From contig CM075987.1 in the NCBI GenBank assembly GCA_038087875.1, positions 20,522,001-20,586,000 of the forward strand: a stretch of 64,000 nt of DNA, given 5' to 3'. The position numbers and the translations under genes were made by a program. Shown piece after piece: positions 1-64,000 of this stretch; position 1 is the stretch's first letter, and every line of letters begins with the position of its first letter. The notes under the pieces were generated by a model. The model saw nothing but the letters and a program-made list of their open reading frames with translations, was not told the DNA's origin and ran no database searches. Source of the stretch: Malacoraja senta. Lineage: Eukaryota.

Positions 1-362
1 CTTTAAAGATTATGCCCATGGACCATTTGAAAGGTTGTTCCATGGCACCCAGCAAAATGGCCACAGGACACTATACTGGCCCTTCCCTACAAAACCTTTG
101 CAGCAGTTGCACTAAGCTTCCATGCATCCTCTGCATTAATCCTACACCCTGGAACATACCAGTTGGCAGCATTCCCTTATGGACATCTTACACTGGAAGA
201 CCAACAAAGGTTGGGGTAGAGCACAGCACATCTTTCATAGGGTTGATGAACGTCCAGCAGCACTTAATGTTTATCTGAGTAAACATGCCTGGAACAGCCC
301 ATACATAAGAGTACTTCAAAATACAAACCCACTGACTCCCACAACTATCTTGACTACACTTA

Positions 363-1452
363 TTCCCACCCTGCTTCCTGCAGACTCTATCCCTTACCTC
401 CAATTCCTCCGTCTACGCCGCATCTGCGTCCAAGTTGAGATGTTCCATACTTGAACATCCGCGATGTCATCATTCTTTAGTGACCGGGGGTTCTCCTCTT
501 CCATCATAGATGAGGCCCTCACTCGTGTCTCCTCGGTACCCCGCAGCTCCGCCCTTGCTCCCCCTACCCCTAGAACGCAACAGTGACAGAGTCCCCCTAG
601 TCCTTAACTTCCACCCCATCAGCCGTCGCATACAACACATAATCCTCCAAAATTTCCGCCGCCTCCAATGGGATCCCACCACAAGCCACATTTTCCTATC
701 TCCACCCCTTTACGCCTTCCGCAGAGACTGTTCCCTCCGGAACTCCCTGGTTAACTCATCCCTTCCCACCCTAACCACCCCTTCCTCAGGTACCTTCACC
801 TACAACCGCAGAAGTTGCAACATCTGATGTTGAGATACCTCCTCCCTCGACTCTGTCCAGAGACCAATACCAGTCCTTTCAGGTTAGGCAGAGGTTCACT
901 TCCACCTCCTCCAACCTCATCTACTGTATCCGTTGGATTCTTATACATCGGCGAGACCAAACACAGACTGGTCGATCGTCGCTTTAATTCTCTTTCCCAT
1001 TCCTACACAGACCTTTCTGTCCTCGATCTCCTCCATTGTCAGAGTGAGGCTAAACGTAAATTGGAGGAACAGCATCTCATATTTCGCTTGTGCAGCTTAC
1101 AGCCCAGTGGTATGAATATTGATTCTCTCACTTCAGGTAGCTCCAGCATTCCCTCTCTCTCTCTATCCCTCCCCCACCCATCACACCAGCTTCTCATTTT
1201 CACCCTCCAAACAGCTTAGAATGGCCTGTTTCCTTTATCATCGTTACAATTTTGCATATCTTTCATTCATTGTTCTTTATCTCTCCACATCACCATCTAT
1301 ATCTCTCGTTTCCCTTATCCCTAACCAGTAAAGAAGGGTCTCGACCCGAAATGTCACCTATTCCTTCTCTCCAGAGATGCTCTCTGTCCCGCTGAGTTTC
1401 TCCAGTTTTTGTGTCTATCTTCAGTTTAAACCAGCACCTGCAGTTCCTTCCT
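363..1452 (+). mobile_element. Penelope-like retroelement, 3' part (GIY-YIG endonuclease remnant), degenerate
   Basis: Frameshifted peptides SIPYLQFLRLRRIC, DRVPLVLNFHP, LYIGETKHRL, KRKLEEQHLIFRL..LQPSGMN; 3' tail shared with other copies. Confidence 0.85.
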
Positions 1453-4400
1453 GCACATAAGAGTACTACGTTTTGTAGTTGTTTGTGGCAAATTTCAATC
1501 GGACCATGCATCTTTTTTCTGAAATTCCTGGCAAATGCAGCCTGAGGGAGAAGCAAGCTCGCACCATCACTGTCCGTTTCCTTCCATGAAGACAACTCTC
1601 TGTCAGCTCTCCTTGGATCCATTGATTGGTTTGTGCAGCCAGATGGCCTCTGATTGGAAGTGATAGCAGAGCATGAGCAGAGTGGCTTGGGGCCGCCAGG
1701 GAGTTTGAGTACAGTGGACAGTTCTGTTCTTCACCCCAAAGTTGTTACTTTCAGGGCTAGATGCATACTACTGGTACAGGCAGCCTTTATTGAACTCGTG
1801 CAGCTTGCAGCTCGTGGTTTGCCAATGATCCACTGGCCTGACTTTAACAGGAACTGCAGGCTGGCTTTCTGCACAATTGACTGTCAACTGCAGACCAGCG
1901 GCAACAGTCAGTTTACTAATGCTTTGCTCTGGTGGCTCCAGTGCTGTCTGCAACCCTGTGAAGAAATCCGAAGCCGTTTAGAACTCTGGACACCTTGTGC
2001 TGCTGAACATTGAGGGGTCCAACTCGGGCTGGGGAACCCAACAAACAACAAAAGCTGCCTCACCCCAGGTTATTCCATGCAGGGCAAGGATGTTTTTTTG
2101 TAAAGACAGGTGCAAACACTACTGAGTATGACACTAATAATATTTAATTTATAGACACTAGGCATATAGTAAGTTTTCGCACAGATTTTTAATTCTGGAT
2201 AATGTTTATTTTTGAAATTAAAAAAAAAATCCATAGCTGTTGAGAGATTATTTTCTCAGGCAAGGTGCACATCACCGGCAAAGACAGCTTTAATTGAACG
2301 TGCAGCTGGCAGGGATCGTTGCCTTGAACTGTTGCAGAATAAGTGGTCAGAAGGGTTCTGGCAGTGAGGCAGCAACTTGTAAGACCTTCGTTCAAGGGCG
2401 TAGAGATGTATTTCCAGGTCAGGACGGTGTCGATCTAGGTTAACTTTCAGATAGAAGTGTTGTTGCTAGTGTAGGAGGTGCTCGGGGGAGAGACTTGTTG
2501 AATTGCCTCACATCTTGAAGATGTACACTCTGCAGCCCCATGTGGGGCAGTGGGGCTGGAGAGTCAGTGTAGCTGGAGGGGTTATCAATCGAGTGAGGTA
2601 TTTGATGTTAACCGTGAAAGGTCAATTGCCATTAATGAAATTGAAAAGTGTTACCAATCTCTTTAAATATGCTTACTTTAATTGTCAATCAGTATGCAAT
2701 AAAATAACGGAATTACGGGGGTAGAATAAAATGAATTAAAATGGTCATGAGGTATCTACAACATCCTTGCTCTAGGTCAATGGGACAAGACTTGCATAAG
2801 TCAATAAATGTTGCTTATCCAGGTAAATGTAGAAGTTCATGAATAAATGATAGATCACAGTTCAGAATGGTTTGTACCTGTTGTTTAATTATGTCTTTGT
2901 AGCCATGTGGGATGATAGGACGTGTTCTAGCCAGGATTTATTGTCATGGTTCCTTCCTCCATTTGAACATAATTTGTGTTGACACTCCAGTGCATTAGTG
3001 ATAGACTGCTGAATCACTGGAGGTGTTCAATGTCAGAAACATAAAAGATCTCGGGGAAATATTGGGAGTGTTCCAGGTTTTCTGAATTCTTTTTGGTGGT
3101 TAACAGCAGATTATAGGATGTTACTGTGAAAGAATTGTTTGTTGCCTTTGTTTACTGTTCAAATTCATCGGACACGTACAGTAACCATTTGGGAAATCCA
3201 AAGGATTTGAGAAAGCAAGCTTTTTCTAAAGTAAGTGCCAAGAGGATAGCAAAAGCTTTTGGGTGATATTCCAACTGAGTTTTTAGTATATTGACTGGAA
3301 AATGGGAAAGAAATATTAAATATCTGAGCTGACACACTTAATTTCATGAAAGATGTTTTGGATGGGGACATTTTTAAAGTTTAAGTATGATTTAGTCACC
3401 AATGCCATGTCACAAATACATATTTCTAATTACCAAAAATGCGTGGGGTGACTTGCGTTTGAGTACACCTGGTATTGCGTCCTGCCTTATCCACTGTCAA
3501 ATCAAAATGTTTCCCATCTTATTTGCACTGGAACCACCTAATGGGGAGTACTAATTCTGACTTCAAATGAATAGTGCTGTGGTATCTTCAGGTGTAGGTG
3601 TACTGAGTGAGATCATGACGTTTAAGTTCAATCAAACCTCGTCACTACTTCATCGACAGGTGTGATTAAAATCAGCGAACTGAACTCTGAAAGACCCTTT
3701 TGAATACTGGATAGCTGAAAATGTCCTGGAAATCTTCAAGTTTTATTTCACCAGTCTTTAAGTTGTGCTTTTGTCATCTGTTCACATATTGCTTGGTGTC
3801 AAATTTTAATTAATGCCCACCTGTGACGTGCTTTGGGATGTTACACTCTCTTGAAGGTGTTTTCTTTGGATAATATTTGAATGATGGTTTAATATTTGAA
3901 TTTCTAAATTTAAAGTAAAATGAAATCACACTTTTACACGTGGAATATATCTTGTGGCCTCAAATGGTTGCCTGATGTGATGTATGTTTTGTGATGGTTT
4001 TATTTGAAATTACAGTCATTGGGGAATGGTAACAACAAATCTGACTGGCATTGTCCTGTTTGAGAATTGGGCCAGTTTCATTTTAAACAATCTAAGGTAA
4101 CTTACTCTAAATCCGGTCTTGAAAAACCGCCAATGTCTTGCTCTAGATGCAGTCAGTACCTGCCTCAGGGAGTATAATCCACTTGTATAGTCATCTGCAG
4201 CAGACAACGTAGTTACTACCATAAAATACTAATGGTACTTGGAGATTATTGTACAATGAAACTGGCATCTGAGATGTTTTCCTTATTGAAAAGTATCTGT
4301 TGAACTTTGCACTTTTCCCTGAAACAATTACCTTGCATTTCTTAATTGCAATGGCATCCCATCATTCTTTATCCATTTATTACTCACCAGGCTATACTGT

Positions 4401-4639
4401 TGAATAATGGATTAACCAGGGAAGCCAATAAGAGTTCAGATTGATTGAATGACACTATATAAATCTAGTAATGCTTTGGTACAGCACTATTCCACACGAT
4501 TGTAATGTCTCTAATCTCGGTTACACATGGCCAGTCAACCACTGAGGCTATTGCCTTATCACTGGCTGATTGATCTGATCATATCCAACATTATCGGGGA
4601 AGAGCTCGGGAAGGTAGACTGGCAGCAGTCGTTACTGGG

Positions 4640-6235
4640 CATCTGATGTGGGAGTTGTTTACAGACCAGTTGATCGAAGTTCAGGACTGGGATGTTCCAA
4701 TAAGGATGGCAAAATAATGGAACCTTGGATGACCAAAGAGGTTGTAAATTTGGACAAAATGAAAGCGCATGCAAGGTTTAAGAGGGTGGAATCAGACGTG
4801 GCCTTTGAGGAATATAAAGAAAGGAGGAAAGAACTCAAGTGGGCAATTAGAAGGGCCAAAAGGGGCCACAAAATGGCTTTGGTGGGTTGGATTAAAGAAT
4901 ATTGCAGAGCTACATTTAAAAACAAGAGGGGAACCAGGGAGAAAATAGACCCACTCAAGAAAAAAGAAGGGAATTTGTGCTTGTAGATGCAGGGGACATA
5001 GGCGAGGTTCTAAATCCGTACTTTGCATCTGGTTTCACCAAAAGGGTTGTGGAGGACAGTGAGATCAATGTGGAGAATACTAATATTGCAGGGGCAGTTT
5101 GAGATTAAGAAGGCGATGGGGTTCTTGAAGAGCATTAAGATGGATGGATCACAGAAACCTGATGATCCCAGGTTATTCTGAGTGATGATTTCAAAAGCTT
5201 CAACTAAGATCTTTGCATCTTCTCTAGCCACAGGGGCGAGGTCCCAGAGGCCTGGAAAACTGCTACTTTTGTCCCATTAAGAAGTGAGGTAGAGAGAATC
5301 CCGGAATTATAGGCTGGTGAACCTCACATCAGCGGCATGGAAGCTATTGGAGAGGATTCTTAAGATCAGGATTTACTCCTATTTGGGAGAGAATGGAATA
5401 ATTTGGGACAGTCAGCATGGTTTTGTACATGACAGGTCATTTCTTACTAACTTGATTGACTTTTTTTGAGGAGTGACAAAATGATATATGATGGTAGGGT
5501 GGTAGATGTTGTCAACATGGATTTTAGTAAGGCATTTGATAAAGTGCCCCATGGTAAACTGATCCAAAAGATTAAGAAGCTCGGGATTAACAGTGACTTG
5601 GTCGTCTGAATTCAGAACTAGCTTACTGATAAAGGACAGACTTGTGGTGGAAGGACAATATTCACGCTGAAGCTCTGTGACCAGTGAAGTTCAGCAGACC
5701 TGTGAGGGAACCTTGGCTGTTTGCGATATATACTAATGACTTGGACATAAACGTAGATTAAGTTTGCAGATGACATCAAGATTGTTAGGGTCGTGGGCAG
5801 TGAGGAAGGCTGTCAAAGTATACAGTGGGATATAGATTAGCTACAGAGCTGGACGGAAAAACGGCAAATGGAGTTTAATCCAAGCAAGTGTGAGGTTTTG
5901 CACTTTGGGAGGCCCAATGTAAGGGGAGAATAAAGGCATTAATGTACAGAGGGATCTTGGGGTCCAATTCCATAACTCTCTAAGTGGCAACACAAGTAGC
6001 TCGAGTAGTAAATATGGTGTATGGTTTGCTTGCCTTCATTACTTGGGGATACAAGAGTCAGGAAGTCATGATGTAGATCTATAGAACTTTGGTTAGGCCA
6101 CATTTGTAGTATTGCATGCAGTTCTGGTAACGCCTTTATGGGAAGGATGTGGAGGTTTTGGAACGGGCATAGGGGAAGTTTATCAGCATGATGCATGGAT
6201 TAAGGGATATTAGTTACAGGGAGAGGTTGAACAAA
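4640..6235 (+). mobile_element. CR1-type LINE ORF2 remnant
   Basis: PWMTKEV, MDFSKAFDKVPHGKL and KFADD RT motifs with stops and frameshifts. Confidence 0.85.
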
Positions 6236-7323
6236 ATTGCAGCACTTCACATTAGTTCTGGACTTTGCTGGCTGTCATCTTCAGACTGTTGGTTGTGACC
6301 ATGCAGGCAAGCCTATGGCATTCTAAGCTGTGTTTTAATAGATATTCCAAAGTAAATCCATAATCCTCAAGATTCATTCTGCTAGCAATATATTGATGTG
6401 AAACTTCAATGTATTTTTGAGTTTCAGTTAAATTGACTGAAGTTCTATCAACTGAAAGCTCAAAGAACAGGACTTTAATGGATGTCATCATGATACAATG
6501 TACAATCTACATGCATACAAACATTAGTAACTGCAATAATGGATGCAGCTTGTGATCCTGATTTTAAAGCCATCCATGTAAACCTCTATTTAGAACAAAG
6601 TTAGGGATGGTTTGAAATTATGGTATTAGTTGCATCGGAGGTTCATTAGTTTAAAAAAATATACAACATTGTCAATTAATTATAGAAAAGTGAAACAATT
6701 TTCCTTTGGACAAATTTAAACTCCTGGCTTTCTGTTTCACTTCTAGTGAACATCTTCAAGCTCCGGATGCCATTTCACAATTGGGCACAAAGTTGCCACT
6801 TTACATTTCAGCAAAGTTGGCAATAGCAGCTTTGTTTTCTTTCACTGAACAGAAAGCTCTGCTGTCATAAGGCACTAAACCTGGTGCAACAACTGTGAAC
6901 TTCCAAAATATATCATAATTGTTAAGGTGTAAATAGCCATAATACTTAACCACAACACTCAAACAAGAGTGTTATAACTACTGGGTCATGCTAATTGCTC
7001 CCAATTGTAAACTTTAAACAAACAGGGCGTCAGCTTTTCCCTTTATGCCCAGCATCAGAGGCACATGGATGGCACCACATTCGATGCACTGTACAGCTCT
7101 CAATACATCAACTGATATTGAGATGATGCTACATTGTTAGAACAAGCACATAACTATTGATCATCAATAAATTTAGTCTTCACCTTTTTTGACCATTGAC
7201 AAAATTATTGTCAGTAGCTGTAGACTGTAGTACTTTAAAGTGCTTGTGCTTTAAAGTAGAAATGGACTCTTATCTTGCAGCCTGTGTTTTGTTTGTCTCA
7301 CGATATCATCCATTGATTGTTTG

Positions 7324-7498
7324 CTACCGTTTACGTATAAGAATGTCCCAGCTGTCTTTCCAGCGCAATGCAGTTAACTGTGATGTTGAGAGAGCTGGAT
7401 ACCCGTAGGTGAGAGGACTAAATGTCTGATACACAAAGTAGACGGAGGAGATCCAAGCTAAGACCACAGCACTGAATGTGTTTCTGGAGACAGAAGAC
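7324..7498 (-). CDS. POMT1: POMT1 last coding exon (exon 20; stop TAG 7324-7326)
   Basis: ...[50 protein letters not shown]; all 19 coding exons sum to 2178 nt in one frame. Confidence 0.96.
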
Positions 7499-7595
7499 CT
7501 GAAAATAGAACAGCAGCTGTTTAGTGTCGCAGTGCAGTTAATACTAAAGTAGAATTACAGCTTGGATAGAAAGTCATGCGTTCTGGTGTCAATGT

Positions 7596-8230
7596 AAGGG
7601 CCTGTCCCACTTGGGTCATCACTTACGCGACAAGCCGGTAGTGACGGTTGCGCGACGGTCCCTCGAGAGTCACGCGCGTCATCATGCGCCCACACAGCCG
7701 TCTGGAGCGCGTGACGTCATTTGAAGATGGACACAAAATGCAGGAGTAACTCAGTGGGACCGGCAGCATCTCTGGAGAGAAGGAATGGATTATGTTTCAG
7801 GTCGAGACCCTTCTTCAGTCTAAAAGGGTCTTGACCTGAAACGTCACCCATTCCTTCTCTCCAGAGATGCTGCCGGTTCCGCTGAGTTACTCCTGCATTC
7901 TGTGTCTATCTCCAATTGTCTTGGCCCCTGCTCTGGGAGTAGGAGTGGGGGCGGATCCGGATCCGCAACGGCCGTGAGCCCCAGGCTGAGTTCGACGATC
8001 GTTTGCCTGCTTCTGCTGCTGTTGGAGGTGAGACGTTGCGTCGCGTCTGGGTCTTGGGCCTGTCCCACTTTGGCCGTCAGTTACGCGACAGGCCGGTGGC
8101 GCGCGAAGATTTCGTGCAGGACGAAGTCCACACTCCACCACATCACTCCATGCGCCCGTCCCCACGCTACCCACACGCTAGCAGGTCGCGTAAATGGCGC
8201 GCGAAAGACAGTCAAGTGGGACAGGCCCTT
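7596..8230. mobile_element. Non-autonomous TIR element (PIF/Harbinger-like MITE) with an internal Penelope-derived palindrome
   Basis: Perfect 18-bp TIRs AAGGGCCTGTCCCACTTG / CAAGTGGGACAGGCCCTT; extra TIR-like copy at about 8056. Confidence 0.8.
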
Positions 8231-8301
8231 TAATGCAAATATAACAAGAACTCTGAGAAACTAACTCAAAATAGTTGATCAGTAAAATGCAACGTACTCA
8301 C

Positions 8302-8479
8302 CTGAGCACGTGATTGTGAATGTGCTCAAGAATGATTGGTAGGAGGAGGATTTTGAATGTGAGACCGGGCAGGTAGTGATATAAAAAGAGCGTTTTCTCC
8401 ATGAAGAAGAAAGGGAGATAATTAACAGCCCATCCTCCAATGCAGACAGCTCCAGCCAGAATTAAGTGCTCCCAGGAAT
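8302..8479 (-). CDS. POMT1: POMT1 exon 19
   Basis: [58 protein letters not shown]; AG/GTGAGT; 178 nt. Confidence 0.97.
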
Positions 8480-8594
8480 CTAAATGGATTGAGAATGAGA
8501 ATGGTCATAAAACATAGAAACAGGCCCTTCAGCTCAACTTGCCCATGCCAACCAAGAAGCCGCATCTACAGTTGTCCCACCTACCTGAATATTA

Positions 8595-9460
8595 CAAGAT
8601 ACAAGATACATTTATTTGTCACATGTGCCAGTTGGCACAGTGAAATGTGTGGTCACCGTACAGCCATACAATCAAAATAAAGAACACAACACACGATAGA
8701 GTTCAACATAAAACATCCCCACACAGCAGAATCAAAGTTAGCCACTGTGAGGGAAGGCACCAAAGTCAGTCATCTTCCTCTAATGTTCCCCAATGTTCAC
8801 CCGTGGTCGGGGCCTCCCCGAGCCCACCGCAGTCGCCGCTACGTGCAGCCCGATGTTCAGGCCCGCTCGCCGGGGTGATGTAAGTCCGACGTCGGGGCTG
8901 GGGGACCTCAGCGGCCTGGACATCAGAGTCGGCCACCTCCTACCGGAGTCCGCGGCTCCCAAAGTCCGCAGGCCATGCTGGGCGGAGATTCAACGCTGGC
9001 GGCCCTCGGTAAAGGGCCCCAGGACTCCGCGATGTTGTTCAGCGCCGGCCGCGCTGGAAGCTCTCTCAAACCGCAGCTCCACGATGTTGGAGCAGCGGCC
9101 CAACGCTCCGGAGCTCCAAACGGCGATCCAGGTCGGCATCGCCCGCTCCGTGGTGAATTCAGCGCTGCGCCACCGCTGTTGCAGCTCTGGTCCGGTTCCC
9201 GGCCCCCGGCAGGAAAGGCCGCTCCGATCCAGGTGGTAGGCCGCGAGGAGGGGGGCGAGGACGCGACTTGGAGAAATAGTCGCGTTCCCCGCCAGGAAGC
9301 GACTGGGAAACAGTTTCCCCCTTACCCTACCCCCCTCCCCCACATAGAAAAGTTAAAGTTTCCCCCAAAAACAGACTTTAAACTAACTAAAAAATAAAAA
9401 AAGATTGAAAAGACAAACAGGCTGTAGGCAGTGGCTGCCGTCAATGCGGCGCCCCTAGTG
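8595..9460 (-). mobile_element. GC-rich non-autonomous LINE-derived element, copy 1
   Basis: Colinear with 19503-20340; minus-strand tail GTGACAAATAAATGTATCTTGTATCTTG. Confidence 0.75.
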
Positions 9461-10102
9461 GATTGCCCATATTGCTCTAAACCTTTCCTATCCATGTACC
9501 TGTCCAATAGTAAGATCATGAACAACAAAGCATTAAATACATTGTGGACATATCAAAATTGTTTGGTTACCCAAAACAAAATGTGCAACTTTCTTGACTG
9601 TTTTATCGAATAATGTTTTTGCTAATATTGAAACCAAATATTTATCATACTTATACCAAAATACATTGTTAAAATAAGTAGTTGGTTGCTCCTTTACAAT
9701 TGACGTAATTGAATATTCTTGCACTATTATCAAACTCCCTCGTTGAAATAATGTACTTGAAGGAGCAGGGGTGTTTCCTTCCCATGCACCCAACCACTCA
9801 CTGGTGTGCCAACCAATAATTACACCTTGACATCAACCTCACTAAAATAGATTCTGTTACCGACCGAATTCTTCCCCTTGGGCCATAGCTGTATGCAAGA
9901 TTGGCAAATGCTTCATTTAATTGCAAAAGGTTTTGGGATGGCCCCAAGTCAGTGAGGTTGGATTGCAACACCAATTGTTGATTCTTTCTTGAAAAGTCAA
10001 ATGCATGTCAACTGTTGTCTGCAGAGGGAATTACTAAAAAGCACTTCCTTTTTATCTCAAAATGTACCAACTCAAAATTGATGTTACTTCAAAAATAATT
10101 AC

Positions 10103-10229
10103 CTTTGGGGATTGTGCAGATTCCCCTGCGCTGTCTCAGTAGATGCCAGAGGAAGAGTACTGTGTAAACAAGAATTCCAACCGTTGCTGTTGACCATGTT
10201 GAAATATTTCCAACCAACTGGACCTGTGC
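10103..10229 (-). CDS. POMT1: POMT1 exon 18
   Basis: AQVQLVGNIS...FLWHLLRQRRGICTIPK; AG/GT; 127 nt. Confidence 0.94.
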
Positions 10230-10490
10230 CTGTGGAATAAGTTTAGACATTCAAGAAGACAATGGAACGGCACAAGCTAATTAAGCCTTTCACCTCCCTG
10301 GAATGATACTTATTTTAATTCAAAGAGTTTATTGAATTTGAATCATCTATTCATTCAAATTGAAAACACTTCATGTCTCATATAGATTTAAATTAATGAA
10401 GCAAATTTACTTTTACAAGCACCATGAGCTTAGAATTAACAGAGGTGGAGTGGTTATGGATCATGGCTCTTTACTGCATTAGTGTAGCTA

Positions 10491-10674
10491 AAAAAAGCCA
10501 CAAACTGATGGTGTAATTCAGCGGGCCACGTAGCACCTCTGGAGGACACATAACTTATATATAGTGGACATGGATAGGTGATGTTTTGTGCCCCCCAGAG
10601 ATGCTGCCTGGCCTGCTGAGTTGCTCCAGCACTTTGTTCTTTTCGTAAACCATCATCTGCTGTTCCTTTGTCTC
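10491..10674. mobile_element. Fold-back Penelope-derived mini-element with 14-bp target-site duplication
   Basis: CATTAGTGTAGCTA at 10477-10490 and 10675-10688 flanks two inverted Penelope tail halves. Confidence 0.7.
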
Positions 10675-11170
10675 CATTAGTGTAGCTACATTACTTTGCC
10701 AAAGGCAGTTTGAGGTGGGACTCGTACACACACTTTTTTCCTTTATGCAACTTCAGAACTCAGTACCTATATACAGGATCATTTATAAACTGGAAATATA
10801 TGTTCAATGTTATGTAAACAAAAGGAGCTACCACAGTCCATGTTTGTAAGTTAGTTAAAAACCAACATTGAATGAAGGGTGGTTAACAATCATTGCCTCG
10901 GTTTAGGTTGTGTTAGCCAGAACATCAATTTGTATCCATTTTAGATGCAAATGTGTGTAATCTGTTTCCTTTTTCTAATTTATGCCTGCTCTAAATTTAT
11001 TAATTCATTTACTTCAATAGATTGCACTGGCATTTTACGACAGAATATTAATATTTATGTAGCTTGTGAACAAAGGAAATAAAAGGCTAGTACCCAAAAA
11101 GTACAGATACAACATGCTAAATTCATATGAACAGTTTATAAAACTAAATATTGTTCAATTAAATTAGTAC

Positions 11171-11284
11171 ATTGGTGCTGGGGTGAAGCCAATAAGCAAT
11201 ATTGGTATCCATGTTTATCCAGTCTAGAGGGGAAGAGCTGTACTTGTGTTCAGTCTCTTCATTCTTCAACGTCAACATCTTCAG
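11171..11284 (-). CDS. POMT1: POMT1 exon 17
   Basis: [38 protein letters not shown]; AG/GT; 114 nt. Confidence 0.96.
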
Positions 11285-11699
11285 CTGAAGAGAATAAAAA
11301 CAAGCGTTGCATTAGATACAATTTACAGAACAGGCTGGGACTAGTAGTCTCACCTAACCTAGGTTTAAATCTACCTCAACTGGCATTTAAAAACTTGGTT
11401 ATACTCGGTTGAAGGAGGTTGACGGGTCTTAACGATGATTTTCTGTTGATGTACATGTAATTTTAAAAGATAGTATGAGAAGGGGAATTAATCTATAATA
11501 GAGAAGAAATTAGCCGAAGAAAACATTAATGATGGAAAGCTTTAGGTTTAAAACCTCCCATTGTTCAAAAAGCTTAATGCCAGAAGTTTGGATTACTCAA
11601 ACATATTCAAGGTGGAGATTATTAAAGTCCCTCTTTAAAAAATAAAATACATTAATGCAGAGAGCGCAGGGCGTTAAGCCATCTCAAAGTACAACCATT

Positions 11700-11985
11700 T
11701 TAGGAGTAGCACAATGCTGCAGCTGATAAAGCCACAGCCTCGCAGCACCAGAGAAGCAGGTTCGATCCTGACCTCGGTTGCTGTCCCTGTGGAGTTTGTA
11801 TGTTTTCCCTGTGACCCCCTCACATCCCAACGATATGCTAGTTTGAAGGTTAATTAGCCAGGAAAATGTCACTAATGTGAGGAGTGGATGAAAAATCAGT
11901 CTAATATAGAACTAGTGTGAAGGGGTGATCGCTGGTCCCGAAGGGCCTGTTCCCAAACTGCATTTCCAAACTAAGCTGCACTAAA
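11700..11985 (+). mobile_element. tRNA-derived SINE
   Basis: B-box-like GGTTCGATCC; body shared with 35830, 44475 and 55545 copies; CTAA tail. Confidence 0.7.
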
Positions 11986-12068
11986 GCAGCCAAAAACAGA
12001 GGGGTAAGGATGGGTTTACATTAGAGGCCAGAATATAACAAGGACCATAAAATGAATATGTCTATTAC

Positions 12069-12166
12069 TTGCAATTCCATGAATTTGGCCATGAAGCTCA
12101 TGTTCTGGCTGACATCCATCTGTACTGGAGTTTGAAACTCCAACTCTCTCTCCTTCTGTTCCTCAC
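12069..12166 (-). CDS. POMT1: POMT1 exon 16
   Basis: EEQKERELEFQTPVQMDVSQNMSFMAKFMELQ; AG/GT; 98 nt. Confidence 0.96.
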
Positions 12167-12435
12167 CTGGGTGTGAAAATGAGAAAACGCACCAGTTTAA
12201 TAAAATAAAACACCCGTTGCAATTCCAAAAGAAAAATGGCTTCAAATTTGAAAGGAATTCGTTCCTTGTATTTAAGCTCAAATTTGTTATCAACACAGGC
12301 CAATTCCACCTGTGACTAATATTTTAGAAAATAATTGCTGGTAGCTAATTGTAGGGGAACATTCTGATCAAGGGGCTTTACTTTTGTGTCCTCAACTTAC
12401 TTCATCTCTCTTCAATAGCTAACGACATGCCTTAC

Positions 12436-12556
12436 TTTTTCCATACCGGTGTTCTTCGACATTCCATGCCATGTTCTGATGATAAACCTTCGAACTTTTG
12501 TCTCCAACAGTCTCCAGTTGGCGGTAGCCCCAATCAGGCAAAGCAGTACCACTTAA
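12436..12556 (-). CDS. POMT1: POMT1 exon 15
   Basis: LSGTALPDWGYRQLETVGDKSSKVYHQNMAWNVEEHRYGK; AG/GT; 121 nt. Confidence 0.97.
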
Positions 12557-13114
12557 CTGAAATGAAAAGTACAATAAAATATCACAGAACCTGATGTTTA
12601 CAAAGAGAAAAGTTTGAAATGACACTGAACATGCAAACCATTATGTTTTTACACAAGCTGAAAGGAAGAAATTAAGAAGTTCGCACAATGTCAAAGTGGA
12701 GCTGAACATTTAAGATATAATTACCTGAATTATAAATTGCTTTTAAAGAGGAATGAATGTCAAATTACAATCGAAAAAAATGAACTTTCAACATTCAATA
12801 TCCTATCAGAACAACACATTTTTGGATCTGACCCTACACTCATCAATGCTGATTGTGGCCTCTGGGCACCTGAACACATGTGAATTCCACGTAGTCATTT
12901 TATATTTTCAGCTTTCTTTGTAGTCATGTAACTGACTCCAGGATAGAACAGTTAAAATAACGAACGTCAATATAGGAAGTGGGGAAAGGATGGGTATAAA
13001 ACTGACTGCTTTCAGTAAATTATGTTCAATCCACAACCATCACAATGCAATTACACAAAACAACTGAGCCCTATAAGGAAAAATTGAGGCTAATGATCAG
13101 AGATAGGCTTCAAT

Positions 13115-13290
13115 TATAGACAATAGGTGCAGGATTGGGCCATTCAGCCCTTTGAGCCAGCACTGCCATTCAATGTGATCATGGCTGATCATCCACAATC
13201 AGTACCCCGTTCCTGCCTTATCCCCATATCCCTTGACTCCTCTATTTTTAAGAGCTCTATCTAACTCTCTCTTGAAAGCATCCAGAGAAT
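13115..13290 (-). mobile_element. CR1 LINE 3' end
   Basis: AGACAAT...GGCCATTCAGCCC tail shared with 26180 and 63860 copies. Confidence 0.7.
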
Positions 13291-13961
13291 GATTGTATTA
13301 CTGATGGAATGTCAAACCCTTGGATCTTGACAACTGAAGGCATGGCCACTAATGGTGTACGGTTTAACTTCAGGGATGAGCCAGAGCAGAATTGGAGTTG
13401 CTCTCAAATCTTGAATACAAATGAATGTATGAATTAGATGTATGAGTCAGGCATTCAACCGTAGCAGCTTCCTAATGTTCTCTCTGCAGGTTACTTTCTA
13501 CCTGTCTCAGCAACCACACCCTGAGAGACTGCGTCCAACTCATTTATATAGGCCGTGAATAGCTCAGAGCCCAGCACTGATCCTTATGACTCATTGCTCA
13601 TTACATCTTGCCTCTGCGAACACAATCCATTTCTGTTTCCTGTAGGCAGTTAATCTTCTATCCACAACCACAATGCAATTACCCAAACATGTTGCCAAAT
13701 ATATAACTAAAGAGCCCAGTTAAGCAAAATATTTCCTGATCAATAAAAGGTGACTAATGTACTATACACCCTAGAAATTCGCACTTCTGCAATAATAAAG
13801 GAAAATGGCAATAGGAAGATTACAGCTCTTAACTAAACACATTAGTCATGCATAAATCCTGCAAATATGGTTAATAACATAACTGTTCTGATTAGTATAT
13901 GGGCATTCAGAAACTATGAAGCTATGGCCTTTAATAGCTTGTGTTTATTTTACAAACTTGC

Positions 13962-14054
13962 CTTTAATACTGCAGAGGTGTTTACATGCAAAAGCTTTAC
14001 TTCTGATAATATAGTTTTCCATATTTCATTCTCAGTTTCACGATTGACAATCTC
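13962..14054 (-). CDS. POMT1: POMT1 exon 14 (GC donor)
   Basis: [31 protein letters not shown]; 93 nt; donor AAG|GCAAGT. Confidence 0.94.
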
Positions 14055-15516
14055 CTGGAACAAATAAAACATGGAATTAAAACTTTAATGTGAAATATAG
14101 ATGAGTAAACTTCGGTCTATCAGCTTTGATTATTCCAGAGTACAAGACCTCAGCTTTTTCTGTATCTTCTGTTCATTTGGTATCTACATATCAGAAAACC
14201 AGACTCTTAGTAATCTTAAATAATTACACAAATGAAATCACTGACAAAATTACAGAAATCTGCCATAAATTCATCATTTTTCCAAATCCGTATGGGAACT
14301 ATGTTAATGGAGGTACTTTATGGAACATAGAACAGTTCAGAAAAGGCCCTTTGGCCCACTATGTTGGTGCCAAACATAATGCAAGATACACTAATCTGCC
14401 AGCTCCATATATGTCCATTTCCTGTACATCCACGTGTCTATCCAAAAAAACTCTTCAAAGCCTTTTAAATCAGGGAATTGAAATGTAACTATTGTAATTC
14501 GCCTTTCAATAACTGACTGTGATATGGACATGTTCATTCCATTGTTAATATACTGCATAAATTGAATAATATGCTTTCAAATATGCCTTTCTGGAGCCCA
14601 ATCATTCCAAGCGGAGACTTCAGAAATCCCAAGCTCATTGGTTTTGCTAGGACAGCTTCTTCCAATCTTGAACAGACCTCTCACAAGCTGAAGGTTGTAT
14701 TCCCAACACCCCCCCCCCCCACACCAATCTACCTCATGACGGACCTTGCACTCTTTTAATGTGCACTTTAACACTGCTGTAACACTGTTCTACTGTAATG
14801 TGCTGTAACACTGTTCTACTGTTTCCCCTCTCTGCATTACCTGAAGCACCCATGTATGGATATCTTTATGCCTGGATAGCATGCAAAACAATATTTTCAT
14901 TGTATCTCAGTACATATGACAATAAAACCTATACTCAGTACTTGAGTAGTAACTCAGATTAAATGTTACTTTATATGTTTCAGTACTTTTCTCTAACTTT
15001 TATGTATTCTATGTCTCAACCAATTGCAGTAAAAAGTTCCATATTCTAATTACACTCTTTGGTTAAAAAAGTTTCAAGACCATCACACACTTATACTCAA
15101 AACCACCTAATGATTTTAAAGTTTTCTCTCTTGGGTTTCTTTCCTCAGACTTATTAACTTTACAATGGTCCTTTCAGTTTCCTCCATCCTAGATTCTGGA
15201 ATTAATTCCCAATAACTTTCAATTTCCTCTTATAATTTAAAGCACTCCTGAAAGCATACATTTTAACCAGGTCTAGTCTAATGTCTTTCATTGTGCTCAG
15301 TAATCAGGTTTTATTTGATAATGCACAAGTGCTTTGCATACTTGACTAAATTAGAGATAATCTAAAAGTAAAAATTGTGTTGATATTTTGGATGCTGCAC
15401 ACACTACAATTCTATCATTTTTGTGTTTCAGCATTGGTTAGATATATTTGGGGGTCTTCCATTCGAAAGTTTGAAAATCACAGTTCAAGCTCCAGTAAAT
15501 ATCAATCGGCATTTAC

Positions 15517-15613
15517 CACTTTCCACAGGTTCTGTGCTGGCATTGAAATGTTGTAATCAACATAACAAGAAATCTCCTGCCACTGAGGACTCATAGGTGC
15601 TGCAACATCATGC
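15517..15613 (-). CDS. POMT1: POMT1 exon 13
   Basis: [32 protein letters not shown]; AG/GT; 97 nt. Confidence 0.96.
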
Positions 15614-16574
15614 CTGGAAAAAAAGTTACAAGCTTCATCACATGAGTTAGTAAGTTTATTATTGTTCCAATCTGTAAATATTAAGTGGACCAGAACCCAA
15701 CTGCTGCTGATGTAATCTTGACACTACATATGGGAGATGTATTTATATTACCTTTTCACCTTGTTCACACAAAGCAAAGAACTTAAGTATAAATAATAAT
15801 CTTGTGGATTCATTGAGGACCTTGATGCAGGACATGCAGAGCTAAAATATTTAATTCACTGTTTATTGAAGCACTCATATCTTTAATAATAAAGGCACAT
15901 TAAATCTTTAAGATAATTAAACAATGTAGTATTTCCAAAATACTACCTGAAGAAATGTCAGTGTTTGGAATGGATTAACTGTAGAACTCTTGCAAAGAGT
16001 TGATGCAGGCAGAATGTCACTTCATTCTAATTCTACCTCTACCAACATCTTTCACATTGCTTGCCAATAAATAATTGATAGCAAGGGCTAGCCAGAGACC
16101 TCAGGTTACCTCCCAGTCCATTAAGATAAGGAACACTGCAAGAAGTAGAAGAAAGGAGTATTGCCTTAAATAATTAATCTACAATGATGCCAAAATATCC
16201 TGGTTTCTATTCCATATGCAAAAATTGTCAGCTATAAAGACATGTGTAGTGGAATTTTAATACAAATCTTGGCATACCATATTCCTGTTCACTAAATTAT
16301 GTGAGCTGCATAACAATAAAGAAATAAAAAGAATGCATGTGGATCTGCTGAATATTCCTGAGGTTTCTTGCTTTTATATCAGACATCTTCATTTTGGAAT
16401 TGATAATACTTTGGTTTATTTGCTTCATATTTCAAATGTATATGTATACATTTTTCTGCTAAAAATTCATACTCAGGAACAGGCAATTCTCAATAATTCA
16501 ATTGACCAGAGTGATTAACAAAAATGCAAGATGATGGAAGTGCATCAATGTAACAGCACGCTCCTTGTACATAC

Positions 16575-16667
16575 GTGTTAAGATAACGAGCTGTCATCCC
16601 ATGGACCAATTGCACAATATCACCATGGCGAACTGAGCGAGGTGGATTGCTGACAACCAGCTCCTGT
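16575..16667 (-). CDS. POMT1: POMT1 exon 12
   Basis: [31 protein letters not shown]; AG/GT; 93 nt. Confidence 0.97.
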
Positions 16668-16944
16668 CTGAATAAGAAAGAAAACACAATGACAAGTCCA
16701 TATAGTTTATATATAAGTAACTGTCTGCTAAACATCTCCATTTGAGCTAAGCACAAGAACATCAAGTGGTGAGCTTGGGAACTAAGGAAAATAAATTAAA
16801 ATTCTGTTGGATAAAAAGCGTTCATGACACCATTTACATTTTGTCTCAGAATTAGTAGTAACAGTAGAAGGATGCAATTTTAAAGTAATGTCAAGTGTAC
16901 AAATAAAATCTTCTCAAGTGCAACTCTTTTCATGGTTACATTCA

Positions 16945-18995
16945 AAGTAATTTTTTTGTAAATGTTGGACCAGACCTGGCTAAACAAATCCCTGATCCAG
17001 GGACATCTGGAGAAACTCCTGAGAATTTATTGGAGAGAAATCCCTGCTCTATGTTTCTTATGCCAGTAGATGAAAAAGAACTGTTGGAAATTGTTAAAAC
17101 AAATAAAAACAAAATGTCTACTGATTTCAACGACATTGACATGTCGTTAGTTAAGATGGTCATCGAGGGGATTTCCAAACCTCTAACATTTATTTGTAAT
17201 TTATCTTTCCAAACCGGTACTTTTCCAACTAAAATGAAAATAGCAAAAGTCATACCAATATACAAAACTGGGAACAAGCATCATTTCACATACTACCGAC
17301 CTGTTTCTTTACTCCCTCAATTCTCCAAAGTACTAGAAAAAATGTTCAATAATAGACTAGACATATTTGTAGAAAAGCATAAACTAATCACTGAAAGTCA
17401 ATATGGATTCAGATCAAACAGATCAACATCACTTGCAATAATAGAATCAATTGAAGATATCACAAACGCTATTGACAATAAACTATACGCAGCTGGGATA
17501 TTTATTGATATAAAGAAAGCATTTGATACGATTAATCATGATATTTTATTAAAAAAATTAGAAAGGTATGGCATTAGAGGTCTAGTACTGAATTGGATAA
17601 AAAGCTATTTAAGTAACAGGCAACAGTTTGTGAAGCTGGGCAGTTACAGTTCTACATGTTTGGACATTGCTTGTGGTGTCCCCTAGGGGTCAGTGTTGGG
17701 TCCAAAACTATTCATCATGTATATAAACGACATTTGTAATGTGTCCAACGCCTTGAGGCTGGTCTTGTTTGCAGACGACACAAATATTTTTTGTTCTGGG
17801 GAGAATTAAAAACAACTACTGGACAAAATAACAAAAGAAATGGGCAAACTGAAAACATGGTTTGCCAGGAACAAAATATCATTAAACTTGAGCAAAACCA
17901 AAATAATGTTATTTGGTAATTGCAGAACAAACACAAAAGCAAATATAAAGATAAATGGGGTTGAAATAGAACAAGTTCATGAAAATAAATTTCTTGGGGT
18001 TATAATGGATGATGGAATCAGCTGGAAATCACACATTAAACATGTACAATCCAAACTGTCAAAAAGCATTTCGGTACTACACAAAGTTAAGCAGGTTCTG
18101 GATCACAAATCACTCTGCATTCTCTACTGTTCACTAATCTTACCCTATTTAAATTACTGTGCAGAAGTCTGGGGCAATAACTATAAAAGTTCGCTACATT
18201 CATTAACTATTCTGCAAAAAAGAGCAATACGTATTATTCACAAGGTCAGGTATCTGGGTCACACTAATCCATTATTCTTATAGTCAAAATTATTAAAATT
18301 AGAAGATTTGGTTGCATTTAAAACAGCACAGATAATGTTTAGGGCCAAAAATAAAAACTTACCTGGAAATATACAAAAATTATTTAATGTGCGAGTGGGG
18401 GGTTATAATTTAAGAAGAATATTTAATTTTAAGGTACAAAGAGTCCGCACGACCAGAAAAACGTTTTGTATTTCGGTCTGTGGAGTAGGATTGTGGAACA
18501 GTTTGAATGTGGAATTAAAGCAATGTCCAAACATGAACCAGTTCAAAATGACACACAAGGTACAGGGATGAAGGGGATGGTTGACAAACAGGGGTTAATG
18601 TTTATTTATTATTTTATTTATTATTTATTTATGTCTTTTGGTTACTTCATACATATTACTTGTATGTGTATATCAGTTGTATGTATATATATATGGCTGT
18701 ATGTATCTCTAAAAATGGTCTGGGGTATCATTATTATTAATTAATTAATTATTAAATATGGAAGAAGGGTTTAGGGAGAAGGGGTGAGATTAAATAAGTT
18801 ATTCTTCTTCTCACTCCTTTTCGAGCTTGTAAAGAAAAAGTGTTGGACATTTAAATCTTGCATTATGCATTTCATTGCTTTGCAAATATTGCCTGGAATG
18901 TCCAATGTTTGACTATTTCGATTTTGTTATTGTTATTTATTCCTATTTATGTCTTTACTTGTTCGGAACAAATAAATAAATAAATAAAAATAAAT
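16945..18995 (+). mobile_element. 5'-truncated LINE (CR1-group, Crack/L2-like) with near-intact RT frame
   Basis: KVIPIYK, YRPVSLLP, QYGFR, DIKKAFDTINH, GVP*GSVLGP, LFADDT; few stops; (AAAT)n tail. Confidence 0.88.
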
Positions 18996-19011
18996 AGAAG
19001 TTCACACATAC

Positions 19012-19107
19012 TTGCCAGGATCCTTTATAATCCACCAATTGTTCACATCTTTAAAAGGATAGCATGTTACTTGTTGCTGATGTGAGCTGCCTCTGCCACC
19101 ATCATAC
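19012..19107 (-). CDS. POMT1: POMT1 exon 11
   Basis: [31 protein letters not shown]; AG/GT; 96 nt. Confidence 0.97.
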
Positions 19108-19502
19108 CTGCAAAGATACACACAATTTCAGCTAACAAATGGCAGCTCTGACAGTACAAAACTCCGTTAACTCTAAGCCAAAACATGTTACATTAGGGAT
19201 CTTAACCCAAAATATCACCAATCCATTTTCTCCAGAGATGCTGCCTGACCTGCTGAGTTATTCCAGCCTTTTGTGTTTATCTGTTATTTTATATGTCCTC
19301 AAATGTATCCTCAATTTTTTCCCCTTCAGAAATCTTTTTTTTTTAAATAGTGGTGTATCATGTAACAAACTAGGTCAATGCATGCCTTTTGATCATTATG
19401 TAGGCAAAACCCTTCATTATGTAGGCAAAACTCTGCTGCCTGCATTTAAATCAAATTAAGTCCTGTTCATCCATTATAATTCTTCTCATTGGCCTACACT
19501 TT

Positions 19503-20340
19503 CAAGATACATTTATTTATTTGTCACATGTACTAATTGGTACAGTGAAATGTGTAGTCACCGTACAAATAATAAAGAGCACAAAACACGAGTCTTTTAC
19601 ACAGACATCCCCACACAGAAGGATCAGAGTTTCCTACTGTGAGGGAAGGCTCCAAAATTCAGTCATCCTCCTCTGTTGTCCTCCCGTGGTCGGGTGGCTC
19701 CCGAACCCCCCGCTGTCGCCGCTAAGGGCGGCCCGATGTTCAGGCCCGCTCGCCAGGGGTGATGGAAGTCCGACGTCGGGACTGGAGGACATCCTCAGCG
19801 GCTTGGACATCCAAATCGGCCACCTCCTACCGGACGGAGTCCGCTGCTCCCGAAGTCAACAGGCCGCATCAGGCGGAGGTTCAACGCTGGCGGCCCTCGG
19901 CAAAGGGCCCCAGGACTCCGCGATGTTGAAGTCAGCGCTGCCTGCGCTGGAAGCTCTACGAACCACAGCTCTGATGTTAAAGCAGCAGGCCCAACACTCC
20001 GGAGCTTCAACGGCGATACAGGTAAGCAATCGCCCGTTCCGTGATGTATCCAGCGCTGCGCCGCCGCTGCTGAAGGGTCCGGGGTCCCCGGCAGGAAAGG
20101 CCACTCCAATCCAGGTGGTAGGCCGCGAGGAGGGGGGGGAGGACGCGACTCGGAGAATAGTCGCGTCCACGCCAGGAAGTGAATGGGAAACGGTTTCCCC
20201 CTTACCCTACCCCCCTCCCCCACATAGAAAAGCTAAAGAAATCTCCAAAACAAACTTTTAAAACTGACTAAAAATTTAAAAAGACAGAAAAACAGACAGA
20301 CTGTAGGCAGAGGCTGCCATCAATGCGGCGCCCCTAGCGG
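19503..20340 (-). mobile_element. GC-rich non-autonomous LINE-derived element, copy 2
   Basis: End-to-end similarity with 8595-9460, same termini. Confidence 0.75.
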
Positions 20341-20928
20341 ACTTGCACAAGATCTGCCAACATTTAAGCATTAAAATTATCACCCTTATTTTCAAATCCC
20401 TCCGTGGCCTTGTTTATTGATATTTCTATAGTGCGCATCAATCACACATGGCTTTGAAATCTGTGCTCCTCCAGTTTGGGCCTTGTGTAATCAGATTTTA
20501 ATCTCTGCAGTTAGTACTGAACGATGTAGCTTATTGATAATGTCCTTCAGGAATACTCTCGTTAAAGTTTTCTGCCTCTACCTCTCTCCCTTCCTTTAAA
20601 ATGCTGTTTGAACCTAATGCTTTACCAGACTTTTATTCAGCTCTCTTGTATTTCTGTATGTGGCCAGATATGTTATCTTCTGTCAAGCAACTTAGGGAGT
20701 TACATTACAGGCACAACAGAAGGATAAAGTTGTTGCACGCACAATACAAAGCTTTTGTATCAAAATCTACGGTATGTTGTTGAAAGATTCAAATACAGGG
20801 CAGCGGCAGCATTTAACTGTATACAGTGTTGAGTGCTAGAATTATCTGTAGTCTGCCATAGTTCCCTTATGCACCCAAACTTCATAAACAGGATCAAAAC
20901 ATTTCTATCATCTTGAACCATTCATTAC

Positions 20929-21059
20929 CTGATAGGGTACATGTTCTTGTGTGAATGGAGCCAGCATGGAACAGGTTTGCTCCATGTATTCCTCAGCGTA
21001 ATCTGGGAACCATAGGCTATTTCAAGAGGTTGTCCCTGTGTGATCCTTGCCAGTCCCCC
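20929..21059 (-). CDS. POMT1: POMT1 exon 10 (start of MIR region)
   Basis: [43 protein letters not shown]; AG/GT; 131 nt. Confidence 0.97.
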
Positions 21060-21151
21060 CTGTAAAAGAAAACATGTGTAACATTAAATATTTATACTAA
21101 CATAATAAAACATATCTATGCGTCAAACTTGCCAGTATATACTTTTGACTC

Positions 21152-21650
21152 GTAGACACAAAAAGCTGGAGTAACTCAGTGGGACAGGCAGCATCTCTGG
21201 AGACGGAATGGGTGACGTATCGGGTCGAGACCCTTCTTCAGACTGGTTAAGGATAAGGGAAACGAGAGACGGTGATGTGGAGAGATAAAGAACAATGAAT
21301 GAAAGATATGCAAAAAAGTAATGATGATAAAGGAAACAGGCCATTGTTAGCTGTTTGTAGGGTGAAAATGAAAAGCTAGTGCGACTTGGGTGGGGGACGG
21401 ATAGAGAGAGAGGGAATGCCGGGGCTACCTAAAATCAATATTCATACCACTGGGCTGCAAGCTGCCCAAGCGAAATATGAGATGCTGTTCCTCCAATTTG
21501 CGTTTAGCCTCACTCTGACAATGGAGGAGACCTAGGACAGAAAGGGCAGTGTAGGAATGGGAAGGAGAATTAAAGTGTCCAGCAACCGGGAGATCAGGTA
21601 GGTTCAGGTGGGCTGAGCGAAGGAGTTCTGCGAAACAATCGCCCAGTCTG
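21152..21650 (-). mobile_element. Penelope-like element 3' fragment
   Basis: HFNSPSH...EAKRKLEEQHLIFRLGSLQPSGMN; tail nearly identical to 980-1420. Confidence 0.85.
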
Positions 21651-21877
21651 TGTATGGTCATCTCTCCTTTTGTTAGTGATGATGACTCACTGTATCTCTC
21701 TGTTCTCCTGCAGCTCACCATTGTGAGTTATTCCCTTTGAGCCTGCAGATTATTCAACCAAATTCTTTTTTTCTCACCTCACACAAGATTGATTGTGAAA
21801 TGATGAACAGATTCAGGAATCAAGCTGCCTTTGCCTGCCACCCCTTATGAATCAAAGTTACATCGAATTTAGTGTTA

Positions 21878-22003
21878 AAGAAGGAACTGCAGATGCTGGA
21901 AAATCGAAGGTACACAAAAATGCTGGAGAAACTCAGCGGGTGCAGCAGCATCTATGGAGCGAAGGAAATAGGCAATGTTTCGGGCCGAAACCCTTCTTCA
22001 GAC
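21878..22003 (-). mobile_element. Penelope-derived tail with hammerhead-like core
   Basis: Minus strand CTGAAGAAGGGTTTCGGCCCGAAAC. Confidence 0.7.
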
Positions 22004-22679
22004 ATAGAATTTAGTGGTCTGCACTCCCAATGCCAGTCCCACTAAGCAGAACTACTAGGCTTGAAAACATTCTGAATGACAAATAGTTTATTCAACTAAA
22101 ACATAGGAAGGCAAATTATAATGTCAATCAGCTTAAAGTATAGGTCTCATTATAAATCATAACCAGTTTAGAGTCGCAATGATCACAGGATAGATTCTGA
22201 AAAATCGTTCTGCAGCCTTGAAATTATCTAGGTTTTGGTGTTCCTTCGTGTTTACCAATGAATTTAACAATTTGAATACGTCCTGTCAAATTAAATTCCT
22301 GAAGCATACCAGGCTGTTTGAATTCTTAACACACTGTGTTTAGAGTAACTTTAAAACATTTTGCTTATCAAGGAGAAAGAAAAATAAAATCAGTGGCTGG
22401 TAGAGCTGCTTCTTCACAGTGCCAGAGACTCGGGCTCGAACCTGACCAGTGTAGGGAGTGGATGTGAAAGTGGGACACAAACAGAACGAGTGTGAACAGA
22501 GGATCAATGCGTGGCATGGATTCTGTGGGCCGAAGGGGGTATTTCCATACTGTATCTCTACACTAAACTATCTTCATGTAATATATTCTTTCTGTGTGAT
22601 TTTATTTTCACTTTCTGCACATCCATTACTAGAATAAATGCACTGATGAGAAGACCCACATGATATTCAATAGTCTTAC

Positions 22680-22835
22680 CTCCAGACTTGCTTGGAACAT
22701 GCTGGTCATTATTTGATCGTGTGGCCCAGAGCGGTACAACAAAGTCAGGTGGATGTAGAAGCAGCCCAGATACAAGATTATTGGGAGGACTAGAAGTGCA
22801 CATACACGGGCCATGACGTGATAAAACACTGTGAC
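22680..22835 (-). CDS. POMT1: POMT1 exon 9
   Basis: [52 protein letters not shown]; AG/GT; 156 nt. Confidence 0.97.
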
Positions 22836-25800
22836 CTGCGAATGAGATTTAGAGAAATTGCAAGGCTTCGTCTTCAAACTAGGCGATATGGTAATAAAGG
22901 GGAAAAAAAATCCAACCAACTGGCCAATTTTTTCAGTCCACAATGCAAGCACAGAGGCCTCCATTTCCATGTTCTAATTAAAAAAAGTTAAAGTTATATT
23001 GCATTATTCTAGTACATTTTTCTTTTTCAAGAAATAAAATGAAGTTACTGGGAGTAAGCAAAATCCCAAAACACACTTATTAGAACAATGATTAATATGT
23101 TGCCAAACGAAAACTATATCTGAGAAGTAGCGACAAAATGCATTTGATTTTTATCAGATCATCGACCTGTAGTATAGATAGTTCCGCTCCACAGATGCTG
23201 CCTGACCTGTAAATCCTTCCAGCATTTCGAATGTGCATACAGTTTTTGTTTTCCCCTATTCCCAACAAGGATAATCCCTCTCTATCTATATTGTTAGATA
23301 GCTTTGGAGCTGTTTCTTTTCACTCCATGTCTGCAACAGTTAGATTATTTGATTGAATTTCAAAGGGATTGTCAAATTCAATCGGCTTCCATGAGAATCA
23401 CTTGGGAAACTCTTCCCAAGCCGGAGCTCAGACATAATTGCAACGTAAAATAGGCAGCTCTTACAGGAGCTAGATTTTAGCTCAAGAGTTCAAAAATGTT
23501 TAACTGTCATATGTACCAGGAGAAGAATAACGACATCCTTCCTCAATGTGCCTGGAAAGCTGCAACAAATTAGAATGCCATTATTCCAGTCCCAATGCAT
23601 ATGACAATTAACCATTCTTGAACTTACAAGCTAAAAATTCACAATTATTTACCTGCCCCCTACTTTAGAAGAACACAATTATCTGCATTTTCCTATTTAG
23701 ATTACTTACACTCGCAGCACAGACTTCAAATGACCACCCCACATAACAGTTAACTATTGCAATGGGCCTTCAGACTGAAATCTAATGTGAATAACACCAA
23801 GGGAGATCTGAACAAACGGATGAGTGAACAAAGTAATATTCAAACTGTCTTAAAAAAAAAAAAAAGGTATCTCGAACAAGGGAGGAACCATTTGTCAAAG
23901 GAGGAACCAATTGCCTATCTGCAGAGTAGTCAGCTTCACCTATTTCGCCAACATTACTACCTCACCCACATTAGTCTTAGTGCAATCTTGTGTAGCATCC
24001 AGGTTCAGGAGCAGCTTATTCCCAACCATCAAACACAACAACCTCCAACTAAACTCAGAATTACATATAGACTTGGGAGGTGGGGTTGCTTTTATCTTGT
24101 CCTATTGTTTTTGTTCATGTTGAAGTTTTTTGTTGTTTATTATGGTGTTTACTACAGAGTACTAGGTTTACATATATGTTGTGCTGCTGCAAGTAAGAAT
24201 TGTATTGTTTTGTTTTGGAACATATGGCAATAAAATGCTCTTGACTCAAATTGGCTTTAGCATTTCATTATTTATCTCGTGACTTTAATGTAGGGAAACA
24301 AAATCTGACACTGACTTACAAATAAATATTTTTAGAACCAATAATTAAATAGTTGAATCTTAAGGACATTGAGGAAGAGGGATGAAGAGGTTTAAATTGG
24401 GAATCCAGAGCTTAAGGCCATGGCAGTTTAAGACATGACCACGAGTGGTGAATTGAATAAAATGACAAATGCTCATGAACTGGAAGAACACAGACATCTC
24501 GCAATGTCAAAGGGCTGGAGAATATTACAGATATGGAGAGAGGTGAAGACAGAGGGATATGAAACAAAGGATGTGAATTTTGCAAACAGGTCTATGCAAT
24601 GCACATCACCAAGTGTAGGGTTGATGAGAAAACCGGACTGGTGCACATTAAGACACAGGCAGCAATTCCAGGCAATGGCAAACACAGGGGAAGCCTGTAG
24701 GAGGGCACTGGAATATTTAAGACTCAGGATGAGAGTTTGTTCAGCTAGTGGAAGATTCACTTTGTAGAGAGAGGTGGTTTAATGGCTTCACTAATATCTC
24801 CTTGACTGGTCCTGGATATCAAACAAACATTATGACAATTTAGAGGCGGTGAAGGGGCCGAGGAAGGTGAGTGTCAACACTGAATAACAGCAACTAACCT
24901 TTAAAACAGTACCTGTTTGCGTTAAATCCCTTGGGATCTCGTGAAATTCTGAAACATGTTATATTAAAATTAAGCCTTTCTTTTACAGCTACTGACTGAC
25001 CTCTGAATATGCCAACATGCAGTCACCACATTCTAGTTAGCGACTGGGAGATCCAGCAGGCTTTGACCGATTAAGCATAAGTGTTCAGCAAAACGGTTGC
25101 TGTGTACGCTCTGTCGCGCCAATCCTTCAATGTAGTCAATAGTCTCCAATTGCTTGAGAGGAGGAATTACTAGATTCAATTGTATTTATTTATCTGTTTC
25201 ATTAGAAAAGTCATGGTATAACTGAGTGGTTTGTTGGGCCATTTGAGAGGCATTTACGAGTCTTTGTTAGGTCTGGAATTACATATGGGGCAGGCCAGAT
25301 TATTAACTGAAAAATTAAAAAATCGTGATCTTGGAAATCTTAAATAAATGGAGAAAATGCTGAAAAAGCACCAAAGGTTAGGCAGCATCCGTGGAAAGGA
25401 AAACACAATTAGCGTTTTATGTTGAAGACCCTTCATCATAACTGGAATATTAATCTATTCCATAAATCCATGTCCTTATCCCAACATAGTAACTGACATT
25501 TCAATTTAGTTAATAACACACAGCAGGATAATTCTGATGAAGAGTATTTGACCTGAAATGTTACCTATTTCTCTGTACATAATTGCTGCCTGATCTATTG
25601 TGGGCTATTAACTGAATATAAATGTCTAAATTTAATCTAAACTGAATATAAAAGGTACTATGGTACAATTTGAATTTGGGTCACTTGAATGTTAGTCCAG
25701 GCCTCTGGATTACAATTCTGGTAACTTAAACACTGAGACTACCACTGCACTCTCGTACTTACCACAGCAATGCCAGTATACGAGTTATTAAAGATGTACT

Positions 25801-25889
25801 CTTGAGCTCCAAAAACATAAATTAATTGATTTACCATATAATGTCTCCATCACACAAAATTAAATATAAACGGTAGCTTAGATACCTAC

Positions 25890-25983
25890 ATTTGATAATG
25901 TTGTATCCCCAATTAGCTTCCATGTATGTACTCCAGCAATAGCCAACAGAAGCAAGTATGTGAATAAGCCCATGTATTTTACC
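25890..25983 (-). CDS. POMT1: POMT1 exon 8
   Basis: [31 protein letters not shown]; AG/GT; 94 nt. Confidence 0.95.
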
Positions 25984-26179
25984 CTGCAAACATATCAAAA
26001 CAAAAATAGCCATTGGATTTGAAGTCCCAAGTTAACATTTCTAATTAAGCTAACAAAAGTCATAGGTTTCCACATTTAAGATTAAATGATAATGAATTAC
26101 AAACAACTTGCATTTACACAGCACTTTAGCACAACAAAATATTCCAGAGCATTTCACATCAGCAATTTAAAACAAAATT

Positions 26180-26470
26180 AGACAATAGACAATAGGAGTA
26201 GGCCATTCAGCCCTTCGAGCCAGCACCGCCATGCAATGTGATCATGGCTGATCAGCCCCAATCAGTACCCCGTTCATGCCTTCTCCCCATATCCCCTGAC
26301 TCCGCTATCTTTAAGAGCCCTATCTAGCTCTCTCTTGAAAGTATCCAGAGAACCGGCCCCTCTGAGGCAGAGAATTCCACAGCCTCACAACTCTCTGTGT
26401 GAAAAAGTGTTTCCTCGTCTCAGTTCTAAATGGCTTACCCCTTATTCTTAAACTGTGGCCCCTGGTCCCC
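26180..26470 (-). mobile_element. CR1 LINE 3' end
   Basis: (AGACAAT)n tail and typical CR1 3' body. Confidence 0.75.
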
Positions 26471-27674
26471 CAACAGCCGGCTACAATGTGATATTACAAC
26501 AAATGATTAAAAACTTCCATCAAAAAGTTAAGCTTTAAGAAAGAGGAAAGGATGAGATGGAAAATTATTTCAGGAGGTAACTGCAGAGGTTATGGCCTTA
26601 GCAGCTCTGTTTCAGAGTTCTCTAGGGCCTATCGCAAAGTAGACTCTAGCTTTCTCAAGTGGTCAAGACCAAAGTAGTAGTTAAGAGGGAATTAACGCTG
26701 CTGCTCTCTTCAAACAGCCTATCACCCTCACCCCAGCCATTTCCTTTTCTCTCTTCCATTTCTGTGAGAAGATACAGGCGCTTGATAGCTCAAATATCCA
26801 GACTTAAGAATAGCTTCTTCCCTGCTACTGACAGACCACTGAACCAATCATCTCTTTCACACCTCATTCCCGGAGGTGCTGTCACATATTCTTAACTCTA
26901 CTTCATTCAGTGATTCTGTTATTGTACTTTTGTTCTCGGATCCTGTCCATAACAATGGTTCCTTAAATGTAACTTTATGCAACTAATTTTCCCACATTTT
27001 CTGGTTAAAAACTCTGAAATTTTAAAGAAAATTACTTTCCTTTGGACATTCTGCCAGTGGTTTAAATCACTTAACCTCAAATTTTCAACTCACTCCCATG
27101 AAGTAGTAGTTATTTTATGTACCCATGCTCTAGTCAATGATTTAAATCGTACCCTCAGATTTTCAATCCACTTTCCAGAAACAGTCTGTATTCCATCAAA
27201 GTATCGATTCATAAATTTCTCATACATTCTCCTATCCAACAAAGAAACAACACAATGGTTTAAATAGTCTCCTGCAAGGTATGTTTCTGTGATAAGGCTC
27301 ACATGATGCGCACTAGACTATTCCATATGATGGTGATCAGTGGTGAGAACCCTGGCTGAATTTTCTCCTCCCTTATCATAGAGATCAATTGTTGAACCTT
27401 CAATGTCAACCTGGCTGAGAGCAGCCAACCCCACTTAGAACAGCATTAAATGTATAAGCTCTCTAGTATTAATGACTCAGCTACATTGCAGTACACAAAG
27501 AGATCCCAAATTTCCATTTCATCTGCTTTGTAATTAAATTAAAATAAACATTAAGTAAATTATGCTTATCCATGTAGGAGAAATGCAGCAATCTTAGCCT
27601 TGCAGAGGTTAAAATTCAAGAACATTTGTTCAGCTGACATATTTATTTGTAATCTATATGCTGAACAGATAAGC

Positions 27675-28980
27675 AAGCGGCAATAAGCGAGTTCAGTATT
27701 CCGAAAAACGCAAGGAATCATGGGATTTGTCAAAGTTCATTCGAGAAAAAATAGCGAACGGGGATGCCAGGTAGCAGGAGAGCCGGGTGTAACAGCGAAA
27801 GAGGGGGTAGATACATGTGAGAGACAGGGGGAGAGACTGGTCCGACGGAGAGACGGTGATAGGTGGGGGAGAGAGAAAGGGGGTGAAAGACTTGCGTGTT
27901 TGTGTTTTGCTCATGGATGTGTTTAGTTTAACATTCCGTGGAGGGAGGGGGGGGGGGTTGGTTGCAGAGACAGGCAATGTCCCCCAGTCTCTCCCTCCAG
28001 TCTGGGGCGGGGGGATGGGGGATGGAGGGATTGTCCTAGCGCCGGGGAATTCTTCCGGAAACGGGGTGTCTGGGACCTGCAGTGAAGCCGCGATAGCGAG
28101 TTCATCTCCCCGCCGCCTCGCCTTTACCCGCGGACAGGCGTTGGTCCGTAGAAAGGAACTGCAGATGCTGGTTTACACCGAAGGTAGATACAACGTGCTG
28201 GAGTAACTCAGCGGGACAGGCAGCATCTTTGGAGAAAAGGAATAGGTGACGTTTTGGGTCGAGACCCTTCTCCAGAGATGTTGCCTGTTCCGCTGTGTTA
28301 CTGCAGCATTTTGTGTGTATCCCCGTTGATGACTGGTGCTCGGCTTTCGTTGGCACTGAGGGGGTTAACCGACAGCCACTGGTTAAGGCGACAGTGTAGC
28401 TGATGGTCCCCGTCCCGTCGGGGAATGGGTTCCTCGGGAGATGGAGCAGAGTTGAGCTGGAGTTAGTGCTTCTTCTCCGTACTGGCTGTAAGCCTGGGGC
28501 TGCCACTGCTCTGGGCCGGTGTCCCATCAGTCCAGTGTCACCCCAGACATCTCCAGCCGCCCCCGGACAGGGATGGGACACTCGGGAGGGGATGGGGACG
28601 GTAGTGAGACTCCGCTCATAAATCTGCTCCTGGGGTTATGCAGGAGGGGTGCGTGGTTTGCCCCTGTATAATAACCCCGTATAACCCGGGAGGGCAGCCC
28701 GAGTGAGAATGGAACCCATACACATAGGCTAAGGGGAACCGGACCGTGATTCATTAGATTGTCACTGCTGAAATTTCTGCATGGACCTAGAGAAGGGAGA
28801 ACTAGTGTTGCTAGCTCCAGTAGCAATTCAACAGCGCTTGCAGCGCCGAAGGCCCAGTTCGATCCTGATGAAACGCAAGTCTGTACACAGCCGGCAGCTC
28901 GGCTGCCGAGAATGTTTATCCCCAGTGACCTATGACCTGGGCATGCGCAGTTGGAATGCCAAACTCGCTTATTGCTGCTT
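27675..28980. mobile_element. Non-autonomous TIR DNA transposon (possibly Kolobok-like) with nested Penelope palindrome (28150-28320)
   Basis: About 29-bp imperfect TIRs AAGCGGCAATAAGCGAGTTCAGTATTCCG / TGGAATGCCAAACTCGCTTATTGCTGCTT; TSD not clean. Confidence 0.7.
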
Positions 28981-29005
28981 TATATACATATGTGAAGGAA
29001 CTCAC

Positions 29006-29071
29006 CCAATAGCAAATGCACATGCTGTTCCAGTTAGGAAAAGCCAAAACCACCACTTCACTGAAAATGAG
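29006..29071 (-). CDS. POMT1: POMT1 exon 7
   Basis: SFSVKWWFWLFLTGTACAFAIG; AG/GTGAGT; 66 nt. Confidence 0.95.
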
Positions 29072-29167
29072 CTGAAACAAAATGTAATTGATGAAAGGCA
29101 TTAATGTCTACATTGCACACTTTCCATAGTTTACAACATAAAATATTACAGTAATGGTTCATCATAC

Positions 29168-29279
29168 CTGTTTTTCTGTATATTGTAGAATTTCAGATAA
29201 GACAAGACCGCCAGCAGTGCAAAGAAAATGAGAATGGGTTCCAGAAGCATAAACCGTGACTGGGTTATTAAGGAGTTTT
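29168..29279 (-). CDS. POMT1: POMT1 exon 6
   Basis: [37 protein letters not shown]; AG/GT; 112 nt. Confidence 0.96.
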
Positions 29280-29399
29280 CTATTTGGAAAAAGAGAACTG
29301 CAATATTGGAACGGCATAAATTTTGTACAAATACATACTACTTGTAAAGCAGACATTTCACAATGGTAGAAATGAAATCTAACACACACTCAACACGAA

Positions 29400-29775
29400 C
29401 AGCTGCATTGATATATGGATTTGGTGACGGGGCTGATTTTGCACATGTGAGATTATGTCTTACAAATTTGACTTGCATATTTTGACAAGTAACCAAAAAG
29501 GTTGACGAGGGCAAAGCCATAGACGTTGTCTATATGGACTTCAGCAGGGCCTTTGATAAGGTTTTGCATGGTAGGCTGCTCTGAAAGATTAGATTGCATG
29601 GTATCCAGGGAGCTGGCTAGACAGAAAATTGGCTTCATGGAAGGAAGCAGAAGGTGATGGTGAAAGGCTGGTTTTCAGACTGGAGGCCTGTGAACAGTGG
29701 TGTGTCTCAAGGATCATTGCTGGGCCCTTTGGTGTTTATGGTATATATCAATTATTTAGATTAGAATGAACATGG
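29400..29775 (+). mobile_element. CR1 RT fragment
   Basis: CLTNL, DVVYMDFSRAFDKV and GVSQGSLLGP motifs. Confidence 0.8.
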
Positions 29776-30002
29776 CCTCCCCAGGGAAAAATAAAAGAAA
29801 GGTACTTGAATAGATCATCCGAATCATAGGCATACCAACTCCTAATAGTGGTTAGTAACCTGTTATGGAGACAGAGGTAATATAAATAAAATAACTGGTG
29901 CTGTAAATAAACCTCATTCTGCACAACTGTAAAAGGGGATTCTCAACACCACACTCAGCAAAGAGTATAATAGTAGATACTTTCTACCCTGGATATTAAC
30001 CA

Positions 30003-30970
30003 TCTCTTTAATACTAAAACTCTTCCTATTGTTTGTGCCGACACTGTGCCAATCTACTTTTCCTATCTTCTTCCAAACGCTAGGCCACAGCCTTCCCATT
30101 TTCACACATCCTATTCACATTTTTCCTGTTGTGGCAATAAACATCTTCCCGTCGCATTCCCACGTATATTTCCGATGATATTAATACTTAATTTAAAAAA
30201 CAGCCCCAAAAACTCACCCATTTCAGGAAAAATAACCCGAGTGACGCCACAATGTACTCGCAAGGCAGGACGGGACACTCCGGAAGGGAGGGGCGCATTA
30301 GCGGTCAACGAGGAGTGGCGGCGGCTGCTGGCACCTGACGGAAAGGGTGGTGCCGCGGGCCCTGGCTGGTACCGAGCATGGTGCTCCAGCTGGGGTGAGA
30401 GCCGAGCACGGGGGTTGGGATGGGGCTGTGACCGGGGCCGAGAAAGAAGCCGCCACTGGAACCAAGGACAAGAGTGGGTCCAGGGTCAGGGACGAGCCCG
30501 GAGATGAAGTCGGGGCCTGGACTGGAGCCACGCGGCGGCCGAGCTGACGGCTGGAGTCTACAGCCAGGGCCGGGGCAAGTACAAGAAACAGGCCGATTTC
30601 TTGGGGGAAGAGGATGAGGGAAATGAGGAGGGAGATGGGGTGGGGGGTGGGGTGGTAAAGGGAGATGGTGGGTTGTGAAGGTGGGAGATGGGTGCAGGAA
30701 GGAGATGCCCCCTCCCTATCTACCCTCACTCCCACCCTCTCTACCCCCCCTCCCACCCACTCTAATCCCCCTCCCTCTCTACCCCCTCCCTCTCTTGGGA
30801 TTGGAGGGCTGGTGAAGAGGAGGAGGGAGTGCTGGGTGATGAGGAGCAATGAGCCGCGCCTGCTCAGTTGGGGGCTATGCGTGAGTGGTGCAATATTGTG
30901 TTGGGGGAACGGGTGAGTTGTGGAATCTTGCGTTGGGGGAGCAGACCCTACGGGTCCGCACTTGGTTTAT
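30003..30970 (+). mobile_element. Non-autonomous Helitron
   Basis: 5' A|TC...ATACTAAAACTC; 3' hairpin GACCC-tac-GGGTC then CTTGGT with a degenerate CTAG end; similar to 52932-53920. Confidence 0.6.
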
Positions 30971-31049
30971 TTAAATATAAAATTTTAACGTCATAACACT
31001 TAAAATAACACAACTATTTCATTTTTGTTTAATTATGCTATCAAATTAC

Positions 31050-31196
31050 CAAACATGATAAGGAGGGCAGCAACAAGAGCAGAGGTGTGAGAATACTTGA
31101 GTTCTACGATAATCTGGTATGCCAGCGAGATGCAGAGAGCCCCAGCCAGAGCTGGAAAGAGCCTCAAGTTCCAAACTGGGACAGTCCCTGTGTATT
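31050..31196 (-). CDS. POMT1: POMT1 exon 5
   Basis: EYTGTVPVWNLRLFPALAGALCISLAYQIIVELKYSHTSALVAALLIMF; AG/GT; 147 nt. Confidence 0.96.
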
Positions 31197-33064
31197 CTGA
31201 GCAAAAGAAAACACAAATGTTATAATAATACACCATTGTGAAATATGAATATTTGTGAACCATAGTAAACACACAATCAGCGAAAGCCTTCCCCATGTTT
31301 TAACTGATATTCCAACTCAACCACAGAATATGAGAAATAGAAACAGAGGCCCTCAAAGGGTCTTGGACCTGAAACGTTAAATCGGTTTCTCTTTCCAGTC
31401 TGCCAAGTGTTTTCAGTATTTTCTGTTTTTAGTTCAGACTTTTCCATGTTTGTGCACATTTTAAACAGAATGACAGGAAAGCGACTATTGAAAGAAGGAG
31501 AATTTACCTGATGACCCATCTGCCCATCTAACCTGTTCTAGATGCCCATGCATAGTTAGAACTTCCAAACTTCCAGTCTGCTGATTGCTGATCTTGGGAG
31601 CACAAGAAGATAATTATCTAACGGCAAGTGGATAATGAGTGGAACCTGACCCCAAATTGACAGAAGTAAGATCAAGTCATCAAGGTGATATTTAGATATT
31701 CTCTGGCTCACAGCTTAGTGATTACAATACATGACCACTCTGAGTAGTGGACACTGGAATTCTGTGCCTGGAAGGATACGGTAGAAATGTATGTAGTGGG
31801 ATTCAGTTTGCTAAAGAGGACTGCAAAAATCAATTAAAGGGCATGACAATAAATCAACAATAGCACACATCCAATGACGTATTTCATATATTCAACAGTG
31901 TGCTCCAGTGATCAAAGAAAGTCTCTGCAAGAAGGATGCACCAAGGCTAACTAAGGAAAATGCAAGATGGAAAGAAAATTCATATACTGCTTTAGATAGG
32001 CACATGCAAATGCAGGGAATAGAAAGATATAGATCATGTGACTGTTCTGTTGCTGTACTGTTCTACGTTGCAATGATTAATGGTCAGCCAGAGGATTGGA
32101 ACATTTTTCAGAAACTGATAAAGATTGACTAATGAAGAGGGAGATGTTTGAGTTTTAAGATTAAACTATTAAATAATTAAAGAAATATAGCAAGTATATA
32201 AAAAGTGAAAGATACTCTCATACTCCAACCACTCAACAAATGTAGATCAATATGGTTAAATGATGCTATTTCAATATAAACAACCTAGTGGATTCAAACT
32301 AAGGCATTATCTGTAAAAGAAGAAACAAAAATGCTGGAAATACTCAGGTCATGAAGGTTGTGTGGACAGAAAAGCAGAGTTAACATTTCAGGTTGATGAC
32401 ATTTCGTTTGAATAATTCTCGTTTCTCTCTCTCTCAACAGTTGCTGCCTGACCTGCTGAGTATTTCCATAATTTTCTATTTACATTTCAGATTTACAGCA
32501 TCTGTAATTTATTGCCTTTAGAAAACTCTATTAAACCCAAACTATATATTTATGGCCTGACTTTAAATTTTGATTACAGCCACAAATATTTTATCCAAAT
32601 GGATTCAATATTGCAACAGGAAAGAATCAATATGGATGTATGTTCTAAAATACACATGTAACAAAATGTCCTTGCATCAATATCAGAAGTTGGAAATGCA
32701 TGACTATGGGCACAACAGTGAAAGTATAAATATGTTTTATAAGTATGTTACTTTCTCCAGGAGGCACCATTAATACACATTAGCAGACACTCAATGATCC
32801 ATTCAAAGCCAGTAGGTGGCATATGTGCAACAGGTAAAAGTATTTAGTGAGCGTTTGTTTCCTTATACAGGTCCACCACCGATTTTCTGGTATCCTTGAT
32901 TCCAGTCTTTCTGGATTATCCATTTTGCTGGACCAACAGAGGTCAAGGCATCTGAGAGAAGTTCAATGGTATCGGAACAGTACCTCAGTACCGGGGAGTC
33001 TCACTTAGTTTGATACTGCTAACTTTCACTACAAAATACGGTGAAAAAGAGCAATGATTCCCAC

Positions 33065-33115
33065 CTGCACCAATTCTATTCCAAGCAAAATTTCCATCAA
33101 AACCACCGAGATAAG
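33065..33115 (-). CDS. POMT1: POMT1 exon 4
   Basis: YLGGFDGNFAWNRIGA; AG/GT; 51 nt. Confidence 0.95.
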
Positions 33116-33599
33116 CTGAAAATGAAATAGATGTGCATAGCAATTAGTACTCATTAATCAATCAATCAACATTAAAAAACATTTTTGAAAGTAAATACTT
33201 TGCAACTTTTCAGTTTTGAAAAGATTCATAAAAGCAACATTATCTTAGTATAGTAAAAAAAATTGCAACCACAGCACATCAAAAAGAGTGCAATGACTTA
33301 ATGGCAATTTTACATTTTTCCGTTTATTGAATGCTGTACATTCTAACTCAGCTTGTGCTGTGTGGTAGCCTACACCCTTCAACAAACTGCACAATTTGCA
33401 TATTGCTTAAATGCAATGCCAAGATACAAACTAAAATTTAGATTTGCCAACCATGCAAAGCTGAGACATGGAGCAGCACAATAAAGCTAAGCAATGCCAC
33501 AAAGGATCAGGTCAAAGCCTTGCAGTCCTCTTGTGGTGGACAATTAAATAGCAAACAGGAGGAAGCTCCAAGAACATTCACAGACTCTTTAATGATGGA

Positions 33600-34265
33600 G
33601 ACAAAGTGAGTTTCAAAGACAATGCTGAAGCACCTGCAGCAACCTTCCGCCAGAGGAGTTGAGCGGATATTGAGGACTGCGGGCGGCAGAAGATCCCAGA
33701 GGGCCACGGCCTTTAATCAGCCAAACGCAAGACCCGGCGGACGGTAGCATGCAAGGGTAAGCTGCTGAGCCTACTCTGCTCGTAGGACCTGGTGGACCGT
33801 GGCCTGGAAGGGGGAACCTGTTAAGCCGGCCCCTGCTTGACCCCGTAGACCAGTGATTGGGAGGAGGGAGCCAGTAACGACGAAGGATGCGACAGGCGAG
33901 GAACAAGGCTAGTCGGAGAGGAGAGGGACCTGGGGTCTGGCCTACCTCCCCCCTCAAAAACGGCTGTGGGAGGCACCCCCCGGGCGAGGAGAGAACATCG
34001 CTTCACTGATCGATCCACATGTCCAAGGAAGGTGATGGTGGAGACCCTGCCTAGGGCTTGCCATGAAAGGGCACCGTTCAACAATTGAGCACGGAATCTG
34101 CACTTTGAAAATGGTGCTAAATCATGGTACCTCTTGCATGCAGGATCAGTAGACTATTTCTGTACAGTTTGCTAATCAGGGATGTGCTTAGGTATAGCAA
34201 TACTCTACTGGACTATTTGTAAGTAAAGAATTTCACTGTGCATTTGGTATATGTGACAATAACTG
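33600..34265 (+). mobile_element. Degenerate GC-rich LINE-derived element
   Basis: GC-rich body ending AATTTCACTGTG...ATGTGACAATAA, a tail type like the 8595/19503 family; boundaries approximate. Confidence 0.45.
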
Positions 34266-34549
34266 CATCATTGAGCCATCTATTCTTTCTCCCGAGACCA
34301 TCAACCTCGTCAGCTGATTTATTTCATTTCAGGCAGTATTAAGGAAAAGGTAAGAGCATATGACACTGAAAAAGCTTTGGTGCAGAAATAGGCCAGGTAT
34401 AGTAGTGAAGACCTGTGCTCCAGAACTAGCCACACTTCCACCAAAGCTGTTCTAATGCACTTACAAAACTTGCATCTAATCAACGAGGTGGAAAACTGAG
34501 CCAATAGTCTTTTGACAAAAGCAGCACCAATCCAATACAGCTCTAAGAG

Positions 34550-35000
34550 TCTGCTGTCAATAAGCTAGTTCGGTATTCCGACTGAATGATCAGGTCATAG
34601 GTCACTCGCCATAAACATTGTCGTTAGCGGATCTGCTGTGTGTTATCAGAACTTTGTTTTCATCCCTATTTTCCAGCTTTGATTCTTCTCGGTAAGAAAA
34701 TACTGCTTTCAAACTATGAATTAGTTGAATTTATTGTTCCATTGTATAAAGCTACAATGATTTTGTCATTTTTATTGATTTATGCTTCTCCATGGGGTCG
34801 GGGTCCGTGGTCGAGCCCGGGTCTCGGGCGCTGTTGAGTTGCTGCTGAGCCGTCCCCGTCCCCGTCCGGAGGTGTCGGGCCAGGCTTGCAGCCGGCGCGG
34901 GGGGGGTGAAGCGCTGGCTCCAGCGGGCCGGGGACCGCCGGCTGCGCTTCTCTCCTTGTGCAGTGGCTGTCGATTTGGCCTTTATTAAAATCTGACAATG
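34550..35000. mobile_element. Fragment of the 27675-28980 TIR family (one end, inverted)
   Basis: CAATAAGCTAGTTCGGTATTCCG plus CAGGTCATAGGTCAC, the reverse complement of the 28921-28980 end; right boundary uncertain. Confidence 0.55.
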
Positions 35001-35576
35001 TGCACTGTAACCATATGTGATTTTTTTCTGTTACAAATCTCAAATTGTGAAGTACAGAGGCAAATAAATAAATGATGGGTCTTTGTCCCAAACATTATGG
35101 AGGGGACTGTATGTTGACAGTGCCTGTCCTTGACAACGAGGCAGTATTTGACCAAATATGGAATAAAGAAGCCCAAATAAAATTGGATTCAGTAAGAATC
35201 ACCAACATCCTTTTGTTACCATTGTTACCATAGACAAAAACATTTGATAATTTAATGGTAACTTCAAAATTAAACTACTGGACTATAGATTCAGACACAT
35301 AAATTCAAATTTACGCACAAATTAAATAAATCTGGAACTTTACAAATAAAGTTAATCTTATTAAAGGTAGCCATGAAACTATCCGATTGTCATTAAAAAT
35401 GCATCTGGTTCACCAACATCCTGCAGGGAAACAAATGTACTACTTTTACATAATCTGTCCTTTATATGTCTCCAGACCATTGTGAATGACTCTTAACTGT
35501 CTCCTCAGCTTAGGGAAAATTAATGACGGGCAATAAATTATTTTTTTCAGTCTGTTGTCACATATTTGAATACGTT

Positions 35577-36040
35577 TAGTTTAGATATTCAGCAAGGAAA
35601 CAGGTCCTTCGGCCCACCAAGTCCGCACTGAACATCGATCACATGCTCACTAATTCTATCCTACACACTGGGAGCAATTACAGAAGCCAATTAATCTACA
35701 AACCTGTACATCTTTGGTGTGTGGGTGGAAATCGGAGCAAGGGAGAAAAGCCACGTAGTCACAGGGAGAAGATACAAACACTGTACAGACAGCACCTATA
35801 GTCCATGCCAACCTGTTAACAGTAATTCTATGTTATCCCACTTTCTCATCCACTCCTTTTATACTTGAGGTAATTTTGCAGAGGCCAATTAACCTACAAC
35901 CCCACAGGGATGTGGAGTAAACTGGAGTACTCGGAGAAAACCCACGATGTCACAGGGAGAACATGCAAATGCCACACAGACTGCGCCAGAAGTCAGGATC
36001 AAACCCAGGTCTCTGGCTCTGTGAGGCAGCAGCTCTCCCA
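35577..36040 (-). mobile_element. Two adjacent tRNA-SINE fragments
   Basis: Reverse complement of the 11700/55545 SINE body, twice. Confidence 0.7.
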
Positions 36041-36275
36041 GCCCAAGTCTTAGGGAAGTCAATAATCTTGTACCAACAAAGCCAAAGAATACATAATATG
36101 AACAAAAAAATAAAATAAGATGAACATTTACGCCCTTTGGTCTATTATCAGAAACTTTAAAAATTTCTTTGCTATTCTTCAAACAGTGAGGTTTGATTTA
36201 TTTTGACTGTTAGTGGTAACAAAATGACTTTAATGCTACAATAATTTTAAAACTTTTCTTTAGAAGTTTCCTTAC

Positions 36276-36382
36276 CTCCAAGAGCCAGAATCATGTGGCC
36301 AAGGGGTGGTCCACTGTCATCAATAAAAAACGTTTGTTTCATGTACAATGAAACAAATTGTCCATAATAAACTTCATCAAAC
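36276..36382 (-). CDS. POMT1: POMT1 exon 3
   Basis: [35 protein letters not shown], containing the PMT-family DE motif; AG/GT; 107 nt. Confidence 0.97.
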
Positions 36383-36509
36383 CTGGGAAGAGAATTTAGA
36401 TACCATAATCAATAAACTGCTGAAGAACAGGAAAATACTGAGCTGATAGTATAATGATTTTTTTTTCATGACAAATCCAACAAAAAAGATTGAGACTACT
36501 TTTTAAACA

Positions 36510-36850
36510 CACAGACCAGACATCCCAACATTGACTCCATCTACACTTCATGCTGCCTCGGGAAAGCAGCCAATATAGCGACTTGTTCCGTCCCGGTCAT
36601 TCCTTCTTCTTCCCATTCCCATTGGGCAGAAGATACAGAACAGTGAAAGTACGCACCACCAGACTCAGGAACTGCTTATTCCCCTCTGTTATCAGGCTTC
36701 TGAACATTCCTTCCATAAGCTAGGGTACTGTCTGTTTCACCCATACCCATTGCAGACTTTGGACCCTCCAGAACTGGTGCACTACAGTGCTGTACGCTCC
36801 ACTCCTTATCTTTCCTTTTGTTCTACTTATTGTACTTGAGTTTGACTTGA
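36510..36850 (+). mobile_element. Rex1/Babar-like LINE 3' fragment
   Basis: GRRYR..RTTRLRN..FP..IRLLN-type C-terminal remnant; related pieces at about 23990-24245 and 26700-26860. Confidence 0.55.
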
Positions 36851-37119
36851 TTATAATTATGTCGACAGTGCCTGTCCTTGAATTATGACTTTTTAAACCC
36901 AAAAGAATCAACAGAATAAAAAAATAGAAACAGATGTTAAATACAAATATATGCTTTACACATTAGAGGTTCTGTTTAAAAAAAATATAAAACATCTACA
37001 TCCTTACATGGCCCTTGGTAATGGAGTAAAAGACCACAAGCATCTGAGACCTTTGATAACTTGCGAAACAGATAACTTGCATGAAAAAAACACCTTTGGA
37101 ACAAGCAATATCTACTTAC

Positions 37120-37241
37120 ACAATAGCTCGAGGATATTGCAGTCCCCACAGTCTGCTTCCAATTCCTAGGACAGTAAGGATGGCTAAAACCACATCAATC
37201 TGCACTGTGATTACAATTGGCATTTTCAGCAAATCAACCAT
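37120..37241 (-). CDS. POMT1: POMT1 first coding exon (exon 2; exon starts at 37251, ATG at 37241)
   Basis: Translates MVDLLKMPIVITVQIDVVLAILTVLGIGSRLWGLQYPRAIV, like the human POMT1 N-terminus; AG acceptor, GTAAGT donor; 122 coding nt. Confidence 0.93.
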
Positions 37242-38519
37242 TTTCCCTGTTCTGCAAGAAATAACAGGCATTTATACAGATGAGTAGAAAATATCTCTCA
37301 AAACCTCATCAATCAACCCAGAACCCACAGAAACTGAATAGAAGACACAGATATGTGTCAAATGTTGCAATTGTATTATCTGAATCGGTTCAGGCAGAAG
37401 TGTTTCAATACCAACAACCACAGTAAATACTCCACTGCTTGCTTCATAAATTAGTCTGTTGATGTGAAATTGCACCACTGATGAACAACACGTATGTGTC
37501 AAATAAACAAAACTGCACAATTCTCATCCAATGCACCTCATAGAATCCATAACATTAGCTCTTAGCATTCACCCTTGCTGGAGATATATAATGTACAAGT
37601 TATCTAGACAGTATCACTGCAGTAGTTCAGTCAGGTTTTATGGTGCAGTTGGTATCAACAAATATTTGGATGGGTCAATCATCGTGGGGGAAACAGGGTT
37701 TGAAAAATGTCAAATTGAACACAGATAGTGCAATCTACCCTAGCCCAGGCTTTATTATTTACCACTTCAAGCAGCCTGTAGAATCCATGTAAAATGGCAA
37801 ATCTTGCAAGATATAATTTACTAATAGGCGCCCTTCATATTAAGTACAGCGTTAGTTTAAACATACGGCAAATGTCTGTCCACCGAATTCTGAGTTTATC
37901 CTGAACATCTCTAATAGTCATGAGATTCACTGAAAAGAACAAATCTTACAACAAATAATTTTTTACTACATCAGGATCAAGTTAATTATCAGTGAAATGA
38001 GAAACAATAAGCCTGTATTAGTTTAGTTGTGAGAAATATATAATGGCTGAGTTCAAAGGTTTAAGTACTCAGATGCAAAGGCTGTTCTGCAGGTAAATGT
38101 GGACACCAGTGTTATCATCTCTCAAAGTGGGTTAGGGATATTTTAAAACTTGAATGGAAGAGGCGACATGTTTCCAAGTTCCAAGATGTGGGTTCTTTTG
38201 TTCCTTGATGCAAGGTGGGAGGTGGTGTGACCAAACATTGACCAGGGAGAGTTGACTGCACTGTCTGGGAGGAGGGAAGACAGATGGACTCGGTGGAGAG
38301 AGCAGTGGAAGGGGACAGTGGAGGAAGACAGGTCTGGACACTGGGGCGGTTGTAGGGTCTGGGCAGTGGAGGGGAAGCTGGATCCGGGCAGTGTAGGGAG
38401 GGGGGGGGGGATAGGGTGTGGGCAGTGGAGAGGGGGCGGGGTGCGAGTAATGGAAAGGCGGGGGGGGGGGGGGCAGGATGTGGGCAGTGGATGTGGGAGT
38501 GTGCGGGTAGTGGAGGTGG

Positions 38520-39440
38520 GAGGGTGCGGGCAGTGGAGGGGGGCAGGGTGCGGGCAGTGGAGGGGGGGCAGGGTGCGGGCAGTGGAGGGGGGCAGGGTGC
38601 GGGCAGTGGAGGGGGGGTCAGGGTGCGGGCAGTGTAGGGGGGGCAGGGTGCGGGCAGTGGAGGGGGGGCAGGGTGCGGGCAGTGGAGGGGGGGCAGGGTG
38701 CGGGCAGTGGAGGGGGGCAGGGTGCGGGCAGTGGAGGGGGGGCAGGGTGCGGGCAGTGGAGGGGGGGCAGGGTGCGGGCAGTGGAGGGGGGGGCAGGGTG
38801 CGGGCAGTGTAGGGGGGGGCAGGGTGCGGGCAGTGTAGGGGGGGCAGGGTGCGGGCAGTGGAGGGGGGGCAGGGTGCGGGCAGTGTAGGGGGGGCAGGGT
38901 GCGGGCAGTGGAGGGGGGGCAGTGTGCGGGCAGTGGAGGGGGGGCAGGGTGCGGGCAGTGGAGGGAGGGCAGGGTGCGGGCAGTGGAGGGGGGGCAGGGT
39001 GCGGGCAGTGGAGGGGGGGCAGGGTGCGGGCAGTGGAGGGGGGGCAGTGTGCGGGCAGTGGAGGGGGGGCAGGGTGCGGGCAGTGGAGGGAGGGCAGGGT
39101 GCGGGCAGTGGAGGGGGGGCAGGGTGCGGGCAGTGGAGGGGGGGCAGGGTGCGGGCAGTGTAGGGGGGGCAGGGTGCGGGCAGTGGAGGGGGGCAGTGTG
39201 CGGGCAGTGGAGGGGGGGCAGGGTGCGGGCAGTGGAGGGAGGGCAGGGTGCGGGCAGTGGAGGGGGGGCAGGGTGCGGGCAGTGGAGGGGGGGCAGGGTG
39301 CGGGCAGTGGAGGGGGGGCAGGGTGCGGGCAGTGTAGGGGGGGCAGGGTGCGGGCAGTGTAGGGGGGGCAATGGAGGGGGGGCAGGGTCCGGGCAATGGA
39401 GGGGGGGGGGCAATGGAGGGGGGGCAGGTGCAGGCAGTGG
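38520..39440. repeat. G-rich minisatellite, 24-26 bp unit GGGCAGTGGAGGGGGGGCAGGGTGC, in POMT1 intron 1
   Basis: More than 30 visible tandem units; degenerate units extend to about 38350. Confidence 0.95.
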
Positions 39441-39479
39441 GGAAAAAAGTCCAGGCACTCTACGGTGGTGTTTAACCCG

Positions 39480-39760
39480 GTAATGCTCCGCTCGGGGTGG
39501 ACGGTTCCCGGACCCACGCTGTCACTCTTTTCCCCGCTCACTTCACTTCACCTCACGCTGCTGCCTCGGGGTTTCCTTCACTCGCGGGCCCGTCTTCGCT
39601 GCGCTGCCGACGGCGCGGCCGTTGCCGAGCTCCCGCCCGCCCGCCGGCCAGAGGCCGCGCATGCACGTGGGCACCCCGCCTCCCGGGCGGCATCTGCGCG
39701 GTGACGTCATCCGCTGCGTGGTCGCCGGGCAACCGCAATATGTCACGTCTCATTTACATA
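39480..39760 (-). promoter_or_regulatory. POMT1: CpG-island promoter and probable non-coding exon 1 of POMT1
   Basis: CpG-dense; perfect CRE TGACGTCA 39702-39709, E-box CACGTG 39664-39669, NRF1-like GCGCATGCAC, GC boxes; candidate minus-strand donors GTGAG/GTGAA at about 39541-39556; exact TSS not determinable. Confidence 0.7.
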
Positions 39761-40030
39761 TCAGTAGCGGGCACGTTGAGGCCAAACCAAAGATCGGAGA
39801 GTTCCGCTCTTTGGGCCAAACGCAGGTTGGAGGAAAAGCACCTCGTATTCCCCATGAGCAGCGGGGGTGTGAGCAGTGTGGGGGCGGGGTAGGGTGCGGG
39901 CAGTGGAGAAAAAGTCCAGGCAGCCCAGACACAAAAGGCTGGAGTAACTCAGCGGGACAGGCAGCACCATCTCTGCAGAGAGGGAATGGGTGACGTTTCG
40001 GGTCGAAACTCTTCTTGAAACCCACATATA

Positions 40031-42316
40031 GGGAGGTTGCACGGCCTCGAGGTCACGGCCCGTGACCCGTACTGTTGCCGCGCAACGCCAACTGGAGTAC
40101 ACGCGGTGAATGTACTATGGCTGCCAGCACAGCGGGCCCTTCTTCTGTCCCAGCATCCACTTCCACACTCGCGGACCCCGGGCCGTCTGTCCCCGCGGTC
40201 GGGGGGTCGGTTCGGTGTGTCACCCACAGCTTGCGACAGTGTGGCCAGACAGCGCTGACACCGGGGTGCTGTCCCGAGGGATGCGCTCCTTCGGCCGCTT
40301 ACACCTTGCTCTGGTTCAGAGCGCTCAGTCGCCCTCCACATTTATTTACAGCACAAAAATTGATAATTTCAGCGGTTTTTAACAGGTAAGAAAGTACATC
40401 TTACCTGTTAAAAACCGCCGAAATGGTCAATTTGAGCTGTAAATATTTGTGGATATCCTATCTGGGTAACAGTGAGGGACATTTATCTTACTTCAGAATT
40501 CCAAAAGTGAGGAGAAATGATGGTAGTGAGACAGCTGAAGGGTCAACAACAGCTATAGTGGTTGGAGAACATTGACCGTGCAGATATCAAGATTGAAAAT
40601 ATTGGGAGCTATCGCGTTTGCTCACTGCATTTCATCAACAGTAAGGCATTATTTGTGTTTTTCCTCGATTCCTTTTGTCAGGCGCAAGTTGTGAAAGAAC
40701 ACTCACGATGCGTAGAGAATGTAGAGAAACAAGTTTATTTATTAGCAAGTCTGCAGAGTTGGGTGTCTCCCCTGTCAAGACACACCGAGAGATGGAATTC
40801 ATCTCTCTCTTATTCACATCATTTTACATTTGTTACATTTATTCCTCCCCTTCGGGCTCTTGTCAAATCAGAGCACTGAGGTGCACATTCTACAGGTACC
40901 GCCCCTGGTGCCTCCCAGATCATACATGGCTGTCAGGCGCAAGTTGTGAAAGAACACTCACGATGCGTAGAGAATGTAGAGAAACAAGTTTATTTATTAG
41001 CAAGTCTGCAGAGTTGGGTGTCTCCCCTGTCAAGACACACCGAGAGATGGAATTCATCTCTCTCTTATTCACATCATTTTACATTTGTTACATTTATTCC
41101 TCCCCTTCGGGCTCTTGTCAAATCAGAGCACTGAGGTGCACATTCTACAGGTACCGCCCCTGGTGCCTCCCAGATCATACATCGCATGTACATTTAAATG
41201 AGACATCTTGTCATGATGGGTGTGTTTGCAATATTCATTTATCTCATTACGCAAGCGCACAGAGTGTTTCTCATGACCCTTACCCTAATTCCAGAATGGA
41301 CGGTCTCCTTATCTTCTCTGTTCTCATCCTTGAAAAGTCACCATTTGTACTTGTTCTTTACTCCCCTTATTCTCCGTTCTATACTCTCTACTATACTCCC
41401 TACTAGACAATGGGTTCTTGTCTAAATCAACTATACCTATTAACCCATTCCTCACACTTTGGTATCTAAAATGTTTCAAAAGTGATTAAATCTGGCTGTA
41501 AAATTTTAAAATCACCCATGGTTCTCAAGTGCGTTTTTACATGCAAAAAGAAAACGCTTCTGAAGCTAAATTTATCATTAAAAAATCACAAGCCATAGGT
41601 GGGTTTTGAATTACATTTTACTCAGATGCAAGCCAAGGAATGGCATAATTGTTAGGTGTTAATTGGACATAATCAACCTCAGCAAATTGACAATATCTTT
41701 GAGAGTGGGTATTTAAGCTGTCAGGACATTTTATTATTTGCCAAAATATACATCTCAATAGCATAATAATATAAAACTTACTTTTCACACACCACTCGTA
41801 AGTCTGGAGATTTTTTTAATGATAAATTTAGCTTCAGAAGCATTTTCTTTTTGCATGTAAAAACCCACTTGACAACCATGGGCAATTAAAAAATTTTACA
41901 GCCAGATTTATCACTTCTGAAACATTTTAGATACCAAAGGAATCAAGAAAAAATACAAATAATGCCTTACTGTTGATGAAATGCAGTGAGAAAACGTGAT
42001 AATTACCAATATTTTCAATCTTGATATCTGCACGGCCAATGTTCGCCAACCACTTTAGCTGTTGTTGTCCCTTCAGCTGTCGCTTCTCTCTACTATCATT
42101 TCTCCTCACTTTTGGAATTCTGAAGCAGGATAAATGTCTCTGTTACCCAGATTTCGACAATTATTTACAGCGCAAACATTTCAGGTTTTTAACAGGTAAG
42201 AAAGTACGCATTTTGTGTATTAACAGTGTATGGCGTAGGCTGTCATGTCCTCCACATGGATCGAACTGCTCCGTGCGTCACGCCCTTTGACCCAATGACC
42301 TTACGTGCAACCCTCC
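40031..42316. mobile_element. Non-autonomous TIR element with long internal inverted repeats
   Basis: Termini GGGAGGTTGCACG / CGTGCAACCCTCC flanked by TATA on both sides; arms 40408-40675 plus 41461-41587 are inverted at about 41810-42200. Confidence 0.75.
40676..41456 (-). mobile_element. Solo LTR with internal 255-bp-period tandem duplication
   Basis: TGTCAGG...CCTCACA termini; 4-bp TSD CTTT (40672-40675, 41457-41460); empty site preserved in the opposite palindrome arm; minus-strand AATAAA. Confidence 0.85.
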
Positions 42317-44474
42317 TATATTGGAGGAACAGCACCTTATATTCTGCTTGGGCAGTTTCTAACCCATATTTATTGGAGGAGCAGCACCTCATATTCCTCA
42401 TAGGCATCTCACAACCCATATATATTGGAGGAACTGCACTTTATATTGCACTTGGTCAGCTTACAGCCCAGCAGCATGAAAGTAGACTTCTCGAACTATT
42501 GTCAGCACCCTGAGTGTGGCGACCTTTGCATATCTTGTGTATGCAAAACAAATAATCTCACTGTGACATGTGATAATAAAGTATAATTCATTCATCTTCA
42601 AGTAGCCGTCCCTCCCCCACCCAAGCTCTCTGGCGAGTCTCACTGCCCTCCTGATTCATTTTACTGTTCGTATACCTTTTTGTGACCTTACCCTCAGTCA
42701 ACAATGAACCATTCCAGCAGGGTCTCGACCCGAAACATCACTTGTTCTCGCTCCAGCGCTGTTGCCTGTCCATCATTTTGTGTCTATCTACATTTCCTTG
42801 AGTAGCATATTTGATTTGTCGTTTTCACACCTTACCCTTCCATATCCTCTTCCTTGACGCTCAGTCTGTAGAAGGGTCTCAACCCGAAACATCACACATT
42901 CATTCTCTCCAGAAATGCTGCCCGTCCGACTATGAATAAAAGAATGATTTGGAAGAAGTCTAGTTTCATTCTGCCAACAATGGGTGGCAATCAATTAAAA
43001 TTATATTGAACAATGTATAACTTTTGGTCGACATAAAATAAAGGCAGTGCTGCAAGATTCCAAACAATTGCAAGAACAAACCACGTTCATAGGATAACAG
43101 CTTACATCGAGATTGAGTATCCGATGTATCCAGGGGAGGTGTCTAGGGTCCTTCCACTGCTGAACATTGAGAGGCAGAGTCTGGTGGAGACACCCCTCAA
43201 ACAAGGAAAGGAATATCACCCCAGGTGGGCACATGAGTAGCAACGGTGTTTTGTTTACAGAGAGATGGAAACCCTACTGAGTGTGACAATACTGCTTGTA
43301 TAAACGCTGAGAATCTCAGAATTTTTGCAGATTTTTTTGTATGGATTTTTAATTCTGAATAAAAAGTTTATTTTGGGGGAAAAAACGAGTGGCAAGAGTT
43401 TTAAATGTACACAACTGTTACACACTTTTGTACACACTTTTGAACGCACATACCAAAAGTATATGGATTTTTATATACTGTTTTTATAACATGGCAATAA
43501 GAAATTGCTGCTAGAAATCTTTGTCAAAATCACATCAAAAGCTTCAGTGAAGTCAAGAAGGTGCATCAGCGTCTGTTAAAGGACACAAATTGTGATCGTT
43601 TTCCAAGTTTTTTAGAATTAGTCTGCTGCATGTAATGCTAAGTTTTAGCATTGTCGTGGCCATTTACAAATCGGCTGCTATAAGCATGACTGAATTCTTC
43701 AGCATAAAGCACAATTTTTCACTGTATTTAGTTTCTTTGATTAAAGGTCAGAATTTCAAAAATTATTTACAAAAATTATCTTTGATGATCCAATATAAAC
43801 AATTGTTCAATTATTTCTTATATCAAAGGAAGTCTAATAATGTACAAATTCTAACGCTTATTATAATCAAACTACATGTAATTTTCAAAGCTTTTACTAG
43901 AAATGAGGAAAATTGAGTAGAACTGCAAGCCCCAAAATGAATTTAGATGGAATAAAAGTATATTGCAATGATCTCTACAGGACCCTTTCATTAGATACTC
44001 ACATACATGCCCAAATTGTTTGCATTAATTGTCCAAAACAACAGATGTTCAAAACATATTGCATATATATTTAAACTATTACGGTTGAGTTTTTCTTGAT
44101 CAAACAAATATCCTAATTTCTCTGTTTGTGCATTCCAAAAACAAGCTCTCTTGCTTTCCCCAAGCATTGCTTGAAACCCCCAAAATAAGTTTGAGATTTG
44201 ATTTCTTCTGCCAAAATTTCATCCATTTGAAGGAGCCTGGGATGTTTGTTCACTTTAAAAGACAGCAAAATTGTGGACAACCAACATATATATATATATA
44301 TATATCTGTTAATCCTATAGGGTTATGGTCGCCATCTTCGATGTGCATATGAAAGGTCTCCAGTCTGATCCTGAGTAGACATGTTTAGCCTTCTGCTACA
44401 AGTTTTGAGAGATATGTAATTAGGCCCATCCCCATGAAATTTTTCAACAGCTGCTCAAAATTCTGGATAGAGAC

Positions 44475-44800
44475 ACAGTGGCACAGCTAGTAGAGATGCT
44501 GATGCACAGCTCCTGCAATTCCACATCAATCCTGCCCTTTGGCCCTGCCTTTGTGAGGTTTCCATATACTCTGTGAGCATGTGGGTTTCCTCTGGGTGTT
44601 CAAGTTTTCTCCCACATCCTAAAGATCTGTAGGTGGTAAATAAGCTGGCTATTAAATTGCTTATAAAATGGATTTGAGTAGTAGAATCTGGGCAGTTAAT
44701 GGGAATTTAGGGAGAATAAAATGGGACACATGTTGGATTAGGTAAATGAGTGTTTAACAAGTGGTGTGGACTCACTGGACCAAATAACCCATTTCTGTGC
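44475..44800 (+). mobile_element. Old tRNA-SINE
   Basis: CACAGTGGCACAGCTAGTAGAG head and shared SINE body. Confidence 0.6.
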
Positions 44801-47227
44801 TACTGTACCTGATAGTCACTGCCATTTTAATCAAACACACTCGAAGGAAAAAAAGTTAACACTTTATTTGGTCAAGTGAAAAAAGCATCAGCTGCTTTAT
44901 TTAAATAAACCAGATCCTTTCATATGGAAAGAGCTATTACAAATCACATATTTGAAAGGACAAACAATAGGTACTGAACTGTAAACCAGAGGCTAACACC
45001 CACCCAACCAGTCAGCCTCATCAATAAATAACTCCTCAGTGTACACAACATATCCACTATCTGCCCTTTCAAATATCAAATCTACACAAAAACACAACAG
45101 ATAAGGCCAAAAGACTAGTATGCACGTTTCTGGTTACAAACACAAAATATATATAATGGTAAATATGTTTAAGGTAACTCGTTCAGAGCTTCTAACTCTT
45201 CCTTGGAATAGAAGTGTGACATTTATTAAAAAAATATAAAAAGATATTGAGCTGTGTGGTTCAGAAAGATATATTTACTCAAAAATACACTTGAAAATAC
45301 ATGTAAAAAAAAATTATCTGCTTCTCCTCCTACAATAACTTTGATATGAGTTTTAATAGTTATGAACATAAAAGGCTAATCAAATAATGTGCCAGCAAAG
45401 CCGCAGTAAGTAAAAGTTTCGCTGTCCTGGTTCACATGACAAATAAACACTCCTGAACTTTAGTATATTTCTCCTTCCCACAACACACATTTTTGACCAA
45501 GAAATATAAACTCAATTAACTGACAAGATAAAATAATTGGCTCCATAACATGGGCAAATAATGACAATGTTAGAAGTGGATCTGCATCAATTAAAATCAT
45601 GCTAACATGTGCATCACAAAGGAGAGTTTTTTAGCAATTAAATTCAGACAGTTTTGGGAATTTCTTCCATTCATCTTGACAGCTGGGCTCTGACAATATT
45701 TCTGGATGGGTTTCCCTTCAATTTCAAAACTACAGCATCTCTGCCTCTTGTTAAATGAGCTACTGTACATCAAACAATCAAAACTACAATTAAAAACATG
45801 TAAATACCTACCTAATGCTGTACATTATTTAAGTCAGATGTTTGAGAACAAGGAACTCAAGCCAACATTCGCAAATGTATTATTTAAGATAAAAGTCAAC
45901 AGATTTTTGAAAACGTGCACGGGTCTTTTGGCCCCACCATTACACAGTTGTCAAGACAATATATAAATAATTGATCACTGTGAAACATGCCCAATGCTGG
46001 TATGTTTCAACACATAAGTACATATTAAATAATGTAGTGTTCAGGAGACCATTGATTCAGAGGAAGAACTCAGTGGGACTGCTTCACTGATTACATGAGT
46101 GTTTCGTGAAATGCATTATAGTTTTTCTAGCAAAACAATTGCTCTTTTTGGAGGGAATCTTATTTATATATAGAGAAATCCATTCTCTTTTGTTGATTCT
46201 GTAGGCTATGTTGAATCAGGGCCTCCAAAAAAAATACTGGGAAGCAAAGTATAGATTTCCTGCTCATAATAGTCTGACAGAAGCTCTAGACAACAGGAGA
46301 CACAAGGAACTGCAGATACTGGAATATTGAACAAAACGCAGAATGCTGGAGGAACTCAGTGGGCCACCACCTCAACAGATACTGCCTGACTGGCTGAGTT
46401 GCTCCAGCATTTTGTGCTTTGCACTAAACAATAGGAGACTGGCAGGAAAAAGAATAATCCACCAGGTGGCAATTTAGGCTATGGATGACAAACCTCAGGG
46501 GCCAATTCTTAAGCAGTGTTGCACATCCTTACAGTGTTCAAGAAAATGAGCCCAAGCGTAATATGCCTAAAGTATTGGAATACAACAATTATTTTGGTTG
46601 ATGGATTAACGTACCAGTGTCAGACAATAGACAGCCAAGTGGATAGTCACAAGGATCCAAGCTCCAGATCTGCCCACCACCTAACTCATCAGAAATTCAC
46701 CTTGGTCCACATCATACTTCATCTCTTGGCAAGAAGAAGAAAAATAAGTAAATGGTGCACTCATCTCAGGAGCATATCTTGAATAGATGAAATGAGCTTT
46801 GACATCATCATCATCATGAAGAGCTTTAGCATTTCAGAACACGGTACAAATAAGCAATCCATTAGTATATCCTCTTTCTCCCATCAAAACTTGAACCTGC
46901 CAGCACACAGAGGTTTCATTCAGCTGCAAAGGTAAAGATCACCATCATGCAATGCTAATTTCCGAAGGATCATAATGCGACATAAATACCTGATGGTGAG
47001 CAATTTACAGAATGCTATTTTCCAATAGAAGCTGTGTGAATAGCTAAGGTTCTTCAGCAATATTTTTCAAATCAACAATCCTCCCACCCACTCGCCCGAT
47101 TCACTTCCAAATGTTGATTTTTTAAATTGACTATGCCAGGTATTAAAGTAAATTTCTTAAACAAAGTAAATATGGAGTCATTTTTTCCTAACAAAGCAAA
47201 TGGAAAGCTACCGTCAAATCCAGGAAA

Positions 47228-48152
47228 GAAAGAACTGCAGATGCTGGTTTAAATAGAAGGTAGACACAAAATGCTGGAGTAACTCAGCGGGTGGGGCAGC
47301 ATCTCTGGAGAGAAGGAATGGCCGATGTTTCGGGTCGAGACCCTTCTTCAGACTGATGACAGGGGAGGGGGCTGGACAAAGATAGAATGTAGTCGATGAC
47401 GGTAAGACTAGTGGGAGAACTGGGAAGGGAAAGGGGATGGAGAGAAAGCAAGGGCTATCTGAAGTTAGAGAAGTCAATGTTCATACCACTGGAGTGTAAA
47501 CTACCCAAGCGAAATAAGAGGTGCTGTTCCTCCAATTTGCGCTAGGCCTCACTCTGACAATGGAGGAGGCCCAGGACAGAAAGGTCAGATTGGGAATGGG
47601 AGGGGGAGTTGAAATGCTGAGCTGTCAACTTCTCCACATCAGCGCCAGATGTCAAATTCGCTACATCGGCGAGGCAGAGGTTCACTTGCATCTCATCCAA
47701 CCTCATCTACATCAACGAGACCAAGAGCAGGCTCGGCGATCGTTTCACTGAACACCTCCACTCAGTCCATCTTAACCTACCTAATCTCCCAGTGGCTAAG
47801 CACTACAACCCCTCCCATTCGCAATCTGACCTTTCTGTCCTAGGCCTCCTCCATTGTCAGAGTGAGGCCCCGTGCAAATTGGAGGAACAGCACCTCATAT
47901 TTCGCTTGGGTTGTTTACACCCCAGCGGTATGAACATTTACTTCTCTAACTTCAGATAGTCCTGGCTTTATCTCTCCATCCCCTTCCCAGTTCTCCCACT
48001 AGTCTTACTGTCTCCGACTACATTCTATATTTGTTCCGCCCCCTCCCCTGACATCAGTCTGAAGAAGGGTCTCGACCCGAAACATCGCCCATTCCTTCTC
48101 TCCAGAGATGCTGCCTCACCCGCTGAGTTACTCCAGCATTTTGTGTCTACTT
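47228..48152. mobile_element. Inverted pair of Penelope-like 3' fragments
   Basis: 47228-47620 (minus) and about 47660-48152 (plus) are reverse complements over several hundred bp; both carry the hammerhead-like core. Confidence 0.85.
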
Positions 48153-50901
48153 TCTCCTGGGTACTGATTATAGTGGACACACCTAACTTGAACATGTGGT
48201 TATCATTATCTAGGTAAATATACATTGAAAAATTGGGCATAGAGTTTTATGTTTTATGTTTCAAAACTAATGAAAGGCTAGAGTTATGCAATGACAGGCT
48301 AATACTTGCATGTACTTGACAATGAATACGAATTCAACTTGAGATTCCTCTTCACTTAAGAAATACACAAGATCAAAATTGTCTTGTAATTTAAATTCAA
48401 AATTCAGTTACTAGAAGTCTTAATGGTATAACACATCTTTTCAGGCTCTCAATCACATGATTATTCTCTGACCTGATCCCTCCCCTGATTCTTCAGCGAA
48501 TTACATACAAAGAGAAAATTCTAAATCCGTCATGTGCAGACAACAGAAATGATCCTGAATGCCACTACATTGTAAAATATCGATCTAACCGCTGAATTCC
48601 TTACCAATTCACGCAGCGTTAAGGGATGCCAAGATTACATTACACAATAAAATATGAAGATGGATTACTTTTAAATTTGCCCGCGGCTAAGACTAATGGC
48701 TGCTTTAAAATTAAACCCCCTCAAGGGATGATGTTTTACTGAGACTCCTGATTAACCCTCATTGCTTTTCACAAAATTTGAAAATTCCCATCCAATATAT
48801 AAAAATGATACTAAACAAAAAACATGAAGTTGGAACTCTCAGAGTTGAAATGTTAACAATTATGACAACCTTTGCTACAGCTACTGTCCCTGTTATATTC
48901 AAGCAAACAGCCTGGATTGAGAAGCTCAATACAATTAAGAGATCTACAGTGGAGTTGAGGAAAGACCGCTCCACAGCTTAGTAAGAGGTCATATTCAGTT
49001 GTGTGAAACAGAATAACTTTGAGGTCTTTCTCTTGACAACTCATCTTTCAGCAAAGATACTAGTCCGGCTTAATTCCTTACACACATATTCAGATTAGTT
49101 GTCTAAACCGGTTGATTAGCAATAAGAATGTTATCGAAGTGACCCCGGCTGTCAGGGAATCCCGAGGAATGTGCCACACACATCACGTTCCGTGTTATCA
49201 CATAGTTGCAGTGCTAATTCAAATCCCGCAACAGTGCCAAACAGATCGTTTGTATCAACATAACCGATAACTGCAAATAAGCTGAACTATATCCTTCCTG
49301 CCACATTTGATCAACATAATGGAGGGCAAAAGTCATTAAGTTGTTTACCAGAAAGTACACTGTAAAATTGAATTCCTTTTGTCATGGAATTCAGTTCATT
49401 ACAGACAAATGGAGAACAAAATTCATAATTGTATTTGTATACTGGTGAACTATGTACAGTGGAGTGCAATATTCCAAATTATAAAGGTAAGGATAATTCC
49501 GCCTTACAGGACTGTCTGCAGTAGTCCATCAACACCGATGCCAAAGTTGCTAAGTTATTGAAATGCGCGCAAATACATATGCACATTTATTTATTATATT
49601 TCTCCACATGCACTATACATGTCATGACTTAAAAGCATGGTACTATTTTTAAACAAATGACTACTTATTCCTCATTTTGTGTCATGCTCCTCCACGAAAG
49701 GATTCTTAATTTGCAGAATCAACAATCTTTCTCCTCAATGTTTAGCACTACAGGAACTACAGTGCTGGATATGAATGATTTGTATTCTGGACATTGAGAT
49801 GTGCGCACAACATCCAATTCAAATGGTTCAATTAACTATACTGGAAATACAGCACTGCTCATAACCCATTCTCACTTGTCATGGACAAAATATTCTGCAT
49901 GAAATAAAGTCTAAACAGTCAAACGCTAGGAAAAGAATGACAGATCCCCTCAAAGTTGCCTGCCAGCTCCCATTGCAAATAATTAACAAACTGTTTCTTC
50001 AATATTCAAGGGAAAAAAAACGTGCTATTGATTTTTGTATACAATTTCAATAGTATATCCTTATTTCCACACATTTGTCCACTTACTGTGTAAAGAAATG
50101 AAGTAAGCCATCAAGCAACTAATAAAACTGCATTCGATAAATGCCATTTCTCCAAGTAATAGTTTGCTGTAAATGTAACTTAAAACTATGCTGCAGTCTT
50201 GAACTAATGGTAAATTTGACTTCTTCCAAACTACTACGGTGGGAATTACATTTTTCAGTCATTATGAAAATGAAAAGTTGAAATGCACTACATCTTGGTT
50301 AATCTTATTTTTCAGTACATGACCAACATATATATAAATGGATTGTCAGGTGACAATGTACAACTGTGTCTCTCTGCACGAACGTCACAGAAATAATTTC
50401 TATATTCCAAATCTTGATTTTGTCTCCGTTCACAAAAGAACCAATGACTAGAAGTTAGCTGATGCACCATGCTGTAATGCCACGACGTAGGTGCAATATA
50501 CTGTACAAGAAAGGAAACCAGCACATGTTAACAATCAGAACTCAGTACAATTCTTCTACGTATCCATCCTGCAGCGTTCCAAATGGATACTCACTTGCCA
50601 AAGTTGGTTACATATCCTGAATTCAACTGTGGATACTGAATTAATAATCATCCTCTCGAGAAGTACAAAAGCCTCAAGTTCATATCACCTTGTACTGGTA
50701 TCAGTTTTACTCTCTGCTTTTCAAGACCGAGCAGCAAATGAAACAGCATTTTTTTTAAACGAAGTCTTAGCATTCCAGAAATCCCGGGTCCGTTCTGATT
50801 ATTATATATATTTAGATATATATCAATTTTTGTTAAACTGTAGGGGATCCTTATGCTTCCCCATCTTCTGCTTTAATGCCATGGTGGTCAACTGGTCCAG
50901 T

Positions 50902-51099
50902 TCAGAGAGCTCTCTCCTGCGTCACAGCATCACTGGCTGGGTCCTGAATGTTTGAAACATTTAAGGTTGAGCTTTCTTCTCCATGATCAGCATTAGAAGT
51001 GGCTGGTTCCACCTTCTGGGCCAGGTTGGCAAGCTTCCCCTGCTGATGCTGTTCAAAGAATTTTTGGGTCAACTGCAGCACCTCCGCCCGCTGTTTAGC
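50902..51099 (-). CDS. PRRC2B: PRRC2B terminal coding exon (first stop TGA 50902-50904; same frame stays open to TAA 50851-50853)
   Basis: AKQRAEVLQLTQKFFEQHQQGKLANLAQKVEP...QERAL*TGPVDHHGIKAEDGEA*; AG acceptor. Confidence 0.88.
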   Translation of the reverse strand, partial: AKQRAEVLQLTQKFFEQHQQGKLANLAQKVEPATSNADHGEESSTLNVSNIQDPASDAVTQERAL

Positions 51100-52081
51100 C
51101 TATGAAAATAAATGAAGACTCTTTGATTTTTTTAAAAACTATACAGCATACTGCACACACCAAGATTTACATTAATATGACTTTGAAGCAGAAATTTTCT
51201 CTTTAGGATCATACTAACCTTCATTCATTCATCTTTTTGAATCATGGCAGCAAATAAATAATTAATTCTCAGGAATGTGCGCTGTTTGACACTACGGCCT
51301 TGAAACAGAAGAATTTTAGTTTTTTTTGGAAGGTTTGCAACAAAAAATCATCAAATTGATTACTGGGATGGAAGGTTTGATCCAAGAAGAAAGGTTAAGC
51401 AAATTAGACCTTATCTTTTTTGCAGAAAAATGAGAGGCTATATCATTAAAACTTACAAAAATTCTTACATGTCTTGACAAACGAAATAGAGAGGTTTTGT
51501 TTTCCCTCTTGGATAGCGAGCCCTGATTGCGATGTCTGCAACGAGGAGTCACAGTTGTAAAATAAGGGGTTTGATATTCAGGAGAGTGAGAAACAATTTC
51601 TTTATTCAGATGGCGATGAATCTTTGTAATTCACTACCCAAGTGGAGGACAGCATTCAAGACATAAATCAATAGATTTTTAAATATTGAGGAAATCATTA
51701 ATATGGGGTTATTGCAGGAAGATGGCGTAAAGATAAAAGATCAGCCATGATCTTACTGAGTAGTCAGGGGGACTGAACTGCCTAATCCCATTTATATTAA
51801 TCTTCATGAATCTCATGAAAAGCATTAGGTCAGCTTTCCCATTTAGGAAGGAACCCATTATAACAAGATGTTTTTCTTTAACTTTCATATAATAGCTACC
51901 TACATAATCTGCAAATGCCACCAGCTAGGTAGCTTACTTCACACAGCCAATGTAAAATACAATTGTTTCTCTGGTGTAGAGTGGAAAATTGAAGTAAGCC
52001 GTCACCAAAAGAAGGACTCTTGTGAGAAAATAGGGATGAGGCAGGAAGCAGAAACATTTTAGTGTCTTTAAATCAGCTCAC

Positions 52082-52300
52082 CTTCATATCTTCTTCTCCT
52101 CTTTCAGAGTTGCAAGCTCGAATAGTAGGTACTGAATTCTCCCGAGTCGAGCTGTGGATTCGAGGCTGGCGTATTGTTATAGGGGGTGCAATGGGCCCTT
52201 TGTTCATCTGCATCACAGGACGTTGAATTGGAGTAGGATATGATCCTACACTGGGAGGCCTCATGTGCATGATCATGTTGCCCTGGGGTGGAGGTGGCAT
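52082..52300 (-). CDS. PRRC2B: PRRC2B penultimate (possibly alternative) exon
   Basis: Symmetric phase-0 219-nt exon, TTAG acceptor and GTGAGC donor; Pro/Met-rich MPPPPQGNMIMHMRPP...GEEDMK. Confidence 0.75.
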
Positions 52301-52931
52301 CTAAGTAAATTGATGGGAAACAAAAGAAAATTAAATGGTTTTAAGTGTTTCATGTCTTAAGATAAAATGTAATTGTTCAAATTGTTGATTGATTCCTGGG
52401 ATGGCAGGTTTGCATGTTTGCCATACGAGGGAAGATGCAGCTGAACTCTTTTTTTCCAATGATCTAATTGAAACAGGTTTTTAAAGCGTTTACAGGTAGA
52501 TGTAGACTGATGATTCACCTCGCTGGGTGTCTACAACCAGCTCTTAGAGTTTCACTTTTCAGGACCATGAGAAGACATTTTTTTTCAATCATAGAATAGC
52601 AAATCTCTGTGATTTTCTATCCAAGAGATCTATGGAGGCCCTGTTTTTTAATTTAAAGTTACAGATCAACAGCATTTTCCATTTAAAATAAATTAGAGAT
52701 TTGGGGTAAGTGCATGAGAATTTTGTGGCATGAGATCAGCCACAATTTCAGTGAATGGTGAAACAGAAGCGAGGCTTATTCCTGTTTCAATGTTTTACAT
52801 CAATGCTACTTGTAAACAAAATGTCACATGCCTCAATTGAACTTCAAAACACATATTCCGTCCGGCCAGTTGAGATAGTTGAAGCATTCATCTTAAATTT
52901 CCCAGATCCTCTAGGTTTTTACAAATTTCCA

Positions 52932-53920
52932 TCATATATATTATATATAACTATTACAACTCTTCGTTAGTTAGTTTGTTTGTTTCTCCTCACATCTCCT
53001 TCAAAACCCGACGCGGTAACGGAGACATTTTTACATATTCCGGTAGATTTAGTTCATGAATTCAAAATCTCCTCATCTGAAAAATCGGTTAATTATTTCC
53101 AGAGTTTTTTTACTAAAATTTAAATCTAATTGAATCTGAAGTGAGCTGCATGACGTCACAATGCCTTTGCTCCTCGCGACCAGCTGTGCAGACTTTCAAT
53201 GCGCAGCCAGTTACGTAGCCCAGCCGCCCTCCCCCACGGACTCTGGATTGAAGCCCTTGAACACGTGATGAAGTCGTGCAGAGGGCTCCGCTGGGCTTCT
53301 TGAAGTTCAACAACATGGCGGCGGCGGTCGTTATTGCAGCGCGGGCGAGGACAAGCACAGTTGAAAAGTCGTCGTCGCGCCCGTCACAGGGGACGACCTC
53401 CTCTCTGTCTCCCCCGCCTGCCGCTGATTTTCACAGTACTCAGCACTGCGGGCCTCGCTCTGGTCAACGACGCCCACAGCCTACCTCGGGCCCGACTCAT
53501 GATGGGGCCAGTGCGGCCGGCCGTAGCGCCCCGCCCACATCCCTGCAGCCAGCTGTAGCGTCCCGCTCTGCCCACAGCCCTCACTCCCCCAGGGCTGAGT
53601 TACCTCCCCCCCCCCCCGCCATAACTCGCAATCTGACGGCCAACCCGAGAGATGTCGACGAACATCCGAGAGCGGCCACAGTCCAGCCGCCCCCCCCCCC
53701 CCCGTAACTTCCTCCCCCCTCCTCTTCTCTTCCCCCCTCACCACCTCCCCCTCTCTCATCCACTCCTCTCTCTCCCCCTCCCCCTTCTGCTCCCCCTCTC
53801 CCCTCCCCCCTTTGTGTTTGGGGGGTGGTCAGTGTGTGTGTGACGTCACAGAACCCCCCCCCCCCCCCCCCGCAACCGCGCGTTGAGGGGATGGGACCCA
53901 ATGGGACCCCCTTGGTCTAG
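52932..53920 (+). mobile_element. Non-autonomous Helitron
   Basis: 5' A|TC; 3' GGGACCCA..GGGACCC degenerate hairpin then CTTGGTCTAG|T; no TSD. Confidence 0.7.
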
Positions 53921-54601
53921 TTAGATTTTAAACTGTGTAGGTAACCCCTCCATTCCAAAAAGGGATATAGAAATCAGAAAACTGCAGCTAATTTTGCTCA
54001 TGGTACAAGGATAGCAAGGACAGCAAGTGATGTAAAGAACATAAGGGTGTCCTAAGGGATAGAGATAGGTTACATGTCCATTTGTGAGAAAACAAGTGAC
54101 AAATAAAAATAAATATTGAGATTACAGAAGCCTGACATGCAGAAGTGTCCATGTGTCCAGTGCATGCTTTACAAAAGTATACAAAAAAACCCCAAAAGCA
54201 TTAGAATTTATTGTTAGAGAAATTGAATACAAAGCAGAGTGCTATTGCCTCATGTTGGGCATTGATGTGACCACATCTGGAGTACCATGCACAATAATGG
54301 TCTTGTTACTTAAGAAAAGATGTGTTGAAAGTAATCCAAGGTTTATTGCATAAATATCTGAAATGGACAGGTTATCTTATGAGAACAGGTTGGATAGAGC
54401 AGGTTTGTATCCACTGGAGTTCTAAAGTGCAACATGAAACATCTCTTATAACTTTCTAATATAAAAAAACTGTCTCAAATGATACATGTTAGAAAAGTAT
54501 AAGAGCAGGATGCTTATTCAAAGAACCTTGTGCATTATTTTGGTGCAAGTCTTATATTGTTACTTTTACATCAAAGTAGTTCCACAGGTACAGCAACAAA
54601 C

Positions 54602-54707
54602 CTGTTGAGCATAGTGGCCCTGGATACCTCCTGGAATATTTAAGCCCATTGTGTTCGCAGATGATCCAGGTCCAGACGTTTTCCCACCTGGGCTTGAACA
54701 ACTGGGT
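54602..54707 (-). CDS. PRRC2B: PRRC2B exon
   Basis: PSCSSPGGKTSGPGSSANTMGLNIPGGIQGHYAQQ; AG/GT; 106 nt. Confidence 0.9.
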
Positions 54708-55350
54708 CTAAAAAGCACAATATTAAGAGATACACATTGACCCACAAAGCAAAGATAAATGCCAGTCCAGTTTGTTCTTATCGTTAAATTAACAACAGAA
54801 ATGTGTCAAATAGCTGTGTGCCATGAATGGTTCATGAAATTATTAACCCTATTTAAGCTAATTCATTCTTCCTTTGGACAAGTTTCATTGTCTAGTCACT
54901 GACTAACTACGTTTGTGATGAAACAATCTCCAATTAGTATTAGGTACAATATATTTTCCATTTCACCTTTTCCATTGTTTGATGTTGATTTGCACTATTG
55001 TTTTATTTGAGGATCATTGTCTGAATATCCACAGAATGAATAATTACACCTAAATTATTACACAAATGAAATGTAAACAATCTATATAGTAATTAGAGAG
55101 TTCAAATCCACTCCCATTTACTTAGATCAAGTTAAGGTGAAATTAACTGTGCAAGGAAACACAGTCCACACGTTTAAAAAATAATCAGTTTTTTGATTTA
55201 TTACATAATGAACATCACTTGAAAGATCATATCACTACACAAACTATTCAAAAGCGTATTATAGGACAAATTTTCACTGCCCATAAAAATAAAACAAGTA
55301 TTTCTCCAAACATTTTGTAAAGTACTATTGAACATTTTTTGAAAGGCTAC

Positions 55351-55442
55351 CTGAAGAGGTTTGGTACAGGTCCTCCAGGGATTCCAGAGGAAATCTGCTT
55401 GTTATCTGCAAATTGAAATGCATTTAGGTCCATTTGGGGAAT
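55351..55442 (-). CDS. PRRC2B: PRRC2B exon
   Basis: IPQMDLNAFQFADNKQISSGIPGGPVPNLF; AG/GT; 92 nt. Confidence 0.9.
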
Positions 55443-55544
55443 CTGAAAACAAAAGGCAATTTTAAAAGATGTTGACATAATGCCACCTTCTATTAATAGC
55501 AAAATGTTTACATAAATATATTGCTTTAAAACGTTAGTATTTCA

Positions 55545-55805
55545 CAGCACTGTGGCGCAGCAGTGATGTTGCTGCTTCGATCCTGACTATGGGTGCTGTC
55601 TGTACGGAGATAGTACGTTCTCTATGAACTGCGTGGATTTTCTCCGAAATCTTTGGTTTCCTCCCACACGCCAAAGACGTAGGATAATCAGCTTGGCATA
55701 AATGTAAATTGTCCTTAGTGTATGTAGGATCATGTTAATATGCAAGGCGGACTCGGTGGGCCGAAGGGCCTGTTTCCGCGCTCAAACTAAAAGCTAAACT
55801 AAAAA
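55545..55805 (+). mobile_element. tRNA-derived SINE
   Basis: GTGGCGCAGC head, TTCGATCC, GGGCCGAAGGGCCTGTTTCC, (AAACT)n tail. Confidence 0.75.
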
Positions 55806-56023
55806 ACACATTCACACAACACTGTTATTTAAAACCAATCGGCTTGCCCCAGCATCAGTACAGTACTAGATTGACACTACAAAACTCCACTCCTCCCCAT
55901 CAACTTTCATTTGCAAGCTGTTATAATTTTCCATAAGCATTTGTTTTAATTTCTTTGGTATCGTTCCTGTTAGCAAAACATGTGGATCAATATTCAGACA
56001 GAATGATGAAGGAACTAGCGTCA

Positions 56024-56335
<312 letters not shown>

Positions 56336-57432
56336 TTAATATTTGAATTGAATTATACCAATGCAAACAACACAATACATTATATATTGTATGCTGCAAC
56401 AGAAATATACCTCCTACACAATTACAAATCCATGAGAAGCAGAAAACAGTTACCCATTTAAAAATAACCCCTGTACAAATCATCATTATATAGCATTTTC
56501 AGTGAATTATAATTTTCACCCAAGGAGGAAAGAAACATATTGTGAACCCTCTCAATGAATAAGTCAATATTATGAAATGGCCAGGGATTAGATGACGACG
56601 ACAGATTATAGGTATGCATGCACCAAAATGGAGATGGTTAAGGAGCATAAAGAGAATTGGAGGGGGGGGTGGGCAAAGAAGAGACTTTTTTGTTGTCTCT
56701 CCAACAATGGGATGTAAGCTAGAGCTAGGTCATTCAAGAGAGAGGTTAGAAATATGTCTGCATGCAATAGATTGCAGAAGGTTCATCTCAACCACAAAAA
56801 GCAATGGATGCCATCTTGATTTAACAACCACATATCTAAGACTGACAGATTTTTTTCCAAAGTAGTTCTTAAAAAGCAATGCAGCAAGGTGAATGGGTGA
56901 AAGGGGAGAACAGAGTTAAGTTAAACATCTACCATATTGCATCTGAATGGAGGAACAGGCTTGAGGGACCTATGAACCTTCTGTATTTAATACAAGACAA
57001 TTTTTGGTTTACATGTTGGCGGAACCCAATTGTAGAAAAAGACTCAAGATTGTCATACGAGAGAAATTATGAATATATTGTATAATACATGGAGACACAA
57101 GAGATTGCAGATGCTGGAATATTGTGCAAAAAATAGCTGGGGGAACTCAGTGAGCCAGGCAACATCTGTGGGTGGAGGTGGGACAAAAAATTGTCTATGT
57201 TTATGTATAATTTACAACCATACCCCGTTAAATCAATTAAAATACATTCCTTGAATACATATTTTAAATGAATGCTACATGGCAGCAATGGATCCATTAA
57301 GGATTACAATGCATTGTGTTCAAACCAAATACATTACCAGTAAAAACTTCAGTTTACATTTTTTGATGGCAACATGTTACTACTGAAACAAAATTGCATT
57401 TATTCCTGAATAGAGATTGCAGTAATTCCTTA

Positions 57433-57684
<252 letters not shown>

Positions 57685-58044
57685 TTAATTAAATCCAATT
57701 AATTGTATTTCTCTCTCTAACACACACACACACATAAAAATTGACTGGAAACTTCAATAAATGAAATACACAGAAGAAATTAATCTTTACATTTCTTAAG
57801 CGCAGGTTAAAAGTTGCCTTGCATCTTTCTTCAATTCTTATCACGTTTTAAAGTTAGATTCGTAGGTTCTTTCAAGGTCAGTTTATTGTCACATGTACCA
57901 GTTAAGGCACAGTGAAATTTCACTTTTTGTCAAGTGAGAGCTCAAAGCAAGGCAACTTTTAATCTGCATTTAAGAAATTAAATCAACTTTATTTGCCTTC
58001 TATTTCCCCAGCAAAGTTACTCAGCAGTTGAAGACATATTTTTA

Positions 58045-58230
<186 letters not shown>

Positions 58231-58517
58231 CTAAAGAGAGAAAAGCAACCAACCATGATACCAGGCACAGCAGCCACGTTGCAACTGATTTGTCCTATCA
58301 TACCCCACAATCTCTGGAAAATGTTAAGTTTCATACTGGCATTCGTCAAAACAGCGTCCCAAAAGAACTCAAACTGCCACATCTGAATAGTGCCAGTGTT
58401 TTCGAACAACACCACATTCAGAAGTCAACATGTGCTGGCACACAGTGCTTTAACGGAAAAGATTTTCAGACCTCAAGTTGCAAATAAGATAAACATGAAC
58501 GAAAACGCTACCATTAC

Positions 58518-58627
58518 CTGAGAGAGGCTGGCCTGGAAACCTTGTTGTTGTGGGATTGATTGCGGAAGGAGCCGTGCTTGACTGGCAAAAACGTGGCCAT
58601 CCATGTACAAAGGGGAAATATGGCTCC
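58518..58627 (-). CDS. PRRC2B: PRRC2B exon
   Basis: SHISPLYMDGHVFASQARLLPQSIPQQQGFQASLSQ; AG/GT; phase-compatible with neighbours. Confidence 0.9.
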
Positions 58628-59140
58628 CTGAAAAAAAAAATCACAAGAAACCATTTCTCCAACATGCTTGTTACTTATGGCACAAATGATGGAAAATAAA
58701 ACAAAATGTTACTTTCTTAAAATGATGATTGTTTCACTGTGTGAAATAGTGAAATTCATAATCAATTAATAATTGTAGGTCCTTAATCTGCATCATTTAC
58801 TCCGATAACTTAAACAGGAATTAGTCATTGAAATGCAACCTTTGGTAGAAGGGAATACAAGAGGCTTTTTTCGCACCACTAATGTTTTTAAAAAAAAAGA
58901 CAAAGTGCAGAAGTAACTCAGGTCAATTAGCATCTCTGAATATGGTAGGCAATTTTTGGGTTAGGACCCTACTTTCAATTGATTGTAGCAATAACTTGAT
59001 GGAATACTTGTTAACAAGAAAGCACAGAACAATCATGTGTATATTCTAGTAATGCCAGGTAATCTATATATCAGAATTATTAATCAGAGCTGCCCTTTAA
59101 GGTAATCAAAAAAGAGGCATTAATACCAATAAGCTATTCA

Positions 59141-59338
<198 letters not shown>

Positions 59339-59736
59339 CTATTCAAATAAAGAAAATACTGTAAAAATCAGAAATATTGACCTAAAACTCAAAGGCATCT
59401 CCCCCAAAATACTATGATTAATCCACACACACATTTGTCACAAATATATACATGCAACACAGCAGGCAAGAACAAGTTGAAGTTTAATTTTAAAATAAAA
59501 ACAAATAAAACAATGAAGAAACGTTAACCCCTCAATATTTATCATCTTTTCAACCTGCATATTTTTTTTTTTAAATGGCATAAACCCAAGTTAAAAATCG
59601 TCAGGCCTTTGCAGTTAATTTCCACAAGGTTCCCTATTAAATCAACATACTGCTACTAAAAAATCTTTAACATCTGAATAAATTTCTTCTTTAAAGTCAC
59701 ATTGTTTCCCGAACTTTCCCAATTGTGCGATTTTAC

Positions 59737-59838
59737 CTTTAATGTAAGGTCTGTACTTGGTAGAGAAACAGGAGTGAGGTTGGGACCCTGTTGGAGATGC
59801 TCTCTTCGCAGGATTGGGATTGACTGGCTTAGTGTTAC
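59737..59838 (-). CDS. PRRC2B: PRRC2B exon
   Basis: VTLSQSIPILRREHLQQGPNLTPVSLPSTDLTLK; AG/GT; 102 nt. Confidence 0.92.
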
Positions 59839-60649
59839 CTGAAAAACCAAAAGCCGATACTAAATGAAGACTTCGATCCATATTTGCATCATTAATGAAA
59901 AATTGTTTAGCTTTGCTTAAAGTATTGGGAGCAGAGAGATGACTCAACAAGACATATATATGAAGGACTTTGATAGAGTGGAAGCAGAAATAGGTTTCCA
60001 CTTTTGAGGAATAGCATAACTGTGGCTATCGATACAAGATAATTAATTAATCAGAATGGTGAGAATGTGAAACTATCAATCACAGGGAGTGGTTGAAGTC
60101 AATAGTATGCACTTGTTTAGGAGGAGGCTGGACAATTCTACAAGATGCTGAGTAACCTGGGTTCCTAATGCACAATTTGCGATTGTAGTTTGCAGCTATA
60201 GCAAGTAATCAGGAATGCTGTCTGAATTGACTGGCATTCACAACAATGCGAATGACTTATCTGAAACAAAAATCTCTGTGATCTTGACAATGTGGATATG
60301 AAAATGATGACTCCTCTTGACACATTCTTGACATGGAAGGGTGTGAAATGCTATCCTGGTAAAGTGGAACATGGAATTGAGGTCAAAGTGAGAACAGCCA
60401 TTACTTTAATAAATGGTGGAGCAAGTTTGATTAACTGGATTTGAGTCAACGTGACATGCTCCTGCTCCTAATTCATGTACACGCTCACACGAGGGCAAGG
60501 GCAATGAAGGGTTACATTGCTAGATTTAAATGATGAAAGACCGAACAAAGCTCAAGTGGAGCATAGATGCCAGCATGGGCTTTGGGCCAGATGGTATGTC
60601 TCATGCCAGATATCCTTTGCAACGCTATGAAGTTTTATTATGTTCCTGC

Positions 60650-61826
60650 CCTGAGCTGGTTCGTCTCCTACCTCAAAGATAGGAGTTTCTCTACAAACAT
60701 AGGCAACTCTTTCTCTTCCCCAGCTAGCCTTTGCTGCGGGGTTCCACAAGGCTCCATCCTAGGCCCCATTCTCTTCTCTCTGTATATGCTCCCCTTAGGC
60801 CAAGTCATTCAAAGGCACGGCATTTCCTTCCACTGCTATGCAGACGATACACAGCTCTATCTCCCCCTGAAACTCAACAACCGATCAAATCTACTCAGCC
60901 TTATGCACTGCCTTGAGGATATAAAGTGTTGGATGGCCTGAACTTCCTCCAACTAAACGAGAGCAAGTCTGAGGTCATCCTACTCGGCCCCTCGGACTCC
61001 ATCAAAATGATAGCAGGCAGCCTTGGAAGCCTAACCTTCTTACTCAAACCTCACGTCGAAAACCGTGGTGTGATATTTGACTCCGCATTGAAGTTTGACA
61101 AACAAGTCAATGCTGTGGTAAAAGCTAGCTTCTTCCAGCTTCGCACGATAGCTAAAATCAAACCATTCCTCCAATTCGACGACCTTGAAAAGATCATCCA
61201 CGCATTTATCTCCCGCTTTGATTACTGCAACTCCCTTTACACTGGCATCAGCCAATCATCCCTGTCCTGCCTGCAATTGGTCCAAAACGTCGCAGCGAGA
61301 CTTCTGACGGGCACCCGAAAAAGGGACCACATCACCCCAATTCTGGCCTCTCTCCACTGGCTCCCAGTGCGGTTCAGAATCAATTTCAAGCACCTACTTT
61401 ATGTATACAAAGCCCTTAACGGGCTTGCCCCCACCTACATCAAAAATGTACTAACCTACCATTCTACCTCCAGGTGCCTCAGGTCGGCCGACTTGGGGCT
61501 ACTGACTATCCCGCGGTCCAGGTATAAGCTCAGGGGCGACCGCGTTTTTGTGGTTGGAGCACCTAGACTGTGGAACAGCATCCCTCTTCTCATCAGAACT
61601 GCCCCCTCCATCGACTCCTTTAAGTCTAGACTTAAAACTTATTTCTACTCACAAGCGTTTCTTGAGGTCCTCTGAGGGAGCGCTGTATGTATGTATTTAT
61701 GTATGTATTGTTAGACCTATGTACCACTGTATGTAGCACGTTAGTACCTGCACTGATGTAAAGCACTTTGGTCAACGAGTTGTTTTTAAATGTGCTATAG
61801 AAATAAAATTGAATTGAAAATTGAAA
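60650..61826 (+). mobile_element. L2 LINE, 5'-truncated
   Basis: GVPQGSILGPILF, FHCYADDTQLY, DHITPILASLHWLPV, APRLWN; AATAAA plus (AATTG)n tail; one frameshift near 60935. Confidence 0.92.
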
Positions 61827-62042
61827 AATTGTTCTGATTTAAGTCAATGATTGCATTCATTGTTCTAAAAAGCTTTTATAATCGCAGAGAAGTTCTGTTA
61901 GTAGTTTTCAGGTAGGTGAAAATCTATTGTTTTTAGTATACTTCATATAAAAATTTAAAACTATAACTGGATTTTCACTGTTTGATCTCAGAGCTATGCA
62001 AAGAAATTTGATGAAGCAACACCTTCAGAATATAGTACTCAC

Positions 62043-62129
62043 GTTGTTCACTAATACATCCTGCAGTTTAGTGATCGAGTTGGAAACTGGATTCGGCACT
62101 GAATTCTGTGGCAAATTGAAATCAGAATC
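62043..62129 (-). CDS. PRRC2B: PRRC2B exon
   Basis: DSDFNLPQNSVPNPVSNSITKLQDVLVNN; AG/GTGAGT; 87 nt. Confidence 0.9.
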
Positions 62130-62214
62130 CTAAAACAACAAACAAAAAACCTTCTCAGTTTATCAGAAGACAAACCACACAGACTGTCGGAACATGGAGA
62201 AGTTGTAAATATTA

Positions 62215-62298
62215 CCCATTGACTCAGACTTCCAAAACATTATTACATTGATGAACCAATACCATGATTCATGTCATCACGATAAAAGCCAAGTTGGG
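62215..62298 (-). ncRNA. Candidate intronic box C/D snoRNA
   Basis: Box C GTGATGA (62274-62280) and box D CTGA (62224-62227) in host-gene sense; imperfect flanking stem; about 90 nt upstream of a 3' splice site; no clear C'/D' boxes. Confidence 0.3.
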
Positions 62299-63206
62299 AA
62301 TAACCCTATATTAAGAAAAGCAATTCTTCAAGAAGAGCAATTAAAAAAAAAAAATCTTCTGTAAAGCTAGATCAATGTTATTGCAACCAAATTAAGTCTA
62401 CAGTAAAGTGAATTAAGAAAAATACACTTTGCTTATTGATCACTGGCCAATTTTTACAGTATAACATAGGAAACATTCAATTCAATATCATATATTAAAT
62501 GCTTTTCTTCCTGTATATCCTCCTCATTTAATGTATTTTTTGGCACTTCCAGTTGATGACGTGGCTTCTGATTACTGAAGAACATTGTGAATCATGATAC
62601 TTTAGGTGTCATGTCTGACTAGAAAAAATAATCGTAGGCTTCTGCTTGTGGACAAAGTCAACAGAGAGTACACACATCTACAAGATATAGAACTGAAGCT
62701 TGTTGAAAAAGAGCCAGGTGCTGTAGAACAATGGGCAGGTCTGGAGCTAAGTAAGAATGCGAAAAGGTGGACAGATAATGCCAAAATTAGGCCACAAAAA
62801 CAGTAGTAACACTGAAAAAAAAATGTCTTAAAGTGCTAGAAACTGAAAATCATGACTGCTGGGCATAATTAAAGCAAATACCATGAAGCTACACTAATGT
62901 GATGGGCAGTCAAAATGTGCAGAATGGGTGAGATGAGGCAGACAAACGGGAAAAGACTCGAGTATAAACACCAGCACAAACAAGAAAAAATGATCCATTT
63001 GTCTAATGTAATTTCTATGCAGGAAATACCAGTCTTTTTTTCATCCTCTGTTCTTTAGATCTGCAATTTACAGTGCTACATAAGGGCATATTAGTTCGGT
63101 GTTATGCAATGAAATGTGATTTCAGTGATCACACATCAGCTCCAGAGTTACACAATGACAATTTATAGATTTGAGACATTATCACCAGCTATAATTTCAA
63201 TCTTTA

Positions 63207-63485
<279 letters not shown>

Positions 63486-63859
63486 TTATTTTATTATATG
63501 ATTGCTCTGAAGTAAGTATTTAATTTAAATGAAACATAACTGCTTTATTCAGAATGTACCATAGTACTCCCAACATTCAACAAATTACAACATATAATCT
63601 TGGAGGGGACACTAATGGTTACAGCAGAAACAATAAGGCACATCTCATTGTGCAATGTTGTTTAATCCACTGAAATCATCACACCCAATCTGTGCCCCTC
63701 AACCTCACCATGCCTAATAAACCTATCTTGACTAATCCCACAGAACACGTTAACCTCCTGAAGTATTCTCATCAATAGAGTAAATCAAGCACTTCAGGTT
63801 TTCCAAATCCATTACATTTTTAGGAGTTGGAAATTGTGATTCTCCAAATTAACCCAAAC

Positions 63860-63936
63860 TCAGCCATGATCACATTGAATGGCGGTGCTGGCTCGAAGTG
63901 CCGAATGGCCTACTCCTGCACCTATTGTCTATTGTC
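63860..63936 (+). mobile_element. CR1 LINE 3' terminus
   Basis: CAGCCATGATCACATTGAATGGCGG...GGCCTACTCCTGCACCTATTGTCTATTGTC. Confidence 0.75.
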
Positions 63937-64000
63937 ATCCTTTCATTACTTTCAAATTTCTGTAGTTTATCCCCACTTACAATCCTCAGCTTTGTGTTTT

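What the first reader, a model, noticed from the sequence alone, without database searches (positions are those of the whole stretch)
50851..50904. In-frame UGA in the last PRRC2B exon with the conserved C-terminal tail intact behind it
Seen: the frame reads ...ERAL-TGA-TGPVDHHGIKAEDGEA-TAA. From memory, PRRC2 paralogues end in an R-T-G-(P/A)-I-K...K-x-E-E motif, so the TGA sits where Arg (CGA) is expected and 16 homologous codons follow. Inference: this is a CpG-deamination nonsense allele that clipped the tail, a sequencing error, or stop-codon readthrough giving two C-termini. The +4 base is A, not the leaky TGA-CTAG context, which favours recent truncation.
Basis: partly seen in the sequence, partly recalled or inferred. 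Interest (0 to 1): 0.7.

Follow-up and report, generated by a model that had tools for sequence, protein, structure and literature searches.

The report
Ancient stop clipping shark PRRC2B tail
The in-frame TGA is real, but it is the normal stop codon of PRRC2B in all cartilaginous fishes. It looks like a very old nonsense change that cut off a 16-residue tail still made by bony fishes, and the leftover tail codons now evolve like 3'UTR, not like translated sequence.

Summary
On the minus strand the last PRRC2B exon reads ...QERAL-TGA (50902-50904), then 16 open codons (50854-50901), then TAA (50851-50853).

The 16 codons are truly homologous to the tail of bony-fish PRRC2B, which is Arg followed by TGAIKPQSVKxEExKA and a stop. 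The length and the final stop position are the same.

The TGA is neither recent, nor an allele, nor an error.
- Annotated PRRC2B of 23 cartilaginous-fish species, including the chimaera Callorhinchus, ends at this exact position.
- A spliced skate RNA-seq contig carries the TGA.
- So the stop goes back to the common ancestor of cartilaginous fishes.

Tests for translation of the tail by readthrough are negative or weak.
- Post-stop omega is 0.72 (not different from 1). The 65 codons upstream give 0.20 (p = 3e-11).
- The IKPQ core of the tail has decayed.
- Two carpet sharks share a +1 frameshift that removes the old TAA.
- The base after the stop is always A, not the leaky UGA-CUAG context.
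- There is no SECIS and no structure supported by covariation.

The ghost tail lies in a 3'UTR that is conserved across cartilaginous fishes, which probably explains why it survives.

Best reading: an ancient, fixed last-exon truncation (about 0.72). Functional readthrough is not excluded (about 0.17).

The parts
52081..52302 (-). Penultimate coding exon of PRRC2B (ends ...ERGEEDMK, phase 0, donor AAG|gtgagc)
   Evidence: Sequence. The spliced RNA contig L007 aligns to 52302-52081. The ORF is listed.
50905..51099 (-). Coding part of the last exon: 65 codons, AKQRAEVLQLTQKFFEQ...TQERAL
   Evidence: 60% identical to the C-terminus of Callorhinchus PRRC2B and identical to the Leucoraja tail. Omega 0.20, LRT p = 3e-11.
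50902..50904 (-). TGA: the normal PRRC2B stop codon of cartilaginous fishes, at the position of Arg in bony fishes
50854..50901 (-). Ghost tail: 16 open codons (TGPVDHHGIKAEDGEA) homologous to the bony-fish tail TGAIKPQSVKxEExKA
   Evidence: Omega 0.72, not different from 1. This is about the 20th percentile of 3'UTR windows and above all 17 CDS windows.
50851..50853 (-). TAA at the position of the bony-fish PRRC2B stop codon
   Evidence: Lost through a +1 G frameshift in Stegostoma and Chiloscyllium.
48361..50850 (-). 3'UTR, contiguous with the last exon for at least 2.49 kb. Its first 600 nt or so are alignable across cartilaginous fishes.
   Evidence: RNA contig L007 aligns to 51101-48361 in one piece. 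Six-species alignment and substitution rates.
50761..50800 (-). Most conserved 3'UTR block (AATCAGAA.GGAC..GGGAT.TCTGGAATGCTAAGACTTC), nearly invariant from chimaera to skate
   Evidence: 0.21 substitutions per site against 0.44 in the ghost tail.

Best explanation
This is the ordinary stop codon of PRRC2B in cartilaginous fishes. In their common ancestor, the Arg codon in front of the conserved 16-residue tail (R-TGAIKPQSVKxEExKA in bony fishes) became TGA. The stop lies in the last exon, so under the standard exon-junction rule it would not trigger nonsense-mediated decay, and the shortened protein (...QERA[VL]) could become fixed. The 16 former codons and the old TAA became the first 51 bases of the 3'UTR. 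They are still recognisable because cartilaginous fishes evolve slowly and because this 3'UTR is constrained at the nucleotide level. They are no longer selected as protein. Shown: the stop is shared by the whole clade and is present in RNA, the tail is homologous, and a protein-level signature is lacking. Inferred: the direction of change (Arg ancestral), the single-base route, and the reason for the nucleotide-level conservation.
For: (1) Annotated PRRC2B of 23 cartilaginous-fish species ends at ...QERA[VL]. They cover chimaera, cow shark, bullhead, mackerel, ground and carpet sharks, sawfish, electric ray, stingrays and skates. (2) DNA of six species shows TGA-ACT at the same codon. The spliced RNA-seq contig L007 shows it too. 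(3) Five bony fishes, including coelacanth, gar and bowfin, read Arg plus a nearly invariant 16-residue tail. Gar DNA has CGG there. (4) The codon model gives post-stop omega 0.72, LRT p = 0.52. The adjacent 65 codons give omega 0.20, p = 3e-11. All 17 sliding 16-codon CDS windows have omega below 0.72, and 14 of 17 are significant, so power was adequate. Of the 3'UTR windows, 20% have omega at or below 0.72, with a median of 1.08. (5) Substitutions by codon position are 7/4/10 in the ghost tail and 16/12/49 in the CDS. (6) The bony-fish core IKPQ is replaced by V[DE]HH in elasmobranchs and AEQN in Callorhinchus. (7) Stegostoma and Chiloscyllium share a +1 G insertion that shifts the frame and removes the TAA. 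After it the open frames differ in length. (8) The 3'UTR is alignable from chimaera to skate for more than 600 nt, while the upstream intron is not. That gives a nucleotide-level reason for survival. (9) The +4 base is A in all sequences, not the UGA-CUAG context of proven vertebrate readthrough (PMC4132726).
Against: The ghost tail stays open in all six species. It keeps the old TAA in four of the six species, which represent both deep branches. Its last seven codons in Callorhinchus match gar at 18 of 20 aligned bases, although no other 3'UTR similarity to gar exists. Frame 0 has the lowest omega of the three frames (0.72, 1.30, 2.62). The stop is TGA wherever DNA was seen, never TAA or TAG. 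All of this also fits weak selection on a readthrough product. Sixteen codons in six taxa cannot exclude omega near 0.5. The direction of change rests on the paralogues' tails, which I know only from memory.
Confidence: 0.72

Rival explanations
1. Programmed stop-codon readthrough. A fraction of ribosomes decode the conserved UGA with a near-cognate tRNA (Arg, Trp or Cys by general knowledge). This gives a second PRRC2B isoform with a 17-residue extension ending ...IK.EDGEA, kept by selection in cartilaginous fishes.
For: UGA is the stop in all 7 sequences seen. The ORF is open in all of them, with the same length and TAA in four of the six genomes, across the split of chimaeras from sharks and rays. 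The C-terminal half resembles the bony-fish tail. Callorhinchus matches gar at 18 of 20 bases at the tail end. Frame 0 has the lowest omega.
Against: Omega of 0.72 is indistinguishable from 1 and lies within the 3'UTR range. Every real CDS window is lower. The IKPQ core is lost. Two carpet sharks share a frameshift. UGA-A is not UGA-CUAG. No downstream structure has covariation support and the fold z-scores are only -1.7 and -1.8. Staying stop-free is weak evidence, since 4 of 35 3'UTR windows are also stop-free in all six species.
Confidence: 0.17
2. Reverse direction of change. The stop is ancestral, and bony fishes lost it (TGA to CGR), recruiting 16 codons of former 3'UTR as a new tail. 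The skate sequence was then never coding.
For: With PRRC2B alone the comparison of cartilaginous and bony fishes has no outgroup. No paralogue or cyclostome sequence could be fetched here.
Against: The bony-fish tail is nearly invariant from coelacanth to teleosts, which is unusual for a recruited 3'UTR. From memory only, PRRC2A and PRRC2C carry the same R-TG.IK tail, which would make it older than the duplication. The 3'UTRs of gar and sharks share nothing else.
Confidence: 0.08
3. Recoding of another kind: UGA read as selenocysteine, or A-to-I editing of UGA to UGG.
For: UGA is the only stop that either route can use.
Against: No SECIS match at E up to 5 across 44000-51200, which covers the whole known 3'UTR. 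The homologous residue is Arg, not Cys. The RNA-seq consensus is TGA. The small hairpin around the stop is not kept in Callorhinchus.
Confidence: 0.02
4. Sequencing or assembly error, or a heterozygous recent nonsense allele in this individual.
For: None beyond the first impression from a single sequence.
Against: The same stop is present in 23 annotated species, six independent genome assemblies and one RNA-seq assembly.
Confidence: 0.01

Closest known systems
PRRC2B (BAT2L1) of bony vertebrates
   Same: Same gene, by its relatives' names and the exon-by-exon match. The last exon starts AKQR... or TKPR.... The segment ...[KR]-[PA]-[VL] precedes the disputed codon, and 16 codons and a stop follow.
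   Different: Bony fishes read Arg at that codon and translate the tail TGAIKPQ[SA]VK[AV][ED]E[GS]KA. Cartilaginous fishes stop there, and the IKPQ core has decayed.
Vertebrate programmed readthrough genes (OPRL1, OPRK1, AQP4, MAPK10, MDH1; PMC4132726)
   Same: A conserved UGA, a short in-frame extension (13 residues in MAPK10 by PMC4132726; 16 codons here), and likeness concentrated near the C-terminus of the extension.
   Different: Those genes have UGA-CUAG conserved throughout vertebrates and a positive coding signature after the stop. Here the context is UGA-ACUG, omega is about 0.7 (not significant), and one clade carries a frameshift.
Last-exon nonsense truncations that escape nonsense-mediated decay (general class)
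   Same: A stop within the last exon, the downstream codons left as 3'UTR, and a stable, spliced transcript.
   Different: Most described cases are disease alleles or recent polymorphisms. This one is fixed in a whole vertebrate class, and its ghost codons are still legible.

Membership tests
PRRC2B orthologue | C-terminal exons match annotated PRRC2B proteins of related species | tested here: met
   60% identity to the Callorhinchus PRRC2B C-terminus; the last 65 residues are identical to Leucoraja and Rhinoraja PRRC2B; a spliced skate transcript aligns to 12 exons in 48361-63461.
PRRC2B orthologue | N-terminal BAT2_N domain (PF07001) | not testable with these tools
   The 5' part of the gene lies outside the window. 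The full-length relatives carry PF07001.
Programmed stop-codon readthrough (vertebrate type) | Leaky stop (UGA) conserved as such | tested here: met
   TGA in six genomes and one RNA contig. The identity of the stop is unknown for the other annotated species.
Programmed stop-codon readthrough (vertebrate type) | Stimulatory 3' context (CUAG, or at least C at +4) | tested here: not met
   ACTG follows the stop in all sequences. The motif is described in PMC4132726.
Programmed stop-codon readthrough (vertebrate type) | Protein-coding substitution signature between the first and second stop | tested here: not met
   Omega 0.72, LRT p = 0.52. This is above all CDS windows and at the 20th percentile of 3'UTR windows. 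Only 16 codons in 6 taxa were available, so weak constraint is not excluded.
Programmed stop-codon readthrough (vertebrate type) | Frame and second stop kept across the clade | tested here: not met
   Kept in skate, sawfish, cow shark and chimaera. Broken by a shared +1 G in Stegostoma and Chiloscyllium.
Programmed stop-codon readthrough (vertebrate type) | Conserved RNA structure 3' of the stop | tested here: inconclusive
   In RNAalifold the covariation term is unfavourable (+1.56) and only 1 pair has a compensatory change. Single-sequence z-scores are -1.7 and -1.8.
Programmed stop-codon readthrough (vertebrate type) | Extended protein or footprints observed | not testable with these tools
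   This needs ribosome profiling, mass spectrometry or a reporter assay.
Selenoprotein gene | SECIS element in the 3'UTR | tested here: not met
   Rfam scan of 44000-51200 at E up to 5: no SECIS family.
Fixed last-exon nonsense truncation | Sense codon at the homologous position in the outgroup, stop in the last exon, shared by the whole clade | tested here: met
   Arg in five bony fishes, CGG in gar. The stop is 195 nt into the last exon. It is shared by 23 species. The direction of change is not independently rooted.

The most novel reading that the evidence does not exclude
Cartilaginous fishes have kept, for over 400 million years, a low-level UGA readthrough isoform of PRRC2B. It restores an Arg, Trp or Cys plus a remodelled 16-residue tail (...IK.EDGEA) without the known UGA-CUAG signal. 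This would be a lineage-specific switch from constitutive to conditional expression of a conserved C-terminal motif in a translation-initiation regulator.
Probability: 0.15. Interest if true: 0.6.

Novelty: new member of a known kind. Interest (0 to 1): 0.3.

Why it matters
It removes a false alarm: nothing is wrong with the assembly, and the gene is not broken in this animal. It also records a clean, datable event. A whole vertebrate class has lost the most conserved C-terminal motif of PRRC2B, a regulator of translation initiation and a stress-granule protein. This suggests that the tail is dispensable, or is covered by PRRC2A and PRRC2C, in that lineage. The ghost tail is a useful caution for readthrough prediction. 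An open, homologous, co-terminating post-stop ORF can persist for hundreds of millions of years inside a conserved 3'UTR without a protein-level signature. If readthrough were nonetheless shown, it would be a vertebrate case without the UGA-CUAG signal.

Tried and rejected
- Sequencing error or recent allele: rejected by the 23 species and the RNA contig.
- Selenocysteine: no SECIS.
- Editing substrate or stimulatory structure: no covariation, weak z-scores.
- A possible pairing between the end of the ghost tail (GAAGAT..AAGCAT..GGATCCC) and the invariant 3'UTR block appeared in RNAalifold. All its pairs are invariant or wobble, and it is not the minimum-energy fold in the skate. I leave it as an idea only.
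- Searching the 65-residue exon alone for short exon ORFs from other genomes found nothing.
- Searching with the bony-fish tail for PRRC2A and PRRC2C returned only four PRRC2B proteins, so the paralogues' tails stayed unchecked.
- DNA of Scyliorhinus canicula, Heterodontus and Mustelus could not be fetched because the files were too large. Isoform X2 proteins were not on record.
- The PDB has no relative of the C-terminal region.
- Literature searches found no report of PRRC2B readthrough or of this tail.
- The scan's earlier notes had nothing near this place or under these words.
- blastn found no 3'UTR homology between sharks and gar other than the tail end.

Full report
**What is there.**
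- The gene lies on the minus strand. After an acceptor (...ttttcatag) the last exon opens at 51099.
- It reads 65 codons (AKQRAEVLQLTQKFFEQ...DAVTQERAL, 50905-51099), then TGA (50902-50904).
- Then come 16 sense codons, TGPVDHHGIKAEDGEA (50854-50901), and TAA (50851-50853).
- The preceding exon ends ...ERGEEDMK with a phase-0 donor AAG|gtgagc.

**Which gene and which animal.**
- A search of the 65 residues against 1.84 billion representative proteins gave one real hit: the C-terminus of Callorhinchus milii PRRC2B (E = 1.9e-10).
- The last 65 residues are identical to PRRC2B of the skates Leucoraja erinacea and Rhinoraja longicauda. The penultimate exon differs from Leucoraja by one residue.
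- A spliced RNA-seq contig from a skate (Logan SRR11241661, L007) aligns at about 97% to 12 exons between 63461 and 48361. The last exon and at least 2.49 kb of 3'UTR align in one piece.
- So the window comes from a skate, and this is the true 3' terminal exon.

**The stop is old and universal in the clade.**
- Every full-length annotated PRRC2B I could retrieve from cartilaginous fishes ends at ...TQERA[VL], exactly where the window has TGA.
- That is 23 species: Callorhinchus, Heptranchias, Heterodontus, Carcharodon, Cetorhinus, Mustelus, two Scyliorhinus, Rhincodon, Stegostoma, Hemiscyllium, two Chiloscyllium, Pristis, two Mobula, Hypanus, Narcine, Leucoraja, Amblyraja, Rhinoraja.
- DNA of Callorhinchus, Heptranchias, Pristis, Stegostoma and Chiloscyllium shows TGA-ACT at that codon. 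The RNA contig shows it too.
- A sequencing error, a heterozygous allele and a recent truncation are therefore excluded.
- The stop predates the split of chimaeras from sharks and rays, which by general knowledge is more than 400 million years old.

**The 16 codons are a real ghost of a coding tail.**
- PRRC2B of bowfin, gar, coelacanth and two characiform teleosts reads ...KP[VTA]R and then TGAIKPQ[SA]VK[AV][ED]E[GS]KA and a stop. That is Arg plus 16 residues.
- In gar DNA the Arg codon is CGG and the stop is TAA.
- The post-stop peptides of cartilaginous fishes have the same length and end on a stop at the same place:
  - skate TGPVDHHGIKAEDGEA
  - Pristis TGPVEHHGINAEDGEA
  - Heptranchias TGAVEHHGIKVEDGEA
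  - Callorhinchus TEAAEQNCIKMEDGKA
- Their ungapped BLOSUM62 scores against gar are 33 to 47. The maximum over 920 stop-free windows of this 3'UTR is 16, and 0 of 100000 shuffles reach the observed score.

**Is the ghost tail still translated? I tested each signature that defines vertebrate readthrough genes (PMC4132726).**
- *Context.* UGA is followed by ACUG in all sequences, not CUAG.
- *Coding signature.*
  - I used a six-species tree with branch lengths from the whole region.
  - A Goldman-Yang type codon model gives omega 0.72 for the 16 codons (LRT against 1, p = 0.52).
  - The 65 codons just upstream give omega 0.20 (p = 3e-11).
  - Power is adequate. All 17 sliding 16-codon windows of the real CDS have omega below 0.72 (maximum 0.61), and 14 are significant.
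  - In 35 windows of the 3'UTR the median omega is 1.08, and 20% are at or below 0.72.
  - Parsimony substitutions by codon position are 7/4/10 in the ghost tail and 16/12/49 in the CDS.
  - The ghost tail therefore behaves like the 3'UTR, not like the CDS.
- *Frame.* Stegostoma and Chiloscyllium share a +1 G in the GGGG run at codons 14-15. This shifts the frame, removes the old TAA and gives open frames of different length.
- *Motif.* The invariant bony-fish core IKPQ has become V[DE]HH in elasmobranchs and AEQN in the chimaera.
- *Structure.* RNAalifold finds no covariation (term +1.56). Single-sequence folds have z-scores of -1.7 and -1.8.
- *Other recoding.* There is no SECIS match in 44000-51200, and the RNA consensus is TGA.

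**Why the ghost survives.**
- The ghost tail changes at 0.44 substitutions per site on the six-species tree. That is below CDS third positions (0.82) and the distal 3'UTR (about 0.75), so it is not free.
- The whole proximal 3'UTR is conserved from chimaera to skate for more than 600 nt, with a nearly invariant block at 50761-50800 (0.21 per site). The upstream intron cannot be aligned.
- This 3'UTR conservation is specific to cartilaginous fishes. blastn against the gar 3'UTR finds nothing except the tail end itself, at 18 of 20 bases in Callorhinchus.
- The simplest reading is nucleotide-level constraint on the start of the 3'UTR together with slow molecular evolution. This is an inference.
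- Staying open is not strong evidence by itself. 4 of 35 3'UTR windows are stop-free in all six species, and few single-base changes in these codons would create a stop.

**What keeps readthrough alive.**
- The stop is TGA wherever DNA was seen.
- The frame and the TAA are kept in both deep branches.
- The C-terminal half (IK.EDG.A) is the better conserved half.
- Frame 0 has the lowest omega of the three frames.
- With 16 codons and six taxa, an omega near 0.5 cannot be excluded.
- I put functional readthrough at about 0.17.

**Direction of change.**
- I take Arg as ancestral because the bony-fish tail is nearly invariant, and because I recall PRRC2A and PRRC2C carrying the same tail.
- That recollection is not a test.
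- The reverse scenario, stop loss in bony fishes, gets about 0.08.
- A CGA-to-TGA transition is the obvious one-step route, but the ancestral codon is unknown, since gar has CGG.

**Verdict.** The explanation, though, is ordinary: an ancient, fixed, last-exon nonsense change that is already the annotated stop in every cartilaginous-fish PRRC2B. It is a modest evolutionary curiosity and a useful negative example for readthrough screens. I found no paper describing it.

Noticed in passing
window 52072-52083 (-), donor of the penultimate exon: Reading on into the intron gives K-V-S-stop (AAG gtg agc tga). RefSeq predicts isoforms ending ...EEDLKVSKC in several sharks, and one bony fish (Scleropages) ends ...EDGMKVSHPL. 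An isoform that skips the last exon altogether may therefore be old and widespread.
   Followed up: partly
window 50200-50850 (-), strongest at 50761-50800: The proximal PRRC2B 3'UTR is alignable from chimaera to skate for over 600 nt, with a nearly invariant 40-nt block. No similarity to the gar 3'UTR was found. Its function is unknown.
   Followed up: partly
L004 about 57800-57815 and L006 about 66070-66085: Stegostoma and Chiloscyllium share a 1-base G insertion in the ghost tail, and TAAGG has become TAATG. This is a carpet-shark marker that shifts the old frame.
   Followed up: yes
L001 about 28545 (Callorhinchus last exon): Callorhinchus lacks 15 bases (QGKLA) in frame within the last coding exon, relative to all elasmobranchs.
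   Followed up: no
window 17030-17686 (+) and 60567-60941 (+): ORFs with reverse-transcriptase domains (RVT_1, E = 3e-20 and 6e-11). They are likely LINE fragments. The second lies inside a PRRC2B intron.
   Followed up: partly
window 38467-39370: A G-rich 25-bp minisatellite, 36 copies, 94% matches. It produces long proline-rich pseudo-ORFs on the minus strand in three frames.
   Followed up: partly
window 40676-41182: A perfect (100%) tandem duplication of a 255-bp unit.
   Followed up: no
window 48462-48570 (-): A weak U3 snoRNA-like match (23.7 bits, gathering score 34, E = 0.034) near the distal end of the PRRC2B 3'UTR. It is probably chance.
   Followed up: no
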